Shown here: positions 1-64,000 of the stretch, one piece after another | How the letters are laid out: each line of letters opens with the position of its first letter | Position numbering within the stretch: the stretch's first letter is position 1 | Made by a program: the position numbers and the translations under genes | Notes under the pieces: model-generated | Told to the model about the DNA's origin: nothing | The model's database searches: none | What the model saw: the letters and a program-made list of their open reading frames with translations, nothing else | Source of the DNA: Patescibacteria group bacterium | GTDB taxonomy: Bacteria; Patescibacteriota; Gracilibacteria; Peribacterales; Peribacteraceae | Direction of reading: 5' to 3' | DNA length: 64,000 nucleotides | Assembly (NCBI GenBank): GCA_018814875.1 | Contig: JAHIYH010000045.1 | Coordinates: 13,316 to 77,315 of the forward strand

Positions 1-1
1 G

Positions 2-2947
2 TTGGATGGAGGGCGTTTTGCAGCATCCGATTTGAATGATCTATATCGTCGTGTTATTAACAGAAATAATCGTTTGAAGAAATTGATGAGTATTGGTGCT
101 CCGGAGGTTATCTGTCGTAACGAAAAACGCATGTTACAGGAAGCGGTTGATACGCTACTTAATAACTCTGCAAGAGCTGGTAAGACGCTATTTACAGCAG
201 GGGACAGACGAAAACTGCGAAGCCTTTCCGATATGTTAAAAGGAAAACAAGGACGCTTCCGTCAGAATCTACTCGGAAAACGTGTGGACTATTCCGGACG
301 TAGTGTGATTGTTGTTGGTCCTGATTTGGGTCTACATCAGTGTGGACTTCCTAAGGGTATGGCAATGAAACTATTCAAGCCATTCGTGATTGGTCACATT
401 ATTCGCGATGAGTTAGCTCATAATGTAAAAGGAGCGGAACGACTTGTTCAGGAAGGTGGAAAAGAAGTCTGGGATATTTTGGAAAATGTAATCAAGGACA
501 AGTACGTGCTCCTTAACCGCGCACCGACTCTTCACCGTCTTGGTATTCAGGCGTTTATGCCCAAGCTAATCGAAGGTCTAGCTATCCAGATTCATCCACT
601 TGTGTGTGCAGCCTTTAATGCTGACTTTGATGGTGACCAAATGGCGGTTCACGTTCCGTTGTCAAAAAAAGCACAGCTTGAAGCTAAGGAACTGATGGCA
701 GCTAATACTAACGTACTCAAGCCTTCTGCGGGTGAACCAGTAATCAATCCATCGCAGGACATGGTGTTGGGATGTTATTTCCTTACTCAAGTGCATGATG
801 GAAAGAAGGGAGAGGGCATGATCTTCTCAAGTCCAGAAGAAGCATTTCTTGCACACGAGCAAGGCTATGTAGATCTACAGGCGCATGTGAAGATTCGCTT
901 CACAGATGAAGAAGGAAATCATGAAACGCACGAAACTTCCGTTGGGCGACTCTACTTTGATGAAATTGTTCCTGATGAATTGGGGTTTGTGAATGAGAAG
1001 CAAACAAAGAAGTCACTTTCCAATTTGGTGCGCAGGGCTCTGGATTTGGTTGGTAGCGAAGAGACAGTTGCATTTGCCGATCGAATCAAAGATATTGGAT
1101 TTAAGTATGCAACACTCTCCGGTGTTTCTATCGCAATTAGCGATATGGTCGTACCAGAAGAGAGAGAAAAAATGTTGGCAGCAGCAAACGAGAAAGTCCG
1201 ACTTATCAACAACTATTATTGGAAAGGTCTTATCACTTCTGATGAGCGTTACAGTCATGCTATTCAGACTTGGTCTCAGACTAAGAACGAAATTTCTAAT
1301 GTAATGATCGAGAACTTCCGAAAGCATGAAGAGAATGACATTACATATGTTATTGATTCCGGTGCTCGTGGTAACTGGGGACAGGTAACACAGCTGACGG
1401 GTATGAAAGGACTTGTAGCAAATCCGTCTGGTCGCACGATTGAGTTGCCTATTCAATCCAACCTCAAAACTGGATTCTCGGTGTTGGAATACTTCATTGC
1501 AACACATGGAGGACGTAAAGGAAAATCAGATACAGCTCTTAAAACAGCTGAGGCAGGATACCTCACACGTCGTCTAGTAGATGCGGTGCAGGATATTATC
1601 ATTCGCGAGGAAGATTGTGGTACAGATGAAGTTAACGTGGTGACACGCAAAGAATCAGAGGAGATTGGAGAAAAATTTGAAAGTAGAATCTTCGGTCGTA
1701 CTCTTGCGAGCGATCTAAATGTTGGAAAAGAAATGCTCGCGAAGCGCGATGACGAAATTAACGATGCTCTCATAGAGAAGATCCAAGAACATAATATTAA
1801 TGAAGTACCTGTGCGATCTGTCATGACGTGTCACACGCGTAAGGGTGTTTGTATTAAGTGCTACGGTCGTGATTTGGGAGACAACGAAACTGTTCGTATT
1901 GGAACACCTGTTGGTATCATTGCAGCACAATCTATTGGAGAGCCTGGAACACAGCTAACTATGCGCACGTTCCACATGGGAGGAGTTGCAGAAGGTGCGG
2001 ACATCACACAAGGTCTCACTCGTGTGGAAGAGCTCGTTGAAGCTCGATCACCTCGAACTCCAGCTATCCTTTCGGATATTGCTGGAAAGGTGAAGATAAG
2101 CCACCCAAGTGGAGGAACTACTGCCCATATTTTGGCAACGGAAAAAGGTCAAGATGAGTATCGCATTCCCGCCGGATACGAAGTGCAAGTGAAAAAAGGA
2201 CAGGCAGTAAAAGAACGCACAGTCATCGCCAAATCTTCTATGGATAAGTCTACAATCAAGGCAACAGTGTCTGGAAAGGTGATCGAGATAGAATATGGTG
2301 TGGTAAAGGTCAGGCATTCTGAGATTCAGGATCGTACATACGAATTCGGTGCACGTGAGTCACTACTAGTCAAAACCGGTGACGATGTAGAAGTTGGACA
2401 GCCGCTGAATATGGGGCACTTCAATCTTCAGGAACTTCTGGAGAAGAAAGGTATCATTGCGGTGCAGTGTTACATCATTAAAGAGGTGCAGAATATCTAC
2501 GCATCGCAGGGGCAAACCATTAACGACAAACACCTAGAGATAATCGTTCGAAAGATGTTCTCCAAGGTTCGCATTTTTGATGCAGGAGATACAGCATTCC
2601 TACCCGGAGAAACAGTTGATGTTGGCGAAGTTGATTACGAGAACCGACGATTAAGTGCTAAGAAGAAAAATGCAACTTATGAACATCTTCTCTTGGGTAT
2701 CACGCGTGCTGCGCTTGCTACGGATTCATGGCTTGCGGGTGCTTCTTTCCAAGAAACGATTCGTGTTCTTGTGGAAGCCGCCACCACACGTCGTGTGGAT
2801 ACATTGCAGGGACTTAAGGAGAACGTAATCATTGGACGCCTAATTCCAACAGGAGAAGTATATCGCAAGCGGTTTGTAGGAGAAGGTGAAGAGAATGAGG
2901 CTGAAGAGGAAATAGGACCAAGGGAAGTGAAGTCTGCAACTGAATAA
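2..2947 (+). CDS. rpoC: DNA-directed RNA polymerase subunit beta-prime, C-terminal ~980 aa (5' end outside window)
   Basis: ORF open to window edge; NADFDGDQM catalytic motif; typical beta-prime C-terminal domains; hairpin terminator follows. Confidence 0.97.
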
Positions 2948-2967
2948 GAGAATCGATGAAATCAATA

Positions 2968-3000
2968 AGCCAAGGGTTAAATACTCTTGGCTTTTTGGTT
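2968..3000 (+). terminator. rho-independent terminator after rpoC
   Basis: agccaag-N11-cttggct stem followed by TTTTGGTTT. Confidence 0.7.
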
Positions 3001-3053
3001 TAATTATCTTTCATTCTTTTTTGAACGATCAAAAAAGAACCAAAAAAATCGTT

Positions 3054-3191
3054 GGCAAACGCAAACTCGCTCGTCGCATAATACTCCTCTTGCGGTGTAG
3101 CTCGACAGAGACCCCGCTCCCTGCGGGGCCATCTGCTCGCGTTTGCATTCGCACAGAGCGTAAGCTCCTCTCTCAAACAGATGCGTTTGCC
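3054..3191. other. GC-rich structured intergenic element with alternative pairings
   Basis: ggcaaacgca (3054) can pair with tgcgtttgcc (3182) or with gcgtttgc (~3140); internal ccccgc-tccct-gcgggg and gagc-gtaa-gctc hairpins; visibly GC-richer than flanks. Confidence 0.35.
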
Positions 3192-3331
3192 ATGTCGTTT
3201 CTCTAGTATTTATGCCCTATAACCTAAACTAGCCCCTAGCTGCCTAGTTCCTAGCGCCTATTTAATCAGGATATTCAGGGCTTTTACAGTGGTTTCGTTA
3301 AATAGCAAAACATGCTATAATAAGAGAAAGA

Positions 3332-3670
3332 ATGGCTAAACAAACACAACAGCAAATACCTAGGCAAGAAATAATGAAACAGCTCTTTGATGGGTTGATG
3401 ATACAAATCGAGCCTGATCTTACGCATGAGAATCGTAAGGCAACTGCCAAGAAATTGGCAGCAATGTCCGAAGAAGAAAGACAGGAGGTTTTTAATGGCT
3501 ATCAAAAAGCATATGTGGCGTTTCGTGAATCTTGGCCAGAGTACTTAAAGATAGTTATGAAAAATATGAATGGCATTCAACAGTCAATAGAAGATGGTAT
3601 TGAGCAAAGTGAAGAAAAAGAAATGCAGTCGTTGGAAGATCAAATTAGTTCATCTCCTGAAGCATCATGA
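3332..3670 (+). CDS. hypothetical protein (112 aa, acidic C-terminus)
   Basis: clean ORF, 4-nt ATGA overlap with next ORF suggests translational coupling; no recognisable domain. Confidence 0.55.
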   Translation: MAKQTQQQIPRQEIMKQLFDGLMIQIEPDLTHENRKATAKKLAAMSEEERQEVFNGYQKAYVAFRESWPEYLKIVMKNMNGIQQSIEDGIEQSEEKEMQSLEDQISSSPEAS

Positions 3671-5292
3671 ATTTAGAGTCACGTCATAATTGGCATGAAT
3701 ACGATGCTATAAGAGAGAGCCGTCTTCTTAATAAAAATTTTGAACCCAAGATGACTTTTAATCTTGATCCGTATGAACCGGAGAAAAAGTATGATACGAG
3801 AGGAAATGAGGTTGATAATGAAGCAAGAGAACAAAGAAGCTGGACACGAAAGGAGTTTTCAGAGCATATGAAGAGTATTTTTGAGCATCATTATAATCAG
3901 CATAAGCAGTCTTCAGAGGATCTGGATGAAGCGGCTGAAGGGATGGGAATAGTACTCGATAAAATAGAAGAGGAAATATTCGAAAATAATGAAGAATTTC
4001 AGCGTGGATCTGCTGATTATTACAAGGCATATCAAAAAAGCTGGAAATTATATATGGATAATGCGAAATTTGATGCAAATAATTCAATTCTTAAATCAGG
4101 TGTATTTACACATAAAAAAGCTCCTGGTATTTACAAGAAAGGAAAACTTGTTGCCATCCCTGGTAATCTACCTTCCGGTGTAGGAACGAATTTTAATGCA
4201 CGTAGTGAGGTTGCGAGCGCGAATGTTAGAGAAATAGACGGAAAACCACGAGATTTAGATAGGGGATGGTTACTAAAAGAGTATGCGAATACAAAAGCAA
4301 CTCTTACAGGAATATGGAATAAGGAGAAATACCTCGAGAGTCATCCCGAAGCAACTGAGGAAGATTACAATCGTCTCTTAGAAAAGAGAGTATTCGAGAA
4401 AGCGAAATTTAGTGCAGATGATATTGCACTTTATAATCTTGAAAAGGAGCGTTATGTGGCACCACCTGAGCCGATTCTTGAACTGGGGAAATTGGAGGAT
4501 GCTGTAGATTTCCGTGATCGGGATGAGGTAGCAGAAGTTATGAGAAAAGCACTGGGTTTAAGCATTGACGATGAGAGCGATTTTAATAGTCAAATACATA
4601 TTGAAGAGCTAGAAGCAGAAAATAAACCGGAAGGTTATGCACAAGTGTTGACGTTCCGTACAAAGGGACCAAAACGTGAAGGTGAAGAAGTTAAAAGGCC
4701 GATTGATGGCTTGACATTAGTTGGACGTAAATTGGATAACACCAAAGAGGCAGAAGTGACTGTTCTAGATTTTAGGCAGATTGATGATCTTGCCAGTGAA
4801 GTAATTGGAGGAGATAAGGAAAAATTCTATTCTCATAGGGAACTCAAATTTCTGCATGATTGGTCAGATCAGTTGCAAAACAATGTTTTGAATCCACAAA
4901 TTTCTATAATTAGTGATGATGGTATAAATAACATTGCCTTAGTTCGTGGCATTATTGAACGCGGGAAAAGGCATAAGAAGATAGATAATTTTCTAGTAAG
5001 TAATAATAATAATTGGAAAGATAATGATTTTAGTACTAATGAAAATAAAATGAATACTTTTGTTGATAACATTAAGAAATTTGTTGAAGAGCAAGGTAAC
5101 CAAGAAGCTATGTGGGGAGATATTATAAAAGTATTACCTTCAAAGTTTGAAGGCAGAGTTGCAGAAGTAAAGACTGTGGCATTAATTAATGAGCTGGAAG
5201 CCTTAAGGATGTCTAATCCTTTGTATGCACAAGCACCAAAGGAAGAGAAAGAAGATGAAGAACCTGATGTGATAGCAATTGATACTGTTTAA
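3667..5292 (+). CDS. hypothetical protein (541 aa, charged, no recognisable domain)
   Basis: long uninterrupted ORF in AT-rich DNA; coupled to upstream ORF; ORFan to my eye. Confidence 0.7.
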   Translation: MNLESRHNWHEYDAIRESRLLNKNFEPKMTFNLDPYEPEKKYDTRGNEVDNEAREQRSWTRKEFSEHMKSIFEHHYNQHKQSSEDLDEAAEGMGIVLDKIEEEIFENNEEFQRGSADYYKAYQKSWKLYMDNAKFDANNSILKSGVFTHKKAPGIYKKGKLVAIPGNLPSGVGTNFNARSEVASANVREIDGKPRDLDRGWLLKEYANTKATLTGIWNKEKYLESHPEATEEDYNRLLEKRVFEKAKFSADDIALYNLEKERYVAPPEPILELGKLEDAVDFRDRDEVAEVMRKALGLSIDDESDFNSQIHIEELEAENKPEGYAQVLTFRTKGPKREGEEVKRPIDGLTLVGRKLDNTKEAEVTVLDFRQIDDLASEVIGGDKEKFYSHRELKFLHDWSDQLQNNVLNPQISIISDDGINNIALVRGIIERGKRHKKIDNFLVSNNNNWKDNDFSTNENKMNTFVDNIKKFVEEQGNQEAMWGDIIKVLPSKFEGRVAEVKTVALINELEALRMSNPLYAQAPKEEKEDEEPDVIAIDTV

Positions 5293-5360
5293 AAAACATA
5301 GTAAAACCCCCACCACCGACTAGCGATGGTGAGGATTTTGAGTGGGGGACAGTAACGTGA

Positions 5361-6356
5361 TTACATAGTGACGTACAGCTTCTTGCCGTCTTCGCCGGGA
5401 GTGTAGTACCTTGTTGGCTGGTTCGTTTCGTCGCAGTAAACCTTTACCCCGAGTCCTTTTTGATGCCATGCCGTAAAGATGGCGGCAAGTGCCAAGAAGT
5501 TGGGATTGGGTTTATTGACCCTCGTAAGGAGATTGTCCAGATCGTCGCCGAGTCCCTCGGGTATCGTTGTTTGATGCGATACCTTTTGCTTTAGGGTTTC
5601 AGCGAGATCGGCAATCTCTGTCTGATCTCTGCTGATCAACACTTTGCTGATGGCATCGAATTGTTCGCAGAGGACCGCCGTTTCTTCAACGGCAGCCGCC
5701 GGCTCGGCCGTATAGTCGTCCGGGCATACCATCGAAAGTACACGCACTGCTTCGAAGAACTCGACTCGTGCAGTTTTGCGCGCATTGGTCGCCGCTTCCA
5801 AGTCGGAGGTTATCTTTCCAAGATCGCCCCGATGACTCTCAATCCAAGGCTTCACTTCATCTAGCTTGCTGAAGTTGTACTTTTTCCTGACGGAAGCCTC
5901 GTATTCATCCAAGGCTTTTTGAGCGGCGGCTTGAGCTGAGCGTAGTTGCTCCACCTTTCCTAAGGCTTCTTGAGCAGTAGCTTGAGCTGAGCGTAGTTGC
6001 TCTAATTGAGCCTTCAGTTCTACGGCAGGGTCCGCGGCCGGAGCTTTGGGCTGTTCAGCAGCCGGAATTGGCTTTTGGTTGAACAGTTTGTCCGCTTGCT
6101 TTTTCCACGTCGCCGTAGTCTGGTTGAGATTATCAACCAACTTACTGTGTCTCGCTAGAGCTGACGATATCTCCTTGTACCGCTCTTGCGCCTCTTCCGC
6201 CTTTTTGTAGTCAGCTTTTGCCGACTCCAATTCCTCAAGCGCGGCCAACACTTCTTCTTGCACAGCAACCACTACTAGCTCTGGTACCTGTGCTGCTTGG
6301 ACTGCAGTGGCCAACATGGCGGCCAACAACGCGACGCTGCTAACGAAAGTCCTCAT
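5361..6356 (-). CDS. secreted coiled-coil protein, ORFan, compositionally atypical (GC-rich)
   Basis: N-terminal signal-like MRTFVSSVALLAAMLATAVQA; Ala/Glu/Gln-rich heptad-like repeats incl. duplicated QLRSAQA(T/A)AQ(E/K)AL; GC visibly above genome background. Confidence 0.7.
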   Translation of the reverse strand: MRTFVSSVALLAAMLATAVQAAQVPELVVVAVQEEVLAALEELESAKADYKKAEEAQERYKEISSALARHSKLVDNLNQTTATWKKQADKLFNQKPIPAAEQPKAPAADPAVELKAQLEQLRSAQATAQEALGKVEQLRSAQAAAQKALDEYEASVRKKYNFSKLDEVKPWIESHRGDLGKITSDLEAATNARKTARVEFFEAVRVLSMVCPDDYTAEPAAAVEETAVLCEQFDAISKVLISRDQTEIADLAETLKQKVSHQTTIPEGLGDDLDNLLTRVNKPNPNFLALAAIFTAWHQKGLGVKVYCDETNQPTRYYTPGEDGKKLYVTM

Positions 6357-6576
6357 CGATCTTCCTCCAAAAGGGGTGTAACGAAAGGGTGTAACGAAAA
6401 AAGTTTGTACTGTCTGCCCACACTGAATATCAATAGACCACTATAGCTACAAGCTGGGATCTACTGAAGGCAGCGTGGGTTTCTCCTCCAATTAAAGAGG
6501 AGACCCATGATGTGAATGGACAAAGGATGCGAAATATAGTATATAACAGCCTGTTTGTCAATACAGCTGCAAAAAA

Positions 6577-6747
6577 CCGGTCACTGACTCTGTAGCCGAC
6601 TGGTTCTATAAAGGGCTAAAGCCCAAAATACAAGTCGTTAACCCCGCGCTTACCTGTCGGCCATAGCCCATAGGCGAAGGCTGAAGCGCGGGGTTAACGC
6701 TAAAAAACTTGGGCTTTAGCCCATTTTCATGCAAACCCAGTGATCGG
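6577..6747. mobile_element. MITE-like palindromic element, copy 1
   Basis: terminal inverted repeats ccggtcactg / cagtgatcgg; long internal stem gggctaaagccc...gttaaccccgcgctt / aagcgcggggttaac...gggctttagccc; second inverted copy at 56671..56813. Confidence 0.6.
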
Positions 6748-6964
6748 TTTCATCTGCAATAAAGAGATGCAAAAAGAGATCAGGAGAAATTCAGTGTAGA
6801 CCTTACGACCTTACGACCCCTTACCTTTCTTGATATCTACTGAATTATCCTCTGATTCTCAAAAAGTATATGATTATTCCTTCGAATTCCTTTTGACTCT
6901 GCGCAATTCTCCGTATAGGATTTCTGAGTTGTTTTGGCTTGTAATGGTCGGAACAGAAATTTAT

Positions 6965-7006
6965 ATGCCCCTTCGTCCCGCTGCGGGACTCAGGGCAAGC
7001 CTCTAA
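6965..7006 (+). promoter_or_regulatory. 13-codon uORF (MPLRPAAGLRASL) created by a GC-rich CCTTCG element just upstream of rpsL
   Basis: atgcc start duplicated (tttatATGCC at 6962-6969 vs tttATGCC at 7019-7026); element ccttcgtcccgctgcgggactcagggcaagcc 6970..7001 lies between. Confidence 0.4.
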
Positions 7007-7021
7007 TCGTCAGTAATATTT

Positions 7022-7441
7022 ATGCCAACTGTTAACCAATTAATCCGTCGGCCACGCAAGAAAAAGCGCCAGAAGAGCAAAGCTCCTGCGCTACAGTACA
7101 CGTGGAATGCGCTCAAGATGCGTCAGGTACCTCTAAGAAAGGGTACTCCATTTAAGCGTGGGGTGTGTATAAAGGTAACAACCATGACCCCAAAGAAGCC
7201 AAACTCCGCTCTGCGAAAGATTGCTCGTGTGCGTCTTACCAATGGGCATGAAGTAAAGGCCTACATCATGGGAGAAGGACACAACCTCCAAGAGCACAGC
7301 GTTGTAATGGTTCGTGGAGGACGCGTAAAAGACCTTCCAGGTGTACGTTACCACATCGTTCGTGGAGTCCTAGATACCGAAGGTGTCCAGAATCGCAAAC
7401 AAGGAAGAAGTCGATACGGTGCTAAGAAGCCTAAATCTTAA
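7022..7441 (+). CDS. rpsL: 30S ribosomal protein S12
   Basis: MPTVNQLIR...[10 protein letters not shown] motif, length 139 aa, str-operon context. Confidence 0.98.
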
Positions 7442-7443
7442 CT

Positions 7444-7538
7444 ATTGCTCAATTGCTCCATTTTTCCATTGCTCGCAGGCGATTCTCAAAGCTGATTCAT
7501 CTGATTCCAACAATGGAACAATGAAACAATGGAACCAT
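7444..7538. repeat. hairpin with tandem-repeat arms (CAATGGAA-type 8-nt units)
   Basis: left arm attgctcaattgctccatttttccattgctc is complementary to right arm caacaatggaacaatgaaacaatggaacca; rpsL-rpsG spacer. Confidence 0.65.
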
Positions 7539-7562
7539 CAATTCTTACGATAATTTTCTCTC

Positions 7563-8015
7563 ATGGCCAAGCCTATCAAACAATACATCCCAAAAGATTC
7601 CGATCCTCTGATCGAGAAGTTCATTTGCTGCATGATGATGGGAGGCAAGAAGAGTATTGCGCGTAAGGTGTTTCAGGATTCTCTGGGAGTGATAAAAACG
7701 CGTACGAATGATGATCCAAAAGATATCTTCAATAAAGCTATCTTAAATGTCACTCCGCTTGTGGAAGTGCGTCCAAAGCGTGTAGGAGGTTCGGTGTATC
7801 AGGTTCCTACAGAAGTACCGCCAAAGCGACAGCAGGCACTCTCCATTCGCTGGATTATAAAAGCGGCCCGCGAACGTAAAGGTATGCCCATGTCGCAGAA
7901 GTTAGCTATGGAATTCCTAGATGCATCTGCAGACCAAGGAGCTGCAGTAAAAAAGAAACAGGATGTGTTGAGGATGGCACAGGCGAATAAGGCGTTTGCG
8001 CATCTTGCCAAGTAA
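7563..8015 (+). CDS. rpsG: 30S ribosomal protein S7
   Basis: S7 family sequence (VEVRPKRVGGSVYQVP), 150 aa, follows rpsL. Confidence 0.97.
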   Translation: MAKPIKQYIPKDSDPLIEKFICCMMMGGKKSIARKVFQDSLGVIKTRTNDDPKDIFNKAILNVTPLVEVRPKRVGGSVYQVPTEVPPKRQQALSIRWIIKAARERKGMPMSQKLAMEFLDASADQGAAVKKKQDVLRMAQANKAFAHLAK

Positions 8016-8040
8016 GGAAGGTAAAGAAGGTCAGGAAGGT
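8016..8040. repeat. left arm (GGTMARGAA)n flanking four-helix-bundle gene
   Basis: ggaaggtaaagaaggtcaggaaggt, reverse complement of the array at 8476..8535. Confidence 0.7.
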
Positions 8041-8429
8041 ATTGTTGTTACTGGAGTTTTTGAGCTGCACGACTTTATTAGTTTGAAAAGTAGAAATGAA
8101 ACACAGTTAAGTTGATCTAAGAGTTGTTTGTATATTTCTTCATTCAAATATCCTAAATCGCTCGCGAGTTCCAAAAAATTATCAACTTCTGCTGCAGATG
8201 CATATGCTCTTTCGTAATAGATCTTTCTGTGTGGGGCAGTGCTCATGCGTGATCCTTCAACAATTTGTGCCCCAATAGAACTTGCTGCACGTCGCAATTG
8301 GCTTGTGATACCGAATTTCTCTTCTTTAGGAAATGTAAGAGTTGCACGATAAATCATTAATGTGAATTTGTGTGATTCCTGCCATACGATCAGTTTTCTA
8401 AAGCCGTTCTTAAATTTCATATTTGACAT
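8031..8429 (-). CDS. four-helix-bundle protein (23S rRNA intervening-sequence protein family)
   Basis: LIVWQESHKF...QLRRAASSIGAQIVEG motif typical of this family; antisense to the rpsG-fusA transcription direction. Confidence 0.85.
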   Translation of the reverse strand: MSNMKFKNGFRKLIVWQESHKFTLMIYRATLTFPKEEKFGITSQLRRAASSIGAQIVEGSRMSTAPHRKIYYERAYASAAEVDNFLELASDLGYLNEEIYKQLLDQLNCVSFLLFKLIKSCSSKTPVTTIPS

Positions 8430-8475
8430 GTGTACAAACGTACACCCTATTCAGTTGTTGTGCAATAGAAAAATA

Positions 8476-8535
8476 CCTACTTTACCTTCCTTACCTTCTT
8501 TACCTTCTTTACCTTCTTTACTTTCCTTACCTTCT
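8476..8535. repeat. right arm (CCTTCTTTA/CCTTCCTTA)n flanking four-helix-bundle gene
   Basis: cctactttaccttccttaccttctttaccttctttaccttctttactttccttaccttc; 9-nt period. Confidence 0.7.
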
Positions 8536-8623
8536 CACGCAAATCCATTGCGTCAGACCCCCCTTTTCCGTATAGTTTCTCGGAATTCCCTTTGGGATTT
8601 CGCTTTCTTTTCCTGACTTCACA

Positions 8624-10720
8624 ATGGATCTAAAAAACGTACGAAATATTGGAATCATCGCTCATATCGATGCCGGAAAGACAACTACTACCGAGCGTGT
8701 TCTTTTTTATACAGGTATCAACTACAAAATTGGAGAGGTTCACGAAGGTGAAGCAACAATGGACTGGATGGAGCAGGAGCGTGAGCGTGGAATTACTATC
8801 ACGTCTGCAGCTACGCAGTGTCACTGGAAAGCAAAGAATGTAGAAGGGGAAGAAACAGAATGCATAATCAATATTATCGATACCCCAGGCCACGTAGACT
8901 TTACCGCAGAGGTAGAAAGGTCTCTTAGGGTTCTAGATGGAGGAATCGTCTTATTCGATGGTTCACAGGGCGTGGAGCCGCAGAGTGAAACCGTGTGGCG
9001 TCAGGCAGATAAGTACGATGTTCCACGTATGGCTTTTATCAACAAGATGGATAAAACAGGCGGGGATTTCTTTATGTCTATGGCCAGTATTCATGATCGC
9101 CTTAGTAAGGATGCTGTGGCAGTTCAGCTACCTATTGGTTCAGAGTCTGACTATAAAGGTGTGATAGATATCGTTGGCATGAAGGCTTACACATTTAGTG
9201 GAAAGATGGGAGAGCAGGTGGATGAAGTAGAGATTCCAAGTGATATGGCGGATCAAGTAACTGAATACAGATCACAACTTATGGAGAAGGTCGCTGAATG
9301 TGATGATGATTTGCTTGATGCCTACCTAGAGAATGGAGCACTTACAGATGAGCAACTCATTAAAGGTATTCGCATTGGTACGATATCTAGCAAGATATAT
9401 CCAGTATTCTGTGGTTCATCTCTTAAGAACGTTGGTGTACAGCCACTTCTAGATGCCGTTGTAGCGTATTTGCCTTCACCATTGGATATTCCTCCGGCTA
9501 AGGGGATCAATCCTGATACGGATGCAGAAGAAGAGCGAAAGCCTGATAATTCAGAGCATCTTTCTGCTCTTGCCTTTAAAATTGCAACCGATCCGTTTGT
9601 AGGCAAACTTACTTTCATCCGTGTTTATTCGGGAGTACTTAAGACAGGAGGATCTATTATGAATACTCGAACTTCAAGGAAGGAGCGCATTGGTAGGCTA
9701 GTAAAGATGCATGCCAATTCACGCAGCGAAGTTGATCAAGTGGAAGCAGGAGACATTGCAGCTGTTATTGGTCTGAAGGATTGTAGAACAGGCGATACGC
9801 TTTGTGATGGTGATCATCCAATTAGGCTCGAGTCCATCACATTTGCAGAGCCGGTTATTTCTGTTGCGGTTGAACCAAAGACCAAGCCAGATCAAGAGAA
9901 GATGGGTATAGCTTTGCAGAAACTTGCTGAAGAAGATCCAACATTCCGTGTGGAGTCGAATGAAGAGACGGGACAAGTAATTATCTCAGGAATGGGAGAG
10001 CTTCACTTAGACATTCTTGTTGATCGTATGAAGCGCGAATTCAAAGTGGAAACAAATGTTGGTAAGCCTCAAGTCGCTTATCGTGAGACTATTCAGAAAG
10101 AAGTGGATCATGATGAGAAGTACATTAAGCAGACTGGTGGTAAAGGACAATATGGACACGTTATCTTCAAGCTCATTCCTCAGGAGCCAGGTAAGGGATA
10201 TGAGTTCGTTAATCACGTTGTTGGAGGTAGGATTCCTAAGGAATACATCAAACCTTGTGATAAGGGATTCCAGGAAGGTATGAGTCGTGGAGTTTTGGCT
10301 GGCTATCCTTTGGTGGATATCATGGTCGATCTTTACGATGGTTCGTATCATGATGTGGACTCATCCGAAATGGCGTTTAAAACATGTTCCAGTATGGGTC
10401 TTCAGAATGCTGCTCGTAAGGCAGATCCAACTATTCTAGAACCTATTATGAAGATTGAGGTGGTTACACCAGAGGAATTCCTTGGAGATGTGATGGGTGA
10501 CCTAAACTCACGTCGTGGAATGATTCAGGATACAGGTGAGAGAGGTAATGCTAAAACGATTCTGGCAAATGTGCCTCTTGCTACGATGTTTGGATATGTA
10601 ACAGACCTTCGTTCTATGTCTCAGGGAAGAGCAAGTTCCACAATGGAATTTGGACACTACGACAAGGTTCCAAGGAATGTTGCCGATGAGATTGTTGCTA
10701 AGAGGGTGGGAAGAAAATAG
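8624..10720 (+). CDS. fusA: translation elongation factor G
   Basis: [10 protein letters not shown]1 motif, DTPGHVDF, full five-domain length (698 aa), str-operon position. Confidence 0.98.
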
Positions 10721-10777
10721 GGCTGGGGCTGGGGGAAGCTAAAATTCTATATTTGCTTGTTTTATTGTGATAAAACA

Positions 10778-10806
10778 TTGACACGCCTAAGTGCGTCATG
10801 TAAATT
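10778..10806 (+). promoter_or_regulatory. candidate sigma70-type promoter for the yerC/hisR-like gene
   Basis: TTGACA - 17 nt - TAAATT; inverted gtgcgtc/gacgcac motifs nearby (about 10791 and 10851). Confidence 0.35.
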
Positions 10807-10884
10807 GTTCGCGTCTTCATGTCGCGTCTGTTTTTATTTCGATCATAGGACGCACTACGGCGTGCAGGCACACCTTCTACTATT

Positions 10885-11265
10885 ATGGTTAAGCAACGTA
10901 TCACCGAAGGCAATTGGCGCAGAGATCCGCGATTCCGAGGCTTATGCTCAGCTATAAGATCCTGCAAGAATGAAGAGGAAATAGCTGATCTCCTCAGGGA
11001 TGTTGGCACATTAAGCGAATTGCAGGCATGGAGTGAAAGATTAGAAGTTGCCAAGCAATTAGCGCGAGGCTTTAGTTATAGGCAGGTAGCGGAGAATACA
11101 GGCGCAAGTACTACAACTGTCACCAGAGTTGCAAAATTTATAGAGAATGGCCCTGGAGGGTATCGCCGCTTCTTAAAGAGTAAGCATCATAATCACGATT
11201 CTTCCCCACGTGTGGAGAAGACGGGATCGGTGCTGCAAGGGTATTTGGATAGAGCCCAGAAGTAA
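10885..11265 (+). CDS. TrpR/YerC-YecD family transcriptional regulator (HisR-like by context)
   Basis: LSELQAWSERLEVAKQLARGFSYRQVAENTGASTTTVTRVAKFIENGPGGY matches the YerC/YecD HTH core; sits directly upstream of hisG. Confidence 0.7.
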   Translation: MVKQRITEGNWRRDPRFRGLCSAIRSCKNEEEIADLLRDVGTLSELQAWSERLEVAKQLARGFSYRQVAENTGASTTTVTRVAKFIENGPGGYRRFLKSKHHNHDSSPRVEKTGSVLQGYLDRAQK

Positions 11266-11285
11266 GCCAAAAAGTCCGATTTCGT

Positions 11286-11310
11286 CTCCTCCTCGCCGGA
11301 GGAGTTTTTT
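11286..11310 (+). terminator. rho-independent terminator / possible attenuator between regulator and hisG
   Basis: ctcctcc-tcgcc-ggaggag followed by TTTTTT, 22 nt before the hisG ATG. Confidence 0.6.
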
Positions 11311-11331
11311 ATACGTTACCTTTTTATAATC

Positions 11332-12198
11332 ATGCAATCGAATGGAACAATTCGCATAGCGGTACAGAGGTCGGGAAGACTATCTGAGGGATCACTTGAT
11401 CTTCTGAAGAATATGGGGCTTCAATTTGAGACTTATCAGAATCGTCTTTTTACGCGATGTCGGAATGAGTCTCTTGATATACTGTTTCTTCGTGATGACG
11501 ACATTCCAGAGTATGTTCAGAATGGCACCGCGGATCTGGGGATTGTTGGTAGCAATCTTCTTGATGAGAGTGGTGCAAAAGTGGAGCGTATGCTTTCACT
11601 TGATTTCGGATTTTGTACGTTAGCTATTGCTGTTCCGGAACAGAGCAATTACAAATCTATTGCCGATCTTTCGGGAAAGAAAATTGCCACATCCTATCCT
11701 CAAACACTTAAGCGGTATTTGGCAGACAACAAAGTGGATGCTGAGGTGATCGTTCTAAAGGGATGTGTAGAAATTGCACCTGCATTACAAGTTGCGGATG
11801 CAATTTGTGATTTGGTTTCCACTGGCAGCACACTCAGAACAAATAGACTGAAAGTTCTGGAAGTGGTTTCGAAAAGCCAAGCAACACTTATTTGTACGCC
11901 AAATCGCTCAGGTGGGAAGAAAGAGCTCATTGATCGGCTATTACTTCGCGCCAATGGTGTTCTTGAGGCCGGTGCGTTCAAATACATAATGTTCAATTTG
12001 CCAGAGAAGAGACTTAAGGATGCGAAAGTTCTTGTACCCGGTTGCGATAGTCCAACAGTGATTCCACTTGCGGATCCACAGATGGTTGCTGTCCACTCTG
12101 TAGTAGAAGAAGAGCGATTCTGGGAAGTTGTAGAGAAGATCAAAGGATGTGGTGGATCCGGGATTCTAGTTTCTCCTATTGAAAAATTCATAAGATGA
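11332..12198 (+). CDS. hisG: ATP phosphoribosyltransferase, long form
   Basis: 288 aa with C-terminal regulatory domain; first gene of his operon. Confidence 0.92.
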   Translation: MQSNGTIRIAVQRSGRLSEGSLDLLKNMGLQFETYQNRLFTRCRNESLDILFLRDDDIPEYVQNGTADLGIVGSNLLDESGAKVERMLSLDFGFCTLAIAVPEQSNYKSIADLSGKKIATSYPQTLKRYLADNKVDAEVIVLKGCVEIAPALQVADAICDLVSTGSTLRTNRLKVLEVVSKSQATLICTPNRSGGKKELIDRLLLRANGVLEAGAFKYIMFNLPEKRLKDAKVLVPGCDSPTVIPLADPQMVAVHSVVEEERFWEVVEKIKGCGGSGILVSPIEKFIR

Positions 12199-13493
12199 TG
12201 CAGGTAATCTCACTCTCATCGGCTGGAATGAAAACAGTGCTTAAGGCATTGCAGCGTCCTGTGTTGAATCTTTCTGCATACCAAGGGAAGGTGCAATCTA
12301 TCATTACAGATGTTCGTGAGAATGGCGATGCTGCACTCATGCGTTTCACTAAACAATTTGATGGTGTGGATCTTGATAAGATTCAAGTTCAAAAAAATAC
12401 CATCGTACAAGCTAAAACTGATATTCCCTCTAACCTACTAACAAGTATCCAATTCGCAATCGAAAATATTAAGAAGTTCCAAAGCGAGAATTTAGATGTT
12501 TCCAGAAAAGTACAGGTACTAAAAGGAGTTGAATGCTGGAGTCGGGTGCGACCGATAGAAAGTGTAGGTTTATATGTTCCTGGCGGAACAGCACCACTTG
12601 TATCTACAGTGCTGATGCTCGCTATCCCAGCGAAGCTTGCAGGTGTAAATCGTATTGCTCTCTGCACCCCACCTCAGAAGGATGGAAGCATTGATGCGGG
12701 TATCCTTGCAGCCTGTGCATTAACAGGGATTGATGAAGTGTATGCGGTTGGTGGTTCTCAGGCGATTGCGGCACTGGCGTACGGAACTGAGAGTATTCCA
12801 AAAGTGGCAAAAATTGCGGGGCCAGGCAATGCCTATGTGACGGCTGCCAAAGCACTTGTGAGCATCGATCCGGAAGGTGCTGCCATTGATATGCTAGCGG
12901 GTCCCTCTGAATTACTGGTCATTGCTGATGAAACAGCCAATCCACGATTTGTTGCAGCCGATCTACTTTCGCAAGCTGAACACGATACATTGTCACAAGT
13001 TGTGTTGCTCACTACATCGGAAACAATTGCAGAAGCTGTGAAGGTAGAACTCCGCAGACAGCTTGCTACACTTCCACGTAAAGATATTGCAGAGAAGGCA
13101 CTCGAAGGAAGTTGCTGCGTGATCACAGAGACTCTCGAAGAAGCAGTGGAACTTAGCAATCGTTATGCGCCAGAGCACTTAAGTATTCAGGTACTCAGTC
13201 CACGGAAACTAGTGGAAAGGATTCAGAATGCGGGTTCCATCTTCCTTGGGCCAAATGCAACGGAATCTGTAGGAGATTACTGTTCCGGTACGAATCACGT
13301 TTTGCCTACATCGGGATTTGCTCGAACGCAGAGCGGCGTATCTGTACGTACATTTCAAAAAACTATGAGTGTACAGAGTCTGACTCGGAAAGGTTTGTGC
13401 TCATTAAGAGAAAATACAACTCTGCTCGCGCGAACAGAAGGGTTGGAAGCACACGCTCGTGCAGTGGATATCCGTTTCCAAGAAATGCAATGA
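12195..13493 (+). CDS. hisD: histidinol dehydrogenase
   Basis: 432 aa, SQAEHD and GDY..G.NHVLPT motifs; 4-nt overlaps on both sides. Confidence 0.95.
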   Translation: MMQVISLSSAGMKTVLKALQRPVLNLSAYQGKVQSIITDVRENGDAALMRFTKQFDGVDLDKIQVQKNTIVQAKTDIPSNLLTSIQFAIENIKKFQSENLDVSRKVQVLKGVECWSRVRPIESVGLYVPGGTAPLVSTVLMLAIPAKLAGVNRIALCTPPQKDGSIDAGILAACALTGIDEVYAVGGSQAIAALAYGTESIPKVAKIAGPGNAYVTAAKALVSIDPEGAAIDMLAGPSELLVIADETANPRFVAADLLSQAEHDTLSQVVLLTTSETIAEAVKVELRRQLATLPRKDIAEKALEGSCCVITETLEEAVELSNRYAPEHLSIQVLSPRKLVERIQNAGSIFLGPNATESVGDYCSGTNHVLPTSGFARTQSGVSVRTFQKTMSVQSLTRKGLCSLRENTTLLARTEGLEAHARAVDIRFQEMQ

Positions 13494-14560
13494 GTACTAC
13501 TTCTCCACCAGTACCGGCTCGCATTGAGCAATTGGATCCTTATTCCTGTGCTCGTAATATTATTAAGGGAAAGCGTTGGACATTTCTCGATGCAAACGAG
13601 TCCCCAATGTCACTGATCACTTCTCAGACGTCCATGGATGATATCAACAGATATCCTGATCCAACAGCAGATGAACTTCGAAAGAAAATTGGTGATTTCT
13701 ATGGAGTGCCAATGGATCAGATCATTATTAGCAATGGCTGTGATGAATTGATTTCTCTTTGTGTACAGGCATTTGTCAGGCCATCGTACGGTGTTCTAAG
13801 TGTGGAACCAACGTACGGTATGTACCGTGTTTGCGCTGAGACCTATGGAGCTTCTTATAAAGCAGTGCAAATGGAAGAAGAGTTCTCTCTCGATATTCAG
13901 AAGCTCAGAACTCGTTTTGAGCGAACAGATGTTCTTTTTCTTTGTACTCCTAACAATCCTACTGGAAACATTCTTCCACAGTCTGTACTGGAATTGGTTA
14001 TTGATGAATTCTCAGGACTAATTGTGATTGACGAGGCATACGGTGAGTTTGCAGATGAGGAAGGAATATCGTCATGTATCGAGTATGTGAAGAAAGAAGC
14101 AAAAAATGTCATTGTATTGCGCACCTTCAGTAAAGCATTTGGTGCAGCTGGTATTCGTTTGGGATATGGGATTGCTGATCGTCAAATCATTGAACAGCTC
14201 CTGAAAGTAAAAATGCCATATAACGTGAATATGCTGACTCAGAATCTAGGTCTGGCACTATGGGAAAAGCGTGAATGCATGAAAGCAAATGTTCGATTTC
14301 TCAAAGAGGAACGCCAATATCTAGAAAAACAATTCATGGATTTAGGATTCACAGTTTCTCAAAGTATTACCAATTTCTTCCTTTTAAAATCTCCTGATGA
14401 GATCGATAGCAATGAACTCTGTCGTGCTCTCAAGGATTCTTTTGGTATTGTTGTAAGGAACTTCGGAGACAAGCCTCTTCTAAAAAATACACTTCGCATA
14501 ACAGTTGGAACACGCCAAGAGAATGATCGACTTCTATCCGCTATTTCCTCTCTCGTATGA
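13490..14560 (+). CDS. hisC: histidinol-phosphate aminotransferase
   Basis: class II aminotransferase with LRTFSKAFG lysine motif; start set at the ATGA overlap with hisD stop rather than the upstream 13397 ORF start. Confidence 0.9.
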   Translation: MSTTSPPVPARIEQLDPYSCARNIIKGKRWTFLDANESPMSLITSQTSMDDINRYPDPTADELRKKIGDFYGVPMDQIIISNGCDELISLCVQAFVRPSYGVLSVEPTYGMYRVCAETYGASYKAVQMEEEFSLDIQKLRTRFERTDVLFLCTPNNPTGNILPQSVLELVIDEFSGLIVIDEAYGEFADEEGISSCIEYVKKEAKNVIVLRTFSKAFGAAGIRLGYGIADRQIIEQLLKVKMPYNVNMLTQNLGLALWEKRECMKANVRFLKEERQYLEKQFMDLGFTVSQSITNFFLLKSPDEIDSNELCRALKDSFGIVVRNFGDKPLLKNTLRITVGTRQENDRLLSAISSLV

Positions 14561-15594
14561 AAGTTGCATTTATCGATCGTGATGGCACATTGATCTGGGA
14601 ACCACCGGAATCGAAACAGGTGGACTCCATCGCAAAATTACGTGTTCTTCCGGGAGTAACTGAAGGTTTGCTGACTCTGTTAGACGAAGGATACAACCTT
14701 GTTTTGATTTCTAATCAAGATGGACTTGGTACCACATCTTTTCCGCAAGAAACGTTTAAAGTGGTACAACAGGAATTTTTGATGCAATTGGGGGAGGAAG
14801 GAATTTGCTTTAAAGAAATATTTATCTGTCCTCACACAGAAGAAATCAACTGTGATTGTCGTAAGCCTCGTACAGGACTTGTTGATAAGTTTATTCAAGA
14901 GAATCAAGTTAACCTCGATGATTCGTTGGTTATCGGTGATCGTGAAACAGATCGTGAATTTGCAGAAAATATCGGTGTACGATTTGTGGTTACTGAGACA
15001 AATGGTAGGTTTCCACGTTTCGCGGGTGAGAAGCGAGCGACAAAGGAAACAAGCATTGAGGCATTTGTGAATATAGACGGAAGTGGACGTGTGAACATTG
15101 AAACAGGAATAGGCTTTTTCGATCACATGTTGGAGAATCTCGCAAAGAATGCACTTGTTGATCTTGACCTTAAAGCCAATGGTGATCTAAGAGTTGATGA
15201 ACACCACACTGTTGAAGATATTGGTCTCGTTCTTGGATCAATCTTTTCCAAAGCACTTGGTGATAAGCGTGGTATTGAGAGATATGGCTTCTGGGTGCCA
15301 ATGGATGAAGCACTTGCATATGTCGTTTTAGATCTCTCTGGTCGTCCGTACTTCATATTCGAAGGAGAATGGAACCGTGAATATGTTGGAGATTTACCTA
15401 CAGAGCTTGTGTCGCACTTCTTCGGATCCCTTGCACAGACATTGAAGTGCAACCTGCACATGAAAATTGAACGTGGTGAAAACGAACACCACAAGATTGA
15501 AGCTCTCTTTAAAGGACTCGGTCGCACTCTCAGGCAAGCGTTCCGTCAAAGCCAATACGAGAGTGGTATTCCTTCTACCAAAGGTTCCTTATGA
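14557..15594 (+). CDS. hisB: bifunctional histidinol-phosphatase / imidazoleglycerol-phosphate dehydratase
   Basis: N-terminal HAD-type FIDRDGTLI motif plus C-terminal IGPD domain (DEHHTVEDIG, ENEHHKIEA). Confidence 0.92.
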   Translation: MKVAFIDRDGTLIWEPPESKQVDSIAKLRVLPGVTEGLLTLLDEGYNLVLISNQDGLGTTSFPQETFKVVQQEFLMQLGEEGICFKEIFICPHTEEINCDCRKPRTGLVDKFIQENQVNLDDSLVIGDRETDREFAENIGVRFVVTETNGRFPRFAGEKRATKETSIEAFVNIDGSGRVNIETGIGFFDHMLENLAKNALVDLDLKANGDLRVDEHHTVEDIGLVLGSIFSKALGDKRGIERYGFWVPMDEALAYVVLDLSGRPYFIFEGEWNREYVGDLPTELVSHFFGSLAQTLKCNLHMKIERGENEHHKIEALFKGLGRTLRQAFRQSQYESGIPSTKGSL

Positions 15595-16172
15595 TGATTC
15601 GACTTCACTCACCACAGATTGGCATACTACGTTACTCTGCAGGTAATACGGGAAGCGTTCAGCGCGCGCTTACGCGTCTTGGCATCCCTTCTCGGATTAT
15701 TGAGAAGCCGACGGAGCTTAAGGATGTAGATGGCATTATTTTCCCCGGAGCAGGTGCTGCTGGAACTGCAATGAAATGTTTGCGAGAGACGGGATGGGCA
15801 GAAGCCATTCAGTCCTACAGGAAGCCATTTCTTGGACTTTGTCTTGGTATGCAGCTCCTCTTTGATTTTTCCGAAGAGGATTCGACGCAGTGTCTTGGAA
15901 TTATAAATGGTAGAGTTACAGAACTCTCAGATAAGCTAATTAAACCACACATGGGTTGGAATAAATTAAGTACAGGTGACTATGCCTACTTTGTGCACAG
16001 TTACGTGTGTGAACCGACTGATCCTTCGGTTATAACTATAAAAACAGCATACGGAGATGATCTGTGTGCAGGTGTACAACAAGATAACTTCTTTGGTGTG
16101 CAGTGGCACCCAGAAAAATCGGGTTATGTTGGTGATCAGTATCTTCTTTCCTTCTATGAACTATGCAGGTGA
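15591..16172 (+). CDS. hisH: imidazole glycerol phosphate synthase, glutamine amidotransferase subunit
   Basis: class I GATase with GLCLGMQLL catalytic Cys and VQWHPEKS. Confidence 0.92.
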   Translation: MMIRLHSPQIGILRYSAGNTGSVQRALTRLGIPSRIIEKPTELKDVDGIIFPGAGAAGTAMKCLRETGWAEAIQSYRKPFLGLCLGMQLLFDFSEEDSTQCLGIINGRVTELSDKLIKPHMGWNKLSTGDYAYFVHSYVCEPTDPSVITIKTAYGDDLCAGVQQDNFFGVQWHPEKSGYVGDQYLLSFYELCR

Positions 16173-17644
16173 TTCCCGCCATTGACGTGCTTGATGGGCG
16201 TATCGTGCGTCTTAAACAGGGCGACTTCGCGCGTACCACAGACTATGGAGACGATTCTGTATCTCTTGCAACAAAGTATGCTTCTCAGGGAGCTGCGATG
16301 TTGCATGTGGTCAATTTAACAGGAACAAAAGATGGCGCGCTACAACAAGACTTCGTTGAACTTGTTCGGCGTATCACATATCAGACGAATCTTGCGTTAC
16401 AAGTTGGCGGTGGCATCCGCAGTATTGCTGACATATATGCGCTTTTTGAAGCCGGTGTGAATCGAGTTGTCTTAGGTACAATAATTTTCTCCGATCCAGA
16501 GCTTGTACGACGTGCTCTTCTCCTCTTCGGGCCATCGCGCATAATCGCTGCGCTTGATAGTCGCGATGGCGAAGTATGCATAAAAGGATGGCAGGAATGT
16601 TCGGGAACAAAACTGGATGATGCTATTGCGCGGATACAAGAGCTCGGCTTTAGCGAAGTCCTCATTACTGATATCAAACGTGATGGCATGGAACGAGGAG
16701 CAAATACCAATCTTTATGCACAAATTCGCCGCAAATATCCTTCACTTAGTATTACAGGCAGCGGAGGGGTGCGGGATATCGGAGACATCCGCTCATTGCG
16801 GGATGCTGGTTGTAGTGCCGTGGTTGTTGGTAAGGCACTTTTAAACGGCCAGGTGCAATTGCCTCAACTTATCCGAGCTTCGCAGTCCGATCTTGCCATA
16901 CGAATTATTCCCTGCCTTGATGTTGCGGGTGGACGTACTGTTAAGGGGACGAAGTTCCAAAACTTACGTGATGCGGGTGATCCTGTTGAACTTGCAAGGC
17001 GGTATTGCGAAGAAGGTGCAGATGAACTGGTGTTCCTAGATATCAGTGCTACTCGCGAGGAGCGTGATACGATGTTTGACTTGGCTGCAAAGGTTGCAGA
17101 AGCAGTGAACATTCCATTCACCATAGGTGGAGGTGTACGATCAGTAGAAGACGCACTCAAGCTACTTGATGCGGGTGCAGATAAAGTTGCTGTGAACTCT
17201 GCAGCAGTGTTGCGTCCGGCACTTCTTTCTGAAATGGCAGAGCAGTTTGGAAGAGCAAACACAGTCTGTGCAATTGATGCACGACGAAAGGGTAAGAAAT
17301 GGGTTGTCCTTGTTAAGGGGGGGACTGAGGAAACTAGAATGGATGTGATTAAATGGGCTCAAGAAGCTCAAAAACTAGGTGCCGGTGAAATTTTGCTCAC
17401 ATCATTTGATAGAGATGGAACAAAAGAAGGTTTCGATACCGAACTACTTTCAAGCGTAAAAGAATGTGTAACAGTTCCCGTTATCGCTTCTGGTGGAGCA
17501 GGAAGTTTGCAGTCTTTTGTGGAGGCTGTGGAAAAGGGTAAAGCTGATGCGGTACTTGCAGCCAGTGTATTTCACTACAAGACATTACAAATAAGGGATG
17601 TAAAAAAAGCTTTCAAGTCAGCTTCCTACCCTGTTCGTTTATGA
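16163..17644 (+). CDS. hisA-hisF: fused HisA (ProFAR isomerase) - HisF (IGP synthase cyclase) protein, 493 aa
   Basis: residues 1-~240 start VIPAIDVLDGRIVRL (HisA); residues ~245-493 start IRIIPCLDVAGGRTVKGTKF (HisF); single uninterrupted frame. Confidence 0.85.
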   Translation: MQVIPAIDVLDGRIVRLKQGDFARTTDYGDDSVSLATKYASQGAAMLHVVNLTGTKDGALQQDFVELVRRITYQTNLALQVGGGIRSIADIYALFEAGVNRVVLGTIIFSDPELVRRALLLFGPSRIIAALDSRDGEVCIKGWQECSGTKLDDAIARIQELGFSEVLITDIKRDGMERGANTNLYAQIRRKYPSLSITGSGGVRDIGDIRSLRDAGCSAVVVGKALLNGQVQLPQLIRASQSDLAIRIIPCLDVAGGRTVKGTKFQNLRDAGDPVELARRYCEEGADELVFLDISATREERDTMFDLAAKVAEAVNIPFTIGGGVRSVEDALKLLDAGADKVAVNSAAVLRPALLSEMAEQFGRANTVCAIDARRKGKKWVVLVKGGTEETRMDVIKWAQEAQKLGAGEILLTSFDRDGTKEGFDTELLSSVKECVTVPVIASGGAGSLQSFVEAVEKGKADAVLAASVFHYKTLQIRDVKKAFKSASYPVRL

Positions 17645-18249
17645 TTACTCCATCTTCCCTCGATTGGCAGAAAAATCCTGATGGATTGCTTCCTGCTATT
17701 GTACAGGACAGCGATACAGCACAAGTGCTTATGCTGGGGTACATGAATCAGGAGGCGCTTGAAAAAACACTTAAAACAAAGATGGTGACTTTCTACAGCC
17801 GATCCAAAAAACGTCTTTGGATGAAGGGTGAAACTTCTGGGAATATTCTTGAGGTTGCAACTGTTTGTCCAGATTGTGATAAAGATTCAATTCTCATTCA
17901 GGCACGACCAAAAGGCCCAACCTGTCACAATGGAACTAGATCATGTTTTGAAGATGGAGAAGAATTACCTTTAGAGACATTGGGGCTTCTCATCAGAACA
18001 ATTGATGAGCGTGCATTGGCAGGGTCCGAGGCTTCGTATACGAAAAAGTTACTGATTGGTGGCTTGGAAGCATACGGAGCAAAGGTGCTCGAAGAATCCA
18101 TAGAGGTTGTAAAAGCTGCCGAAGAAGAAGGCAGGCAAAGAACTGTTGAAGAGGTATCAGATTTACTTTATCACTTATTTGTTCTGTTAAGAGGCGAGGG
18201 AATTGAGATAGGAGAAATTTCAGAAGAGCTGAGAAAAAGGAGAAAGTAA
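17641..18249 (+). CDS. hisIE: bifunctional phosphoribosyl-AMP cyclohydrolase / phosphoribosyl-ATP pyrophosphatase
   Basis: N-terminal HisI (LLPAIVQD...CPDCD) plus C-terminal HisE (SYTKKLL...LLYHLFVLL). Confidence 0.92.
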   Translation: MITPSSLDWQKNPDGLLPAIVQDSDTAQVLMLGYMNQEALEKTLKTKMVTFYSRSKKRLWMKGETSGNILEVATVCPDCDKDSILIQARPKGPTCHNGTRSCFEDGEELPLETLGLLIRTIDERALAGSEASYTKKLLIGGLEAYGAKVLEESIEVVKAAEEEGRQRTVEEVSDLLYHLFVLLRGEGIEIGEISEELRKRRK

Positions 18250-18274
18250 GAGGTTTTTGTGGGAAACTGGATGT

Positions 18275-19273
18275 ATGAACCACGCCACCTTCATCCACCG
18301 CTGCCTATTACTTGCCCAACAAGGCCGTGGCAAAGTTGGCATAAATCCAATGGTTGGTTCTGTCCTCGTTAGAAATGACGAGATAATTGCGCAGGCTCAC
18401 CACGAAGGCTTTGGACTTCCACATGCAGAACGATCACTTCTGGAAAGCATAGAAGGTTCCATCAAGCCAGATGATGTTTTGTATGTGAATTTGGAACCCT
18501 GCTGTCATCAGGGCAAGACACCACCATGCACAGACATTATTATCAAAAAAGGAATCAAACATGTTGTGTATGGGATGAAAGATCCAAACTTGGAAGTTTT
18601 GGGGAAGGGGATTGAAGCTTTGAGGAAGGCAGGCATAGATGTCGTGGGTCCAGTTCTTCCTGAGCTTTGCCAGCGATTAAACAGAGGATTCATATCACTT
18701 CAGAAGAATGGAAGACCTTACATCACACTTAAACATGCACAGACTCGTTCAGGTGAGATTTCTAAGCCCGATGGTTCACCTCTTAAGATCACTTCTCAGG
18801 AACAAGATGAATGGTCACATTCTTATTTGAGAGCGAGACATGATGCAATTCTTGTAGGTGCAGGAACTGTTATTACCGATGATCCACAGTTAACAGTACG
18901 ATTAAAGAACAAAAATTTAGAACAGAGTTTAACCCTACGCATAGTGCTAGATCCAAATTCAAGTATTCCAAAAGACGCTCAGATTATGGGGGAGGGGACG
19001 CTCTTGATAAATAAAGAAAAAAAGGATTGCGATCAGCCGAGAGAGCACCCCTTCGTGGGTGCGGATGTTATACAAGAAAAAGGAGTGATGGCGGAGGAGG
19101 TTCCTGTGAAGAACGGGGTGTTTGATTGGGAATCTCTTTGGAAAGTACTCACAACTCCAAAAGATAATTTCAACGGGATTACTAGCATTCTGGTTGAAGG
19201 GGGAGCTAAGACTTGGGATGTCTTCAAAAAGGCTGGAATGATTGATGAGGAGGTGTGGTTGGTGGGGAAGTAA
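18275..19273 (+). CDS. ribD: riboflavin biosynthesis deaminase/reductase
   Basis: HAE and PCCHQGKTPPC zinc-deaminase motifs plus C-terminal reductase domain; ATG at 18275 preferred over TTG at 18257. Confidence 0.85.
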   Translation: MNHATFIHRCLLLAQQGRGKVGINPMVGSVLVRNDEIIAQAHHEGFGLPHAERSLLESIEGSIKPDDVLYVNLEPCCHQGKTPPCTDIIIKKGIKHVVYGMKDPNLEVLGKGIEALRKAGIDVVGPVLPELCQRLNRGFISLQKNGRPYITLKHAQTRSGEISKPDGSPLKITSQEQDEWSHSYLRARHDAILVGAGTVITDDPQLTVRLKNKNLEQSLTLRIVLDPNSSIPKDAQIMGEGTLLINKEKKDCDQPREHPFVGADVIQEKGVMAEEVPVKNGVFDWESLWKVLTTPKDNFNGITSILVEGGAKTWDVFKKAGMIDEEVWLVGK

Positions 19274-19276
19274 GAT

Positions 19277-19960
19277 TTACTTCATCTTCTTCATCACACT
19301 CTGCCCCAAGTCATAGATATGTTTTACTGCACTTTGCTTTACAGGTAACTTCCCAGACTTTGCGAATTCTTCAACGACCTGAGCGTACTTAAGTCCTTCT
19401 TCGCGCATATGTGCCAAGCTCTTTGGTCGTTCATCCACAACAAGTCCAAACTTACCCTTGCCCTTTGTACATCTTCCTTCGAAGTGAGTACCAATTATAC
19501 TTCCTCCAAAGAATTTGATAGCTTCGGGAACAGCGCTGGTTGTCTTCTTCATGAGCCCTGTCCACGCTGCTGCCGGAGCTCCGCCTGTGAAGATTAAGAA
19601 GAATGGCTTTCCGCCTAATGTTCCTTTTGATCGTGTTTCATCCAAAGCAAAGCTACCAAAGCGGTCTATTAGGTTCTTTAAATGTGCAGGAACTCCAAAG
19701 TTCCAGATCGGAGAAGCAATTACGATGCCATCCGCATTTTGGACGAGTTCTTGAATTTTGCAGAAATCTTCTTCCTGTGGGCACTGTGTTTCGTAAAAAT
19801 CGAGGTTAAAGTGTTCAATTGTTAAATCTTTTAGTCTTTTGTTATCTACATGCACATTACCAAGCTGATGAATTCCTTGTGTAAAAGCTGAAGCAAGAGC
19901 GTGAGAATTGCTTGGTTCGTTTGTTCCTGCGATTAGTACGAGGATGTTCATGATAGCCAT
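19277..19960 (-). CDS. NAD(P)H-dependent FMN reductase / flavodoxin-like-fold oxidoreductase
   Basis: MNILVLIAGTNEPSNS...IVIASPIWNFGVPAHLKNLIDR pattern typical of the family. Confidence 0.75.
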   Translation of the reverse strand: MAIMNILVLIAGTNEPSNSHALASAFTQGIHQLGNVHVDNKRLKDLTIEHFNLDFYETQCPQEEDFCKIQELVQNADGIVIASPIWNFGVPAHLKNLIDRFGSFALDETRSKGTLGGKPFFLIFTGGAPAAAWTGLMKKTTSAVPEAIKFFGGSIIGTHFEGRCTKGKGKFGLVVDERPKSLAHMREEGLKYAQVVEEFAKSGKLPVKQSAVKHIYDLGQSVMKKMK

Positions 19961-20014
19961 GATAGCATGATCTTCAGATTATTTTGTGTTGAATGTTACA
20001 TTTGAGGGCTTGCG

Positions 20015-20052
20015 GCAATTAGCTTATTGGCTAGAAGCTAGCAGCTAATTGC
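20015..20052. repeat. hairpin gcaattagc-N20-gctaattgc
   Basis: 9-bp perfect stem in the divergent spacer upstream of nrdJ; loop contains ctagaagctagc (same AGCTTCT/CTAG theme as 28089..28156). Confidence 0.5.
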
Positions 20053-20126
20053 TTGAATTATCTGTCAACATCATATGATTGCAGTAGTGCGAACAACTAT
20101 ATATCGTGCCATGTTGCTGCACCAAG

Positions 20127-20142
20127 ACACAGTATGTAGTGT
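20127..20142 (+). promoter_or_regulatory. candidate NrdR box
   Basis: acacagtatgtagtgt matches 14/16 positions of the acaCwAtATaTwGtgt consensus as I remember it; 16 nt before the nrdJ ATG; weaker partner acaactatatatcgtg at 20093. Confidence 0.3.
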
Positions 20143-20157
20143 TTTCTTTCCTTTTCT

Positions 20158-23100
20158 ATGGAACCTTCTTCTGCCACAAAATCACACTCTACCCCAAGTT
20201 CTAAAGCAGGAAATCCATCTGCTGATATGCCCAAGACAGAAGGAAAAGGGCTTACGATCGAGAGGCGATTTACAACTCCGGGAAGTGATCCTCTGGAAGA
20301 AGTAACATACGAGAAGCGTCGCAGTTGTATTAGTAATTCTGATGGATCTGTAGTATTCGAGATGGATGGAGCAGAGATTCCTGTGGATTGGAGTCAGATG
20401 GCTACGGATATCATGGTCAGCAAATATTTTCGTAAGGCAGAAGTACCTCAAGTTGATGAACAGGGGAATGTTCTCAAAGATGATAAAGGTAATGTTGTTA
20501 CGGGCCCAGAACGCAGCGTAAAGCAAGTAGTGCGTCGTCTTTCGGGATGTTGGAGACATTGGGGTCAGCAGTATAATTACTTCGAGACAGCACAGGATGC
20601 GCAGGCCTTCGAGGATGAACTCAGTTACATGTTGGTTCATCAGATGGCAGCCCCAAACAGTCCTCAGTGGTTTAACACTGGATTAAATTATTCTTATGGC
20701 ATCACGGGTCCTGCGCAAGGACATCACTATTGTGACCCCAAAACAGGTGAGGTACAGCAGAGCATGGATGCGTACACTCATCCGCAGCCACATGCATGCT
20801 TCATTCAATCCGTTAGTGATGACATGGTAAATCCAGGAGGACTCATGGACTTGTGGGTTCGCGAAGCACGCTTGTTCAAATATGGATCAGGTACCGGCAC
20901 CAACTTTTCCGAGATTCGCGGATTTGGAGAGGCACTCTCCGGTGGAGGGGTAAGTAGTGGGCTGATGAGCTTCCTAAAGATTGGTGATCGCGCTGCTGGT
21001 GCTATCAAATCCGGTGGAACCACACGACGTGCCGCCAAAATGGTTACACTCAATCTGGATCATCCGGATATCGAGGAATTTATCGATTGGAAAGTAAAAG
21101 AAGAAAAGAAAGTAGCTGCAATGGCAGCTGCAGGATATTCGACAGACTTCAATAGCGAAGCGTATCAAACTGTTTCTGGTCAGAATTCCAATAACTCCGT
21201 TCGTGTTCCGCATTCGTTCTTCGAACAAGTGGAGAAAGATGGAGATTGGGATTTGTATTGGCGTACAGAGCTCAAGTGTGCTGCAAAAGAAGGGCGGACT
21301 CCACAGTCATGTAAGACACTAAAAGCGCGCGATCTATGGGAGAAAATTGGTTATGCGGCATGGGCGTGTGCAGATCCTGGAGTGCAATACGATACAACCA
21401 TTAATGATTGGCACACGTGTCCCAAAGACGGGCGCATCAATGCAAGTAATCCATGTAGCGAGTATATGTTCTTAGATAACACTGCGTGCAATCTAGCCTC
21501 GATCAACCTAATGAAATTCTACGACGAAGAGCATGGAACATTCGAGTTGGAAAAGTTCAAGCATGCTGTGCGCATTTGGACAATCGTTCTAGAGATTTCT
21601 GTTTTAATGGCGCAATTCCCAAGTGAAGAGATTGCAAAACTAAGTTATCAATTCCGAACACTTGGTTTGGGTTATGCAAATCTAGGTGCATTACTTATGC
21701 GTATGGGCATTCCATATGATTCCGATAACGGACGTGCACTTTGTGCAGCTATCACATCAATTCTTACTGGAGAGTCTTATGCAACATCCGCAGAAATGGC
21801 GAAGCACTTGGGTCCGTTCCCGCGCTTTGAACACAATCGTGAAGATATGTTGCGTGTGATCCGTAATCACAGGCGTGCTGCTTACAATGCGCCAGCTGCA
21901 GAATACGAAGAACTAAATGCACTCCCTGTAGGTATCGATCAGAAAATATGCCCTGCAGATCTTCTGGAGTCGGCCAAAGAATGTTGGGACAGAGCACTCG
22001 CTCAAGGAGAGAAGAACGGTTTTCGCAATGCACAGGTCAGCGTGATTGCACCTACTGGCACGATTGGGTTACTTATGGATTGTGATACCACAGGAGTTGA
22101 GCCGGATTTTGCACTCGTTAAATTCAAGAAACTTTCTGGTGGTGGATCTATGAAGATTATCAATCAGTCAGTTGCATCTTCTTTGAAAAAATTAGGACAC
22201 AGCGAACAAGAAATCTATGACATCATACGTTATGTCTCTGGTAGTTTGTCACTCGAAGGTGCACCGCACATAAATAGTCAATCGCTCAAAGACAAAGGAT
22301 GCACCGACGAGGACATTGCACAAATTGAAAAGACATTGCCCGGAGTCTTTGAACTTTCGTTCGCCTTCACGCGATTCATACTGGGTGATGAGGCCATGGA
22401 ACGTCTTGGCATTACTTCGGAGCAACTGGATGATCCGGCTTTCAATCTATTAAAGGAGCTCGGGTTCTCTAAAAAAGAGATCGAAGAAGCTAATATTTAC
22501 ATCTGTGGTCATATGACACTGGAAGGTGCTCCTTATATAAAGGATGAGAATCTCGCGGTCTTCGATTGTGCCAGCAAGTGTGGCAAGGATGGCAGGCGTT
22601 ACATATCTGCAGAAGGCCACATTCGCATGATGGCAGCAGTTCAGCCATTTATTACCGGATCCATTTCCAAGACCATCAATCTTCCACACGAAGCAACTGT
22701 GGAAGACATCAAACAGGCATATTTCCTCAGTTGGAAACTAGGGCTAAAATCGAACGCCCTATATAGGGATGGATGCAAACTAAGTCAGCCACTCTCTGTT
22801 TCTTCCGATAAAGAGAAAAAGGAGTTAAAGGAGAAAAAGGAAACAAAGGAGGTTGTTGAAAGGATTGTCATCAAAGAAGTACCGCGAAGGCGCAAACTTC
22901 CTGATGAGCGCATGTCTATTACTCACAAGTTCTCGGTTGCTGGGCACGAAGGATATTTGCATGTAGGGCTTTACGAAGATGGCACACCGGGCGAGATCTT
23001 TATCAAGATGAGTAAAGAAGGATCCACACTCTCTGGCGTTATGGATACTTTGGCTCTTAGTTTGTCCATGAACCTACAATATGGAGTACCTTTGGATGTT

Positions 23101-23565
23101 CTATGTCAGAAGCTTGTTCGTACACGCTTCGAACCGATGGGTATGACTATTAACAAAGAAATCCCAATGGTAAAAAGCCTGATGGACTATCTCGGTAGAT
23201 GGCTTGCGCTCAAGTTTCTTCCACGTGAACAGGCAGAACAATTCCACAATAAGGATTTGGTAAATCTTGCTTATACTGAGGGGACCAAGAGTAAAGATGC
23301 ATTTGCGATGCGGCTTCCTGTTGTAGATGAGGGGGCACAAGCTCAGACTCCAAAGCTGGATTTCGAAACAGCAGTGGAAAAGAAGACACGCGAAGAGGTA
23401 GTAGAGGCTTCCGAAGAAGTTGGAATTGTAGAAACAAAACTTACTATGGCGCGCCAACAGGGATTCACAGGTTCTATGTGTGGGAACTGTGGTTCTCTTA
23501 GGGTTAAAGCAAATGGTTCTTGCGAAGTTTGTTTGGATTGTGGGGGGACCTCTGGTTGTAGTTAG
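20158..23565 (+). CDS. nrdJ: adenosylcobalamin-dependent (class II) ribonucleotide reductase
   Basis: 1135 aa; NPCSEY active-site region, long-type NrdJ layout, C-terminal CxxC...CxxC tail (CGNCGS...CEVCLDCGG). Confidence 0.9.
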   Translation: MEPSSATKSHSTPSSKAGNPSADMPKTEGKGLTIERRFTTPGSDPLEEVTYEKRRSCISNSDGSVVFEMDGAEIPVDWSQMATDIMVSKYFRKAEVPQVDEQGNVLKDDKGNVVTGPERSVKQVVRRLSGCWRHWGQQYNYFETAQDAQAFEDELSYMLVHQMAAPNSPQWFNTGLNYSYGITGPAQGHHYCDPKTGEVQQSMDAYTHPQPHACFIQSVSDDMVNPGGLMDLWVREARLFKYGSGTGTNFSEIRGFGEALSGGGVSSGLMSFLKIGDRAAGAIKSGGTTRRAAKMVTLNLDHPDIEEFIDWKVKEEKKVAAMAAAGYSTDFNSEAYQTVSGQNSNNSVRVPHSFFEQVEKDGDWDLYWRTELKCAAKEGRTPQSCKTLKARDLWEKIGYAAWACADPGVQYDTTINDWHTCPKDGRINASNPCSEYMFLDNTACNLASINLMKFYDEEHGTFELEKFKHAVRIWTIVLEISVLMAQFPSEEIAKLSYQFRTLGLGYANLGALLMRMGIPYDSDNGRALCAAITSILTGESYATSAEMAKHLGPFPRFEHNREDMLRVIRNHRRAAYNAPAAEYEELNALPVGIDQKICPADLLESAKECWDRALAQGEKNGFRNAQVSVIAPTGTIGLLMDCDTTGVEPDFALVKFKKLSGGGSMKIINQSVASSLKKLGHSEQEIYDIIRYVSGSLSLEGAPHINSQSLKDKGCTDEDIAQIEKTLPGVFELSFAFTRFILGDEAMERLGITSEQLDDPAFNLLKELGFSKKEIEEANIYICGHMTLEGAPYIKDENLAVFDCASKCGKDGRRYISAEGHIRMMAAVQPFITGSISKTINLPHEATVEDIKQAYFLSWKLGLKSNALYRDGCKLSQPLSVSSDKEKKELKEKKETKEVVERIVIKEVPRRRKLPDERMSITHKFSVAGHEGYLHVGLYEDGTPGEIFIKMSKEGSTLSGVMDTLALSLSMNLQYGVPLDVLCQKLVRTRFEPMGMTINKEIPMVKSLMDYLGRWLALKFLPREQAEQFHNKDLVNLAYTEGTKSKDAFAMRLPVVDEGAQAQTPKLDFETAVEKKTREEVVEASEEVGIVETKLTMARQQGFTGSMCGNCGSLRVKANGSCEVCLDCGGTSGCS

Positions 23566-23620
23566 TTGATTACTTGATACTCTGCGCTTAGCCCGCAGGC
23601 GTAGCGCAGACACCTTTAAA

Positions 23621-23968
23621 ATGGAAGAACTTGATATCCCCATTCTTCGCAAATGTTATGATCTTTATAAGACCTTTCACGGACTGCGCGGTCTTGTATC
23701 CAAAGCAGACCGTTATACTCTTTGGCAAAGGTCGGAAAATCTGATCTTGGATGTTATCGAAGGTATTCTGTTTGCAAGTCAGCTTCCTAAGGCTAAAAAG
23801 CTGCCACACTTGGAACAAGTGAGTATGAAACTCAATATGCTTCGTATTTTTCTGCGTCTCACAAAAGAAACAAAGATACTCGATCTTAAGAAGTGTCTCC
23901 TCTTACAAGAGATAGTCGACGAAATTGGTAGAATGCTTGGAGGATGGATGAAATCAGTGAAGGACTAA
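23621..23968 (+). CDS. avd: Avd-like accessory variability determinant (small basic four-helix-bundle protein)
   Basis: 115 aa, helical and Lys/Arg-rich, distant relative of the IVS-protein family; TR starts 47 nt after its stop codon. Confidence 0.7.
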   Translation: MEELDIPILRKCYDLYKTFHGLRGLVSKADRYTLWQRSENLILDVIEGILFASQLPKAKKLPHLEQVSMKLNMLRIFLRLTKETKILDLKKCLLLQEIVDEIGRMLGGWMKSVKD

Positions 23969-23996
23969 AAAACTCCCTCTGTCAGATTGGAGGGAG
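23966..23996 (-). terminator. rho-independent terminator of the TR-sense (minus strand) transcript
   Basis: minus strand reads ctccct-N12-agggag followed by TTTTTT; no T-run on the plus strand. Confidence 0.6.
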
Positions 23997-24014
23997 TAGT
24001 AGAGATGGGGAGAA

Positions 24015-24131
24015 GGACTGCCGAGCGGCCGACAACCACAAGTTGTCATTGCGATTGTCATCCAAGTTTCAGTTGACGTTCACGCGACCCTCGTTGATAT
24101 CGAGTTCGACGTAGTTGTCATCAGGGAGCGC
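24015..24131 (-). other. DGR template repeat (TR), 117 nt
   Basis: aligns gap-free to VR1 and VR2; the minus-sense TR has 29 A; in-frame reading gives ALPDDNYVELDINEGRVNVN*NLDDNRNDNLWLSAARQS (AAC-rich, contains a stop, so non-coding). Confidence 0.9.
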
Positions 24132-24291
24132 TATTTGCCCATTCCCTTCTAGGAGCACTGGAAGTCGAGGTTTACTGTCTTACGACCTATATCCTCTTCT
24201 CCCTGTATTTCATTTGGGAGCAATCCCGCGCATGCGGGATACCTCCACTAGAAATGAGCAAGAAGTTCTTCTCGATCTCAGCTCACTCGCT

Positions 24292-24538
24292 ATCGTGCTC
24301 CATAGAGACACGTTACTCTGGTGAGTTTCCACAATCGCTATCCGCTTAGTGGTAGCAGAGATGAGGTGCACTGCGAGACGAAATCGTAATCTCGGCTACA
24401 AAAGCATTGCACATATTGAGTATATCAAAAAAAGAACCCCCGCGAAAAAAATGTCGCGGAGGTTCCAGCCTTCGCCTATCGGCTACGGCCGGCAGGCAAG
24501 GTGTCAAAAGGGTCAAGCCCTCAAGACTTCAAGGTTCA
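24292..24538. repeat. conserved 3' flank of target gene 1 (copy a of ~247-bp repeat)
   Basis: about 6 mismatches in 247 nt versus 25437..25683 by hand alignment; contains terminator and GC-rich element 24466..24500. Confidence 0.85.
24427..24465 (-). terminator. rho-independent terminator of target gene 1
   Basis: minus strand gaacctccgcga-N8-tcgcgggggttc followed by TTTTTTT. Confidence 0.7.
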
Positions 24539-25225
24539 GGACTTCCGAGCGGCCGACAGCCACAAGTGGCCATAGCGACCGCCACCCAAGCCGCAGACGA
24601 CGACCACGCGACCCCCGTCGATATCGAGCGCGACGTAGTCGCCATCAGGGAGCGCTTCTTCGCAACGACACCAGTCGTTTCTCAGGAGATCGTCGCCAAC
24701 CTCCGTCAGATGGACAAGTAGGGCTGTCGCGGCGACACAAACAGGTGCCGGTTGCCATTCAGCGTCAATACCGGACAGATGTTCAGTCTGCTCACTCCAT
24801 TTTTTGCGGTTCGAGTTCGGAACAGGTAGTAGTAGACGGTAATAGCCCGACTCTGCTTTCCATTCGTGCTGCTCGTACCAGTCCTGATCTTGCATCATGC
24901 GCTCTTGTCCAGCTTTGCTTTCGCGCAGCTCTTTTAGACTCCAACCACCGTAATAGATGACGACTTCGCCATCTTCGGGCTTCGGAGTTGGGACGTTGCA
25001 CTCTGCAGGCAGACCGAGGATACGGCTTACCGCAGTAGCATCGTAGACGATGCCATGCTGGGGACATCCTGCTTGCATGTGACGGACGAGACGTTGCATT
25101 TGAGACGGATCATCAATGCTCGGCTGAAGATCAGTCGAGAGATCGAGACCCTGCTTAGCAGCGCGTTCTGCCCATGCCAGCAGCTTCTTGGTAACAGCAA
25201 ATTCGTCGACAATAGGGTTAGCCAT
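24536..25225 (-). CDS. DGR variable protein 1 (229 aa from the ATG with RBS)
   Basis: aaggag RBS before ATG 25225 (ORF-track start 25282 unlikely); C-terminal 39 codons are VR1; paralog of 25681..26355; no N-terminal hydrophobic segment. Confidence 0.85.
   Translation of the reverse strand: MANPIVDEFAVTKKLLAWAERAAKQGLDLSTDLQPSIDDPSQMQRLVRHMQAGCPQHGIVYDATAVSRILGLPAECNVPTPKPEDGEVVIYYGGWSLKELRESKAGQERMMQDQDWYEQHEWKAESGYYRLLLPVPNSNRKKWSEQTEHLSGIDAEWQPAPVCVAATALLVHLTEVGDDLLRNDWCRCEEALPDGDYVALDIDGGRVVVVCGLGGGRYGHLWLSAARKS
24539..24655 (-). other. DGR variable region VR1
   Basis: 20 substitutions versus TR, all at TR adenines, plus 1 non-A difference and 1 in the terminal GC-rich IMH-like segment (hand count); encodes ALPDGDYVALDIDGGRVVVVCGLGGGRYGHLWLSAARKS*. 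Confidence 0.9.
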
Positions 25226-25329
25226 TATCGTTCTCCTTTTGTCCTCAAACCGTGAGGAACGGGCTTGCTCGGAATGAGACAAGCATGCTACGCCCTTTCA
25301 AAGGCACAGGACGCTTGTCTCAGTGAGAC

Positions 25330-25437
25330 CTTGACGATGCTCTGAAAGACCATCATTATATAGTTTATAACTAAATTCATATCTGTCAATGTTCGATTTT
25401 GTCCTATACTGCCAAATCTGTTTGTAAATATGGTTAA
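25330..25437. repeat. 108-bp repeat, copy a (5' region of target 1)
   Basis: identical by eye to 26488..26595; carries TTGACG-N17-CATTAT on the plus strand. Confidence 0.85.
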
Positions 25438-25683
25438 TCGTGCTCCATAGAGACACGTTACTCTGGTGAGTTTCCACAATCGCTATCCGCTTAGTGGTAG
25501 CAGAGATGAGGTGCACTGCGAGACGAAATTGTAATCTCGGCTTCAATAGCATTACACATATCAAGTATATCAAAAAAAGAACCCCCGCGAAAAAAATGTC
25601 GCGGAGGTTCCAGCCTTCGCCTATCGGCTACGGCCGGCAGGCAAGGTGTCAAAAGGGTCAAGCCCTCAAGACTTCAAGGTTCA
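25437..25683. repeat. conserved 3' flank of target gene 2 (copy b)
   Basis: see 24292..24538. Confidence 0.85.
25572..25610 (-). terminator. rho-independent terminator of target gene 2
   Basis: same hairpin plus T-run as 24427..24465. Confidence 0.7.
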
Positions 25684-26355
25684 GGACTTCCGAGCGGCCG
25701 ACAACCACAAGTTGCCACGGCGATTGCCATCCAAGAAGCAGTAGACGTACACGCGACCCTCGTGGATATCGAGTACGACGTAGAGGCCATCAGGGAGCGC
25801 CTCTTCGCAACGACACCAGTCGTTTTTGAGAAGATCGTTTCTGGTCTCCTTCAAATGAACGAGCAGGGTGGAAGCGCAGAGTGCAACTGGAGCAACTTCT
25901 TCACCAGGCAGAAGGAGATCCTTCTGTTCGGTTAAGTTTTTCCTGTTGCTGTCCGGCACTGGCAAACGGACACGGTAGATGCCCGCCGTCAGCTTCGCAC
26001 TTGCGCAGTCGTACTTGTCGTACCAATCCTGCTGGTGCATCAGCTCCTTGCCGACCTCACAGTCACGCAGATCTTGCAAAGACCAGTCTCCGACGCGGAT
26101 AATGATCTCGTCAGGTGCGGGTTCTGGGAGCGGTTCCGTACTCGCTTCTCCGAAGCCGAGGATTGCAATGGCATCGTAGGTGAAGGACGGAAGTCGCACC
26201 GGCCACACGTCTGCAAGACGTTGCATAGAAGCAGCGTCAGCGTCGAGCATGGCAAGCCATCGCTCTGGCGTGATACCCGCCTCTTGGAGTCGCTTTAGGC
26301 CTGTCGTAATCTTCTTCTGTGGCAGACCAGTCAAGCTTGTTGCGGCGGTCTTCAT
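25681..26355 (-). CDS. DGR variable protein 2 (224 aa)
   Basis: aaggag RBS; C-terminal VR2; roughly half of residues shared with protein 1 over the C-terminal ~150 aa (GDWSL..L, QDWY, LPVP.SNRK, NDWCRCEEALPDG). Confidence 0.85.
   Translation of the reverse strand: MKTAATSLTGLPQKKITTGLKRLQEAGITPERWLAMLDADAASMQRLADVWPVRLPSFTYDAIAILGFGEASTEPLPEPAPDEIIIRVGDWSLQDLRDCEVGKELMHQQDWYDKYDCASAKLTAGIYRVRLPVPDSNRKNLTEQKDLLLPGEEVAPVALCASTLLVHLKETRNDLLKNDWCRCEEALPDGLYVVLDIHEGRVYVYCFLDGNRRGNLWLSAARKS
25684..25800 (-). other. DGR variable region VR2
   Basis: 14 substitutions versus TR, all at TR adenines, plus the shared IMH-like difference; encodes ALPDGLYVVLDIHEGRVYVYCFLDGNRRGNLWLSAARKS*. Confidence 0.9.
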
Positions 26356-26487
26356 GAGATTCTCCTTTACCCCTTAGGGGCATACAAGTATTACCGATTG
26401 TACCGTCGGCTCGGACTTACTCGGAAACGAGACAAGCACCCTATGCACTGCAAAAAATACACAGAGCGCTTGTCTCTTTACATGAAT

Positions 26488-26595
26488 CTTGACGATGCTC
26501 TGAAAGACCATCATTATATAGTTTATAACTAAATTCATATCTGTCAATGTTCGATTTTGTCCTATACTGCCAAATCTGTTTGTAAATATGGTTAA
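26488..26595. repeat. 108-bp repeat, copy b (divergent region between target 2 and RT)
   Basis: identical by eye to 25330..25437. Confidence 0.85.
26489..26517 (+). promoter_or_regulatory. candidate promoter for the RT gene
   Basis: TTGACG - 17 nt - CATTAT, about 85 nt upstream of RT ATG; the same motif is duplicated at 25331..25359. Confidence 0.4.
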
Positions 26596-26603
26596 ATGAA
26601 CAA

Positions 26604-27653
26604 ATGAAAGTATATAGAAACATCTTTGAACGGATCATTTCGATGGAGAACATTTTTACTGCGTGGGAGGAGTTTCGTAAAGGAAAGCAAGCACGAATGG
26701 ATGTGCAGCAGTTTGAGCGCCACCTTGAACAAAATCTTTTTCAATTACACAGGGAACTTTCGGGCGGCACCTATAAACATCAACCCTATAGTGCCTTTAC
26801 AATCTGTGATCCAAAACAACGTCATATTCACAAAGCATCTGTTCGTGATCGTATCGTTCACCATGCCGTATTCTCTGTTCTCAATCCGATTTTCGAGCCG
26901 ACGTTTATTGCTCATTCTTTCTCGTGTAGAAAGGACAAAGGTACACACAAAGCAGTAGATGCGCTGGAACGAATGTTGCGTAAGGAAAGCAGAAATAATA
27001 GCCGTACCTGTTTTGCCCTTCAGTGTGATATCAGCAAATTTTTCGATTCTGTGTCGCACCCAATTCTAAAATCCCAGATCACAAAGCGCATCCGTGATAG
27101 AGATGTCCTCTTACTGATGGATGAAATAATCGGTAGCTTCACTGCTCCGCAATTCGATACCGTTTCGCAGTCTGGCATTCCCATTGGGAATCTCACGTCA
27201 CAGCTCTTTGCCAACGTGTACCTCAATGCCTTGGATCAATTTATGAAGCATGAATTGAAGGTATGTCACTATGCACGCTACACTGACGATTTTGTGATCG
27301 TATCTACAGATCGTGTGTATCTACAATCTCTCATTAAGACTATTGGATCATTCCTCCAACAGGAACTTTCTCTTGATCTGCATCCACGCAAGGTCACAAT
27401 CCGAAAGTTCACACAGGGTATAGATTTTCTTGGATATGTACTTCTTCCTCATCATCGGGTTCTGCGCACACGCACAAAACATCGCATGTTTCGCAAGCTT
27501 CATAAGAGGGCATCGATACATAAAACAGGATCGGAAACCGCTGAAAGTGTTGAGCAATCTCTGTATTCGTATCTTGGTGTTCTCTCTCATGCCAACACCT
27601 ACAGGCTTCGCTCCAAACTTCTCAATCATTATTGGTTCTGGATGACGGAGTAG
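26604..27653 (+). CDS. DGR-type reverse transcriptase
   Basis: RT motifs 1-7 with IGNLTSQ (the I/LGxxxSQ DGR signature in place of the group II QGxxxSP) and YTDDF (YxDD); 349 aa, no maturase or endonuclease domain. Confidence 0.9.
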   Translation: MKVYRNIFERIISMENIFTAWEEFRKGKQARMDVQQFERHLEQNLFQLHRELSGGTYKHQPYSAFTICDPKQRHIHKASVRDRIVHHAVFSVLNPIFEPTFIAHSFSCRKDKGTHKAVDALERMLRKESRNNSRTCFALQCDISKFFDSVSHPILKSQITKRIRDRDVLLLMDEIIGSFTAPQFDTVSQSGIPIGNLTSQLFANVYLNALDQFMKHELKVCHYARYTDDFVIVSTDRVYLQSLIKTIGSFLQQELSLDLHPRKVTIRKFTQGIDFLGYVLLPHHRVLRTRTKHRMFRKLHKRASIHKTGSETAESVEQSLYSYLGVLSHANTYRLRSKLLNHYWFWMTE

Positions 27654-27678
27654 CACTATTTGGTGGTAAACTAAAAAC

Positions 27679-28086
27679 ATGTCACACTGGTTAGATCTCC
27701 TTCCCTCAAATGAAAAGGCAAAAATTCGTTCCAAGCTTAGGAGCCCCGAAGCATACGAAAGGTTACGCGAAAGTGTGAAGGGTCCTGAGGATCTGGAACG
27801 TGAAATGAAAGTAAACGAGTCTTTTGCTTCTATCAGTTTCCAGTTAGAGACACAGCCTAAATTAAAAGAAGAACTTAAAGATCAAGTACTTAAAGATATT
27901 GATGCACATGGTATAGAAGAAGTTTTGGAATCATCAATCGAAGTAGGAGGGGAGTTTGAAGTTTTGATTGAAGAGAACCCAGATACACACGAGGATCAGT
28001 TGGTAGTTTCGCCGGAGGGGAATGTTTCTGAATCTATTCCTATAAAATCCTCTTATAGTGAGAAATATTTATCTATGTTTGGTTGA
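27679..28086 (+). CDS. hypothetical acidic protein (135 aa)
   Basis: clean ORF 25 nt after RT stop, same strand; no recognisable domain. Confidence 0.5.
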   Translation: MSHWLDLLPSNEKAKIRSKLRSPEAYERLRESVKGPEDLEREMKVNESFASISFQLETQPKLKEELKDQVLKDIDAHGIEEVLESSIEVGGEFEVLIEENPDTHEDQLVVSPEGNVSESIPIKSSYSEKYLSMFG

Positions 28087-28088
28087 TT

Positions 28089-28156
28089 TTAGCTTCTAGC
28101 TTCTAGCTTATAGGCATCGTACTTCTCGTACCCTAACAGCTAAAAACTAGAAGCTG
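28089..28156. repeat. hairpin with (AGCTTCT)n arms
   Basis: ttagcttctagcttctagct ... agctaaaaactagaagctga. Confidence 0.6.
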
Positions 28157-28309
28157 ATTAAGAGAACTCCGAACATTGCAACAAGAAGGAAAGCCTTCAT
28201 AAGTTGTGGGGGAAGGGACGCCAAGATTACATTCTCACAGATTAGTTGCGCAACCCTAACTAAAGAAAGTCGGCTTGTCAGAGGGCAGAAAACTGTACAC
28301 AAATTTACT

Positions 28310-28600
28310 TCACCAAGAGGCCAAATCATCATCAGGAGCTGCTTTATTTTGAATCCGTTTTCCGCACAGAGCGCATTCATGAAGGATGACCCACCCTTTT
28401 TTGGCGTTTTGATTGAGTTCAATAGGATGCATCAATCCGCCACATTTTGATTCTCTGTCTCCGGGGCCTTCTTCATCAACATGTTTTGAGCATAGGCAGT
28501 ACGAACAGTGGTTTCTGTAGCTACCATTTTCGAGTGGTTGCACTTCTTTATTGCAATTATCACAGACGAACGGTTCTTGGCGGGGGATGAAAGTGGACAA
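28310..28600 (-). CDS. RNHCP domain-containing zinc-ribbon protein
   Basis: CDNC...YRNHCSYCLCSKHVD...CGG...CALCG pattern; TTG start. Confidence 0.6.
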   Translation of the reverse strand: MSTFIPRQEPFVCDNCNKEVQPLENGSYRNHCSYCLCSKHVDEEGPGDRESKCGGLMHPIELNQNAKKGWVILHECALCGKRIQNKAAPDDDLASW

Positions 28601-28640
28601 GGGGGAAAAAGAGGAAAAGGAATTAAAGGAGAAAAAAGAG
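28601..28640. repeat. purine-rich arm (plus strand) flanking four-helix-bundle gene
   Basis: gggggaaaaagaggaaaaggaattaaaggagaaaaaagag, complementary to 29027..29070. Confidence 0.65.
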
Positions 28641-28641
28641 A

Positions 28642-29019
28642 TTACTTATTAAGTATGCCAGATCGAAATTTATTGAGTAGATAACTAACTTTTCCAACTT
28701 GATTGTTGAGTTCCTCGTATTGTTCTGCGGTGATGTAATCTAATCTTGAGCTAAGCGAGAGTTGGTAGTCCAATTCTTCCAATGAACCTTCGGCATGCTC
28801 AAGATAGTGAAGTCGCTCCTTATTTGAGCGTTTCGTATTGCCTTCAACAATGTTGGTCGGGACACTTGTGGCAGATCGTCTTATCTGCGCACAGAGAGCA
28901 TATCGTTCTTCAGGAGGAAATTTAGGAAGTAATTTATAAACTTCGAGACAGAGTGCATCTGCCTCTTTCCAAACAATCAAATTCTGATAAGGGCGTTTTC
29001 TCATAGAAAAGTTATTCAC
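28642..29019 (-). CDS. four-helix-bundle protein (23S rRNA IVS protein family)
   Basis: LIVWKEADALCLEVY...QIRRSATSVPTNIVEG motif; GTG start. Confidence 0.85.
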   Translation of the reverse strand: MNNFSMRKRPYQNLIVWKEADALCLEVYKLLPKFPPEERYALCAQIRRSATSVPTNIVEGNTKRSNKERLHYLEHAEGSLEELDYQLSLSSRLDYITAEQYEELNNQVGKVSYLLNKFRSGILNK

Positions 29020-29026
29020 GATAACA

Positions 29027-29070
29027 CCCTTTTTCTCCTTTGTCTCATTTTTCTCCTTTATCTCCTTTAT
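29027..29070. repeat. pyrimidine-rich arm (plus strand) flanking four-helix-bundle gene
   Basis: ccctttttctcctttgtctcatttttctcctttatctcctttat. Confidence 0.65.
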
Positions 29071-30164
29071 TAGACATTAAACTTAAACAGCATCACATCC
29101 CCATCCTTTACTAAGTATCCCTTCCCTTCGCTTCGCATCTTCCCCCTTTCCTTTGCGCCAGCTTCCCCGCCAAATTCTACAAAGTCATCGTAAGCAATTG
29201 TTTCTGCACGAATGAACCCTTTCTCGAAGTCTGTGTGGATCACCCCTGCAGCCTGTGGTGCTTTGGAGCCTTCGCGAACAGTCCACGCGCGTGCTTCCTT
29301 GGGGCCTGCTGTAAAGAAGGTGATGTAACCTAGTGCAGAGTATGCGGCTCGTGCAAGTGAATCGAGTCCTGACGAATTTACTTTGAATTCACTTAAAAAC
29401 TCTTTGGTTTCTTCTGCAGAGAGATCTTGCAAATCTTCTTCTATCTTTGCAGAAATCGTCACCACTTCACTTTCTTCCGGAAGCCCAAGTTGTTCACGTG
29501 CTTCGTGCACACTAAGAGTGTGAAGTTGATTTTCGGAAACATTTGCTGCGTAAATAATCGGTTTATTGGTCATAAGATTAAATGTGCTCATGATCTTTGC
29601 TTCATCTTCGTTAAGCTGAGTAGTAGATGCGAAGAGCGTTTGTTCTAGTTGAGCTTTTACTTTCTCCAGAACTTGGGCTTCCTTTTGTTTTTCTGTACCC
29701 CCAATCTTGGCAGCATTACCGATCTTATCGAATCGATTCTCTATTGTCTGAAGATCAGAAAGGCAAAGTTCTGTTTCTATTGTCTCTCTGTCACGTTTGG
29801 GATCTACTGCTCCTTCCACATGTGTTACGTTTTGATCATCAAAGAATCGTACTATGTGGCAGAGAGCATTAACTTCTCGTATTGCTCCCAGAAATTTGTT
29901 CCCCAGTCCTTCTCCTTTGTGGGCTCCTTTAACTAGTCCTGCAATGTCCAGAAATTCAACTGTTGCTGGTACAACCTTTTCTGGTTTCACTATCTCAGTA
30001 ATTTTGTCTAATCGTTCATCAGGAACTTTTACAATTCCAACGTTAGGATCAATAGTACAGAAAGGGAAGTTTCCTGCTTCTGCTCCACGTGTTCTAGTGA
30101 GCGCATTAAAGAGCGTGGATTTGCCTACGTTAGGAAGACCGATGATGCCGATTTGCATAGCCAT
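29070..30164 (-). CDS. ychF: ribosome-binding ATPase YchF
   Basis: IGIIGLPNVGKSTLFNALT G1 motif, C-terminal TGS-like domain (GFIRAE...); start trimmed to MAMQIGIIG. Confidence 0.93.
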   Translation of the reverse strand: MAMQIGIIGLPNVGKSTLFNALTRTRGAEAGNFPFCTIDPNVGIVKVPDERLDKITEIVKPEKVVPATVEFLDIAGLVKGAHKGEGLGNKFLGAIREVNALCHIVRFFDDQNVTHVEGAVDPKRDRETIETELCLSDLQTIENRFDKIGNAAKIGGTEKQKEAQVLEKVKAQLEQTLFASTTQLNEDEAKIMSTFNLMTNKPIIYAANVSENQLHTLSVHEAREQLGLPEESEVVTISAKIEEDLQDLSAEETKEFLSEFKVNSSGLDSLARAAYSALGYITFFTAGPKEARAWTVREGSKAPQAAGVIHTDFEKGFIRAETIAYDDFVEFGGEAGAKERGKMRSEGKGYLVKDGDVMLFKFNV

Positions 30165-30217
30165 TGATGGGCATAGTACTTTGTTCGATTGATGTAGCAA
30201 AATATTCTCTTGTGATA

Positions 30218-30383
30218 GGAAACCAAGGAATCCTAAGAAACCTAAGAATCCAAAGAATGGTTATGTTTTTATCGACATAAATCTTGATAGATGTTTCACA
30301 ACAGCCCCTTGGATTCCTTGGTTTCCTTGGTTTCTTAGGATTCCTTGGTTTCTTCGGATTCCTTGGTTTCCTTAATTTCTTAG
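30218..30383. repeat. long hairpin with (CCAARGAAW)n 9-nt-unit arms
   Basis: ggaaaccaaggaatcctaagaaacctaagaatccaaagaatgg ... cccttggattccttggtttccttggtttcttaggattccttggtttcttcggattccttggtttcc; lies in a divergent promoter region. Confidence 0.7.
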
Positions 30384-30482
30384 ATTACCAATAAATTGCC
30401 TCCAAAACGGTAATTCAAAGCCAAATACGACCATCTCAGAGCATTGACAATTATGCATAACTCTTTACAATAAGACCCTTAC

Positions 30483-31739
30483 ATGCGCAAACGTCTAGTA
30501 TCATTTTTGGCTTACCACGCGTCGCTCGCGAGCGCCGTGGCTTATATAGCGCTTCTGAGCGTCACAGTGGCAGCGAATGCCGCTTCGTTTGCGGATGTCT
30601 CTGGAACGCCATACGAGACAGCATTTGTATATCTTTCTCAAAAAGGGATCATTAATGGGTACATAACAGGAGAAGGAAGACCCAACGGACCTCTTAATAG
30701 AGCGGAAGCTTTAAAAGTTATTATGGGACTTAGATATAAAGATCGTGTTGAGTGGTTCGAGCAAAACATGGTTCCAATGCCGCTTTTTGTAGATATCGAT
30801 CAGAATGCATGGTATGCGCCATACATCGAAGCGGCTTTTGAAGCGAATCTTATAACTGGTTATTCCGATCGTACCTTTCGTCCATCACATTATCTGACGG
30901 TGGAAGAGGCTGTGACGATGGCGTTACGTGCGTATGGAGTGTTAGGTTCCGACAATGGGGCAGAGCTTTCCCCATATATTCAGAATCGTGATAGTGAATG
31001 GTTTACACCATATATAAATGCGGCAATCACAAAGAACCTGATTATGCATCAGGGCAGATTGGAACTTGGTCAGGTGATGACGCGCGGGCGCTTCTTCGAT
31101 TTAGTTTACCGTTTGGATAAAGTGCAGAAAGATGGGTCACTGGCATATCGTGGTCTAGAGCCGCAATCTCCTGTGTCAGCGCAACAGAGAGTACAGATTG
31201 TGCAGGCCGTGCAGTCACGAACGACTAGTCAGATATCACAAGGAACGATCAATGTGCCACAGACAGTTGCAGTTGCACAGAATTCCCATGCATCCGAGAA
31301 ATATTTCTCCCTTTCTATGCCAACACTTGGGGTAGATGATTTGACCGTGACGCATCCCTCCGATCCTTTTACTTCTGATGGAGTACTTAATCCGTTGCAG
31401 CAAGGTGTTGGGCACCTATTTAGTTATCCTGGTGCAGGAGGAAAGATTATGATTTACGGGCACTCTTCCGGCTATCCATGGGATGTTTCGCAGTACACGA
31501 AGATCTTCCGTAAGGTGAATCAGCTAACTGTTGGTGATCGTATATATGTAACTTATGAAAATAAGCTATTCGCGTACGAGGTAAATTATAAGCAGACGAT
31601 TGCTGCAAGTGATACTAGTCCGTTCAATGATTCAGGTAGTGGAGAAGAGCTCATTCTCTATACTTGCTGGCCACCGGATTCAATCAGTCAACGTTATCTG
31701 GTGCATTCGGTGCCGGTGAGTGCGGTAGCATTGAGATAG
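30483..31739 (+). CDS. SLH-domain protein fused to a sortase-like transpeptidase domain
   Basis: signal/TM, SLH-like repeats (FADVSGTPYE...GIINGY, WYAPYIEAA...ITGYSDRTFRP), C-terminal IYGHSS...LILYTCWP...QRYLV matches the sortase His/Cys/Arg triad pattern. Confidence 0.6.
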   Translation: MRKRLVSFLAYHASLASAVAYIALLSVTVAANAASFADVSGTPYETAFVYLSQKGIINGYITGEGRPNGPLNRAEALKVIMGLRYKDRVEWFEQNMVPMPLFVDIDQNAWYAPYIEAAFEANLITGYSDRTFRPSHYLTVEEAVTMALRAYGVLGSDNGAELSPYIQNRDSEWFTPYINAAITKNLIMHQGRLELGQVMTRGRFFDLVYRLDKVQKDGSLAYRGLEPQSPVSAQQRVQIVQAVQSRTTSQISQGTINVPQTVAVAQNSHASEKYFSLSMPTLGVDDLTVTHPSDPFTSDGVLNPLQQGVGHLFSYPGAGGKIMIYGHSSGYPWDVSQYTKIFRKVNQLTVGDRIYVTYENKLFAYEVNYKQTIAASDTSPFNDSGSGEELILYTCWPPDSISQRYLVHSVPVSAVALR

Positions 31740-31945
31740 TGTGTGGGATTATTGGGAAGGATATGCATGTGCATTCGAATAATAGATTAATCGAATAATC
31801 GATTATTCTAGTATTCAATTATTCGAATCAATATGCTTCGTGTTGTCAATAGCCTTGCAACTATTCAATATAAAAAAGAGAGCGAATTGCATACATTCCA
31901 CTCTCCTTTTAATTACTCAGGAAATATTAGGATTGTTTATCACTG

Positions 31946-32317
31946 TTACTGTTGTGGCTGGTAGATAATGTCGTTGTCACGGAATTCAACGATACACTTT
32001 ACTAAGCGTGATCCGGAGTAGCCTTCACAGTGTTTAGGCATATCGTAACTAGGAGCTGCAGATCGGGTTGTTTCGCTGCCGAGAACCAAAGGAATCTCGA
32101 TGCGACGAGGAAAGCGCAGCATATAGGATCCGATGTCACTTCGTTCACGAATGACACCTATGGAATAGTGATCTACACCATCCAGTTCCATAGCTGCGGA
32201 AGGAGGCGTGCCTTGGAAGGCCAGTACCTGAGCATACTGTGCCGCTCCAGCGCTTAATAGGGCTCCTGCAACGATCCCGACGAGTGCTGCAATTGCAACA
32301 TTGTTATTGCACTTCAT
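31946..32317 (-). CDS. small membrane-anchored protein, paralog family member 1
   Basis: N-terminal TM VAIAALVGIVAGALLSAGAAQ; C-terminal HC..YSGSRLVKCIVEFRDNDIIYQPQQ shared with 33078..33413. Confidence 0.65.
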   Translation of the reverse strand: MKCNNNVAIAALVGIVAGALLSAGAAQYAQVLAFQGTPPSAAMELDGVDHYSIGVIRERSDIGSYMLRFPRRIEIPLVLGSETTRSAAPSYDMPKHCEGYSGSRLVKCIVEFRDNDIIYQPQQ

Positions 32318-32416
32318 GTGGGAAAAGGGAAAGAAATAAATATGTGTTTATATATATTATAACATATATCTGCATAATTAGGAAGTATTAAATAGGAAGT
32401 ATTAGATATTTGTTGA

Positions 32417-32532
32417 TTAGGCACTAGGTTCTAGGCTCTAGGGACTAGATTAGGGACTAGGCAGCTAGGCACTAGGGGCTAGTATTATTGAACTAATTGC
32501 TTGTTGTATCTAGTCCCTAGAGCCTAGTGCCC
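32417..32532. repeat. hairpin with (NNNTAGG)n CTAG-rich arms
   Basis: ttaggcactaggttctaggctctagggactag...ggcactaggggctag versus tctagtccctagagcctagtgccc. Confidence 0.65.
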
Positions 32533-32641
32533 AAACACAGTTGGGTATAAAAAAGAAGAGAAGAATGACTAAAGCGTTCTTCTCTTCCAATGTGTCTTCT
32601 TGAATTGATCTTAAGAAGACTTCGCGAAATCTTCGAGAATA

Positions 32642-33031
32642 TTATTCAAGAGAACCACCAATGCGCTGTACGCATCGGCCGAGTGATCCACCAATAAGAC
32701 CTCTACATTGGTTTGGGACTCTCATGTTTACGTACGAGGATGTAGCTCCGTTCTGAGATTGCCTTTGAAGTATATCACTAGGATCGACTACTTCTGCAGC
32801 CGAACGAAGCATCTCGTCAGAGGTTCCTTGTTCAGCAGAAAGGCGAACACTGCGTGTGTTGCGGTACACTCTGGCAAAATGTGGAGCTGCGTAATGCATA
32901 CTTACATTTGATGTGGAAATACCCTGTCTACGAGCAACCAATTGTGCAAGTTGATTAGCTCCTGAGCTAAGAAGTGTTCCTACCATTACACCTGAGAGTA
33001 TTGCTACGGCCATGTTTTGTTTGCAGTTCAT
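32642..33031 (-). CDS. small membrane-anchored protein, paralog family member 2 (divergent)
   Basis: same N-terminal TM (MAVAILSGVMVGTLLSSGANQ) and a C-terminal Cys pair (QCRGLIGGSLGRC). Confidence 0.6.
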   Translation of the reverse strand: MNCKQNMAVAILSGVMVGTLLSSGANQLAQLVARRQGISTSNVSMHYAAPHFARVYRNTRSVRLSAEQGTSDEMLRSAAEVVDPSDILQRQSQNGATSSYVNMRVPNQCRGLIGGSLGRCVQRIGGSLE

Positions 33032-33077
33032 GAATGTATGGGTGAAAGAAATAAAAACGGTACATTTAGTGTTTAAC

Positions 33078-33413
33078 TTATTGCTGAGGCTGATAAATCA
33101 CCTCATTATCGCGGAATTCAACAAAACATTTTGCTAGTCTTGCTCCACTTAATTTCATGCAATGCGATGGCACTCTATTGTTAGGAGCAGCCATGCGCAT
33201 ACTTCCCTGATCTTCGATGCGGTTTTGGATACGTGGCAGACTAAATACTTGATTGATACTTCCGTAGTCACGAATGTTGTCGAGTGATTTGATGTATGTT
33301 GGATTAATCCCCTGTGCGAGTATTTTGCTGAATTGCATAGTACCAGCGCCCATAAGCATACCGGCGACTACTCCAACTAGCGCAGCAACTACAACATTTC
33401 TATTTGTTTTCAT
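33078..33413 (-). CDS. small membrane-anchored protein, paralog family member 3
   Basis: start trimmed to MKTNRNVVVAALVGVVAG; C-terminal HCMKLSGARLAKCFVEFRDNEVIYQPQQ. Confidence 0.65.
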   Translation of the reverse strand: MKTNRNVVVAALVGVVAGMLMGAGTMQFSKILAQGINPTYIKSLDNIRDYGSINQVFSLPRIQNRIEDQGSMRMAAPNNRVPSHCMKLSGARLAKCFVEFRDNEVIYQPQQ

Positions 33414-33733
33414 ATGTTTGTTTGGAAGTTTGTATTCAGTTATATTATAGCGAAAATGGCGAGAATTAGCAATATTGTGAATTTGTGACCAATATGCCAT
33501 TGTAAGATTAATGACAGATGCAAAAGGTGATCACAGGCCTGAATGGATGGAAGTAGCTGATAAAGCTTTAAGTGCTGCTGCCAAGTATATTGAGGAAAGG
33601 AAGAATGATCCTGAGGTAATTAAGCTTGCTAGGCAAGATTCGTACGCAATCATCTGCTACTCTTGAGAAGCTTCAGCTAGGTGTCCGAATCGGGCGATAG
33701 TAAGATCGAAGCACATGAGTCAATAGGAGTGGA

Positions 33734-36214
33734 TTACCCAATCCTTCTCAATATTTCCCTATCCACGAACTCCTTCTGTCTTCCATACGTCAAACGGCTT
33801 AATTGTTTAAATGCTTCTGCTGCCTGTGGGTCTTTTGGATATGTTGTATCCAGCCATGGGCGTGGTACTTCTATCGAGAATGGGCGTGAAGGCTTGCCAT
33901 CAATACTCAGTTTCATCGCTCCCTTGAATGCATCCATATTCACCAGATCTTGTTCCGAGAAGACTGGTGCCATTTCTTTAGCTCCAACTTCAGCATCTTG
34001 CGGTCCAATTTTGTAGAACATCATCGTACCGACGTTTCCAAATATTGCTCCTTTGAGGCTGGTCTTACCGGAGAGTCTGTCATCTTTTTCTAGCTGATCT
34101 ATGTATTGATGAGCTAGAACCAAGCCAAGGCGATACTTTCTGGCTTCAGAAAGAATCGATTCAATCGAATCGGTTACAAAGTTTTGGAATTCATCAATGT
34201 ATAGGAAGAAGTCACGTCGCTCCTCACTTGATTGCTGTTGCCTTCGCATTGCAGCAACTTGGATTTTATTTACAAAGATCATACCAAGAAGTTGTGAGTT
34301 GATATCTCCTATCAGTCCCTTGGATAGATTCACCAGTAGAATCTTCCCATTATTCATGACTTCCGAAATATCAAAAGAGCTCTTGGTTTGTCCTACTATA
34401 TTGCGGATGAGTGTGTTGGTGTAGAACTGTCCGAATTTAGCCGCAAAATAGGGGATCATCTCTTGTTTCTCGCGTTGACCGGTTTGTGCCATTTGCTTCT
34501 CCCAGAAGGATCTTACGATAGGGTTCTTTACTTTGGATACTTTGTATTTCTGCCAATCATCATCTGTGAATAGTTTGACGAGGTCGGTAATTGCTCCACC
34601 TTCTTCTTCATCTTCCATCAAAGTAAGACATCCATTTCGGAAGTAATCCTGAAGACGAGGTCCAAAGACTTCGTTTCCAAACATCTTCACCATCATGTTC
34701 ATGGCATCAAGTGCGATCAGGTCTCTCTCTTCTGCTGTTTTCCCTTCCAGTAAGTTAAGACCCATAGGACGCTGAGTATCTGCTGGATTAAAGTAGATCA
34801 CATCATCGGCACGTTCACGTGGGATGTATGGGAGCAGATCTTCGACCAATGATCCGTGCGGGTCCACTATGCACAACCCCTTTCCATCATGAAAATCCTG
34901 CCGTGCCATTAGTTGCATGATCGAAGACTTACCAGTACCAGTTTGTCCGATTATGTATAAATGACGGAAACGATCTTCGTTTTTCATGAAAACATCACGT
35001 TTTTCTCCGCGGTGTGTATTGGTTCCAAGTCTTAATCCTTCTTCCGGAAGATCCTTTGGAGCAGGGGCAATTTTAAAGTTCTGCCATTTAATTGTTTCTA
35101 CTTTGTTATATTTGATATTGGGCAAATGGAAGAAGCTGGTGAGCTCAGTTGTACCAAGGAGCATCTTGGGTGACAGGAGTGTTTGCTTTAGTGTGCGATG
35201 TGGAGAACGTCTAATAAAATTCGTAATGGTTTTCTTCAGTTGGACTATTCGTGGCTTCTTAAAGCCATTGCCACGGACGGCTGTGAATTGTCCAAAGGAT
35301 GCTGCTAGTGAGTTTAGAAGTGTCTGAGTACGCGCTTGATTATCTGCAGAGGTAACTAGTCGTATCACACAATTGAATCCTGGTTGTCCGGCCTTCTCGT
35401 CTATTGCTTTGCTATATTCCTCTACCATTTGCGAAACACGTTCACCTGTTGCTTGCGCTTCGCCTTGTATATTAATCAGCTCATTGCCATGTGTGATTAT
35501 GCTGAAAGCTGCTGATAACCATCCGATAGGATTCCACCATTTTATACTTTTCTTTTTTGGATTAATGATTTGTGCGGCTGCTTTTTGCAGATGTTTCTGC
35601 CATCCCGATTTTACAGGTTGAAGAACTAATTGCACCGCTGCACCCTCGCCTACTTCCAGTTTGGAAAATGCATTCGTAATGTTATTAAATGGATCACTCT
35701 TGAGTTGTTGATACGTACGGAATACTGACGTGAATGGTTTGGCGGGAGAGAGTGGTTGTACTGCGACTACTGATTTTTCTGTGAAGATGTTGTAGTCTTC
35801 CACTTCGTCGATGATCGTATCAGGGTAGAAGGATGTAATTTGTTTTTCTATTAAAGAAGCGTACTTTCGTGGGCAGACTACGAAGAAAAGAATCTCTCCT
35901 GCAAGTGCTGCGTATTCCAAAGAAAAGAACGGCTGCCCGCGCCAGAGTCGTTCGATGCGGGATTCATAGATTCCGTGCAATGCTTCAAAAAGATGTTCCA
36001 TTACACCAAGAACTTCACGGAAGTCCTGACCTGTGGAGAAGCGCTCCGATTCAACCTCTTTGTCTTCTTTGCTTTCCTTCTTTGGTATTAAAAGTTGCAG
36101 AAAAACTAAGTCTCTCTCATATCTACGTTCAGCCGCACGGCGGCAGAGCCAGAGTAGGCCCATAGTGCCTCCAGCTAGAGAAATAAGTGCAATGATAATG
36201 AAAAGGATGTTCAT
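33734..36214 (-). CDS. membrane-anchored VirD4/TraD-TraG-like (FtsK/HerA superfamily) P-loop ATPase, paralog 1
   Basis: N-terminal TM; Walker A IIGQTGTGKSS; CIVDPHGSL; Walker B FLYIDEFQNF; paralog of 58432..61044. Confidence 0.65.
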   Translation of the reverse strand: MNILFIIIALISLAGGTMGLLWLCRRAAERRYERDLVFLQLLIPKKESKEDKEVESERFSTGQDFREVLGVMEHLFEALHGIYESRIERLWRGQPFFSLEYAALAGEILFFVVCPRKYASLIEKQITSFYPDTIIDEVEDYNIFTEKSVVAVQPLSPAKPFTSVFRTYQQLKSDPFNNITNAFSKLEVGEGAAVQLVLQPVKSGWQKHLQKAAAQIINPKKKSIKWWNPIGWLSAAFSIITHGNELINIQGEAQATGERVSQMVEEYSKAIDEKAGQPGFNCVIRLVTSADNQARTQTLLNSLAASFGQFTAVRGNGFKKPRIVQLKKTITNFIRRSPHRTLKQTLLSPKMLLGTTELTSFFHLPNIKYNKVETIKWQNFKIAPAPKDLPEEGLRLGTNTHRGEKRDVFMKNEDRFRHLYIIGQTGTGKSSIMQLMARQDFHDGKGLCIVDPHGSLVEDLLPYIPRERADDVIYFNPADTQRPMGLNLLEGKTAEERDLIALDAMNMMVKMFGNEVFGPRLQDYFRNGCLTLMEDEEEGGAITDLVKLFTDDDWQKYKVSKVKNPIVRSFWEKQMAQTGQREKQEMIPYFAAKFGQFYTNTLIRNIVGQTKSSFDISEVMNNGKILLVNLSKGLIGDINSQLLGMIFVNKIQVAAMRRQQQSSEERRDFFLYIDEFQNFVTDSIESILSEARKYRLGLVLAHQYIDQLEKDDRLSGKTSLKGAIFGNVGTMMFYKIGPQDAEVGAKEMAPVFSEQDLVNMDAFKGAMKLSIDGKPSRPFSIEVPRPWLDTTYPKDPQAAEAFKQLSRLTYGRQKEFVDREILRRIG

Positions 36215-36267
36215 AATGGATATCGTACCATTTTACCATTTATTTTGCCTATTTGATAGACCTGCTC

Positions 36268-36384
36268 CCTAGGAGCTAGGGGCTAGGGACTAGGCGTCTA
36301 GGGACTAGTAGAAACGAACTATAGGCTTGTTTAATCTAGCCCCTAGTTCCTAATGCTTAGTCCCTAAACTAGCCCCTAGCTGCC
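36268..36384. repeat. hairpin with CTAG-rich arms
   Basis: cctaggagctaggggctagggactaggcgtctagggactag versus tctagcccctagttcctaatgcttagtccctaaactagcccctagctgcc; the last 23 nt recur at 3223..3245. Confidence 0.65.
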
Positions 36385-36770
36385 TATTTTTTCCACATTT
36401 TTTTTGTCTTCAACAAATTCTCAACCATCTCTAGAAGAGATTTGATTGTCATCTCGTTCTTTACAAAGTAGTCATCAGCACCCAATTTGGTAGCTCTGGC
36501 TCGGTTTTCTTCATTTCCGAAGTTCGTTAGGACTAGAATTGGGAAGGTACGTTTTCCTTTTGGAAATTTCTCCATAACAGCAAAGCCATCCAGAACAGGC
36601 ATGTTCAAATCAAGTATTAGGATATCTGGCGATTTGGCTGAGAGCGAAGCAATAGCTTCTTCTCCGTTTTTCACTGTCTCAATTTCGAATCCATTTAGTT
36701 TGAATTTCTTCGAGTAGACTTCTCGTAAAACGGGGTCGTCTTCAGCGATAAGGATGTATACATTATTCAT
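36384..36770 (-). CDS. stand-alone response-regulator receiver (CheY-like)
   Basis: ILIAEDD...ILILDLNMPVLDG...LTNF...K pattern; start trimmed to MNNVYILIAEDD. Confidence 0.85.
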   Translation of the reverse strand: MNNVYILIAEDDPVLREVYSKKFKLNGFEIETVKNGEEAIASLSAKSPDILILDLNMPVLDGFAVMEKFPKGKRTFPILVLTNFGNEENRARATKLGADDYFVKNEMTIKSLLEMVENLLKTKKMWKK

Positions 36771-36857
36771 TACTGGTAACTTTAGCGCATTAGGAGTGAT
36801 AATCAATAGGTTCTTTGCTTTACAGATAGTGGTAATTGTCTCGTTTATATAATAGGT

Positions 36858-36937
36858 TGGAAAGAAACCAAAGAATCCGAGGAAACCAAAGAATCCAAAG
36901 GGTAAGACTGTTAGTCCTTTGGTTTCCTAGGTTTCTT
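36858..36937. repeat. hairpin with (CCAARGAAW)n arms
   Basis: tggaaagaaaccaaagaatccgaggaaaccaaagaatccaaaggg versus cctttggtttcctaggtttctt. Confidence 0.65.
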
Positions 36938-37712
36938 AAGAAATTGCAAATCTTACATACTCAACAACAGTTGCGCCCTCAAGATAATCAGAGATTTTCT
37001 TAGATGGATCTTTAACAAACTCCTGAGTGGTTAGTGAATTTTCCTCACGGAATTTCTTCTCTTTGCCAATCATAATTTTTTCCATGATTTCTGCAGGCTT
37101 TCCTTCGTTAGCGAGCTGTTCCTTCCAAATAGTTTTTTCACTTTCGACAGCTTCTGTGGTTACATCATCAGGAGTGGTGTAGATAGGATTCATCGCCGCT
37201 GCATGCATAGCAACATCTTTTGCCTTTTCTTCCTCGCCTTCGTTTATTCCAACAATAACTCCTATTTTGTTATTAGAGTGAACATAACTTCCTACGACTG
37301 GGGCTTCTATTACGACTACTTCCCCGACAGAAATATTTTCTCCGAGTTTTTGTACCACATCCGAGAGAATTCCTTCTACATGCTTTTTTAGTTCCTCCTC
37401 GCCTTTTTCCAGTAGGAGATTAGATAGTTCCTGACCAAACTTTTGGAAGTCGTCATTACGTGCGACGAAATCTGTCTCGCAGTGAATCATAAGCATCGCT
37501 GCCTTATTCCCTTCTTGTGTACAGAAGATGGCGCCTTCCTTTTGATCACGTTCTGCCTTTTTTACAGCTTGTGCTGCACCACTTTTACGAAGTAGTTCAA
37601 TAGCTTTTTCTTCATCGCCATTGGCTTCATCGAGCGCCTTTTTGCATTGTAAGATAGAAACGCCGGTACGGGTGCGAAGTGAGTAAATAGCTGATGCGGA
37701 AGTGTCTGCCAT
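36936..37712 (-). CDS. tsf: translation elongation factor Ts
   Basis: N-terminal UBA-like LRTRTGVSILQCKKALDEANGD; follows rpsB. Confidence 0.93.
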   Translation of the reverse strand: MADTSASAIYSLRTRTGVSILQCKKALDEANGDEEKAIELLRKSGAAQAVKKAERDQKEGAIFCTQEGNKAAMLMIHCETDFVARNDDFQKFGQELSNLLLEKGEEELKKHVEGILSDVVQKLGENISVGEVVVIEAPVVGSYVHSNNKIGVIVGINEGEEEKAKDVAMHAAAMNPIYTTPDDVTTEAVESEKTIWKEQLANEGKPAEIMEKIMIGKEKKFREENSLTTQEFVKDPSKKISDYLEGATVVEYVRFAIS

Positions 37713-37716
37713 GATT

Positions 37717-37752
37717 AGAAAAGTGAAAAGTGTAAAGTGTAAAGTGAAAAGT
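37717..37752. repeat. tandem (AAGTGWAA)n tract, no obvious partner arm
   Basis: aaaagtgaaaagtgtaaagtgtaaagtgaaaag in the rpsB-tsf spacer. Confidence 0.5.
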
Positions 37753-37762
37753 TCTAAACGTC

Positions 37763-38455
37763 TTATGTTTTCTTTTTTGCAGGAGCTCCTTTGAGTTCAG
37801 TTTCGATAACATCTAGAATCGCACTGAGTGATTTTACAGCATCATCATTCGCAGGAATAAATTCAGTGAAGCTGTCGGGATTTGAATTGCTATCACAAAT
37901 TCCAAATAGAGGAATGCCTTTTTTGTTCGCTTCGCGAACTGCTACATTGTCACATACTGCATCTACTACAAAGATTGCATCAGGAAGTTCTGTCATATTA
38001 GAAACACCAGAGAGCGCATTATCTAGCTTTGCGAGTTTTTTTCTGAGCATTTGCTGTTCCTTCTTTTTGTACTTCTCTATTTCTCCTGTCTGAAATGATT
38101 GCTGTAGATCTAGATAATACTTAATACGCCTTTTGATGGTTTGCCAGTTCGTCAGTAGTCCTGGGATCCACTTTTTGGTTACCACTGGTTGATTAAGTGA
38201 GTTGCCAAGTCTTTCGATTGGAACAATACTTTGCTGCTTGGTGGAGATAAAGAGGATAGTCTTTCCCTCAACGTAGAGCTTCTTGAGTTCTCTGCAAACG
38301 CGTTCCAAGTGCTCTTTGGTTTGCACCAGATCGAATATGTGAATACCTTTTTGTGTGCCATATAGGTATGGTGCCATCTTTGGATTCCACTTCTGTTTGC
38401 GGTGCCCAACGTGACATGTGGCTTCGAAGAGGTCTTTCTCAGTGATTGTAGACAT
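37763..38455 (-). CDS. rpsB: 30S ribosomal protein S2
   Basis: LFEATCHVGHRKQKWNPKM...IHIFDL; start trimmed to MSTITEKDL. Confidence 0.95.
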   Translation of the reverse strand: MSTITEKDLFEATCHVGHRKQKWNPKMAPYLYGTQKGIHIFDLVQTKEHLERVCRELKKLYVEGKTILFISTKQQSIVPIERLGNSLNQPVVTKKWIPGLLTNWQTIKRRIKYYLDLQQSFQTGEIEKYKKKEQQMLRKKLAKLDNALSGVSNMTELPDAIFVVDAVCDNVAVREANKKGIPLFGICDSNSNPDSFTEFIPANDDAVKSLSAILDVIETELKGAPAKKKT

Positions 38456-38490
38456 ATGGGAATGGGGTGAAGTTACGAGAGAATCGGATT

Positions 38491-38597
38491 GTTTCATTGT
38501 TCCATTGTTGGTGACTACTTCGAGAATCGCTTGCTTGCCCTGAGTGAGTGTAGTGATATCGAAGGGCGAACAATGGAGCAATGAAGCAATGGAACAG
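38491..38597. repeat. hairpin with CAATGGAA-type arms
   Basis: gtttcattgttccattgttg versus gaacaatggagcaatgaagcaatggaacag. Confidence 0.6.
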
Positions 38598-38693
38598 TAT
38601 CTTATTGAAGAGCAGACTTCAGCAATCTATGTAGAATCCTTATTCTTCCTCTCTCCGTCTTTTCGCCACTTTGCGGAGGACCCGCTAGGTCAC

Positions 38694-38735
38694 CCTTCGA
38701 TTCACCCGCTAAGGCGGGTTCACTCAGGGTAACGC
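38694..38735 (+). repeat. GC-rich CCTTCG-hairpin element
   Basis: ccttcgattcacccgctaaggcgggttcactcagggtaacgc, inside a larger GC-rich block about 38650..38770 bounded by ctctctccg / cgggagggag. Confidence 0.5.
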
Positions 38736-38823
38736 TTCGCGTTAGGACCGCGGCGATCGGGAGGGAGTGATGGATCTATTTTTACTTATTGAGATGGTAT
38801 AAGGCAAGAATTTACCGAAGAAA

Positions 38824-38890
38824 GTTTCTAGTTTCTGGTTATTAGTTTCTAGTTGGGATCGTTAACTAGAAACCAGAAACTAGAAACCAG
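38824..38890. repeat. hairpin with (GTTTCTA)n arms
   Basis: gtttctagtttctggttattagtttctagtt versus aactagaaaccagaaactagaaaccag; right arm overlaps the glyQS stop codon. Confidence 0.65.
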
Positions 38891-40472
38891 CCAACTTCTC
38901 AATCAGTTCCCCAACTGCAATTCGTTCTTGTTTCAGGCTATCACGATCACGAATCGTCACAGTATCTTTCTTACCTTGTTTCTTATCTTCACCAAGAGTT
39001 CCAAAATCGACCGTAACTGCTTTAGGAGTTCCGATTTCGTCCTGTCTGCGGTAGCGCTTTCCAATTGAACCTGTGATGTCGAAGTCGGTGACTAGGTCAG
39101 TTTTATCCAAAATCATCTTATGAATCTCCTGTGCTTTTTCGATCAAGTGATCTTTTTTGCTGAGAGGAAGAATTGCTATGTCAACAGGGGATAGGCGCGG
39201 ATCAAATTTCATAAGAGTTCGCACGTCACCATTTTCTAATTCTTCTTCTGTGTATGCATCCAGCAAGAAAGTGAGGACAGTACGGTCACATCCAAAGCTT
39301 GGTTCTATCACATGTGGAATAAACTTATTCTTAGGATCATTTGGATCGGTGTACTTAAGCTCCTCTCCGGAGAACTTTTCATGTTGAACTAGATCGAAGT
39401 CACCACGATTTGCGAGACCAAACAGTTCACCCCATCCCCATGGGAACTTGTATTCAATGTCTATTGTGCGGGAGCTGTAGTGGCTAAGTTCATCTTTATC
39501 ATGTTCGCGAATGCGCATCGTATCTTTATCAATCCCCAAATCCATGTACCAATCCCATACTTGCGCTTTCCATTCTTCAAATGCATCTGCATCTTTTCCG
39601 GGTTCCACAAAATATTCAATTTCCATCTGTTCAAATTCACGTGTTCGGAATGTGAAGTTGCCAGGCGTGATTTCGTTCCTGAATGCCTTTCCGATCTGTG
39701 CGACTCCAAAGGGGAGGCGAGGGCGCTCAGTATCAATAATATTCTTAAAGTTTGCGAAGATTCCTTGAGCAGTTTCGGGACGTAAGTAAATAGGAGTTCC
39801 TTCGCCTTCTATTACCCCTTGATGAGTTTTAAATAGAAGATTAAATGACTTGCCCTCTGTTAATTCTCCACCACAGTAAGGACAAGGAGTTTGCAATCCG
39901 TCGCGTGTTAGTTGTTCTGTAGCTAAGTAGCGAATTAGTTCTCTTATGGAGCTTAGAATTTCTGTTTCAGACCAACTTAGTGATTCGAGCTTTTCTGAGA
40001 CCCACGAAATAGTGATGGAAGGATTCCTAACAAGGGCAAGATTTGGTGCAAGTTTTGTCGCTGTTTTTTCTCCCCATGTTTTAAGATCGGATAATGTCAC
40101 TTCTTTTTGTTTGTATAATTCTGTAAGTGATTGGAACCATGAGCTTTGTTCAATCAACATGTCCCAATGATCCATGCGGATGTGTTTTTTGCAAAACTTG
40201 CATGTGCTCATTAGATCTGTGAATAAATCGAGGTGCCCGCTTGCTTCCCAAACTTTTGGGTTCATCAAGATTGCACTGTCTAACCCAACAATCTCTGGAC
40301 GCTTGTGTACAAATGTCCGCCACCACTGTTTCTTCACATTGTTTTTCAGCTCTGCTCCAAGTGGGCCGTAGTCCCATGTGTTTGCCAGTCCTCCGTAGAT
40401 TTCTGATCCAGGGAAGATAAAGCCCCTGCGTTTGCAGAGGGAGACGATTTGGTCGAGAGATTCAGCTGGCAT
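38880..40472 (-). CDS. glyQS: glycine--tRNA ligase (dimeric class II type)
   Basis: RRGFIFPGSEIYGGLANTWDYGPLG N-terminus, class II motifs, anticodon-binding C-terminus. Confidence 0.93.
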   Translation of the reverse strand: MPAESLDQIVSLCKRRGFIFPGSEIYGGLANTWDYGPLGAELKNNVKKQWWRTFVHKRPEIVGLDSAILMNPKVWEASGHLDLFTDLMSTCKFCKKHIRMDHWDMLIEQSSWFQSLTELYKQKEVTLSDLKTWGEKTATKLAPNLALVRNPSITISWVSEKLESLSWSETEILSSIRELIRYLATEQLTRDGLQTPCPYCGGELTEGKSFNLLFKTHQGVIEGEGTPIYLRPETAQGIFANFKNIIDTERPRLPFGVAQIGKAFRNEITPGNFTFRTREFEQMEIEYFVEPGKDADAFEEWKAQVWDWYMDLGIDKDTMRIREHDKDELSHYSSRTIDIEYKFPWGWGELFGLANRGDFDLVQHEKFSGEELKYTDPNDPKNKFIPHVIEPSFGCDRTVLTFLLDAYTEEELENGDVRTLMKFDPRLSPVDIAILPLSKKDHLIEKAQEIHKMILDKTDLVTDFDITGSIGKRYRRQDEIGTPKAVTVDFGTLGEDKKQGKKDTVTIRDRDSLKQERIAVGELIEKLAGF

Positions 40473-40522
40473 ATCGAAGCATACGGTACAGTAATGGTGT
40501 GGGGGTCACAATAATATCAGAT

Positions 40523-40616
40523 GCATTGTTCAATTGTTCCATGGTTCCATTGTTCTAAAGAGGCACAAGCCTGTTTATCGCTTGCGAACAATGGAGCAAT
40601 GAAACCATGGAGCAAT
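40523..40616. repeat. hairpin with CAATGGAA-type arms
   Basis: gcattgttcaattgttccatggttccattgttc versus gaacaatggagcaatgaaaccatggagcaat; divergent spacer. Confidence 0.65.
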
Positions 40617-40706
40617 ATACAGAAAAACACCACTACCTAATATCGTCAATTTATGTTATAATTAACCCAAATACCCACATTCACTATACGCGTACTTTCT
40701 AGATGT

Positions 40707-42359
40707 TTGGCAATCCTAACAGGACTAACTATTCCGTTGAGTGTATTAGCAGTAGAAGTGGAAGGAGAAGTCGCCGGTTTGAGTAATGGCAATCTGACGT
40801 TAATTGGATGTATTGCAGTTGGAGCAATTATCGGATGCTTACTCGCACGATTTTGGATGGGCATTTGCAATAATGTTTTGCTGGATCATGAACCGATTTC
40901 TTCTATTCAAAAACGCAAACCTTACTTCCCACGATCGCGCATGGTTTTTGGCACTGTGTTAGTGACCGGTGCGGTTTTCATTTTTTCTATGCGTGTGCTG
41001 GGTGGAGTGGCTCCATTTGATACGATGCAAAACTCTACGTTGCTTCTGGGATTCCTCGTAGCAGGAACAGCTTGTGTATTACTACAAATAAAATTCAAGT
41101 GGTCACGCGATTATATCTTCGCAGCGCTGATGGGAACCGTGCTTGCATTTGGGTTGCTTGGTCTTACACAAGTACTTCTGTACACGGATGCTCATCAAGA
41201 TCCTTTCATTATGGCATTGGGAATTGTATGCGCGATAGTGCTTTGGAGATTTCTGTTTGGACCTTGGACACCACGCATTAAAGCTGTTGTTCTTGGATCA
41301 TTTATTTTGTGGGTTGGTGTAAATGTGCTCTTCAAAGAAAATTCAGATGAGCGATTTGCACATTTGATTGCAGCTGGAGTTGCACTCATTCCGGCGTTTA
41401 TCTGGTGTTGGTTCTTTTTGGAATATCACAAACAACGATGGAGCATGGTATTACTCATGTTCTTTGCTGGAATGTTATCTACGGCGCCGATTCTCTTTTA
41501 CGATTCACTGGTACGGCGTGGCGTAGAATTGCAGTTCTTCCTATTTAAGATTGTTCCACAAAACTTCAGCAGCGTATCCAATGCATTTGTGTCTGGTGAT
41601 ATAATCAGATCGTCTGGTGTTAAGTCGACGATTCTGTCGATGTTCATATCATTCCTAATCGTGGGACTTATAGAAGAAGCATCCAAATTGTGGGTGCTCA
41701 AAAAGAGCGGAAGACAGTTCTTTTCCAGTATTGATGATGTCATTCAGATGGCAGTGATTGTTGCAATTGGATTTGCATTTGCAGAGAATGTGCTCAATCC
41801 CACGTACTTCTTGGGATTTGTGCGCGAGTTTCTTACTCAGTCTTCTGAGCCGCAGTGGTTGGCATTTATTGGAAACGTTTCGGGGCGAGCGATCCTTACA
41901 ACTATGGTGCATATTGTTGCATCGGGTGTGATGGGATACTTCTTGGGGCTTGCGATCTTTGCAAAACCATATTTGGATGATGTACATAAAAAAGGACGTG
42001 TTCCCATTGTTGCAGGCTTGCTGCACTTCATATTCCGTTTCCCGGAAAAAAGAGTGTTTCGTGTACAGATGATTCTTATGGGACTCACGCTCTCAACGGT
42101 TTTACATGGGCTCTTCAACTTCATGGTTACGTTGCCTGATATGCTTCCCGGACGACCAGAAACCTTTGGAGCTCTTCTTGGACTTTCGGAAAGCAATTTC
42201 TTAGGTGGGATTCCAATCTTGCTATTGCCGTCTTTCCTTTACATCGTTGGAGGGTTCTGGCTATTTACAGTTCTGTTCTATCGTCAGGAAAGTGTGAAGG
42301 AACGTGGCAGACTGGTTACGACTGATACGTTTGTTAGGGGGGAAATGGCTGGGGCTTGA
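40707..42359 (+). CDS. polytopic membrane protein, PrsW-family intramembrane protease-like
   Basis: >=10 predicted TM helices; GLIEEASKLW (EE motif) and HGLFNF (HxxxN) resemble PrsW signatures; TTG start. Confidence 0.55.
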   Translation: MAILTGLTIPLSVLAVEVEGEVAGLSNGNLTLIGCIAVGAIIGCLLARFWMGICNNVLLDHEPISSIQKRKPYFPRSRMVFGTVLVTGAVFIFSMRVLGGVAPFDTMQNSTLLLGFLVAGTACVLLQIKFKWSRDYIFAALMGTVLAFGLLGLTQVLLYTDAHQDPFIMALGIVCAIVLWRFLFGPWTPRIKAVVLGSFILWVGVNVLFKENSDERFAHLIAAGVALIPAFIWCWFFLEYHKQRWSMVLLMFFAGMLSTAPILFYDSLVRRGVELQFFLFKIVPQNFSSVSNAFVSGDIIRSSGVKSTILSMFISFLIVGLIEEASKLWVLKKSGRQFFSSIDDVIQMAVIVAIGFAFAENVLNPTYFLGFVREFLTQSSEPQWLAFIGNVSGRAILTTMVHIVASGVMGYFLGLAIFAKPYLDDVHKKGRVPIVAGLLHFIFRFPEKRVFRVQMILMGLTLSTVLHGLFNFMVTLPDMLPGRPETFGALLGLSESNFLGGIPILLLPSFLYIVGGFWLFTVLFYRQESVKERGRLVTTDTFVRGEMAGA

Positions 42360-42376
42360 GGGGATAAAAGTAATAG

Positions 42377-42565
42377 AGGAATGTAGAGGAATCCAAAGAA
42401 ACCAAAGAAACCAAGGAATCCGAAGGGCGATTTTAGTCTTTGTGTAGCGAATCTATATTATTCTTTGGATTCCTTGGATTCTTAGGTTTCCTTGGATTCT
42501 TAGGTTTCCTTGGATTCTTAGGTTTCTTTGGATTCTTTGGATTCTTTGGATTCCTTCCTCTACAA
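42377..42565. repeat. long hairpin with (CCAARGAAW)n arms
   Basis: aggaatgtagaggaatccaaagaaaccaaagaaaccaaggaatccgaaggg versus about 100 nt of ttctttggattccttggattcttaggtttcc repeats. Confidence 0.7.
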
Positions 42566-42641
42566 TGATCTGAGGAATTTTTACTTCTCAACACACATTT
42601 TTTCGTCCATACTTTCCACCCTACGTCCTCCATATTCTTCT

Positions 42642-44303
42642 ATGAATTTCACTTCCCGTTTAGCAAAGATTTTAGTTCTCAGCGTGTTCTGTATCACGGT
42701 AACAGTTCCGCAGAATGTTGGAGCAGCCAGTGTTGCAGACACTTTGCGTGTCCCCGATGCACTTCCGATTTCCCGTGGTGACTTTGTGCGTGCAGCCGTG
42801 AAAGTATTACGCATGAACGTTGGGAATGGAAAATCAGCACTGCCATATGTGCGTGTTCCAGATGCACTAAGGCCGTATATCGAGACAGCACATATCAAAG
42901 GAGCACTTGAAGTATTTACAGATGATCTTCAACTTGCACGTTCCATTACACGTGGGCAAGCACTTTTTGTTTTAATGAAATTACAGGGATTGAGTGGGAA
43001 TGAGACTGGATTGACGTATGAAGATGTACATAGTGGCACACCCGAAGCAAAAGCAGTATTAACGGCTGTGAGACTTGGGTGGATGGCTCCGGTAAGTTCT
43101 AAGTATTTTGGTGTTCGTCGTGTTCTCAAGGGTACAGACGCGAAGAGTCTGCTGCGTAAAGTGGTAGGAGAAGCAGAGCCCACGCGTACTGCTCCAACTA
43201 GATTTCAAACAACAGCTCCTACTCCTAATATTTCTGTTACAGTAAAGAGTGTTGGCACTTCGTCATCATCTAAGTTGCCCAAGGCGCAGATCCTAGAAGC
43301 GATTTGGTCATATATTGGAGATAATTTCCTTTACACCGAAGATATTGATTCGGAGGAAGCGGCTTATAGTGCTGCCGAAGCAATTGTAAAATCTCTTGGT
43401 GAGCCATATACCACATTCCTACGACCTGCAGGCATCAATAATTTGGAGACTCAGATTCAAGGTGTTGTTACTGGAATTGGGGCACAGGTGGAGCAGCGTC
43501 ACGGAATTTTGACGATTGTATCTCCTTTGCGTTCATCTCCTGCAGAATCTGCAGGTCTAAAACCAAATGATGAGATTTTAAAGGCAGACGGAGTTGATTT
43601 GACAAGTCTTCCGTTTATGGAGGCTGTAGACAAAGTGCGAGGTCCAAAAGGAACGAAAGTGAAGCTCCTGATTCGTCGAGATGGGGAAGAGTTTGAGGTG
43701 AATGTAACTCGGGATACGGTGCGTGTACCGGAGATTGAAGTGACATGGCAGGATGGAATTGCAATTGTGCTCCTCATGCAATTTGGCAAAGCGACTGAGA
43801 ATGATTTGCGTTCTACAATGGAAGGGATTCAAAGAGAGAACCCAAGAGGGATTGTTCTAGATTTGCGCAGTAATCCAGGTGGACTTTTACATGCAGCGAA
43901 CATTGTTGTGAGTAATTTTACTCCATCCGGAACTTTGGTTGCACGAATCGTGTCACGTGATGGTGTGAGAACTGACGAGACTACTCAACCGCCAACTATC
44001 CGTTCAGATATTCCTATGGTGGTTCTTGTAAACGAAGGTTCTGCCAGTGCATCAGAGATTGTTGCAGGTGCTCTCCAAGATCATGGTCGCGCAACTGTGG
44101 TTGGTACTAAAACGTTTGGAAAGGGAACAGTTCAGCAGGTTATTCGTTTTAATGATGAATCGGGGCTTAAGATAACTGTTGCAGAATGGCGTACTCCAAA
44201 TGGTCGTCAAATTGATGGCACAGGTCTCCAGCCGGATGTCACGGTTCAGTATGATTCTGAGCGTGACGAGCAAATGGTGAAGGCTATGGAGATATTGAGA
44301 TAG
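42642..44303 (+). CDS. S41 family C-terminal processing peptidase
   Basis: signal peptide, PDZ region, LDLRSNPGGLL and VLVNEGSASASEIVAGALQD motifs; start trimmed to MNFTSRL. Confidence 0.85.
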   Translation: MNFTSRLAKILVLSVFCITVTVPQNVGAASVADTLRVPDALPISRGDFVRAAVKVLRMNVGNGKSALPYVRVPDALRPYIETAHIKGALEVFTDDLQLARSITRGQALFVLMKLQGLSGNETGLTYEDVHSGTPEAKAVLTAVRLGWMAPVSSKYFGVRRVLKGTDAKSLLRKVVGEAEPTRTAPTRFQTTAPTPNISVTVKSVGTSSSSKLPKAQILEAIWSYIGDNFLYTEDIDSEEAAYSAAEAIVKSLGEPYTTFLRPAGINNLETQIQGVVTGIGAQVEQRHGILTIVSPLRSSPAESAGLKPNDEILKADGVDLTSLPFMEAVDKVRGPKGTKVKLLIRRDGEEFEVNVTRDTVRVPEIEVTWQDGIAIVLLMQFGKATENDLRSTMEGIQRENPRGIVLDLRSNPGGLLHAANIVVSNFTPSGTLVARIVSRDGVRTDETTQPPTIRSDIPMVVLVNEGSASASEIVAGALQDHGRATVVGTKTFGKGTVQQVIRFNDESGLKITVAEWRTPNGRQIDGTGLQPDVTVQYDSERDEQMVKAMEILR

Positions 44304-44335
44304 TTTCAGGTCTTTTGTTTAGGATTCTTTTTCTT

Positions 44336-44396
44336 GATGAGGTGTCGGGTGTCGGGTTTTAGGTTTCAAAAACTGGTATTCAGGTTTGTTTCTGCC
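44336..44396 (+). repeat. 61-bp direct repeat, copy 1
   Basis: gatgaggtgtcgggtgtcgggttttaggtttcaaaaactggtattcagg(t/c)ttgtttctg, one mismatch versus 44718..44778. Confidence 0.8.
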
Positions 44397-44465
44397 ATTT
44401 AACACATGATACATATAAATGCAGTAATCTCTTGTTCATGTTACATGAGGTGCTATTGTCGATTT

Positions 44466-44657
44466 ATGATTGACGAAATGATGCGAGAAACATTAGAAAA
44501 TCTTTCAGAACTTTCTCCTGAACAGCGTAAGAAAGTATTGAGTGGTTTAGGTTTATCTTTAACCGCACGAAAAAATATTGAGTCTTTGCTGAAGCTATTG
44601 CCACTGGATGATGATCCTGAAATGGGAACCGGTTGTGGCGTACTGCGTCCGTCTTAG
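44466..44657 (+). CDS. small hypothetical protein (63 aa) bracketed by the 61-bp direct repeats
   Basis: MIDEMMRETLENLSELSPEQRKK...; gaggtg about 15 nt upstream; no known domain. Confidence 0.4.
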   Translation: MIDEMMRETLENLSELSPEQRKKVLSGLGLSLTARKNIESLLKLLPLDDDPEMGTGCGVLRPS

Positions 44658-44717
44658 TATCCAGAACTTCCGGGCAAAGCAGCGAAAGATCTGCCACGAA
44701 ATATTAAATAACTTTCT

Positions 44718-44796
44718 GATGAGGTGTCGGGTGTCGGGTTTTAGGTTTCAAAAACTGGTATTCAGGCTTGTTTCTGTAACCTGACACTTGACACCT
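44718..44796 (+). repeat. 61-bp direct repeat copy 2 plus complementary right arm (complete hairpin)
   Basis: aggtgtcgggtgtcgggtt pairs with aacctgacacttgacacct; both mismatches are G:U-compatible only in a plus-strand RNA. Confidence 0.7.
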
Positions 44797-44807
44797 GTAA
44801 CCTAGTC

Positions 44808-45023
44808 CTACATATTTGAATAAAACTGCTTCTTCCTATTAACAGCCCTGTACTCCTCGCGTTTGAGAGCAGATCGACGACCTGCACGCCTAGTGAGCTT
44901 CTTTTTGAATGTGGCTCGTGTTCGCATCATCTTCATTAGCCCGGTTTTTTGTACCTGCTTCTTGAAGCGCTGCATGAGAGCATCATTACTTTCGTTGCCT
45001 TTTCTGTTAGCGTAGATTGCCAT
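44808..45023 (-). CDS. rpsU: 30S ribosomal protein S21
   Basis: 71 aa, basic; ALMQRFKKQVQKTGL...REEY pattern. Confidence 0.9.
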   Translation of the reverse strand: MAIYANRKGNESNDALMQRFKKQVQKTGLMKMMRTRATFKKKLTRRAGRRSALKREEYRAVNRKKQFYSNM

Positions 45024-45088
45024 TTCTGGTAGAGGTTAAGGGAGAGGCGTGTATTTATCAAGAAAAATAGAGAAAAAAGAAAGTAACA

Positions 45089-45181
45089 AGTTCCAAGTAC
45101 CAAGTACCAAAAAGGTCCAAGTTCCAAGTACCAAGTACCAAAAAGGTAGTCTTGGGCCTTGGAACTTGGTACTTGGAACTT
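45089..45181. repeat. hairpin with (CCAAGTA)n arms
   Basis: agttccaagtaccaagtaccaaaaaggtccaagttccaagtaccaagtaccaaaaagg versus ccttggaacttggtacttggaactt; divergent spacer rpsU/gyrB. Confidence 0.7.
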
Positions 45182-45197
45182 CCTATAAGGAAGATAA

Positions 45198-47282
<2,085 letters not shown>

Positions 47283-47286
47283 CACA

Positions 47287-47425
47287 AGGGGTAAGGGGAA
47301 AAGGGAAAAGGGAAAAGGGTAAGGGGAAAAGGGAAAAGGGTAAGGGGAAAAGGGAAAAGGGTAAGGGGAAAAGGTAAAGGGAAAAGGGTAAGGGGAAAAG
47401 GTAAAGGGAAAAGGGTAAGGGGAAA
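47287..47425. repeat. purine-rich arm: about 140 nt of GGGTAAGGGGAAAAGGGAAAAG-type tandem repeats
   Basis: higher-order repeat of GGGAAAAG / GGTAAGG units; complementary to 47840..47907. Confidence 0.75.
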
Positions 47426-47479
47426 ATGAATGCATGGAATGTTTGACATGCATAAATGATTGAATGAAGATGAGAAGCT

Positions 47480-47839
47480 ATGGCTGGTAATCCTATTCTT
47501 CGGCAAAAGGCATTCACGTTTGCATTGAGCACTGTCACTTTTTGCAAAAAATTGAATGAAAATAGAGAGTATGTACTTAGTAATCAGTTGCTCAAATCAG
47601 GTACTTCTATTGGTGCTAATATTGAAGAGGCTCAACAAGCAGAAAGCAGAAAGGATTTCATTTCGAAATATTCCATTTCTCTAAAGGAGGCTTACGAAAC
47701 ACGCTATTGGCTAAGACTAATTGGTAAAGGTGTAGAAGGGACTGAAGAAGTTACTGCAAAGCTATTGAGCGATGTTGATGAAATCATTCGCATTCTTGTT
47801 GTAAGCATCAAAAGCTTGAAAGCAGGTCTAAAAAAATAG
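47480..47839 (+). CDS. four-helix-bundle protein (23S rRNA IVS protein family)
   Basis: QLLKSGTSIGANIEEA...ETRYWLRL motifs of the family. Confidence 0.85.
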   Translation: MAGNPILRQKAFTFALSTVTFCKKLNENREYVLSNQLLKSGTSIGANIEEAQQAESRKDFISKYSISLKEAYETRYWLRLIGKGVEGTEEVTAKLLSDVDEIIRILVVSIKSLKAGLKK

Positions 47840-47907
47840 TTTCCCCCTTTCCCTTTACCCCTTACACCTTTTACATTCCCCCTTACCCTTTCCCCCCTTT
47901 CCCTTTC
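47840..47907. repeat. pyrimidine-rich arm complementary to 47287..47425
   Basis: tttccccctttccctttaccccttacaccttttacattcccccttaccctttccccccttt... Confidence 0.7.
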
Positions 47908-47908
47908 G

Positions 47909-49255
47909 TCAGTCTTCATCCACATCCACAAACTGATCTCGCATCGTGTATGTGTCGAGTTTGTCTTTTCCGCCGAGAAGTTCGATTACTTTTGGAATAG
48001 CTTCTTCGAACGGTATCTCTTTTTGTTTTCCTGCCGCCATATCTTTCAAAATAATCGTGCCACCTTTTACTTCCATCTTACCAAGCAAGAGCGTGTAGCG
48101 TGCATCAAATTTATCTGCCAAGCGCATCTGACTCTTCAGACTTGCTTCGCCGAGTGCTCCCAATGTGTGTACACCCTTGTCACGAAGTTCTGAGATGAGT
48201 TTTAGGCATGTCTTCTTTGCCTCCGGTCCTAATTGTGCCACAAAGACATCAACTTGGTCTTTGTGTGGAACTTTTATACCAGCTTGTTTCATGTGCCAGA
48301 CTATGCGCTCGAGCCCACCAGCGAAGCCAATGCCAGGCGTAGGTTGTCCTCCAAAGAGTTCTATTAGACCGTCATAGCGTCCACCTCCGCCAACCGCATT
48401 CTGGGAGCCTGTTTCGTTGTCTAGGAATTCAAACACGGTTTGTGTGTAGTAATCTAGTCCTCGTACGAGTGTTGGATTTTCAACGTACTTAATATCCAAT
48501 TCATCCAGATATTCCAGAACTGTTTTGTGATATTCCTTACTCTCATCGTCCAAGAACTGATCCATAGCTGGTGCGTTCTTAAGAAGAATTTGAGTATCCT
48601 CTTCCTTGGAATCCAAAAGTCGAAGAGGATTAGTTTGAAGTCTTGCCTGATCAAGTTCGGGCAGATTACGTTCTTTTCCAATGAAGAAGTCTTTTAGAGC
48701 TTCGGTGTATGCTGCGCGATTCTCCGCGGTCCCAATGTTATTAATATTTAGTTCTAAGCGGTCTAGAATCTTGATGTCACCAAAGATCTTGGCTAGCACA
48801 AGAATTAGCTGCGCATCAATACTTGGATCCTTGAGCCCGATCACTTCCATATTGAATTGATGGAACTGACGGTAGCGTCCTTTCTGTGGGCGATCATGCC
48901 TAAAGCACTGACCAATGGCATATAGTTCCACTGGTTGTGGGAGTTGTTGCATCCCGTGTTCTATGAAGGATCGGCAAATACCGGCAGTAAATTCCGGGCG
49001 TAATGCAAATTTAGCTTCCTCATCTTCCTTTTGCTTGGAGGTAACCAGAAATAGCTCCTTTTCCACGATATCCGTGTGTTCGCCAATTCCACGTTCAAAG
49101 ATTGCTTTGTTCTCGAACATTGGTGTATCAATCCGCTTGTAACCAGCTTGCCTAGCTCTATGACGCACAGCTTTCTTTATATACGTCATGTATTGATGAT
49201 CCTCTGGGAGGACATCGTGTGTGCCTTTCGGTGTTCGGAATAATGGTTGTGACAT
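47909..49255 (-). CDS. hisS: histidine--tRNA ligase
   Basis: class II motifs (FRHDRPQKGRYRQF, GGGGRYDGL), 448 aa. Confidence 0.95.
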   Translation of the reverse strand: MSQPLFRTPKGTHDVLPEDHQYMTYIKKAVRHRARQAGYKRIDTPMFENKAIFERGIGEHTDIVEKELFLVTSKQKEDEEAKFALRPEFTAGICRSFIEHGMQQLPQPVELYAIGQCFRHDRPQKGRYRQFHQFNMEVIGLKDPSIDAQLILVLAKIFGDIKILDRLELNINNIGTAENRAAYTEALKDFFIGKERNLPELDQARLQTNPLRLLDSKEEDTQILLKNAPAMDQFLDDESKEYHKTVLEYLDELDIKYVENPTLVRGLDYYTQTVFEFLDNETGSQNAVGGGGRYDGLIELFGGQPTPGIGFAGGLERIVWHMKQAGIKVPHKDQVDVFVAQLGPEAKKTCLKLISELRDKGVHTLGALGEASLKSQMRLADKFDARYTLLLGKMEVKGGTIILKDMAAGKQKEIPFEEAIPKVIELLGGKDKLDTYTMRDQFVDVDED

Positions 49256-49356
49256 ATGCGGTATCTAGAAGTATAGCAGCTTAGGAGATCCCTCCGTAGC
49301 CTACGCGATAGCGGAGCGAAGGGGGATCGGTGTTCGGAATAAAGGTTGTGACATAT
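49229..49356 (-). repeat. 29-nt direct duplication of the hisS start region bracketing a 70-nt GC-rich insert
   Basis: cggtgttcggaataa(t/a)ggttgtgacatat at 49229..49257 and 49328..49356; insert contains gatccctccgtagcctacgcgatagcggagcgaagggggatc; upstream copy opens the uORF MSQPLFRTPIPLRSAIA* (49301..49354). Confidence 0.75.
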
Positions 49357-49465
49357 AAAGAGGTATTCGATTGTTGAGTGTACCGAAGTTTGGCTATCTA
49401 GCCAAGGGGTATTAAAAAGAGGAATAGTTCGCTGGCTTAGGCCTTTTCCTTTATTATTGGTATTA

Positions 49466-49522
49466 CATGGCGAGAGTAGCTTCAGCCTTCGTCCCGCTGA
49501 GGCGGGACTACGGCCGACAAGC
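49466..49522 (+). repeat. duplicated tRNA-His 5' fragment followed by GC-rich CCTTCG element
   Basis: catggcgagagtagct identical to 49561..49576; followed by cagccttcgtcccgctgaggcgggactacggccgacaagc. Confidence 0.75.
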
Positions 49523-49563
49523 AGTTGGTTCATGTTCATTCTTCAATCATCGTTGCCTATCAT

Positions 49564-49641
49564 GGCGAGAGTAGCTCAGTTGGTTAGAGCGTCCGGTTGT
49601 GGTCCGGAAGGTCGAGGGTTCAAAACCCTTCTCTCGCCCCA
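49564..49641 (+). tRNA. tRNA-His (GUG) with genome-encoded G-1 and CCA
   Basis: hand-folded cloverleaf: acceptor gcgagag/ctctcgc, extra 5' G opposite C73, D arm gctc/gagc, anticodon stem tccgg/ccgga with loop ttGTGgt, T arm gaggg-ttcaaaa-ccctt, 3' CCA. Confidence 0.9.
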
Positions 49642-49697
49642 GATTAAATATAAACACCCCCAAATGACTTTAATCACTTGGGGGCGTCTTTGAATAT

Positions 49698-50549
49698 TTA
49701 TTGATGGCTTGATACTAATCGAGTCCCTTCATCTCCAGATTCAAGAAGTAATAGAATTTTTTCTTTGGTGCCATTGCCAATGTATGCAATTCCATCTGGT
49801 ACTGCTTCAAGATAAGAATGAACTGCTCTAAGTTTTGTATCAAAGCCGCCTGTCCCATCCTTAGATTTATATTGATCGATATATGCAAATTCTCTCGAGT
49901 TTTCAATAGCTATACAAGTATCAATATCTACCTCTGTGACAAGCCGAGAATCGGAGTGCTTTGGATTTCCTGTGAACAAACCATCAACATTTGATAAAAG
50001 AAATAATGCCTTGGCAGAAATTGCACTAGCAAAATCACTCGCAAGACGGTCATTATCATTTAAAATAGGATCTTTTGCTATGAGATCATTACCATTTTCA
50101 ACAAAGAAAATAAGATCATGACCTGTTGATTCTAAGTGTATTGCTTCACGCATTACTGCTTGCAAGTTGGCAATTGCGTCATCCTCTTTGAAGTCACGTC
50201 GAGTTAATATTCCTTCAGAGGTGTGTATACGTTTATCAGTGCCTAAGTCTTTACCGGCATGAATAAAGGCATCTTCCCAACTGCGCATGAGCTTCTTTTG
50301 CCCAATAGTTGAGTAAAGTCGCTTTGCAGCATTCTTATCAAGAAAGCCGCGCTCATTGAATTCTGCTTTACCCAGCACAACTGCGCCTGAAGAGAAAAGT
50401 GCAGTCCATTTGCCTTGCAATCTTCGTTCAATTATTTCTCGTGCAATATTGTATTGTACCTGCTCGTTAATGTGCATGCCATCAACAATGCTGTTAGAAC
50501 CAGCTTTTGCTACGTAGTATTGTACCGATGATGATTCAAAATTATCCAT
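49698..50549 (-). CDS. amino-acid kinase family protein, glutamate 5-kinase-like (no PUA domain)
   Basis: KAGSNSI N-terminus, SSGAVVLG, NDNDRLASDFASAISAKALFLLSNVDGLFTGNPK resembles the ProB core. Confidence 0.55.
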   Translation of the reverse strand: MDNFESSSVQYYVAKAGSNSIVDGMHINEQVQYNIAREIIERRLQGKWTALFSSGAVVLGKAEFNERGFLDKNAAKRLYSTIGQKKLMRSWEDAFIHAGKDLGTDKRIHTSEGILTRRDFKEDDAIANLQAVMREAIHLESTGHDLIFFVENGNDLIAKDPILNDNDRLASDFASAISAKALFLLSNVDGLFTGNPKHSDSRLVTEVDIDTCIAIENSREFAYIDQYKSKDGTGGFDTKLRAVHSYLEAVPDGIAYIGNGTKEKILLLLESGDEGTRLVSSHQ

Positions 50550-50732
50550 AGTAATAAAAAAAGAACATAATAAAAAATTACTACGTGAGACTGAGTACTA
50601 GATTGAATATTGAATTTCTACGAACGCAGTCTCGCTCCAGGAGTTACTGGGCGGGTATTTGTAACCTGCGGCAAGAAATTACCTAATTTCATCAAGTTCA
50701 TATTAAATTACTTTGTTGTTAGTTGTCAATAG

Positions 50733-52568
50733 CTAGTTTTTAGGATGTTCCTGAGTACCTTGATCATGTCCTTCTTTTTTCTGCTCTTCCTCCACACTTT
50801 CAGCTCTCAAGAACGCTACAGGCTCATCATCCGATTTAGGAGGTTCTTGAGCCAGAGGTTCATTTGGTGCAGATTCCTGATCGTTACCGGTTTGTAACCA
50901 TTCTGGTACGGGGCCTTCGGGATTGGATTCGGGTGTAGGGCGTTGGGTGTTGGGTGTTGGTTCGGGCGTGGGTTCGGGTTTGGGCGTGGGTTTGGGCGTA
51001 GGGCGTTGGGCGTTGGGCGTGGGCTTGGGTTCGGGCTTCGCGGGGCGAGCGGGTTCGGATTCGGGTTCGGGTTCGGGTTCGATTGGAGCTGGTGTTGGTT
51101 CAGGAGCTGCAGGTGGCTTAGGTTCTTCTTGAGCTTTAGTAGCTTCTACTTTTTCTGCTGTTGGTTGTAGCCATGGGGGGAGGTTTGGTTCGGGCTGAGG
51201 CTGAGGCTGGGGCTTGGGCGTAGGGCGTGGGGTGTCCGTCTCGGCGCGGCCGATCCGCGACGGATTGGGCGTGGGCTGAACGGGTTCGGGCTTGGGCTTG
51301 GGCTTGGGCTGGGGCTTGGGTTCGGGTTCGGGTGTTGGTTCTTCAATCACTTCTGCTTCTTCTATAATTTCCATTGGAGGAAGAGTTTCTTCTTCATCAT
51401 TTTCTTTACCAACTATCTTTTGTTCAGCTGCTTCCAATTTTTCTTGCAAGGAAGATCCTCTCTTCAATTTGGAAATCAGGAAGACCACTACTATACCAAG
51501 AAGGACAGCGATTCCTCCCACTAGCGCAACCTTAAGAAGAAGCCCTAGGAGTGAGCCTTTGTCTGTATTATCTTCTGGTTTATCATCTGGTGTAATTGGA
51601 GATGCTGGGACAGTTGTTACTATTATAGTTTCCGATACTTCATTGGACGATTCGCCATTTTCCAAGTTGCGAACAATCAAACGTACTGTGTATGTGCCAT
51701 TGCGTGTATATTTGTGCACAGGTGCATCGAGTAAACTCTGTTTGCCATCTCCAAAGTCCCACTGAAAAAGAGCAGGATAGGAAATATTTTCTCTAAGTTT
51801 GGTTGCGAATGAATACACTCCTCCTTGTAGATCGGATGATTCGATAGCGGTTGTTTTTTGTTCAACTGCATCTTCCTGATTAGCTGTACGACTATCTACC
51901 AAGCGAATCTGTTGCGTTTGAGTAGTGTCGTCTTTGAATATTGCTCTTAGTGTGAGTGTGTGATCGGACTTTGGTGTAGTGAACCATACAAAGAGTGGAG
52001 TGGCTTTGTTTGCAAAGTAGGTGCCGGCAACATCGTTGTTGTTGGTTGGATCTCCATGATTATCACTATCTACCTTTGCATCAAGATCCAATGTGAATTT
52101 GGTTATATCCTCATCAGCGGATTCCATTTGGAGAACCATTTGATCAGCAGAAGAAATGATTCTGTTATTCTTATCAAGGCTTGGATGTGTGGTGACGAGC
52201 GTATCATTTTTATCTTGTGGTTGAGTTGTATCTCTATTTTCTGCAGGAACAGATATAAGAATCACATTCTGTATTCGTTGCGTTCCATCGGGACTTGAAA
52301 TTTCTGCATTGAGAGAATAATTCCCTGCCTCTATGAGTCTGTATCGAAATAGAGAATCACGTTTTGCTTCTACAAATGTACCATCGCGCGATAGGATCCA
52401 ACTGTATTGTGGGGATGCGATGGAATGCTGTGCGACTATCTCGAAGATCGATCCGCGTTGGAGTGTAAATGGTGCTTGTGATTGTGCTGCAAGTGTCGCA
52501 CATGTTAGAACTACCATTCCGCCAAGAGTCGTAAGGATCGCAAGCCGTTGGAGTAGAGGGTGACGCAT
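50733..52568 (-). CDS. single-pass membrane protein with PKD-like domain and Pro-rich repetitive C-terminal tail
   Basis: signal peptide; FQWDFGDGKQS...HKYTRNGTYTVRL (PKD); TM LLGLLLKVALVGGIAVLLGIVVVFLI; PEPKPQPKPKPKPEP / PTPKPTPKPEPTPEP repeats. Confidence 0.75.
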   Translation of the reverse strand: MRHPLLQRLAILTTLGGMVVLTCATLAAQSQAPFTLQRGSIFEIVAQHSIASPQYSWILSRDGTFVEAKRDSLFRYRLIEAGNYSLNAEISSPDGTQRIQNVILISVPAENRDTTQPQDKNDTLVTTHPSLDKNNRIISSADQMVLQMESADEDITKFTLDLDAKVDSDNHGDPTNNNDVAGTYFANKATPLFVWFTTPKSDHTLTLRAIFKDDTTQTQQIRLVDSRTANQEDAVEQKTTAIESSDLQGGVYSFATKLRENISYPALFQWDFGDGKQSLLDAPVHKYTRNGTYTVRLIVRNLENGESSNEVSETIIVTTVPASPITPDDKPEDNTDKGSLLGLLLKVALVGGIAVLLGIVVVFLISKLKRGSSLQEKLEAAEQKIVGKENDEEETLPPMEIIEEAEVIEEPTPEPEPKPQPKPKPKPEPVQPTPNPSRIGRAETDTPRPTPKPQPQPQPEPNLPPWLQPTAEKVEATKAQEEPKPPAAPEPTPAPIEPEPEPESEPARPAKPEPKPTPNAQRPTPKPTPKPEPTPEPTPNTQRPTPESNPEGPVPEWLQTGNDQESAPNEPLAQEPPKSDDEPVAFLRAESVEEEQKKEGHDQGTQEHPKN

Positions 52569-52571
52569 GGT

Positions 52572-53003
52572 TTAACTAGGGTCAGGAGGAAGAGTCTCGC
52601 CTCCTTCTCCGGTATTAATGACGAATTGCACAATAGCTCCAGCGAGGATAATCACCAGAAGTCCGACAATTGTGTAAATAATTATTTTCTTTGCTTTTTC
52701 TATTGAGGTATCAGAACCTGCGCCGGCGATAAGATATATGCCACCAATGATGATAACGATTGTGGCAAGGAGTGCTACATACGTTAGTAAATCCGTAATA
52801 ACATCTACGATAAAATCTTTTATGGATGAATCTTCACCTACACCTTCTATGCCTGTGATTAGGTCAGCATCACCCAGACCGCTTCTAACTGTATCCGTGG
52901 CCGAATTTGCTAATGGAATAAATAAAGTAGTACTTAATGCAATCATTGCAGCTATGCATGTGCATTTTAACTGTTGCCGATGTAAGAGTAGATATGTGTT
53001 CAT
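52572..53003 (-). CDS. TrbC/VirB2-like T4SS pilin family protein
   Basis: signal peptide plus two C-terminal TM helices flanking GAGSDTSIEKAKKIIIYTIVGLLVIILAGAIVQFV. Confidence 0.7.
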   Translation of the reverse strand: MNTYLLLHRQQLKCTCIAAMIALSTTLFIPLANSATDTVRSGLGDADLITGIEGVGEDSSIKDFIVDVITDLLTYVALLATIVIIIGGIYLIAGAGSDTSIEKAKKIIIYTIVGLLVIILAGAIVQFVINTGEGGETLPPDPS

Positions 53004-53419
53004 ATTTCACCAGTGGATTGACCCATTCCAAGGGACTTAATAAGTTCAACGAATACTTTGGAGAGAATAATTACCAAGAGGCCAACGATTGTGTAAATAA
53101 TTATTTTTTTTGCAGTCTCTTTAGAGGTGTCGCTTCCCATTCCCAAGATGAGATAGAAGCCTGCAATAATAATTACAGTAACGGCAAGAAGAGAAACAAA
53201 GGTTAGTGCTTCGTTTACAATATTGCTGATGGCTACTTTTAAGCTAATTGCGTTACCAACACCAAGGTCTTCACCTGCTTGATTGATACCTCCTTGGATT
53301 CCTTCTCCTGAATATACCGAAGCTAAAGCATTACTTGCTGAGGCAATCCAGACAGCACCTGAGAGTGCTAGGTTTATCAGTAATTGTTTCGGATGCATGG
53401 CGAGAGATGTAATAGTCAT
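53000..53419 (-). CDS. TrbC/VirB2-like T4SS pilin family protein
   Basis: same layout: LLAVTVIIIAGFYLILGMGSDTSKETAKKIIIYTIVGLLVIIL. Confidence 0.7.
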   Translation of the reverse strand: MTITSLAMHPKQLLINLALSGAVWIASASNALASVYSGEGIQGGINQAGEDLGVGNAISLKVAISNIVNEALTFVSLLAVTVIIIAGFYLILGMGSDTSKETAKKIIIYTIVGLLVIILSKVFVELIKSLGMGQSTGEI

Positions 53420-53468
53420 AATTCCTACTATGATAGCAGAAAATGGCTTTTGACGCTACTCTAGGGAC

Positions 53469-54464
53469 GTGTTACCTCAGTCACCATCAAGGTTTCTTTC
53501 TCAGGCTAAGACACAGGCGTTTCTCGTCTCAGATCTTGTAAATATTCGATATTTGACAGGATTAGATTTAAGTTATGGTTTCGTGCTTGTGACTTCTCGT
53601 GCATTCCGTTTATTTGTAGATGATCGTTACAAGGAGGAGGCAGCCGAGAGCATACAGAATTCTGTACATGTGTTGGATATAGATGATCTGGAGAAATATT
53701 TGAACAAATGTAGCCAATGTGGCTTTGAATCTAATAAGGTAACAGTCGAACAATTACGCAAGTGGAAGAGCAAATATAAGAACACAAAATTTGTTCGAAG
53801 GAAGGGTGTTATTGAAGAATTTCGTAGGCAGAAAAGTGATAGTGAACTCAGGCGATTTAGTCGTGCTCAACGTATTACTAAAGAGATGCTAAGGCGTGTT
53901 CCAGCTGCTCTTCGTTTGTATCCAACAGAAAAAAAGCTAGCGTGGAATTTGGAGAGTTGGGCAAGGGAACTTGGAGCGGACTCACTTTCTTTTGAACCTA
54001 TTGTTGCATTTGGCACTAACACCAGTCGTCCGCATCATCATGCAACTAACAGGAAACTTAAGAAGGGGCACATAGTTCAGATTGATGTAGGTGCAAGGTA
54101 CAAAGGATACTGTGCAGATCGTAGCGAAGTGTTTTTCACTGCTCAGCCTACAAGTTTGCAGAAAAAAGTTTATCGTGCAGTAGAAGAAGCAAAAGAAGCT
54201 GCGCTCGAAAAAGTTCGAGCAGGTGTTACTACGCATATACTTGATAGAGCTGCTCGAAAAGTTTTGGAAGAGTATGACTTGGAAAAATATTTCACGCATG
54301 CACTTGGGCATGGTGTTGGATTGGAAGTACACGAAGGTGTATTGCTTACGCAGAATGCACCGCGCAAAAAATTGCTCGAACATGAAATCGTCACAATAGA
54401 ACCAGGAGTCTATCTGCCAGGAAAATTTGGCATCAGGCTAGAGGAAGAAGTTGTAGTGATCTGA
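53469..54464 (+). CDS. M24 family Xaa-Pro aminopeptidase/dipeptidase
   Basis: creatinase-like N domain plus pita-bread domain with HALGHGVGLEVHE and IEPGVY motifs; GTG start. Confidence 0.8.
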   Translation: MLPQSPSRFLSQAKTQAFLVSDLVNIRYLTGLDLSYGFVLVTSRAFRLFVDDRYKEEAAESIQNSVHVLDIDDLEKYLNKCSQCGFESNKVTVEQLRKWKSKYKNTKFVRRKGVIEEFRRQKSDSELRRFSRAQRITKEMLRRVPAALRLYPTEKKLAWNLESWARELGADSLSFEPIVAFGTNTSRPHHHATNRKLKKGHIVQIDVGARYKGYCADRSEVFFTAQPTSLQKKVYRAVEEAKEAALEKVRAGVTTHILDRAARKVLEEYDLEKYFTHALGHGVGLEVHEGVLLTQNAPRKKLLEHEIVTIEPGVYLPGKFGIRLEEEVVVI

Positions 54465-54469
54465 TACGA

Positions 54470-54832
54470 TCAAGTAGTAGTACCTTGTACGGCTGTACCG
54501 ACGAATTGGACAATGGCTCCTGCAATAATGATCAGAATAAGACCTACAATTGCCCAGAGGATTGTCTTCTTCGCTTTTTCTAACGCAGTATCATCTCCTT
54601 GCGAGACAACCATTCGGACACCTGCAATAATGATAACGATCGTGGCAACCAATGCCATCAATTTCAGAAGTCCTACTACAACATTTGTTACTGTGTCTTC
54701 AATAGTTCCGGTTCCACTAGATAGACCTTCTGGGACTTCACCCAAGTCGATTGCAAAGGCATACGCTGTTGTTGAGAACCAGAGATAAAGTGCTGTTGAT
54801 GATCGCAAGAAATTATTCTTCAAAGATGTCAT
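54470..54832 (-). CDS. TrbC/VirB2-like T4SS pilin family protein
   Basis: LMALVATIVIIIAGVRMVVSQGDDTALEKAKKTILWAIVGLILIIIAGAIVQFV. Confidence 0.7.
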   Translation of the reverse strand: MTSLKNNFLRSSTALYLWFSTTAYAFAIDLGEVPEGLSSGTGTIEDTVTNVVVGLLKLMALVATIVIIIAGVRMVVSQGDDTALEKAKKTILWAIVGLILIIIAGAIVQFVGTAVQGTTT

Positions 54833-54999
54833 AGTCGATAGGGGGAAGACTTTTTTCTATTCTCTTTCAAAAGAGTACTGCTTGGCAAGGTGCTCTTTTA
54901 TGTAGAGGCGTACTATAACTTGACGATACGTATGTAATATTTGCTGATGGGCTTATAAGTGGCTTATTTGCTTAATTTTAGCTTAAGTATGCTGAATGG

Positions 55000-55073
55000 C
55001 TATCAACAATCAACAATCAACAGTCAACAATCCACCTTCAACGAAGTTGTTGATAGTTGATAGTGGAAGGTGG
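55000..55073. repeat. hairpin with (CAACAAT)n arms
   Basis: ctatcaacaatcaacaatcaacagtcaacaatccaccttcaac versus gttgttgatagttgatagtggaaggtgg. Confidence 0.65.
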
Positions 55074-55249
55074 TTTACTGTCTTTTAGATGTATCGAAAG
55101 TTTAATATCCCATTTGCAATGTGGTACTAATAGGTGTGTGAAGAAATATATACATTCTATTTCTATTAATAAGTTATCAAGGTTTGTCACTTGTACACGG
55201 AAGCCAAAAAAGTGTTCTTGTGCTAGAATAGTGAGATTCTTACTTGTCT

Positions 55250-56650
55250 ATGAACCAAAAAAGATTTTCTTTACCGCGCATTCCACGTCACGTAATTGCA
55301 ATCTTCGTGGCAGTGATCGTAGTAGCTCCGGTTAAAACCTTGAGTGACGAAGATCCGTTCAATGGAATAGAACCTTTTGAGCAAGAGTTTTTGATCACGG
55401 CGTACTATTCACCAATCCCAGGACAATGTTGCTATGTAAAAGGGGGACTTAAAGCTGATAAGATTCTAAATGGTGAAGGATTAATTGCAGCCGATGGAAC
55501 AGGAGTGTATCCGGGAATGATTGCAGCACCTCCTAGTTATAAATTTGGTACACATATTGCGCTTCCTGGGTTGGGTATGTTTGAAGTTCACGATCGTGGT
55601 GGAGCTATTCTGGAACGTGAAGATGGCGTGCATCGTTTGGACATTTGGGTGGGACATGGCGAAGAAGGATTAGCGCGTGCACTTACTTTTGGATTGCAGA
55701 GTTTTACAGGAACCGTCTATCCAACAGGTGGACCGCAACCGCAGACAAGTTTTCTTTTCGATTCACTTCCGCTCTTCTTCGCGCGTTTGAATCCTTACAA
55801 ACCGTCTGATGGGAATTTCTTATCAGTTCGTCCAAAACTTGGTGATCGTGGTCTTTCTGTGATGATGTTACAAGAACACTTAAAAGCGGCAGGGTACTTT
55901 GATCATTCGGAGACAGATTTATTTGGACCAGAGACTCAGCGTAGTCTTGCAGGATTTATTCGAGATTATCAACTTGATGAGCCCGAAGATGAGTTAACAG
56001 AAAAGACTGCTGCATATCTACTTGCTGCATCTTACAGAAGTGATGCACGCGATCCTGTTGGTGGATATGTGGACAAGTCATCTGCACCAAGTGTTGTTAC
56101 CGAAGCACAACGTATTTTGCGTTTCCTTGGATACTACAAAGGGAGAACAGATGGTGAATATTCAGATGAACTTGCGAGCACCATTCTCAAATTTCAACAG
56201 GATAACAAGTTAGTTGGAACCATAAATGATCCGGGTGCAGGACGCATTGGTCCGATTACTACTAAGGCACTTGAACTTGCATGGAACAGAAAGCTTGTTG
56301 CAAAAAGAGCCGAGAGACTTTTTGATCTCAAGCGCATAGAAGATATGTTGGTGGATCGCGGAGAAATTATTGAACGTTATCTGGGAGAAGGTGAAGGTTG
56401 GTCAGAAGTACGTCAATTGCAGCAGATTTTAGCGGATAAAGGATATTTCCCGTCAGATCTCATTTCAGGATACTTTGGAGGGCAAACTCGTGAAGCTGTT
56501 TTGAGTTATCAAATGTCGCATGGGCTTATTTCGGGTCCCGATGATGTAGCGGCTGGATTTGTAGGTCCAATGACGCTTGAACAAATGAATAAGGAACGTG
56601 TGCGTGAATATTACAGTTTGATGCGAGCTGAGGGGTGGGGAGCGCTATAG
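55250..56650 (+). CDS. 3D-domain (MltA/YocH-like) protein with three peptidoglycan-binding repeats
   Basis: ITAYYSP...ADGTGV...GTHIALPGLG.FEVHDRGGAI (3D domain) followed by three LQ..L...GYF...G.FG..T..A...FQ repeats; ATG 55250 preferred over TTG 55244. Confidence 0.75.
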   Translation: MNQKRFSLPRIPRHVIAIFVAVIVVAPVKTLSDEDPFNGIEPFEQEFLITAYYSPIPGQCCYVKGGLKADKILNGEGLIAADGTGVYPGMIAAPPSYKFGTHIALPGLGMFEVHDRGGAILEREDGVHRLDIWVGHGEEGLARALTFGLQSFTGTVYPTGGPQPQTSFLFDSLPLFFARLNPYKPSDGNFLSVRPKLGDRGLSVMMLQEHLKAAGYFDHSETDLFGPETQRSLAGFIRDYQLDEPEDELTEKTAAYLLAASYRSDARDPVGGYVDKSSAPSVVTEAQRILRFLGYYKGRTDGEYSDELASTILKFQQDNKLVGTINDPGAGRIGPITTKALELAWNRKLVAKRAERLFDLKRIEDMLVDRGEIIERYLGEGEGWSEVRQLQQILADKGYFPSDLISGYFGGQTREAVLSYQMSHGLISGPDDVAAGFVGPMTLEQMNKERVREYYSLMRAEGWGAL

Positions 56651-56670
56651 TGCGAAGAGAAAGTAACTAC

Positions 56671-56813
56671 TCACTGTGTTTGCATAAAATGAGCTAAAGC
56701 TCATATTTCCTGCACGTTAACCCCGCATTTAAATGCGGGGTTAACGACTTATAGTTTGGGCTTTAGCCATTTATAAAAACCAATCAGTTGTGAGGTCATA
56801 CAGTCAGTTGACA
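56671..56813. mobile_element. MITE-like palindromic element, copy 2 (inverted relative to copy 1, central loop deleted)
   Basis: tcactgtgtttgcataaaatgagctaaagc...gttaaccccgcatttaaatgcggggttaacg...gggctttagcc...cagtcagttgac aligns with the reverse complement of 6577..6747. Confidence 0.6.
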
Positions 56814-56842
56814 CTACACTTTGTCAATGGAACAATCCTACT

Positions 56843-57091
56843 ATGCATAGAGAAGATTTTTGTAATCAGCCCGATGTGCAGTGTAGTTACCATTCATATG
56901 GAAATTGTCGTAATACGATTGTTCTTAATAATGGTGGCCAGGTACAAAGATTGTTTGAAGGGGAGTGTAGTCATGCAATGGTTGGTGGTGAATCGGGGAC
57001 ACTGACAAGTGAGGGTTTTGAAGTAGATTCTAAAGATCCAAAAGGCTTAGAGAGGTTTTTGAGTGTTGCCTGTGCACAAAGTAAACGTTAA
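56843..57091 (+). CDS. possible small Cys-rich protein (82 aa)
   Basis: ORF only; 6 Cys; no RBS or homology that I can see. Confidence 0.25.
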   Translation: MHREDFCNQPDVQCSYHSYGNCRNTIVLNNGGQVQRLFEGECSHAMVGGESGTLTSEGFEVDSKDPKGLERFLSVACAQSKR

Positions 57092-57163
57092 TTGTCGGGT
57101 TTAGTTTCTAGATAGTGAATTACGTCAATTGATATTTGAAAAAGTTTTCTGCAAGCTACCGTC

Positions 57164-58210
57164 GTGCGTAGAGTAATACTTCTGCTAATTGTTTTGGTGC
57201 TTCCGTTTCCTCTTTCGGCAGAGGAAGACTACCTCACACGTCGTGATGGATTCCTTTTGATTTGGGAGAGTATTCGTCGTCCTTCCGAAGAAATAGCATC
57301 TCCTAAGTTTACTGATGTACAAGAAGTAGATGAAGGTTTTCAGGAAATCAATTACGCAGCAATTCGTGGAATACTTGATAGTGAAGAGTACTTTGTTCCC
57401 GATGGAAGATTGATGATGAGCGATGCATTGTTGTGGATTATGCGTTCACGCAATGTGGCAGAACTAAGTCACATGCAGATGAATAATTTGTCCGGGCTTC
57501 TTAAGATGTATCCAATTATTGATTTTGAAGGTGATTTGGGATCAATTGAGGTCACACGTGATTCATTAGTCAATCTTTTACGTACTTTGGATACTATGAT
57601 GATGGAAGAAGTGCACACCGTTAGTTATTATGCAGATGATTTTCATGGAAATGGAACTGCTTTTGGTGAGACATTTGATATGAATGACATCACTGCTGCG
57701 CATCGTACTATGCCGGTAGACACTCTTGTGGAAGTGACGAACATAGAAAATGGAAATCAAGTAACAGTTCGCATCAATGATCGAGGTCCTTATGTGGATG
57801 GACGAGATATGGATTTGAGTTTGGCTGCGTTCGAAAAAATTGCAGATCTATCTCGGGGTGTATTACGTGCAAGATTCAAGCGTCTAGGTGATGAGCAACT
57901 GATAGATACTTGTACTCACACTGTACGTCGGTATCAGAAGCGCATCACACGTGATATTCGTTTTCATCGAGGGGTTCCACATTCATGGAACATAGGTGAA
58001 AAGATTTCCCTAGGTGCTAATCGTTGGTTTGTAATTCGCGGTATTACCTATCCAGATGGTACATTTGTAAAGATGCAGGATTTTGTTGGAGCAAAAGAGC
58101 GCTTCCACTTTACGCCTTCAAAAGAAGGGGAGTATGTGTTCAAAATAGGGACTGCCGATGGGAGATTACGGGATATGAGGATGGAGGTGCATGGGTGTAC
58201 TGCGCTCTAA
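57164..58210 (+). CDS. rlpA: RlpA-like (double-psi beta-barrel) lytic transglycosylase family protein
   Basis: signal peptide; VSYYADDFHGNGTAFGETFD...VTVRINDRGPYVDGRDMDLSLAAF; GTG start. Confidence 0.8.
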   Translation: MRRVILLLIVLVLPFPLSAEEDYLTRRDGFLLIWESIRRPSEEIASPKFTDVQEVDEGFQEINYAAIRGILDSEEYFVPDGRLMMSDALLWIMRSRNVAELSHMQMNNLSGLLKMYPIIDFEGDLGSIEVTRDSLVNLLRTLDTMMMEEVHTVSYYADDFHGNGTAFGETFDMNDITAAHRTMPVDTLVEVTNIENGNQVTVRINDRGPYVDGRDMDLSLAAFEKIADLSRGVLRARFKRLGDEQLIDTCTHTVRRYQKRITRDIRFHRGVPHSWNIGEKISLGANRWFVIRGITYPDGTFVKMQDFVGAKERFHFTPSKEGEYVFKIGTADGRLRDMRMEVHGCTAL

Positions 58211-58243
58211 GTCGGTGGGGGGGGTATTTCTGCGTTTGGTGAG

Positions 58244-58355
58244 TCAAGAAGGTAAAGAAGGTCAAGAAGGTAAGGAAAGTAGGGGTTGTTATTCAGAATA
58301 CCGTCTTTACCTTCAATACCTTCCTTACCTTCCTTACCTACCTTACCTTCCTTAC
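58244..58355. repeat. hairpin with (GGTMARGAA)n arms, no cargo gene
   Basis: tcaagaaggtaaagaaggtcaagaaggtaaggaaagtagg versus ctttaccttcaataccttccttaccttccttacctaccttaccttccttac. Confidence 0.7.
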
Positions 58356-58431
58356 ACTTCGTTTTTCTGCTATAATCAAGTGATTCTATGAACCCAAATA
58401 TCACTCTCTCTATTACACTAATCCTAAACCC

Positions 58432-61044
58432 TTGATCAAGTTCCTGCGATATCTCTTCTGGCCAACTCTCTGGTTGCTCCTAGCGATCAGTGTCACAGTT
58501 GTCTATCCGGCATTCTGGGGGAATTTTGGATCGGCGTTTATGGATGCACCATTTGAAAGCATCATTCTCCTTGTAGGTATATATGTGGGCTGGCGTCTAT
58601 TTAAGTACTGGGGTCGATATTTTTATGCTGTAAAGCAAGCAAAGAATCTAGTGTCTCTTAAAGTGATTCTCCCACGTGATGACAGTAAAATTGATCAGGA
58701 GAAGCGTACCGAAAAAGACTTCAAAGAAAAGATAGCTGTAATGGAACAATTGTATCGTGCAATTTGGGAAGTGAAGAGTCTCAACCTTAAGCAGATGGTA
58801 CATTTTTGGTTCTTCCGTTATTTAACGCTCAGTTTTGAGTTTTTTCTGGAAAAAGGACAACTTACATTTTATGTAGTCACTCAGCCAAAACTTCTTTCCA
58901 TTGTGGAAAAACAAATCACAGCTTTCTATCCCAATTCAGAAGTGATTCCACAAAAAACGCCGGAAATCTGGCAGAAGGGATACAAACTTATGGGATACAA
59001 CATGGTCTTAGAAAGATCCTTTCCATATCCACTTAGGTTCTATAATGACATGCAAGACGATCCACTTAATTCTCTTGCTAATGTTCTTAGTAAATTAAAA
59101 GAAGATGAAACTGCAACAATTCAGGTGGCGCTAACTCCATCGTTTTCTAATAAGTGGACCAAGAAAGCCAGGGCACTTGCTACTGAACGATTTAAAGGAA
59201 AGAGCGATAGCTGGACGGGTCATATCCCCATCCTTAGTTCTTTTCTGAAAGTATTTGACGGTGTTTTAAGTGGGACAGATGGCAAAACGATGGCACCGGG
59301 AGCATCGGAAGGAGATCGCTACGTGCGCATGATTCAGCCAGAGGAAGAGCTCTATAAGCGTATGGGGGAGAAGGCGGGAATGAATTTCTTCCATGCTTCC
59401 ATTCGAATTCTGGCTTCTGCTAAGACATACGAACGTTCGATGGATATTACAAATAACTTACAAGTTGCGTTTAATTCGTTTAAAGATCTTTACGGAAACT
59501 TCCTAGTAAACAGGCGAATGTTTGTGGACTTCTTCCCGCTTGGTTGGAATGCAAAGTTGATTCATAAACTCTGGAAGAACCGCATTACCGGAGGATACCT
59601 ACAGAAGGATACTCTCCTTGGTGAGCGCGAACTTGCAGGTATATATCACTTCCCAGACAGCCGATACAACAAGATTCCTATTATAGAATGGAGCACATAC
59701 AAAGCACTGCCACCTCCGCCAAATGCTCCGCGAGAAGGAATTATATTGGGGCTCAATAAACATCGTGGTGAAGAGACGCCTATCAGGTTCCTAGACAAAG
59801 ATCGCACTCGTCATCACTACATCATAGGAAAATCTGGATCAGGTAAGTCAACGCTTCTTTCGTACATGTCACGACAAGACATTGCGAATGGTCAGGGTGT
59901 TTGTATTGTAGATCCGCATGGTGACTTGATTGAAGATGCTTTGGCGCATGTACCAAAAGAACGCGCAAAGGATATTGTTGTGTTCGATCCGTCTGATATG
60001 CAACGTCCTATGGGACTTAATTTGCTTGAAGCTAAGTCTGATGAACAAAAAGATCGTGCGTCACTCGATGCTATGGAGATCTTTATCAAGCTTTTTGGGA
60101 ACGAGATCTTTGGACCGCGTATTCAACACTACTTCCGCAATGGTTGTCTTACTCTGATGGATGACGAAGAAGAGGGTGCAACACTAATCGATGTTCCTCG
60201 TTTGTTCGTTGATGAAGAGTTCCAACGGTACAAAGTTTCCAAGTGTCGCAATCCTGTGGTCTTAAGTTTCTGGAATCACGAAATGGCAAAGACGGGAGCA
60301 CGCGAAAAAGAAGAGATGATTCCGTATTTTAGTTCTAAATTTGGTCCGTTCATAACGAACACAACGATGCGTAATATCATTGGGCAACCAAAGAGTGCGT
60401 TCGACATTCGTCAGATTATGGACGACGGAAAAGTTCTTCTTGTGAACTTGAGCAAAGGAAAGATTGGAGATGTGAATGCACAACTCCTAGGGCTTATATT
60501 CGTCAACAAGATAAATATGGCTGCTCTATCGCGTGCAGACACTCCGCGTCCTGATCGTCGTAGATTCTATTTGTACGTTGATGAGTTCCAAAACTTTGTA
60601 ACTGATGCATTCGTAACAATCCTTTCCGAAGCACGAAAGTACGAACTGGCACTCATCATGGCGCACCAATATATCGGACAGCTGGTTGGAAAAACTGCAG
60701 CGTATGGGGATGCTAGTACACAGATGCGCGATGCAATCTTTGGTAACGTTGGTACAATCATGAGTTTTAAAGTCGGTGCAGAAGATGCAGAATATATGGC
60801 CAAAGAATATGCACCAGTTATTTCGGAACAAGATGTTATTGGTATTCCAAACTTTAGTTGCTATTGCAAACTCAATATCAATAATGTCCCTTCACGTCCA
60901 TTTTCCATGACTACGATTTATGATGAATCGGATAGAAATGAGAAGTTGGGAGGGTTGATTAAGGAATACAGCAGGATGAAGTATGGTCGTAAGAAGGTAT
61001 TTGTGGACCAAGAGATCGAGGATAGGATTGGGATAATTCGATAA
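58432..61044 (+). CDS. membrane-anchored VirD4/TraD-TraG-like P-loop ATPase, paralog 2
   Basis: two N-terminal TM helices; Walker A IIGKSGSGKST; CIVDPHGDL; Walker B FYLYVDEFQNF; collinear with 33734..36214; TTG start. Confidence 0.65.
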   Translation: MIKFLRYLFWPTLWLLLAISVTVVYPAFWGNFGSAFMDAPFESIILLVGIYVGWRLFKYWGRYFYAVKQAKNLVSLKVILPRDDSKIDQEKRTEKDFKEKIAVMEQLYRAIWEVKSLNLKQMVHFWFFRYLTLSFEFFLEKGQLTFYVVTQPKLLSIVEKQITAFYPNSEVIPQKTPEIWQKGYKLMGYNMVLERSFPYPLRFYNDMQDDPLNSLANVLSKLKEDETATIQVALTPSFSNKWTKKARALATERFKGKSDSWTGHIPILSSFLKVFDGVLSGTDGKTMAPGASEGDRYVRMIQPEEELYKRMGEKAGMNFFHASIRILASAKTYERSMDITNNLQVAFNSFKDLYGNFLVNRRMFVDFFPLGWNAKLIHKLWKNRITGGYLQKDTLLGERELAGIYHFPDSRYNKIPIIEWSTYKALPPPPNAPREGIILGLNKHRGEETPIRFLDKDRTRHHYIIGKSGSGKSTLLSYMSRQDIANGQGVCIVDPHGDLIEDALAHVPKERAKDIVVFDPSDMQRPMGLNLLEAKSDEQKDRASLDAMEIFIKLFGNEIFGPRIQHYFRNGCLTLMDDEEEGATLIDVPRLFVDEEFQRYKVSKCRNPVVLSFWNHEMAKTGAREKEEMIPYFSSKFGPFITNTTMRNIIGQPKSAFDIRQIMDDGKVLLVNLSKGKIGDVNAQLLGLIFVNKINMAALSRADTPRPDRRRFYLYVDEFQNFVTDAFVTILSEARKYELALIMAHQYIGQLVGKTAAYGDASTQMRDAIFGNVGTIMSFKVGAEDAEYMAKEYAPVISEQDVIGIPNFSCYCKLNINNVPSRPFSMTTIYDESDRNEKLGGLIKEYSRMKYGRKKVFVDQEIEDRIGIIR

Positions 61045-61054
61045 GGGATTTTTA

Positions 61055-61131
61055 TTCGTATCTAGTATTTCGTATCTAGTATTTCGTATGAGATTCATGA
61101 GTTATACGAAATACTAGATACTAAATACGAT
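61055..61131. repeat. hairpin with (CGTATCTAGTATTT)n arms
   Basis: attcgtatctagtatttcgtatctagtatttcgtat versus atacgaaatactagatactaaatacgat; 10 nt after the ATPase stop. Confidence 0.7.
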
Positions 61132-61168
61132 TTCACAAAGTTAGAATCGTGTGTATGATCGCACCACT

Positions 61169-61480
61169 ATGGTATCTTTCTCTCAAGCAAAAGACATGTT
61201 CCGCCTCCAAAAGGAGGCAAAGAAGGTTAAAAAAGAACTGAAGAAGATTCAGGTCGAAGCTGAAGCACATGGTGTAAGTGTGGTTATTAGTGCAGAGCAA
61301 GAAATCCTTTCGATCAATATTGCTGCTGATGTTCCTCGTGAGAAGATTCCTGAATTACTTAAAGATGCTCTTAATCGTGCAATGAAGAAAGCTCAGGTTG
61401 TTTCTGCAGAAAAAATGCAGAGTGTAATGGGAGAGATGGGAATGCCAACAGAACAAGGTATGCGCGGTATGTCTGAATAA
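61169..61480 (+). CDS. ybaB: YbaB/EbfC family nucleoid-associated protein
   Basis: MFRLQKEAKKVKKELKKIQVEAEAHGVSVVISAEQEILSINI pattern; ATG 61169 preferred. Confidence 0.8.
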   Translation: MVSFSQAKDMFRLQKEAKKVKKELKKIQVEAEAHGVSVVISAEQEILSINIAADVPREKIPELLKDALNRAMKKAQVVSAEKMQSVMGEMGMPTEQGMRGMSE

Positions 61481-61644
61481 TGATTCCTAACGAGTAATTG
61501 ATAATTGACAATCGATAATTGACAATTTTTTTTCATAAAAATGCTTGTTCTAGGAAAGTCCCACGACCGTCTCGGTCGTGTAAACAAGTATGTTGATCCT
61601 AAGATCGTCTCGATTGCGGATCATGATTCTAGTACTATTACCTC

Positions 61645-62649
61645 ATGAAAAAACTCCTCTTCATCACTCTCATCGTTCTTACTAGTATTTCACTTTGGTA
61701 CAAGGCGTCTCTACGTCCTGTGGATATATCCAGTGATACACGACTGGCACTAAAGATTGATCCCGGAATGGCTGTACAAGATATAGCTCAGGTTCTTTAT
61801 GATCGTCAGATAATTCGTTCGCGCAAAGCTTTTATGATTTTTGCAAAATTGCATGGCAAAGAGACTGCATTACAGGCAGGTAAGTTTGTGTTACGTCCTT
61901 CTATGAATGTTTCTGAGTTGATAGAAGTTTTGCAAGATGGCAAAGCAGAAGAGATGATAATTACTATTCCAGAAGGATTTACGGTTAAGCAGATAGATGA
62001 GCTTTTGGCAAAGAAGGGGATTATAGAAGAAGGTGAAATTATGAATTGCTTAGTTGAATGTGATTTTTCCTATTTTGATTTCCTGCCATCTGGAGAGGGT
62101 CAAGCTGATCGTGGCGGAAGGCTGGAAGGGTATTTATTCCCGGAAACGTATTACATAAACGTAGATGAGTTTGTTCCTAAGTTCTTTTTAGAAAGAATGA
62201 TGACAACGTTTAGAAGGCGAGTTATAGAAACGTTCCCAGATCAGTTTGTAGATCCCAAACGTTCTTTGCACGAAATAATTACAATGGCTTCGCTAATCGA
62301 GGAAGAGGCAATAAGAGATGACGAACGAGCAGTTATAGCTGGTATTCTTTGGAAGAGATTTGATGATGGTAGGGGATTGGGTGTAGATGCAACTGTTCGT
62401 TATATTATTAATAAGCCGACAGCTGCAATCACAACCGCAGACCTGAATACAAATTCAGATTACAACACACGTAAATTCAAGGGGTTGCCGCCAGGGCCAA
62501 TTGCAAGTCCGGGTGAAGCAAGTATTCGTGCGGCAATCTTCCCAGAAGAAAGTGAATATTGGTACTACTTACATGGTGATGACGGGCAGATTAGATATGC
62601 CAAAACTAATGAGGGGCATAATACGAATAGATTTATGTATATTAAGTAG
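61645..62649 (+). CDS. mltG: endolytic murein transglycosylase (YceG-like)
   Basis: N-terminal TM, ITIPEGFTVKQI, ASLIEEEA, GLPPGPIASPG motifs. Confidence 0.9.
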   Translation: MKKLLFITLIVLTSISLWYKASLRPVDISSDTRLALKIDPGMAVQDIAQVLYDRQIIRSRKAFMIFAKLHGKETALQAGKFVLRPSMNVSELIEVLQDGKAEEMIITIPEGFTVKQIDELLAKKGIIEEGEIMNCLVECDFSYFDFLPSGEGQADRGGRLEGYLFPETYYINVDEFVPKFFLERMMTTFRRRVIETFPDQFVDPKRSLHEIITMASLIEEEAIRDDERAVIAGILWKRFDDGRGLGVDATVRYIINKPTAAITTADLNTNSDYNTRKFKGLPPGPIASPGEASIRAAIFPEESEYWYYLHGDDGQIRYAKTNEGHNTNRFMYIK

Positions 62650-62834
62650 GGGTTAGGCACTAGGGGCTATATTAAGGGATGGATTTAATAGATGCACATT
62701 GTCTGAACTAAGATTTACAGGATTAATTGATTAACATGATTAATACCTCAGAGATATGTTTCAATTTAGAATCCTGTAAATCCTAAAATCATGTGAATCA
62801 TGGTCCCGACTTTTCTCTGTAATAACTTCTTCCC

Positions 62835-62966
62835 TTGTCTGAATCACGGATTAAATGGATTAAGAGGATTACACGAATTATTTCGATTAGATTTGGTGCT
62901 TCATAAAATAAGAATCCGTGTAATCCGTTCGATAAGCGTAATCCGTGATTCAGACAATTATCCGTG
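62835..62966. repeat. long hairpin with GGATTA-rich arms plus partial tandem duplication of the right end
   Basis: ttgtctgaatcacggattaaatggattaagaggattacacgaatt versus aagaatccgtgtaatccgttcgataagcgtaatccgtgattcagacaa; a second hairpin lies at about 62701..62810. Confidence 0.6.
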
Positions 62967-62976
62967 ATTCAGACAA

Positions 62977-63813
62977 TTATCTGATATTAAGCAATACCAC
63001 TCCTACAATAACTATGCAGCTGGAAATTATAAGTCGTGATAATGACTGATCTTTTTCTTTAAACAAGAAGTACCCTCCAAGTGATGCCAAGAGGATGCTT
63101 GTTCTCTTAATTGCAACAACGTAAGGAGCAGGTGCCATAGTGAGGGCGATGAGTGTTACTATATCTTGCGAAAATACTGCAATGGCAAAAGCACCAAGGA
63201 GTAAAAGAAGTGATCTAGTGAAGTGTGTTTGTGACCATGCACGCTTTGCGAACAAGCTATTCCAAATCAAGGTACTTGTCATCCCCAGTCCGATTATTGC
63301 AAATGGATGCGGGAAGAATGTGAGAACTTTTGAAAGTATTGAAACATTGATTCCAAGGAGTAGAACACATATGAGTATTATCCACGGCCATATATTTTTC
63401 CATTTACTCCACTGTCCGTGATACAGGATCAAAAGTCCTGCGGTGATAACAGATAGTCCTAATATTCCTTTTAGTGAGAACTGCTCAGAGAATACAAATA
63501 CTGAAAAGAGAAACGTAGTAATGGTTGATAGTGCAGAGAGCGGCTTGATGATAGTTACATCACTACGTTGACTACTTGCCGTCATAAGCCACATCATGAT
63601 CGGTAATATAACAGTGGGGATTGGGAGGTACCAATACCACCAAGATTCATCCCATGGGAAATCAATGTTGCGCAGAGAGATGATCAGAACTACAGGACCA
63701 AGAATATTGGCAGATGCAGCAACGACGCTGGTTGGCGTCCCTCTACTAGCACGGGCAAAGAGCCATAAGGAGGCGTAGAGAACTGCCGATGTAAGGGCAT
63801 AGGCAAACCACAT
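62977..63813 (-). CDS. EamA/DMT-superfamily transporter
   Basis: about 10 TM helices in two repeated halves; start trimmed to MWFAYALTSAV (the upstream extension translates a repeat arm). Confidence 0.6.
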   Translation of the reverse strand: MWFAYALTSAVLYASLWLFARASRGTPTSVVAASANILGPVVLIISLRNIDFPWDESWWYWYLPIPTVILPIMMWLMTASSQRSDVTIIKPLSALSTITTFLFSVFVFSEQFSLKGILGLSVITAGLLILYHGQWSKWKNIWPWIILICVLLLGINVSILSKVLTFFPHPFAIIGLGMTSTLIWNSLFAKRAWSQTHFTRSLLLLLGAFAIAVFSQDIVTLIALTMAPAPYVVAIKRTSILLASLGGYFLFKEKDQSLSRLIISSCIVIVGVVLLNIR

Positions 63814-63816
63814 ATG

Positions 63817-63931
63817 GGGGTAAGGAAGGTATTGAAGGTAAGGAAGGTCAGGAAGGTCAGGAAAGGAGGGCAAGGTTATACCTTCCTTACATTCTTTACT
63901 TTCTTTACTTTCTTTACATTCAATACCTTCC
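63817..63931. repeat. hairpin with (GGTMARGAA)n arms, no cargo gene
   Basis: ggggtaaggaaggtattgaaggtaaggaaggtcaggaaggtcaggaaagg versus ccttccttacattctttactttctttactttctttacattcaataccttcc. Confidence 0.7.
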
Positions 63932-64000
63932 TATTGTACACAAAATCGAGGGATTGCAGAATACATCAAAATATTGTATAATATAAGTATATGAAATTTC

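Follow-up and report, generated by a model that had tools for sequence, protein, structure and literature searches.

Near-identical flanks around two divergent target genes in a tandem diversity-generating retroelement array of Candidatus Peregrinibacteria

Two neighbouring target genes of a diversity-generating retroelement (DGR) in a Candidatus Peregrinibacteria genome have diverged deeply in their coding regions, and the non-coding blocks that border them are identical or nearly so. The best explanation as a whole, which is considered probable, is that the genes lie in a tandem unit, that their bodies are old paralogues and that their flanks have been homogenized by recombination in addition to selection. 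The anatomy of the array, the concerted as opposed to orthologous site patterns, the mosaicism among loci and the RNA covariation described below are direct observations. Coordinates refer to the window, the 64-kb stretch of DNA that was analysed.

The retroelement and its target genes

The locus is a DGR with a reverse transcriptase (RT), two targets, one template repeat (TR) and the accessory gene bAvd. The RT gene (26604-27653, plus strand, 349 aa) matches Pfam RVT_1 with E=5e-22 and its translation contains IGNLTSQ, which conforms to the DGR-type motif [ILV]GxxxSQ; an exact look-up of the RT protein of the window returned no record. The bAvd gene (23621-23968, plus strand; Pfam bAvd PF22296, E=1.7e-15) is convergent with the TR (24014-24131, minus strand), and the RT lies 2.5 kb away on the opposite strand. 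The TR belongs to a three-copy repeat family that includes both VRs and shows adenine-specific mismatches: 20 of the 22 mismatches between VR a and the TR, and 14 of the 15 between VR b and the TR, fall at TR adenines.

Both targets are encoded on the minus strand. Target gene b (25681-26355, 224 aa) carries VR b at 25683-25800, and target gene a (24536-25225, 229 aa), which corresponds to P0056, carries VR a at 24538-24655. No Pfam domain was found in either target protein or among the 71 homologues of target b. The orthologue of target a in locus L001 is P0065, and the closest relatives of target a outside L001 are merely 55-63% identical. The VR lies at the 3' end of the target ORF and is followed by the IMH (25702-25681, minus strand, including the stop codon, in copy b), which differs from the IMH* after the TR; the VR ends in ...GTCGGCCGCTCGGAAGTCCTGA and the TR in ...GTCGGCCGCTCGGCAGTCCTTC. 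When orthologous targets of the window and L001 are compared, the VRs differ at many sites and the gene bodies are ~98% identical.

A tandem unit with a single junction

The flanking blocks were compared using a repeat finder and global alignment. A first-pass annotation of the window had counted about six differences in the ~247 bp downstream of the two genes, and the alignment of 24292-24538 with 25437-25683 gives exactly six (241/247 positions identical), located at 24385, 24398, 24402, 24409, 24417 and 24418 and thus all inside 34 nt. The 108-bp upstream blocks (25330-25437 and 26488-26595), which had been described as looking identical, agree at 108/108 positions. Position 25437 is common to both kinds of block, giving a junction overlap of 1 nt. 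The coding divergence claimed for the DNA between these flanks is also borne out: proteins a and b are 46% identical overall and 37% identical without the last 55 codons, and the genes share 45% of third codon positions and 33% of four-fold sites (n=30 sites), a level that represents saturation. Identity in the flanks is therefore clearly above, rather than at or below, that of synonymous sites. High a/b identity extends ~160 nt into the 3' coding end (VR and pre-VR), where 97% of third positions agree, both VRs being copied from one TR. Upstream of this end, the two gene bodies are deep paralogues rather than a recently diverged pair, in line with the occurrence of a-like targets in the single-target DGRs L150 and L151.

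This arrangement indicates that a 1.15-kb tandem unit has the two blocks at its ends and that its copies are joined once, at 25437. Because the RT-side breakpoint is 8 nt from the RT start, the putative 108-bp divergent RT/target promoter forms the end of each unit. The other breakpoint falls inside an RNA leader of ~280 nt directly 5' of the TR, 135 nt from the leader's start, so that each unit opens with the VR end, followed by the terminator and the initial 135 nt of the leader. In the proposed mechanism, one illegitimate join (minus strand, ...GGAGCACGAT joined to TAACCATATT..., 25437) would have inserted a second target module between target b and the TR. Such a module is made up of a promoter, a 5' UTR, an ORF whose C-terminal part is the VR, an IMH, a small hairpin and a terminator. 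The TR-adjacent copy of the leader is the only complete one, and the copy after target b would be a truncated passenger.

Comparison with other loci supports the position of the breakpoints. In the single-target relative L002 the 108-bp block abuts the RT start, and in L002, L003, L012 and others the 135-nt segment runs unbroken into the region regarded as 'unique' in the window and on into the TR. Contiguity of each half with its own functional neighbour (the RT start for one, the remainder of the leader and the TR for the other) in single-target loci is the signature of a tandem duplication junction. It also counts against the view that the contiguous 355 bp at 25330-25683, in which the 108-bp block meets the 247-bp block at the centre of the array, constitute a mobile or dispersed (MITE-like) repeat with partial copies at the outer positions. 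As the 64-kb window contains no further copy, copies occur solely where a tandem duplication predicts them and none was found away from DGRs among 151 loci, this view is given almost no weight. An independent tandem duplication, with other breakpoints, is present in L010, L013 and L018.

The contig is metagenome-assembled and its repeats are long and near-identical, so that a chimera, created through the repeats from two strain variants of one single-target locus, has to be considered. Such an artefact is extremely improbable, since the same two-target array, with the same junction and the same a/b pair, occurs in L001, an independent assembly (ERZ24794679) from another sample and with a different genomic neighbourhood, and since genes that are just 46% identical are not strain variants.

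The non-coding parts of the array can be assigned in some detail. The RT-side copy of the 108-bp block (26488-26595) comprises the putative divergent promoter region and the first ~22 nt of the target 5' UTR; the copy upstream of target a (25330-25437) is orthologous to L001 5884-5991, with three differences. Consensus matching locates a candidate minus-strand promoter, TTGACA-16-TAAACT, at 26547-26520 and a candidate plus-strand promoter, CTGTCA-16-TATACT, at 26541-26568, 36 nt before the RT ATG. The -35 element is kept in nearly all loci aligned there (it reads TTGACAT in one), and the proximal 22 nt of the block, GGTCTTTCAGAGCATCGTCAAG (26509-26488), are nearly invariant in 18 target loci. 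The 5' UTR of target b (26356-26487, minus strand), of a type that is 84-94% identical in L001-L009, contains a long conserved hairpin (26476-26429; GAGACAAGC...GCTTGTCTC) that is kept in 18/18 loci. The 5' UTR of target a (25229-25329, minus strand) is 100% identical to L001 5992-6092, and its hairpin (25322-25275) is the a-type version of that in the target b UTR.

In the 247-bp block downstream of target b (25437-25683, minus strand), the IMH and stop codon are followed by a small hairpin at 25669-25649, a palindromic insertion of 32 nt at 25642-25611, an intrinsic terminator at 25611-25572 and the truncated leader copy X135(b) (25571-25437, minus strand), which ends at the duplication junction without the 3' strand of helix 3 and without helices 5-9. 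The proximal part of the block after target a (24427-24538, minus strand) has the same order: the stop codon with the end of the IMH, then a small conserved hairpin at 24524-24504, then the 32-nt insertion at 24497-24466 and finally the terminator at 24466-24427. A terminator scan identified both terminators on the minus strand as a 13-bp stem followed by TTTTTT (24466-24433 and 25611-25578); the stem is identical in 15/16 Peribacteria loci, with one G-to-A change in L102. Among the cis-elements that had been suggested for these flanks, the terminator and the promoter core are conserved across many genomes. The 'post-VR hairpin' of the first-pass annotation was probably the GC-rich palindrome between stop codon and terminator, which is no conserved cis-element: it is the 32-nt insertion specific to this genome, missing from L001 and L002, and the element occurs elsewhere in other genomes. 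The hairpin that is conserved after the VR is instead the small stem at 24524-24504.

Recombination and selection in the flanks

Site patterns were analysed in a quartet formed by copies a and b of the window and of L001, the only sister genome. The gene body contains 53 orthology-type sites and no concerted site, whereas the downstream flank contains 33 concerted sites (one 32-nt indel and one SNP) and no orthology-type site. Only two genomes with this array were found, and concerted evolution of the downstream flank amounts to two independent events; the shared 32-nt element could also represent two insertions at identical target sites, with no copying by conversion. The upstream blocks are 73% alike in L001, as against 108/108 in the window. 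The extent of the tracts differs as well: copy a of L001 has b-type sequence for ~45 nt upstream of the VR, which copy a of the window does not have.

The RT-side block of the window is mosaic. Distally it equals L002, with 0-1 mismatch per 60 nt, and proximally it carries the a-type derived GATGGTC at a place where L002 and most other loci have GTGTTC. In the downstream flank, four of the six differences in copy b match the haplotype of L002, L012 and L019, and all six lie at unpaired or wobble-compatible positions. Identity within the genome does not exceed that between genomes over the whole repeat: in the 135-nt segment the two window copies are 129/135 alike and copy a agrees with either L001 copy at 134/135 positions. 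Homogenization is thus patchy, and the identity of the 135-nt segment, which bears no sign of within-genome homogenization, is explicable by selection and recency alone.

Selection on elements of the flanks is evident from their conservation in many genomes, which covers the terminator, the promoter core, the beginning of the 5' UTR and the 135-nt segment. The leader stays 75-99% identical among loci in which the target proteins drop to 35-56%. Purifying selection on cis-elements as the sole cause of the identity, with zero gene conversion, would also accord with the conservation seen in the terminator, the promoter -35 and the UTR start and over most of the 135-nt segment. This explanation is very unlikely. 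Orthologous functional copies elsewhere differ by 5-25%, so that identity is not needed for function; relatives do without the 32-nt insertion that both window copies carry; within the 108-bp block, the distal 45 nt are identical although the a position has no RT gene for them to serve; and both the 73% likeness of the L001 upstream blocks and the concerted pattern of the indel and SNP contradict it.

The proposal that the flanks reflect either selection or conversion limited to them is supported, with refinements. Both processes operate, as indicated by the 33 concerted sites in the flank versus none in the gene body and by the conservation across genomes, but the strict limit to non-coding DNA does not hold, since the L001 tract goes ~45 nt further, into the coding region. 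The data support gene conversion or homologous recombination as the process that makes the flanks near-identical, with selection acting on elements within them. In the proposed sequence of events, the gene bodies and UTRs would be old paralogues, and the flanks would be kept alike by homologous recombination and gene conversion, which would involve the two copies themselves as well as alleles at related DGR loci. Tracts would end where similarity stops, and recombination would be superimposed on purifying selection on the promoter core, UTR start, IMH, terminator and leader.

A possible although doubtful alternative is that a whole b-type module was recently duplicated in tandem, after which the UTR and body of one copy were swapped for a divergent allele from another DGR lineage by homologous recombination in the conserved flanks, with no old duplication followed by homogenization. 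Mosaicism is extensive (the RT/promoter side of the window matches L002 and the target region matches L001), a-like targets also occur in single-target DGRs (L150 and L151), and both flanks of gene a are of the resident b-lineage type while its UTR and body are not. However, no donor with a close a-type gene was found, the best being 61-63% identical, and on present data the outcome is indistinguishable from that of conversion. As such a swap also requires recombination confined to the flanks, it is a variant of the explanation by old paralogues with homogenized flanks and not its opposite.

Concerted evolution of tandem or dispersed duplicates by gene conversion is a general bacterial phenomenon, exemplified by tuf genes and rRNA operons. 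The present array resembles these cases in its within-genome shared derived changes, sharp identity boundaries and lineage-specific tract ends. It differs in that the homogenized parts are regulatory and RNA flanks together with the VR end; the coding bodies would escape homogenization because they are too diverged to recombine, and the VR is homogenized by a different route, namely retrohoming from the TR. Multi-target cassettes account for ~15% of DGRs (Wu et al., 2018, PMC5758913). The array is similar to them in having two adjacent targets, each with a C-terminal VR and IMH, that share one TR, and in that the target genes change faster than the DGR core. Flank homogenization and duplication breakpoints are not described in that survey, whereas the unit, the junction and the tracts are directly readable here.

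The structured leader 5' of the TR

The 135-nt segment after the terminator (24292-24426) had been left without an assigned function. Alignment and covariation indicate that this segment forms the 5' portion of a conserved, structured leader on the presumed TR transcript (24135-24427, minus strand), with nine helices between 24412 and 24135. The structure was derived from an alignment of 16 close loci (A1) and a deeper alignment (A2), and the A2 structure was adopted; A1 helices 219-257 and 111-386 were superseded by the better-supported A2 helices 189-235 and 264-435. Compensatory changes occur in 37/58 pairs, compared with 21.7+-2.2 in shuffles and 9-15 in slid controls, and 96.8% of cells are paired. 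The strand of the leader is fixed because conserved G-U pairs are present. A protein-coding role of the 135-nt segment (ORF 24210-24371, minus strand) is ruled out by 1-nt and 30-nt indels in relatives. Mapping with nhmmer shows that the leader recurs in DGRs of several candidate-phyla-radiation (CPR) phyla (Peribacteria, Paceibacterota, Saccharibacteria and Parcubacteria). Rfam searches produced no DGR/RT motif at E<=10 in 23400-27000 or at E<=1 in four related loci. The Rfam matches that did appear are attributable to chance (sau-5971, E=0.74; a plant miRNA, E=0.025).

The leader is presumably transcribed together with the TR from an extended -10-like element, TGATATACT (24427-24419, minus strand), after the terminator; a sigma-70 scan did not pick up this promoter, which is read from the sequence alone. 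On the other side of the TR, the 3' flank (23967-24020, minus strand) contains CAGTCCTTCTCC (24020-24009), which is complementary to the leader linker (24278-24262), and the MFE fold places a terminal hairpin and U-run at 23997-23967. For most of 23 loci, the energy of the duplex between linker and 3' flank has a z-score between -2 and -4.6. When the alignment is read column by column, 78.7% of cells pair; compensatory changes are few, covariation is weak and the register shifts in distant loci. The leader linker may pair with the TR 3' flank, and the leader as a whole is proposed to serve the RT-Avd complex.

A close point of comparison is the DGR RNA of Bordetella phage BPP-1 (avd 3' end, TR and spacer Sp; Rfam motif RT-10). 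In both systems the TR directly adjoins a structured non-coding RNA, and a stem-loop lies just 3' of the TR. Potential pairing between the sequences on either side of the TR would be a further point in common. In BPP-1, ~300 nt upstream of the TR matter for retrohoming (PMC6182149; bioRxiv 10.1101/2023.10.23.563531; PMC5737381). In contrast to BPP-1, the large structured part here (~280 nt) is non-coding and lies 5' of the TR, with a predicted scaffold role; the TR is followed by ~55 nt and then a terminator-like hairpin; RT and avd are on the other strand; and neither RT-10 nor any other Rfam family matches. A literature search, of incomplete coverage, returned no description of a 5' leader in CPR DGRs.

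The leader may be a scaffold of the DGR RNA that sits on the 5' side of the TR and not on its 3' side. A tentative extension of this idea, to which we give somewhat less than even weight, is that it represents a new class of DGR RNA in which a 5' scaffold brackets the TR, recruits RT-Avd and takes part in priming, with the truncated copy as a natural dissection. By analogy, the leader would take the role that the 3' spacer (Sp) has in the Bordetella phage paradigm, and it would provide the nucleotide used for priming or bring it into place. Behind target b, the truncated copy retains helices 1, 2 and 4 and the promoter-like element without a TR; it might function as a decoy, or the mRNA of target a might use it as an alternative leader.

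Taken by itself, the flank identity is unremarkable: recombination keeps a tandem duplication homogeneous. The array nevertheless illustrates how DGR cassettes gain and reshuffle targets, with the conserved promoter and VR-terminator-leader modules serving as homology arms between which protein bodies can diverge or be exchanged. The leader is the more useful product of the analysis. The mechanism of DGR RNA is known almost wholly from one phage element, in which the essential RNA is 3' of the TR, and the published cross-taxon survey looked no further than 40 nt upstream of the TR. Across CPR DGRs, a structure on the 5' side of the TR that is supported by covariation offers a testable alternative architecture for a large, uncultivated share of DGRs.

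Gene content and cassette of the retroelement

The locus is a diversity-generating retroelement (DGR). Its + strand encodes a reverse transcriptase (RT; 26604–27653; Pfam RVT_1, E = 5e-22; DGR-type motif IGNLTSQ) and a bAvd protein (23621–23968; Pfam match), and its − strand carries two ORFs with no Pfam domain, a (24536–25225) and b (25681–26355), whose protein homologues carry the annotation Candidatus Peregrinibacteria or Peribacteria. A 118-nt sequence is present at the 3' end of ORF b (25683–25800), at the 3' end of ORF a (24538–24655) and at 24014–24131. Mismatches between the last copy and the ORF copies lie at adenines of 24014–24131 in 20 of 22 cases for a and 14 of 15 for b; this copy is therefore the template repeat (TR), and ORFs a and b, each ending in a variable repeat (VR), are targets of that one TR. 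By all sequence criteria that were testable the system is a regular DGR. The survey of Wu et al. found that TR and RT may lie on different strands and that ∼15% of DGRs have several targets (PMC5758913).

The ∼4-kb cassette from avd to RT (23566–27678) has unrelated neighbour genes in each genome: RNR in the window, a serine recombinase and an MmeI-type enzyme in L001 (a sister two-target array, ERZ24794679), UvrB and PemK in L002 (a single-target relative) and RF-1 in the related locus L003. Similarity between these genomes ends at the cassette edges, suggesting movement or exchange of the entire cassette as one unit. A second four-helix-bundle gene (28642–29019, − strand; 23S_rRNA_IVP, E = 1e-35, with a weaker bAvd match) lies 1 kb past the RT gene.

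Tandem duplication and concerted evolution of the target flanks

The first-pass annotation had claimed that the flanks of the two targets are near-identical while the coding regions have diverged, and alignment confirms this. The 247-bp copies (24292–24538 and 25437–25683) show exactly six differences (at 24385, 24398, 24402, 24409, 24417 and 24418) and the 108-bp copies (25330–25437 and 26488–26595) are completely identical, whereas proteins a and b have 37% of residues in common outside the VR end. Flank identity also exceeds synonymous identity, third codon positions being 45% identical and four-fold sites 33% (saturated). These differences are not random decay: at four of them copy b has the L002/L012/L019 haplotype, and all six fall at unpaired or wobble-compatible positions of the leader RNA structure described below.

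The two blocks meet at 25437. On the minus strand the order is 108-bp block, 5' UTR b, gene b, 247-bp block, 108-bp block, 5' UTR a, gene a, 247-bp block, a 160-nt 'unique' stretch and TR; a 1.15-kb unit has been duplicated in tandem here, leaving one junction, ...GGAGCACGAT|TAACCATATT.... The breakpoints can be read because in single-target relatives each block is contiguous with its neighbour: in L002 the 108-bp block leads directly to the RT start, and a search of related genomes found the 135-nt segment that ends the 247-bp block (24292–24426 and 25437–25571) ahead of TR in L002, L003, L012 and about a dozen more loci, running unbroken into the 'unique' stretch. The 108-bp block contains divergent, overlapping promoter-like sites, one predicted to face the target (TTGACA-16-TAAACT) and one the RT (CTGTCA-16-TATACT, 36 nt upstream of the RT ATG), together with the opening 22 nt of the target gene's 5' UTR, GGTCTTTCAGAGCATCGTCAAG, which are near-invariant in 18 loci with very different targets. 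The 247-bp block comprises, in order, the stop codon and IMH end, a small conserved hairpin (24524–24504), a 32-nt GC-rich palindrome (24497–24466), an intrinsic terminator (24466–24427) and the 135-nt segment. A separate tandem duplication in L010, L013 and L018 has other breakpoints (within the RT gene and 24 nt past the 135-nt segment), and target-module duplication is therefore recurrent in this DGR clade. This duplication, seen also in L011 and present in at least three separate assemblies, spans a 5' fragment of the RT gene (predicted as an RT ORF of 311 aa), the target and the 135-nt segment plus 24 nt; both target proteins are identical including VR, and it is either very recent or in part an assembly effect.

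L001, an independent assembly from another sample and another genomic neighbourhood, has the same array and junction. It is ∼98% identical to the window over 26280–24740 with VRs excluded, ∼85% in RT and ∼50% in the RT-side promoter. Sites were classified in a four-way alignment of both copies from the window and from L001, the only sister array found. The gene body yielded 53 orthology-type sites (a with a, b with b) and no genome-grouped sites, and the flank, taken from the stop codon through the 135-nt segment, yielded no orthology-type and 33 concerted sites, the latter consisting of the 32-nt palindrome (in both window copies and neither L001 copy) and one SNP. The L001 a copy has b-type sequence for ∼45 nt upstream of VR where the window a copy retains its own; this stretch is a conversion tract with an end point unlike that in the window. 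Evidence from the upstream side is comparable. The two upstream blocks of L001 are only 73% identical to each other. The RT-side block of the window has 0–1 mismatch per 60 nt relative to L002 across both the RT 5' end and the block's distal part; its proximal part carries a derived a-type GATGGTC, the sequence being GTGTTC in L002 and most other loci.

Outside L001 the nearest relatives of gene a are 55–63% identical and some belong to single-target DGRs (L150 and L151), which indicates that a and b are old lineages rather than products of recent divergence in place. The array could have arisen either by old duplication with later flank conversion or by recent module duplication with later body replacement, and both histories rest on one process. 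Homologous recombination between copies and with related alleles probably homogenises those parts still alike enough to recombine, and the UTR and gene body escape as too diverged. The earlier interpretation, selection on cis-elements or gene conversion in the flanks, is supported with refinement. Selection alone cannot explain the identity, since functional orthologous flanks of other genomes differ by 5–25% and the 32-nt insertion common to both window copies is dispensable in relatives. The identity of the flanks exemplifies regular concerted evolution, and its mechanism is ordinary.

Dispersed palindrome, target 5' UTR and orphan targets

The GC-rich palindrome (GCCTGCCGGCCGTAGCCGATAGGCGAAGGCTG and variants) occupies different sites among genomes, often in or beside terminator hairpins. 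It has three matches in the window (24466–24497, 25611–25642 and ∼6653–6687; none expected by chance), and occurs elsewhere just past the target stop in L003, in the terminator loop of L006 and within the leader of L104 and L120. It resembles a very small insertion element dispersed in Peribacteria. Because it is found at these other sites, its presence in both window flanks might reflect two insertions instead of copying by conversion.

All target genes of the clade, orphans included, have a common 5' UTR (26429–26509 and 25275–25351 in the window; alignment A3, 18 loci), with a near-invariant start, TTCTTTCAGAGCATCGTCAAG, and a long hairpin, GAGACAAGC...GCTTGTCTC. The hairpin is highly conserved in sequence, with covariation in two pairs only, and the UTR could be a regulatory leader. 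The orphan loci L006/L122 (JACKFU010000001.1), L007 and L008 hold a b-type target with promoter, UTR and terminator and lack RT, leader and TR; a 36-residue avd remnant lies ∼100 nt past the terminator. Each is a decayed DGR still holding its target.

A structured leader RNA upstream of the template repeat

The stretch from target terminator to TR is better conserved than the surrounding proteins: the 135-nt segment is 75–99% and the 'unique' stretch 78–90% identical where targets are only 35–56% identical to a or b. A multi-helix consensus structure from 16 Peribacteria loci was sharpened by eight more distant loci (where organism-labelled, Paceibacterota, Saccharibacteria, Parcubacteria and further Peribacteria/Peregrinibacteria MAGs), giving nine helices and 58 pairs with 96.8% of cells paired. 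Compensatory changes occur in 37 of these pairs (21.7 ± 2.2 in shuffles, 9–15 with slid partners), and doubly changed cells number 174, compared with 47 in shuffles. The strand is fixed by conserved G-U pairs as the window minus strand, the TR sense strand. The structure spans 24412–24135, ending 3 nt short of TR, so that the 135-nt segment, previously considered to have no assigned function, forms the 5' part of a conserved TR leader RNA whose fold is supported by covariation. An Rfam search of the window locus and four related loci gave no match to RT-10 or any other family.

Immediately past the terminator U-run, TGATATACT (24427–24419) reads by eye, rather than from a scan, as a putative extended −10 element; the TAnnnT motif is retained at this position in most loci. 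Only ∼55 nt lie downstream of TR, comprising a flank (24020–24009) and a terminal hairpin with U-run (23997–23967). This flank and the leader linker (24278–24262) are complementary, with a duplex energy better than shuffles in most of 23 loci (z −2 to −4.6) and compensatory-looking changes in L099 (GGGAC:GUCCC) and L105/L109 (GGAAGU:ACUUCC); the column-wise test is weak and the register is shifted in distant loci. In the post-TR hairpin of several loci, the 5' arm includes a (CT)n run whose length varies (L023, L025, L102, L103 and L104; columns ∼585–610 of leader alignments A1 and A2), which looks like a simple-repeat expansion inside a structural element.

The duplication breakpoint at 24292 cuts the leader past helix 4 and ahead of the 3' strand of helix 3 (GTGAG, 24286–24282); consequently the copy after gene b, which is without TR, retains helices 1, 2 and 4 together with a hairpin specific to Peribacteria, and cannot form helices 3 and 5–9. 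Gene b has only these first 135 nt of leader downstream, yet its VR still has adenine-site differences from TR and is not the same in the window as in L001, and the leader is absent beside the orphan targets L006–L008. The leader is therefore tied to TR and not to VR.

In the Bordetella phage DGR the RNA for cDNA synthesis consists of a short upstream piece, TR and a ∼140-nt 3' spacer that envelops RT, overlies Avd and supplies an internal adenosine as primer (PMC6182149; bioRxiv 10.1101/2023.10.23.563531); the Rfam RT-10 motif covers this spacer (PMC5737381). Full retrohoming in vivo requires ∼300 nt upstream of TR (PMC6182149), and a cross-taxon survey took in the 40 nt before TR and the 100 nt after it (bioRxiv 10.1101/2023.10.23.563531). 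In contrast to the phage, the large structured part here lies 5' of TR, and the RNA organization is a variant in this respect; no description of a DGR RNA structured 5' of TR was found in the literature searched, the coverage of which was incomplete. With nhmmer, the leader's 3' half has partial, weaker matches beside more distant avd genes, including one outside the CPR (L118, a Rhabdochlamydiaceae MAG) and others on unlabelled metagenome contigs (L035, L037, L045, L053–L055 and L083). The distribution of the leader RNA may be wider than the CPR, and it is the part of the locus worth experimental work.

Follow-up and report, generated by a model that had tools for sequence, protein, structure and literature searches.

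Genes of the small PF05635/TIGR02436 family were first met within rRNA intervening sequences. Intervening sequences that bear open reading frames (ORFs) lie at helix 45 of the 23S rRNA and occur in Leptospira, Coxiella burnetii (S23p) and Haemophilus. The family is large, comprising at least 15,685 clusters at 50% identity in a single-sequence search, and we know of no function for it outside DGRs. The 23S intervening sequence of Coxiella carries tandem GACAGAT heptamers ahead of the S23p ORF, in two to three full copies depending on the strain together with a degenerate GACAGAA; RNase III cuts at the first repeat, and the ORF has been reported to be decaying and probably untranslated (PMC4990558). 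In Xanthomonas, 70–75 convergent pairs of GGGAATC arrays, one array per strand, are transcribed and have no assigned function, and Nostoc has the intergenic heptamer unit GGGGA(C/T)T (PMC4692102). The openly searchable literature on PF05635, TIGR02436, S23p, GxxExxY and Peribacteria repeats yielded no link between the family and inverted tandem arrays other than in rRNA. Here we analyse a 64-kb stretch of a Peribacteraceae (CPR) genome, hereafter the window, together with the corresponding sites in close relatives and a survey of family genes from many phyla.

Three enclosed genes in the window

A purpose-built HMM gives strong matches in the window to three genes only, and all three are enclosed by inverted arrays. 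Profile scores, Tandem Repeats Finder and the inverted-repeat search confirm an earlier note on this DNA, which had placed three family genes each between inverted short-tandem-repeat arrays. All three genes score above the cut-offs of PF05635 (33.8 bits) and TIGR02436 (24 bits):

8031..8429, minus strand: four-helix-bundle gene 1, cassette 1; 132 amino acids; PF05635 108.8 bits, TIGR02436 96.1 bits
28642..29019, minus strand: four-helix-bundle gene 2, cassette 2; 125 amino acids; PF05635 122.1 bits, TIGR02436 113.6 bits
47480..47839, plus strand: four-helix-bundle gene 3, cassette 3; 119 amino acids; PF05635 85.8 bits, TIGR02436 98.8 bits

The genes lie in protein-gene spacers and not in rDNA, with rpsG and fusA as neighbours of the first, ychF and an RNHCP-domain gene of the second, and gyrB and hisS of the third; gene 1 is antisense inside the str operon (rpsL–rpsG–[cassette]–fusA). 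An Rfam scan of the window returned a single tRNA and placed no cassette inside a 23S or 16S rRNA gene. The solved structure nearest to gene 2 in sequence is 2GSC (E 2.7e-22), and 2RLD is a further match, each entry containing five chains; a four-helix fold and a ring oligomer are predicted from these sequence matches. Profile searches found no transposase domain in the cassette genes, PADLOC matched none of them to a defence system, and no relative turned up among viral contigs scanned with an alignment of the three proteins.

The arms, located with Tandem Repeats Finder and an inverted-repeat search, consist of repeat units of 7–9 nt (no strand assigned):

8010..8043: cassette 1 left arm; (GTAAGGAAG)n; begins at the stop codon of rpsG (7563-8015), overlapping gene 1 at its last codons
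8472..8535: cassette 1 right arm; (TACCTTCTT)n, about 7 copies
28599..28641: cassette 2 arm, purine-rich on the plus strand; period 9, unit GGAAAAAGA; the 3′ pyrimidine arm in gene sense
29028..29068: cassette 2 arm, pyrimidine-rich on the plus strand; period 9, unit CCTTTTTCT; read in gene sense, the 5′ purine arm
47286..47426: cassette 3 purine arm; GGGAAAA / GGGTAAG heptamers, about 19 copies; G-quadruplex-type motif
47840..47907: cassette 3 pyrimidine arm; its end is 2 nt short of the stop codon of hisS (47909-49255, minus strand)

In cassette 2 one arm runs up to the start of the RNHCP-domain gene (28310-28600, minus strand) and the other stops 2 nt short of the stop codon of ychF (29070-30200, minus strand); the cassette 3 purine arm begins 4 nt past the gyrB stop codon. 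Complementarity between the arms is 85–91% in cassette 1 (GTAAGGAAG / TACCTTCTT), 76% in cassette 2 (GGAAAAAGA / CCTTTTTCT) and 79% over 67 nt in cassette 3. When each cassette is folded, as the earlier note had proposed, the arms pair in the minimum-energy structures across loops of 400–460 nt (z = −3.5, −2.2 and −4.7 for the three arm pairs); cassette 1 adopts the same fold on the strand of the host operon (z −5.7), and the arms thus pair on either strand. Arm mismatches in the gene-sense transcript comprise 71 G-U against 61 A-C and therefore show no G-U preference; they do not single out the gene-sense RNA as the selected structure, and action of the stem on DNA, or on the transcripts of both strands, is as compatible with them. 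A consensus terminator scan, which is blind to long-loop stems, called no intrinsic terminator at the arms, and the long stem may still terminate transcription.

Promoter-like boxes precede two of the genes inside the loops:

8437..8465, minus strand: cassette 1 loop; TTGCAC (8465-8460), 17-nt spacer, TACGTT (8442-8437), 7 nt to the ATG at 8429
47443..47471, plus strand: cassette 3 loop; TTGACA (47443-47448), 17 nt, GAAGAT (47466-47471), 8 nt to the ATG

The pattern of cassette 1 is kept in the relative L160 (TTGCAG-17-TACTGT-7-ATG), and that of cassette 3 in L164 and L166 (TTGAC(A/G)-17-GAnnnT-8-ATG); a simple sigma-70 consensus scan called no promoter in any cassette. The boxes suggest that the cassette gene's own transcript may start downstream of the 5′ arm, inside the loop, in which case the stem would matter for read-through transcripts and not for the gene's own mRNA.

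Enclosure across bacterial phyla

The survey covered 74 unrelated loci from many phyla, with a gene counted as enclosed when flanked by an inverted repeat with at least 18 matched bases. By this measure 54 of 74 family genes (73%) are enclosed, compared with 3 of 730 random windows (0.4%). The comparison with other small genes gives the same picture on called genes in the surveyed loci: 49/76 family genes are enclosed, against 8/236 of the other small ORFs found there and 0/180 of those in control loci (about 3% or less). The control loci are those of generic YchF homologues (50–57% identity), not close relatives, from a metagenome scan, and are unmatched in taxonomy to the survey loci. An array of 6–10-nt units lies near 69 of the 74 genes and reverse-complementary units occur on both sides in 42; the arm period is most often 7 (41 cases), followed by 8 (9) and 9 (7). 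Pairs of paralogues have related arm units, as at L025. Across phyla, enclosure in a hairpin characterises PF05635/TIGR02436 as a whole.

The same sites in close relatives

At the rpsG–fusA spacer, the gene is present in the window and in L160, whose orthologue is 63% identical and retains its orientation; the repeat units of the two differ completely. In L156, L158 and L161 the hairpin is empty and its units differ again. The gyrB–hisS spacer holds a full cassette in L164, a 68-aa remnant of the gene in L166 and an empty hairpin in L168; in L162, the old right arm is retained and a new hairpin, built on another unit, stands beside it. At the ychF–RNHCP site, orthologues of gene 2 are found in L169 (88% amino acid identity), L002 (72%) and L003 (64%), the gene is absent in L170, and in L171 and L172 the spacer itself is lacking.

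Identity between orthologous cassette genes tracks that of housekeeping genes, and gene orientation is constant in each orthologue set (the window with L160; with L169, L002 and L003; and with L164 and L166). The cassettes are inherited vertically. Retained genes are under purifying selection, as follows from the comparison of gene 3 with its L164 orthologue (dN 0.108, dS 1.58; dN/dS about 0.07). Cassettes decay by deletion of the gene to leave an empty tandem-arm hairpin, by truncation of the gene or by loss of the whole palindrome, and the repeat unit turns over fast while arm complementarity persists. Among the resolved sites in relatives we found no recent insertion and no filled-versus-unfilled pair that would imply gain. 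Of the earlier suggestion that the gene is cargo inserted into, or lost from, a pre-existing hairpin, loss is borne out at rpsG–fusA and gyrB–hisS, but insertion was not observed, the resolved cases all looking like vertical descent with later loss.

Hairpins without a gene

Repeat arrays occupy most spacers of this genome, and close relatives have about one array per 1–2 kb. The window contains approximately 17 tandem-arm hairpins, in spacers between genes of all orientations, and 14 of these enclose no gene. Those that share units with a cassette or with one another include (no strand assigned):

58248..58355: empty hairpin; 9-mer family of cassette 1; loop of about 25 nt; long stem, z −4.0
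63820..63932: empty hairpin; 9-mer family of cassette 1; long stem, z −8.8
30217..30372: empty hairpin; unit GAAACCAAA / GAATCCAAA; between the divergent ychF and a sortase gene
7452..7530: empty pyrimidine-first hairpin; ATTGCTCC / CAATGGAA; rpsL–rpsG spacer

The first two bear out the view that empty hairpins share a repeat family with the cassette 1 arms. The GAAACCAAA / GAATCCAAA family recurs at 36871-36937 and 42387-42555, and the ATTGCTCC / CAATGGAA family at 38488-38590 and 40525-40616, with a loop motif common to all three hairpins of the latter. As a general loop motif, CGCAAGCGATTYTC was rejected, being found (with at most 2 mismatches) in only two window hairpins and one relative. 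Dispersal of the cassette-flanking repeat family elsewhere in the genome, as for cassette 1, is similar in L007, L030, L039, L041 and L057. Empty hairpins number 41 in 1.08 Mb around four-helix-bundle genes and about 4 in 0.93 Mb of control loci that lack such a gene, a roughly tenfold difference.

Hairpins with and without a gene share a bias in polarity, the purine-rich arm coming first in 41 cassettes against 3 and in 36 empty hairpins against 9. The earlier note had described the cassettes as always of the same polarity in gene sense; the purine-first regularity is real, but the gene-sense part follows from symmetry, because a purine-first hairpin reads alike on both strands and is uninformative on orientation. 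Polarity as a marker of gene orientation was rejected on this ground, and a role in Rho loading, for which cassettes should be more strictly purine-first than empty hairpins, was not established (Fisher p = 0.12).

Long-loop tandem hairpins were also searched for other cargo. Most candidates proved to be cross-paired neighbouring spacers or antisense shadows of four-helix-bundle genes. One real case is a PDDEXK_3 (GxxExxY) gene inside a tandem hairpin (L052); a 139-aa ORF without an assigned family lies inside another (L026), and a GIY-YIG-like ORF is flanked by non-tandem arms (L064).

Proposed mechanism and alternatives

We favour, tentatively and with slightly less than even confidence, a reading of these loci as gene cassettes of the intervening-sequence type, with their own internal promoter, a stem that is cut by RNase III in read-through transcripts, and decay to empty hairpins. 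The cassette would consist of a small four-helix-bundle gene with an array of 7–9-nt tandem repeats on each side, the two arrays being inverted, and the ORF-bearing intervening sequences of 23S rRNA would be the special case of a cassette sitting in rDNA. The gene would be transcribed from its own loop promoter into a nearly leaderless mRNA, whereas read-through from the host on either side would allow the arms to fold into a duplex of at least 25 bp. RNase III, whose cleavage of the rRNA versions has been shown, would cut this duplex and so remove the insert from the host transcript or insulate it there, so that operons and rRNA could tolerate the insertion. A signature motif of RNase III was not found in the sequence examined. 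Arm complementarity might be kept by slippage and by template switching or gene conversion between the arms, for which quasi-palindrome correction is a known mechanism; selection for pairing would add to this. Many empty palindromes of short tandem repeats would then be relics of cassettes.

A wider reading is possible, although we doubt it: PF05635 genes and their inverted arms may constitute a ubiquitous, unrecognised class of element, of which rRNA intervening sequences are one form and heptamer palindromes (the Xanthomonas GGGAATC pairs, cyanobacterial STRR-like repeats and CPR spacer arrays) are gene-less relics or non-autonomous derivatives. In its strongest form, the ring-shaped protein might recognise the tandem units or help to propagate them, and a reverse transcriptase might join in trans, by analogy with Avd and with DGR homing, for which a hairpin is needed.

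Alternatively, the hairpins came first and the gene is a lodger, a reading that we consider unlikely. Autonomous short-tandem-repeat palindromes, made by slippage and template switching or spread as miniature mobile elements, may serve RNA processing, stability or termination, and four-helix-bundle genes would insert into their loops or survive there because a loop is a harmless place. The 14 gene-less hairpins among the approximately 17 of the window, in all spacer orientations, and the array density of one per 1–2 kb in relatives fit this reading, as do hairpin families at several loci with common loop motifs and the 70–75 convergent GGGAATC array pairs of Xanthomonas (PMC4692102). With arrays in most spacers of this genome, the arms here need not belong to the gene; and the outlasting of the gene by the hairpin at rpsG–fusA and gyrB–hisS, or its replacement as in L162 beside the old right arm, suggests that the hairpin has a life independent of the gene. 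However, four-helix-bundle genes have arms in phyla and at loci with few or no other hairpins, control loci have neither these genes nor, with few exceptions, such hairpins, the arms of related paralogues are themselves related, as would be expected if a gene were duplicated along with its arms, and no filled-versus-unfilled pair points to gain.

It also seems improbable that protein and repeats are partners, with a ring oligomer binding, in RNA or DNA form, the units of its own arms and the empty hairpins scattered elsewhere, and thereby regulating itself, protecting the hairpins or helping them to propagate. Analogues would be the REP-associated transposase, which is flanked by its own REPs, and TRAP, which wraps tandem triplets around a ring. 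Avd, for its part, binds both nucleic acid and a reverse transcriptase. The five chains in each of the nearest solved structures, the family's weak profile matches to Avd, the purifying selection on the protein, the co-occurrence of four-helix-bundle genes with empty hairpins and the dispersal of gene-flanking repeats (from cassette 1 to the hairpins at 58248 and 63820, and in L007, L030, L039, L041 and L057) are all consistent with partnership. Against it, the protein has no catalytic domain, hairpins persist in relatives without a local gene, and the wholly different units of close orthologues, as in the window and L160, would require the protein to co-evolve very rapidly.

A role at the DNA level, in which the arms invert the gene as an on/off switch or extrude cruciforms that act on replication or recombination, is highly improbable: inverted repeats of 25–65 bp do flank a small gene, the mismatch spectrum has no RNA-strand bias and inversion would preserve the architecture of a symmetric hairpin, but a single gene orientation in all three orthologue sets speaks against an invertible switch, no recombinase gene adjoins any cassette in the window and a 400-nt loop makes cruciform extrusion unlikely.

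On the cassette reading that we favour, a near-universal and easily scored signature offers a first handle on these genes, as insulated cassettes that are dispensable but selected. ORF-bearing rRNA intervening sequences would be recast as one landing place of a general element, and an origin is offered for at least some intergenic heptamer palindromes, which to our knowledge have been described for decades without explanation. In annotation, the arms mark true gene boundaries and flag the points at which short-read assemblies tend to break.

Relation to known systems

The cassettes resemble REP/REPIN repeats with their RAYT genes in that a gene lies between inverted copies of a short repeat, and other members of the repeat family are scattered through spacers of the same genome. 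They differ from RAYT in encoding a four-helix-bundle protein without a transposase or other catalytic domain, and from REP in having arms made of tandem arrays with fast-changing units in place of a conserved palindrome. The lack of a transposase domain, and units that differ between cassettes and between close orthologues, speak against a mobile repeat of REP/RAYT or MITE type.

Avd of DGRs, which the earlier note had named as a distant relative, is indeed one in sequence and belongs to the same four-helix-bundle fold family, as indicated by weak matches to PHROG 3206 and NF033474. The NF033474 (Avd) profile scores 21.2 and 46 bits for two of the cassette genes and gives no match to the third, with a cut-off of 80. 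Unlike Avd, the cassette genes stand beside neither a reverse transcriptase nor a template repeat; the nearest reverse transcriptase, at 26604-27653, belongs to the true DGR of the window, which has its own bAvd-like gene at 23621-23968, without inverted arrays.

In common with the arrays of Xanthomonas and Nostoc, those of the window are intergenic, built of tandem 7-nt (6–9-nt) units and paired on opposite strands, and the convergent pairs of Xanthomonas correspond to the purine- or G-first polarity of the window hairpins. Whereas those arrays were described alone, with no link to four-helix-bundle genes (PMC4692102), the arrays of the window enclose a specific gene family, and many different units coexist in its genome.

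The cassettes also resemble the rRNA intervening sequences. The window cassettes differ from these in lying in the rpsG–fusA, ychF–RNHCP and gyrB–hisS spacers and not in rDNA and, unlike the Coxiella ORF, their genes are under purifying selection and apparently have their own putative promoters. Both encode a PF05635 protein, in both the ORF occupies the loop of a long stem whose two strands are the inverted flanks, and both are sporadic among relatives; the claim that the cassettes copy the geometry of ORF-bearing rRNA intervening sequences is supported by the heptamer-flanked S23p ORF of Coxiella (PMC4990558).

Four-helix-bundle genes lie within inverted tandem arrays

All three ORFs of the earlier note clearly belong to the four-helix-bundle (4HB) family in profile searches (PF05635 and TIGR02436), and each is flanked by two arrays of short tandem repeats, one the reverse complement of the other. 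We refer to the gene with its two arms as a cassette.

Cassette 1 (rpsG-fusA spacer): gene 8031-8429(-); arms (GTAAGGAAG)n, 8010-8043, and (TACCTTCTT)n, 8472-8535
Cassette 2 (ychF-RNHCP spacer): gene 28642-29019(-); arms (GGAAAAAGA)n, 28599-28641, and (CCTTTTTCT)n, 29028-29068
Cassette 3 (gyrB-hisS spacer): gene 47480-47839(+); arms of heptamers GGGAAAA/GGGTAAG, 47286-47426, and their complement, 47840-47907

The three proteins are only 22-36% identical to one another and are paralogues of old date; cassette 1 is placed antisense within the str operon. A family-built HMM run over the window returned no further strong 4HB member, the weaker fourth match (23621-23968) being a bAvd-like protein (PF22296) without enclosing arrays. 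Minimum-energy folds pair arm with arm over loops of 400-460 nt in all three cassettes, as the earlier note had expected, with z-scores of -3.5, -2.2 and -4.7; cassettes 1 and 2 beat at least 98 of 100 shuffles and cassette 3 beats 20 of 20. The opposite strand of cassette 1 pairs more strongly (z -5.7). A G-U test of arm mismatches for sense-RNA structure was neutral, at 71 against 61.

The window arrays come within 0-5 nt of housekeeping stop codons (8010-8015, 29068-29070, 47282-47286 and 47907-47909). The purine arm of cassette 3 (47286-47426, GGGGAAAAGGGAAAAGGGTAAGGGG...) has a canonical G-quadruplex-forming pattern, also present in several arms of Nitrospira loci (L019, L022 and L029), and in such arms quadruplex formation could compete with stem formation.

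Enclosure is the rule across phyla

With the three-protein alignment as query, a scan limited to a single genome for each species yielded 74 loci spanning Bacteroidota, Gammaproteobacteria, Nitrospirota, Acidobacteriota, Gemmatimonadota, Planctomycetota, Chloroflexota, Omnitrophota, many Patescibacteria and other groups. With enclosure defined as an ungapped inverted repeat of at least 18 matched bases, 54 of the 74 4HB genes (73%) are enclosed, versus 3 of 730 same-size random windows from the same loci. Among called genes, the counts are 49/76 for 4HB versus 8/236 among the remaining ORFs 80-170 aa long (four of these eight are antisense shadows of 4HB genes and two are neighbouring-spacer cross-pairings), and 0/180 in 80 unrelated control loci. 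The expectation that 4HB genes are enclosed more often than other small genes is thus borne out, and hairpin enclosure is the rule for the whole family. Within about 220 nt of 69/74 genes, Tandem Repeats Finder detects an array of 6-10-nt units; 52/74 have one on both sides, and at 42/74 the units are reverse-complementary. Arm units are 7 nt long in 41 cases, 8 nt in 9 and 9 nt in 7.

At one scanned locus (L052, 11506-12046), a PDDEXK_3/GxxExxY gene (PF13366, E 5e-41) lies inside a hairpin whose repeat arms are at 11506-11529 and 12023-12046, so that the same architecture is seen at least once in a second family of small genes. A GxxExxY-like gene at another (L071, 5861-6313) is set between direct duplicates of about 51 nt of host-gene 3' coding sequence, and looks as if inserted at the end of that gene with the host reading frame kept. 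In the cultured planctomycete Candidatus Laterigemmans baculatus (L025, 8200-11300), four 4HB cassettes appear, by eye, to alternate with tRNA-like sequences, which, if correct, would be a further RNA-processing context.

Probable vertical descent and repeated loss

Table. The three sites in relatives (L numbers, loci from other genomes; brackets, identity of the housekeeping protein)
rpsG-fusA, L160 (EF-G 86%): gene present, same orientation, protein 63% identical; arms (AGGTTGGGT)n
rpsG-fusA, L156 (EF-G 95%): gene absent; empty (ATTAGGTTT)n hairpin
rpsG-fusA, L158 (EF-G 91%): gene absent; empty (GGATGGTT)n hairpin
rpsG-fusA, L161 (EF-G 84%): gene absent; empty (AATTTTC)n hairpin
gyrB-hisS, L164 (GyrB 91%): complete cassette, protein 83% identical
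gyrB-hisS, L166 (GyrB 85%): 68-aa remnant; left array only
gyrB-hisS, L168 (GyrB 85%): empty (CAGAATT)n hairpin
gyrB-hisS, L162/L163 (GyrB 91%): new (AGTGAAT)n hairpin beside the kept old (CCCTTT)n right arm
ychF-RNHCP, L169 (YchF 90%): cassette, protein 88% identical; unit AAAGGAGAN as in the window
ychF-RNHCP, L002 (YchF 74%) and L003 (YchF 62%): cassette present
ychF-RNHCP, L170 (YchF 87%): unrelated 292-nt spacer, no arrays; 78-aa antisense ORF at 5093-5329, no Pfam match
ychF-RNHCP, L171 and L172 (YchF 76%): zero spacer; ychF stop overlaps RNHCP start codon

By its EF-G, GyrB and YchF proteins the window belongs to Peribacteraceae (Peregrinibacteria, CPR). Across these relatives, 4HB protein identity goes with that of the housekeeping proteins. 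Between the window and L164 the cassette 3 gene has dN 0.108 and dS 1.58 (dN/dS about 0.07), its dN being roughly twice that of GyrB. The simplest history is one of old cassettes passed on vertically and lost repeatedly, by loss of the gene alone (leaving an empty hairpin), by truncation or by loss of the entire palindrome. The earlier note had the gene either lost from or inserted into a hairpin: the empty hairpins of relatives speak for loss, and no case at the three orthologous sites requires a recent insertion.

Turnover of the repeat unit far outpaces divergence of the flanking genes, yet arm complementarity is kept within each hairpin; in L003, a C in the purine arm is answered by a G in the pyrimidine arm. 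Slippage with template switching or conversion between arms is an established mechanism for quasi-palindromes. We infer that it acts here too, since concerted evolution of the arms along this route would fit both the fast change of units and the lasting complementarity; selection for pairing may be an additional force.

Empty hairpins and purine-first polarity

The window holds about 14 empty tandem-armed hairpins (loops of 0-60 nt), giving, with the gene-bearing ones, roughly one hairpin per 3.8 kb; two are built from 9-mers of the cassette 1 family, in line with the earlier note. Polarity had been described as purine arm 5' in gene sense. That wording says nothing of gene orientation, because a purine-5'/pyrimidine-3' hairpin has the identical description on the other strand; what stands is that hairpins are purine-first, by 41 to 3 when gene-bearing and 36 to 9 when empty over all data (a previous tally had the purine-richer arm 5' in 52/59 cassettes).

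Pyrimidine-first hairpins at 7452-7530, 38488-38590 and 40525-40616 have one unit family (ATTGTTCC), and their loops contain a common GCAAGCGATTCTC-like motif, which may point either way. The rpsG-fusA hairpin of L158 (2636-2749) has a loop resembling this motif and arms unlike the ATTGTTCC family. Such sharing hints that some empty hairpins may have dispersed as whole units.

Around 4HB genes elsewhere, 41 empty hairpins occur in 1.08 Mb (window excluded), often with the unit of the adjoining cassette, versus about four tandem-arm hairpins and zero 4HB genes in 930 kb of control loci, a tenfold excess that is only indicative, the controls being unmatched by taxonomy. Tandem arrays of 6-10-nt units are present in nearly all spacers of the relatives, at a density of about one per 1-2 kb, and the unit varies even between genomes whose EF-G is 95% identical.

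A diversity-generating retroelement in the window

The stretch 23621-27653 is a diversity-generating retroelement.

23621-23968: bAvd-like gene (PF22296, 57.9 bits)
24014-24131: template-like repeat, 118 nt
24538-24655 (81%) and 25683-25800 (87%): diverged copies of the template-like repeat
24536-25282(-) and 25681-26355(-): ORFs carrying these copies at their 3' ends
26604-27653: reverse transcriptase (RVT_1)
24292-24591 and 25437-25736: 300-nt direct repeat
25330-25437 and 26488-26595: exact 108-nt repeat

In L171 and L170 the Avd-like gene is still beside the ribonucleotide reductase gene, and the reverse-transcriptase and target block is absent.

Expression and proposed function

The loop of cassette 3 conserves TTGACA-17 nt-GAnnnT-8 nt-ATG in the window, L164 and L166, and that of cassette 1 conserves TTGCA(C/G)-17 nt-TACnnT-7 nt-ATG in the window and L160; a simple promoter consensus scan of the cassettes did not call these boxes. 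Their conservation suggests transcription of each gene from a promoter of its own, with the nearly leaderless mRNA starting downstream of the 5' arm. If so, the long stem would form in read-through transcripts from outside and not in the gene's own mRNA.

The interpretation in the earlier note is partly supported, and we lean, tentatively, towards an IVS-type cassette (IVS, rRNA intervening sequence). Gene and arms would be a single unit; in read-through transcripts of either strand, the arms would fold into a putative RNase III substrate isolating the insert, which would therefore be tolerated in operons and rRNA. The gene would be selected yet dispensable, and decaying cassettes would leave the empty hairpins. 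It seems unlikely that the hairpins, numerous without a gene as they are, are autonomous genomic features in which the gene is merely lodged. Doubtful too is a putative ring-forming protein acting on the repeats themselves, in the manner of REP/RAYT or TRAP. A DNA-level switch is very improbable, as gene orientation is constant across all three orthologue sets.

Comparison with known systems

The proposed likeness to ORF-bearing rRNA intervening sequences has a close counterpart in Coxiella burnetii, whose 23S IVS contains an S23p ORF of the 4HB family, preceded by tandem GACAGAT (2-3 full copies by strain, plus a degenerate GACAGAA copy), and is excised by RNase III with a cut at the first repeat (PMC4990558). 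The architecture is the same as in the window, but inside rDNA; the window cassettes lie in gene spacers. Intergenic heptamer arrays are known from Xanthomonas, where 70-75 pairs are convergent, with one array on each strand, and from Nostoc, where paired repeats are few; no function is assigned to them and the 4HB family is not mentioned (PMC4692102). Our literature search, with most subscription journals outside it, found no paper in which the family is associated with inverted tandem arrays anywhere but in rRNA. The architecture of rRNA intervening sequences is here found in gene spacers, and generally so.

Follow-up and report, generated by a model that had tools for sequence, protein, structure and literature searches.

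In their classical form, the intervening sequences (IVS) of bacterial 23S rRNA are cut out of the rRNA by RNase III within the stem. The cyanobacterial STRR sequences were reportedly described by Mazel and coworkers in 1990. To our knowledge, bacterial intergenic repeats of the heptamer type, the origin and spread of rRNA IVS, and the role of PF05635/TIGR02436 proteins, a very large family, have all gone unexplained for decades. IVS with or without a PF05635 (S23p) open reading frame (ORF) occur in Salmonella, Leptospira, and Coxiella burnetii, and Ralph and McClelland, as cited in that account, proposed that the ORF serves mobility (PMC4990558). The rRNAs of CPR bacteria carry short uncharacterised insertions, in the description of which the phrase "tandem repeat" does not occur (PMC11270868). 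In 2015, Rehm et al. interpreted the heptamer repeats GGGAATC (Xanthomonas) and GGGGAYT (Nostoc) as G-quadruplex formers; in Xanthomonas, 70 to 75 convergent pairs are inverted and could fold into stem-loops, heptamer repeats were found to be underrepresented between divergent ORFs, and no link to PF05635 or IVS was made (PMC4692102).

We analyzed a stretch of 64,000 nucleotides (here called the window) from an uncultured CPR (Peribacteria) bacterium, together with the rest of its genome, a 70-contig metagenome-assembled genome of 1.42 Mb, and with related genomes. Many spacers in this DNA carry hairpins whose arms are arrays of short tandem units. We estimate at about 70% the probability that these hairpins are IVS-like, PF05635-linked inserted elements and not regulatory hairpins that evolved locally. 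They probably represent fold-back DNA elements of the IVS type, divided into about 40 families, in gene-bearing and gene-less forms. One small genome would then join intergenic repeats, PF05635 genes, and 23S rRNA interruption in a single kind of element.

Hairpins with tandem-unit arms in the window and the genome

The hairpin that was first flagged lies between the divergent genes ychF (29070-30164, - strand) and a sortase/SLH gene (30483-31739, + strand), and its arrays and inverted arms are as the preliminary description had them. TRF detected tandem 9-nt units at 30219-30258 (4.4 copies) and, in reverse complement, at 30307-30381 (at least 7.4 copies). Like the terminal inverted repeats of IVS, the arms fold into a long stem (41 nt, 90% complementary). 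The calculated folding energy is -65.3 kcal/mol (z = -6.5) for RNA and -36 kcal/mol (z = -7.0) for DNA, and an equal fold was obtained in 0 of 200 shuffles. A core of ∼48 nt in the loop is common to at least six other loci; a conserved secondary structure was looked for in this core by eye, and the small stems are absent from the flagged copy. No intrinsic terminator was called at the locus. The spacer has a single strong promoter-like site (30444-30471, for the sortase gene); the hairpin lies upstream of this site and so is probably part of neither mRNA, with the ychF promoter judged by eye. A search of metagenome contigs with a 27-nt flank of the hairpin returned no match. Two Methylococcaceae contigs did match a 24-nt stretch of the loop core, which we read as chance; the one that was examined (L236) is seemingly ordinary sequence without a hairpin.

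Comparable structures were found throughout the window (Table 1). Ungapped inverted repeats scoring at least 14 are present in 16 of its 44 spacers of at least 30 nt, whereas dinucleotide shuffles score 4 to 13. Together with three gene-bearing cassettes and two weaker hairpins, these make about 21 loci, in agreement with the initial count of more than 20 intergenic hairpins with 7- to 9-nt tandem arms. At the gathering threshold, the sole Rfam match in the whole window is a tRNA.

Table 1. Hairpins, gene-bearing cassettes, and a lone array in the window
Positions	Strand	Feature	Details
3229-3260		Lone CTAG-rich heptamer array, not a hairpin	No inverted partner
7444-7535		Gene-less hairpin, family ATTGYTCC (8-nt unit)	Between rpsL and rpsG
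8010-8535	-	Gene-bearing cassette between rpsG and fusA	GAAGGTAAR arms 8012-8041 and 8474-8535; PF05635 gene 8031-8429 (-) in loop
28091-28155		Gene-less hairpin, (AGCTTCT)n arms	
28604-29068	-	Gene-bearing cassette	Arms (GGAAAAAGA)n 28604-28641 and (CCTTTTTCT)n 29028-29068; PF05635 gene 28642-29019 (-) in loop
30216-30383		Flagged gene-less hairpin, family GAAWCCAAR (9-nt unit)	5' arm 30217-30258, loop 30259-30306, 3' arm 30307-30381
32414-32537		Gene-less hairpin, CTAG-rich 7-nt units	
36270-36352		Gene-less hairpin, (CTAGGRG)n arms	
36861-36937		Gene-less hairpin, family GAAWCCAAR	
38488-38591		Gene-less hairpin, family ATTGTTCC	
38823-38890		Gene-less hairpin, (GTTTCTA)n arms	
40524-40616		Gene-less hairpin, family ATTGTTCC, divergent spacer	GCAAGCGA (+ strand: CGCTTGC) adjoins one arm
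42374-42556		Gene-less hairpin, family GAAWCCAAR	Unequal arms, 45 and 94 nt
45081-45181		Gene-less hairpin, (AAGTWCC)n arms, upstream of gyrB	Family also within 23S rRNA gene
47286-47907	+	Gene-bearing cassette	5' arm (GGGWAAA)n 47289-47426 (19 units), 3' arm 47840-47907; PF05635 gene 47480-47839 (+) in loop
55000-55064		Gene-less hairpin, (CAACAAT)n arms	CAACAAT unit also in two PF05635 cassettes elsewhere in genome
58243-58360		Gene-less hairpin, family GAAGGTAAR	Unit shared with cassette 8010-8535
61055-61128		Gene-less hairpin, (CGTATYT)n arms	Unit shared with PF05635 cassette C37:16925-17373
62700-62976		Two adjacent hairpins, GTCTGAAYCAC/GGATTAMA family	Family carries PDDEXK_3 gene elsewhere in genome
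63819-63932		Gene-less hairpin, family GAAGGTAAR	ORF track 62977-63873 extends into 5' arm

Genome-wide, we counted 348 hairpin loci, and shuffled spacers contained almost none. Periodic arms were found at 228 of these loci and fall into ∼41 unit families, so the earlier impression of a pervasive feature with several sequence families was correct. The statement that nearly every spacer carries such a repeat went too far: the elements are present in ∼30% of spacers genome-wide (∼8% of the intergenic DNA) and in roughly half of the longer spacers of the window, and two of the loci listed as hairpins (3223 and 62648) are lone tandem arrays without an inverted partner. A scan of 504 kb from 80 other bacteria recovered just two such hairpins, compared with 14.4 per 100 kb in this genome.

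Tandem arrays are far denser in intergenic than in coding DNA (4.35 versus 0.54 per kb), the enrichment of tandem 7-nt units that characterizes STRR and heptamer repeats. Their dominant period is most commonly 7, followed by 9 and 8. Most unit families are A/T-rich or mixed and few are G-rich (GGGWAAA and GGGYGTR); the published G-rich units with G-quadruplex potential, GGGAATC and GGGGAYT, do not describe them. Arms have a median length of 27 nt and a median of 4.4 units, and their inequality, already pointed out in the preliminary description, amounts to a factor of at least 1.5 in 45 of 163 hairpins.

Relation to neighboring genes and to the spacers of relatives

Can the hairpins be explained as cis-acting RNA elements that were selected locus by locus, with the PF05635 link secondary? 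They could serve as processing sites, as unconventional bidirectional terminators, or as stabilizers of mRNA 3' ends, which is the role of REP sequences in Escherichia coli. In favor of such roles, the hairpins fold with great stability, their stems have a length sufficient for RNase III, and an RNase III gene (rnc) is present in the genome. Hairpins also abut stop codons, with a median distance of 4 nt from the hairpin edge and an overlap with the stop in 47 of 165 cases, as had been noticed at first, and they keep a median distance of 44 nt from start codons. However, this pattern is also expected from purifying selection on random insertions.

Spacer orientation does not favor a regulatory role. 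Inverted repeats scoring at least 14 occur in 50 of 158 convergent (32%), 144 of 495 tandem (29%), and 52 of 197 divergent spacers (26%), compared with ∼0 to 1 in shuffled sequence; the enrichment of spacers over shuffled sequence, which the preliminary description had proposed as a test, is evident from these frequencies. A T-run (at least 6 T in 8) follows an arm in only 28 of 202 hairpins (14%). On the basis of the similar frequency in all orientations and the scarcity of T-runs, these are not ordinary terminators, as the preliminary description had argued; the hairpins do not fit the pattern of a G+C-rich stem with a U-tract at the transcript 3' end, and copies are located inside the str operon and within the 23S rRNA gene.

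Related genomes provide evidence on both sides. The ychF-sortase spacer retains a hairpin in four congeners, of the GAAWCCAAR family in G000, G001, and G003 and of another family in G004, which would suit a conserved function. In contrast, the rpsL-rpsG junction functions without a hairpin in 10 related genera, where it measures 2 to 46 nt and has no inverted repeat, and in 6 genera it measures 89 to 143 nt and holds hairpins of differing unit families. Considering also that the flagged hairpin probably belongs to neither mRNA and that the same elements are found within rRNA, we judge selection for a cis-acting role at each locus to be an unlikely origin of the hairpins.

Copying of hairpin families and association with PF05635 genes

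The elements are insertions, and copying has carried them to many spacers, irrespective of gene orientation, and also to helix tips in the 23S rRNA gene. Within families, the orientation of the unit is fixed (197 versus 20) and is the same on both strands, which reflects common descent of whole hairpins. Loops are conserved in two families, at 7 and 16 loci, and the flagged family is one of these. In the ATTGTTCC family, GCAAGCGA directly follows the 5' arm in ∼20 of 22 copies, including the gene-bearing copy and the rRNA copy. The 23S rRNA gene contains at least six insertions of the same families (three of GAYAATT, one of ATTGCTCC, and two of AAGTACC). By comparison with the relative G021, the insertion at C68:37397-37626 replaces the apical loop of helix 25, the classical IVS site. 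IVS take the place of the loop at a 23S helix tip (helix 25 or 45); the flagged copy and all others in the window are intergenic, and it is their sibling copies that occupy such a tip. No target-site duplication was seen, including at the rRNA insertion sites, although fuzzy arm ends limit this observation genome-wide.

A different origin would be the formation of simple-sequence repeats in place, by slippage and local inverted duplication as in cyanobacterial STRR, with neither copying nor a protein partner. Arrays without a partner are indeed common, as 544 of 1,427 have an inverted partner within 250 nt (25 of 1,427 when paired with the flank of another array) and the array at 3229-3260 stands alone. 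Most loops are unique (57 of 227 have any homologue), and arm copy number varies between arms and between species. Local inverted duplication, however, predicts about half of the units in each orientation instead of 197 versus 20, and it does not account for loops and junction motifs kept at unlinked loci, for the enclosure of every PF05635 gene of the genome in such a hairpin, or for the lack of such hairpins in relatives without PF05635 genes. We therefore consider formation in place improbable.

Evidence for inserted elements linked to PF05635, an Avd-like family that bears the name "23S rRNA intervening-sequence protein", comes from the genes themselves. All 21 PF05635 genes of the genome, including the three in the window, are located between inverted tandem-unit arms (20 of these scoring at least 15), in the loop as in IVS; the flagged copy is gene-less. 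Outside the CPR, in 14 other genomes, such arms flank 17 of 28 PF05635 genes and 0 of 28 shifted controls. The arm units of cassettes are identical to those of gene-less hairpins. Of the 23 families that have three or more members, 16 include a gene-bearing copy, and there are mostly one or two PF05635 genes per family. A few long loops hold a PDDEXK_3 gene instead. In the GAAWCCAAR family, whose loops are the best conserved, the PF05635 gene is frameshifted in this genome. Formal tests of a match between gene and unit were weak: "one gene per family" gave P = 0.053, protein identity and sharing of arm 5-mers were not significantly correlated (Mantel P = 0.19), and the best hit had the same period in 12 of 21 cases (P = 0.04).

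We also asked whether gene-less hairpins are deletion derivatives of resident gene-bearing copies. Loop similarity lends this little support, with 26 of 112 gene-less loops resembling resident gene-bearing loops, mostly in marginal matches; derivation by deletion is supported for the ATTGTTCC family alone.

Between species, gene and arms are inherited together. Homologues of the GAAWCCAAR cassette interior were found in G001 and G003 only, and these two genomes have 28 and 32 matches to the GAAWCCAAR arms, versus 0 to 3 in the other five congeners. Family-level co-occurrence looked negative by BLAST for ATTGTTCC, and the orthologous cassettes then proved to have diverged units. The orthologous cassettes of G004, G005, and G002 have both diverged units (ATTGTTAA and ATTGTTAC) and a diverged junction motif, which indicates joint inheritance of arms and gene. 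Gene-less copies of the G004/G005 variant were not found in the small samples searched. Stem length had been supposed to vary through slippage of the repeats: arm copy number does change between species, as the flagged 3' arm has ∼7.4 units where orthologous hairpins in two congeners have ∼4.4, and slippage may be the cause.

Across 17 related genomes, the density of gene-less hairpins correlated with PF05635 genes per Mb (Spearman 0.79, P = 1.7e-4, with genes called by an ORF heuristic and no phylogenetic correction). Relatives devoid of PF05635 genes had no such hairpins, and G027, in spite of its 11 PF05635 genes, had none in the 50 kb sampled. These comparisons bear on the possibility that the hairpins are of the REP/REPIN or MITE type and owe their movement to a transposase gene at another locus, for which the RAYT-like Y1 transposases of this genome would be candidates. 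There are two Y1_Tnp genes, one of which (C41:13796-14239) has a flanking inverted repeat, and the Y1_Tnp count correlated with hairpin density in the same 17 genomes, phylogeny again ignored (rho 0.57). This correlation disappeared after PF05635 was accounted for (partial correlation 0.02), whereas that of PF05635 given Y1_Tnp was 0.66. The repeat flanking the RAYT-like gene is GC-rich and nonperiodic and has no tandem units, so the hairpins do not flank and depend on a Y1 HUH transposase in the manner of REP/REPIN-RAYT systems. One or two sequence-specific transposases could hardly serve some 40 units of unrelated sequence, and target-site duplications were not seen. Mobilization by such a transposase is thus very improbable. 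Finally, chimeric or collapsed reads, which might be suspected in a 70-contig metagenome assembly with a few contigs of deviant G+C and which the preliminary description had named as a refutation, can practically be dismissed: a read pair is longer than a hairpin, and the hairpins have families common to different contigs, flank intact genes, and recur at orthologous sites of independent assemblies. The ychF-sortase hairpin, for example, is found again in two further assemblies from the genus.

Possible mechanism and comparison with described systems

An element consists of two inverted arms around a loop. Each arm repeats a unit of 7, 8, or 9 nt that is characteristic of the family ∼4 to 5 times in tandem, and the loop is either short (mostly 20 to 60 nt, gene-less) or ∼400 nt long with a gene for a PF05635 four-helix-bundle (Avd-like) protein or, rarely, PDDEXK_3. 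In the model that we favor, the arms would grow and shrink by replication slippage. Transcribed stems of 25 to 60 bp would be substrates of RNase III and could be cut from rRNA like classical IVS; we give such processing an even chance. In mRNA, stems may be tolerated as processing or 3'-end structures, and cutting or tolerance of this kind would allow positions 0 to 10 nt after stops and inside operons.

How might such elements spread? No transposase was found in the gene-bearing copies, so spread or maintenance may depend on PF05635, perhaps through binding of the protein to its own tandem units. We propose PF05635 only tentatively as a putative unit-specific factor behind spread. We know of no catalytic motif in this family. 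The PDB entries of two homologues contain five chains each, and one solved homologue (2gsc) is XCC0516 of Xanthomonas campestris. PADLOC defense-system models did not match the PF05635 proteins. More doubtful still is the broader idea that PF05635 proteins are sequence-specific binders of tandem 7- to 9-nt units, with each subunit of a pentamer binding about one unit, and form with their hairpins a transposase-free, self-propagating class that would include IVS, STRR, and the Xanthomonas heptamers. Binding of PF05635 proteins to their own units and excision by RNase III are hypotheses that can be tested at the bench. The elements are also relevant for the assembly and binning of CPR genomes, and for their annotation, since stop codons are overlapped and ORF calls lengthened by the arms.

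In diversity-generating retroelements (DGRs), the partner of the reverse transcriptase is Avd, a pentamer that binds nucleic acids. The PF05635 proteins of the window match Avd models (PF22296, 2e-9; NF033474, 5e-12; phrog_3206, 6e-13), but the cassette genes have neither a reverse transcriptase nor a template repeat next to them. The window also contains a DGR, which has its own avd gene. Like REP/REPIN-RAYT systems, the elements described here combine many gene-less intergenic palindromes with one or a few gene-bearing copies flanked by the same repeats. Here, however, the arms consist of tandem arrays, the flanked gene encodes a four-helix-bundle protein and not a HUH Y1 transposase, and hairpin density is independent of the Y1_Tnp count once PF05635 is accounted for. 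The heptamer repeats of Xanthomonas and Nostoc likewise have tandem 7-nt units, intergenic enrichment, and a preference for about four units; they differ in that a single G-rich unit was considered, where the units of this genome are mostly not G-rich and have periods of 7, 8, and 9, and in being underrepresented between divergent ORFs, which is not so here. With IVS, the elements share the fold-back structure, terminal inverted repeats that form a long stem, and the optional PF05635 ORF in the loop, and the same unit families are found within the 23S rRNA gene of this genome, in one case in place of the helix-25 loop. Unlike IVS, most copies here are gene-less and located in ordinary intergenic spacers, and their arms are arrays of tandem 7- to 9-nt units that belong to ∼40 families in one 1.4-Mb genome.

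Intergenic hairpins with tandem-unit arms

The flagged hairpin lies in the spacer between the divergently oriented ychF and sortase/SLH genes. It consists of a 9-nt tandem array of the GAAWCCAAR family and, after a 48-nt gap, the reverse complement of that array. Its best arm pair is 90% complementary over 41 nt, and the stretch folds at −65.3 kcal/mol as RNA (z = −6.5 versus shuffles) and with z = −7.0 versus shuffles as DNA. The preliminary description had proposed that such hairpins are pervasive between genes, and we found this to hold at the flagged locus, in the window and genome-wide. When enrichment was checked against shuffled sequence, an inverted repeat scoring at least 14 was present in 16 of the 44 window spacers of at least 30 nt, whereas their shuffled versions scored 4 to 13. 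The window total is ∼21 such loci, counting three gene-bearing cassettes (hairpins with a gene in the loop) and two weaker hairpins. Two loci that had been listed as hairpins, at 3223 and 62648, are single arrays with no inverted partner.

The source genome (G000) is a metagenome-assembled genome of 1.42 Mb in 70 contigs, with completeness given as 98.8%; the window corresponds to C43:13316-77315. The encoded YchF shares 74% identity with the YchF of a 'Candidatus Peribacteraceae' MAG, and its further close matches come from Peribacteria, Gracilibacteria and Patescibacteria, which identifies the source as a CPR bacterium. Across the genome, tandem arrays were eight times as dense in intergenic DNA as within genes and made up 16% of the former; periods 7, 8 and 9 predominated. 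An inverted partner lay at most 250 nt away for 38% of arrays, compared to 1.8% in a control pairing with another array's flank. A seed-and-extend scan revealed 348 hairpin loci; the arms were periodic in 228 of them (period 7, n = 119; period 8, n = 53; period 9, n = 52), in ∼41 unit families. Gene-less periodic hairpins make up 7.9% of intergenic DNA. Half a megabase of 80 other bacteria held two comparable hairpins.

Are these hairpins terminators? The share of spacers with a hairpin scoring at least 14 was 32% for convergent, 29% for tandem and 26% for divergent gene pairs; these classes are approximate because gene positions came from our own ORF and hexamer heuristic. A T-run followed the hairpin on either strand in only 28 of 202 cases. 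Within the str operon, one hairpin separates rpsL from rpsG, and an entire cassette separates rpsG from fusA. The hairpins are not ordinary terminators, as the preliminary description had also argued. The flagged hairpin is upstream of the only strong promoter-like site of its spacer (TTGACA-16-TACAAT). A TACTAT box just before the ychF start, which by our reading is kept in three congeners, hints that ychF may also be transcribed away from the hairpin.

Other features of the window and genome are listed in the table. The G-rich 6-, 7- and 12-nt repeats were rejected as hairpin elements, being coding sequence for the Pro/Glu/Lys/Thr-rich tail of a predicted membrane protein. The VirD4/TraG-like and TrbC/VirB2-type genes are predicted parts of type IV secretion in a CPR genome. 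Short contigs C5, C16, C17 and C66 have 55 to 62% G+C versus ∼42% for the genome and are probably binning contamination.

Coordinates of hairpins, loop genes, rRNA insertions and other features (C, contigs of the source genome)
Feature	Coordinates	Remarks
Flagged hairpin, 9-nt array	window 30219-30258	
Flagged hairpin, reverse complement	window 30307-30381	
TTGACA-16-TACAAT site	window 30444-30471	
PF05635/TIGR02436 gene between inverted arrays	window 8031-8429	
PF05635/TIGR02436 gene between inverted arrays	window 28642-29019	
PF05635/TIGR02436 gene between inverted arrays	window 47480-47839	
PF05635 gene, GAAWCCAAR cassette	C53:23189-23490 (L238:90-390)	two overlapping ORFs, 46 and 93 aa
PDDEXK_3 (PF13366) loop genes	C36:1882-2422; C56:948-1409	
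Gene-less hairpins with C36-type arms	window 62700-62976	GTCTGAAYCAC/GGATTA
GCCCTTCGATATCACTACACTCACTCAGGGC module (∼33 nt), examples	window 38510-38568 (C43:51825-51883); C12:22865-22928	
23S rRNA gene	C68:36511-41548	single copy
Group-I-intron-like insertion	C68:39571-40324	LAGLIDADG-type ORF
Group-I-intron-like insertion	C68:40359-41099	
23S insertion at helix 25	C68:37397-37626	
23S insertion, GAYAATT element		three copies, common loop
23S insertion, ATTGCTCC element		one, with GCAAGCGA motif
23S insertion, AAGTWCC hairpins		two
GACCTCACCCCC(C)GA(T/C)CCCTCTCC inverted pairs	C3:3906-4507; C55:578-1181; C23:11041-11297; C43:97771-98137	separate dispersed repeat; two pairs enclose DUF559 (Vsr-like endonuclease) genes
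RAYT-like Y1 transposase genes	C41:13742-14311; C3:2201-2533	C41 gene between GC-rich, non-periodic inverted repeats
Predicted membrane protein, 611 aa	window 50733-52568 (−)	
G-rich repeats	window 50931-51332	
(GGTGTCG)2.4 array, two direct copies	window 44341-44357; 44723-44739	either side of small ORF 44406-44657; weak inverted partner at 44778-44796
Small array found twice by TRF	window 24513-24545; 25658-25690	1145 nt apart, in a G+C-rich stretch within 23621-27653
VirD4/TraG-like coupling protein gene	window 33734-36214	
TrbC/VirB2-type pilin gene	window 54470-54832	

Genes in the loops and insertions in the 23S rRNA gene

All three small genes enclosed by arrays in the window match PF05635/TIGR02436 (23S rRNA intervening-sequence protein), with weaker matches to DGR Avd. 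The genome encodes 21 PF05635 genes, every one of them between inverted tandem-unit arms, and the units are the same as those of gene-less hairpins. Among the 23 families with at least three members, 16 have gene-bearing members, in most cases one or two; the loop of a gene-less copy rarely resembles that of a gene-bearing one. The PF05635 protein has no catalytic motif. In the GAAWCCAAR family, whose gene-less copies seem the most recently amplified, the cassette gene is split, apparently by a frameshift or an assembly error. Two of the genome's three PDDEXK_3 genes also sit in repeat-armed loops; the arms of the C36 gene are of a type with gene-less hairpins in the window, and those of the C56 gene are different.

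The 23S rRNA gene is much longer than the model, and comparison with the 3035-nt gene of a hairpin-free relative (G021) revealed at least eight insertions, of which two resemble group I introns and the remainder are tandem-arm hairpins from families that also occur between genes. One copy takes the place of the helix 25 apical loop, the classical site of rRNA intervening sequences (IVSs). No target-site duplication was found at the rRNA insertion sites examined. The genome encodes RNase III. The 23S genes of congeners G003 and G001 are 4562 and 6413 nt long.

Families, relatives and orthologous sites

The hairpins are members of copied families. Because a hairpin looks the same from either strand, the version of the unit in its 5′ arm does not depend on the strand read. 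If inverted duplications had arisen locally and independently, each version would account for about half of the cases; within families, we found one version to be fixed (197 versus 20). The loop core of the flagged hairpin is present at seven loci. In the ATTGTTCC family, a loop recurs at sixteen loci, and GCAAGCGA immediately follows the 5′ arm in ∼20 of 22 copies. Homologues exist for 57 of 227 loops; most loops are unique. Only some ATTGTTCC-family loops contain the GCCCTTCGATATCACTACACTCACTCAGGGC module, which resembles a small palindromic element sitting inside the loop.

Across the source genome and 16 relatives, the latter sampled at 38 to 100 kb each, gene-less hairpin density rose with PF05635 genes per Mb (Spearman 0.79, P = 1.7e-4). 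All seven genomes with zero to three PF05635 genes had zero hairpins; G027, with 11 such genes, was the outlier: its 50-kb sample held no hairpin. Y1 transposases correlated with hairpin density at 0.57, a value that fell to a partial correlation of 0.02 once PF05635 was accounted for; the partial correlation of PF05635 was 0.66. The GAAWCCAAR cassette interior has homologues in G001 and G003 only, the sole congeners rich in GAAWCCAAR hairpins, an exact coincidence of three among eight genomes with a chance of 1 in 56 by our own count. In relatives G004, G005 and G002, both the units (ATTGTTAA, ATTGTTAC) and the junction motif of the orthologous ATTGTTCC cassettes have diverged; therefore, gene and arms remain together through speciation. 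Statistical tests of protein-unit covariation were weak. Outside CPR, arms of this kind flank 17 of 28 PF05635 genes (14 genomes: Bacteroidota, a betaproteobacterial MAG, Myxococcota and others) versus 0 of 28 shifted controls.

Comparison of orthologous spacers indicates that the hairpins are insertions. We compared the rpsL-rpsG spacer in 24 genera of the family. Ten have a spacer of 2 to 46 nt that lacks an inverted repeat; in six (G000, G048, G016, G018, G049 and G033) it measures 89 to 143 nt and holds periodic-arm hairpins, with the unit differing from genus to genus. Between rpsG and fusA, spacer length varies from 21 nt to >800 nt; the PF05635 cassettes there in G000 and G041 encode proteins 56% identical and have different arms. 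In the ychF-sortase spacer, G001 and G003 have a GAAWCCAAR hairpin with ∼4.4 units per arm and a loop of 10 to 15 nt, the G000 hairpin has a 3′ arm of ∼7.4 units and a loop with a 48-nt core, and congener G004 has a hairpin from another family in the same place. Species therefore differ in both unit copy number and loop content.

Proposed mechanism and known systems

These elements are inserted, copied fold-back DNA in which gene and arms are co-inherited and arm copy number varies between species. The arms may change by slippage. Transcribed stems of 25 to 60 bp would be substrates for RNase III, and such cutting would explain the tolerance of insertions within rRNA and operons and immediately downstream of stop codons. 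Hairpins lie a median of 4 nt from stop codons and 44 nt from start codons, a difference that is also expected from selection against insertion into promoters and ribosome-binding sites. The PF05635 protein may recognize the tandem units, a suggestion drawn from co-occurrence, the ∼4.4 units per arm and the five chains in each of the solved homologues, 2gsc (Xanthomonas campestris) and 2rld.

We consider the element to be real and out of the ordinary, apparently akin to IVSs and heptamer repeats. Classical IVSs are fold-back elements excised by RNase III cutting inside the stem, and a role in mobility has been suggested for their ORF (PMC4990558). For the rRNA genes of CPR bacteria, one paper (PMC11270868) notes 23S_rRNA_IVP ORFs as well as short uncharacterized insertions located at IVS sites; the phrase "tandem repeat" does not occur in it. 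In the literature searched, we found no paper uniting repeat-armed intergenic hairpins, PF05635 genes and rRNA IVSs. Direct TAACTGA repeats are known from Beggiatoaceae (PMC4679880). Xanthomonas has 70 to 75 inverted pairs of tandem GGGAATC heptamer arrays, read as G-quadruplex formers and published without any PF05635 link (PMC4692102).
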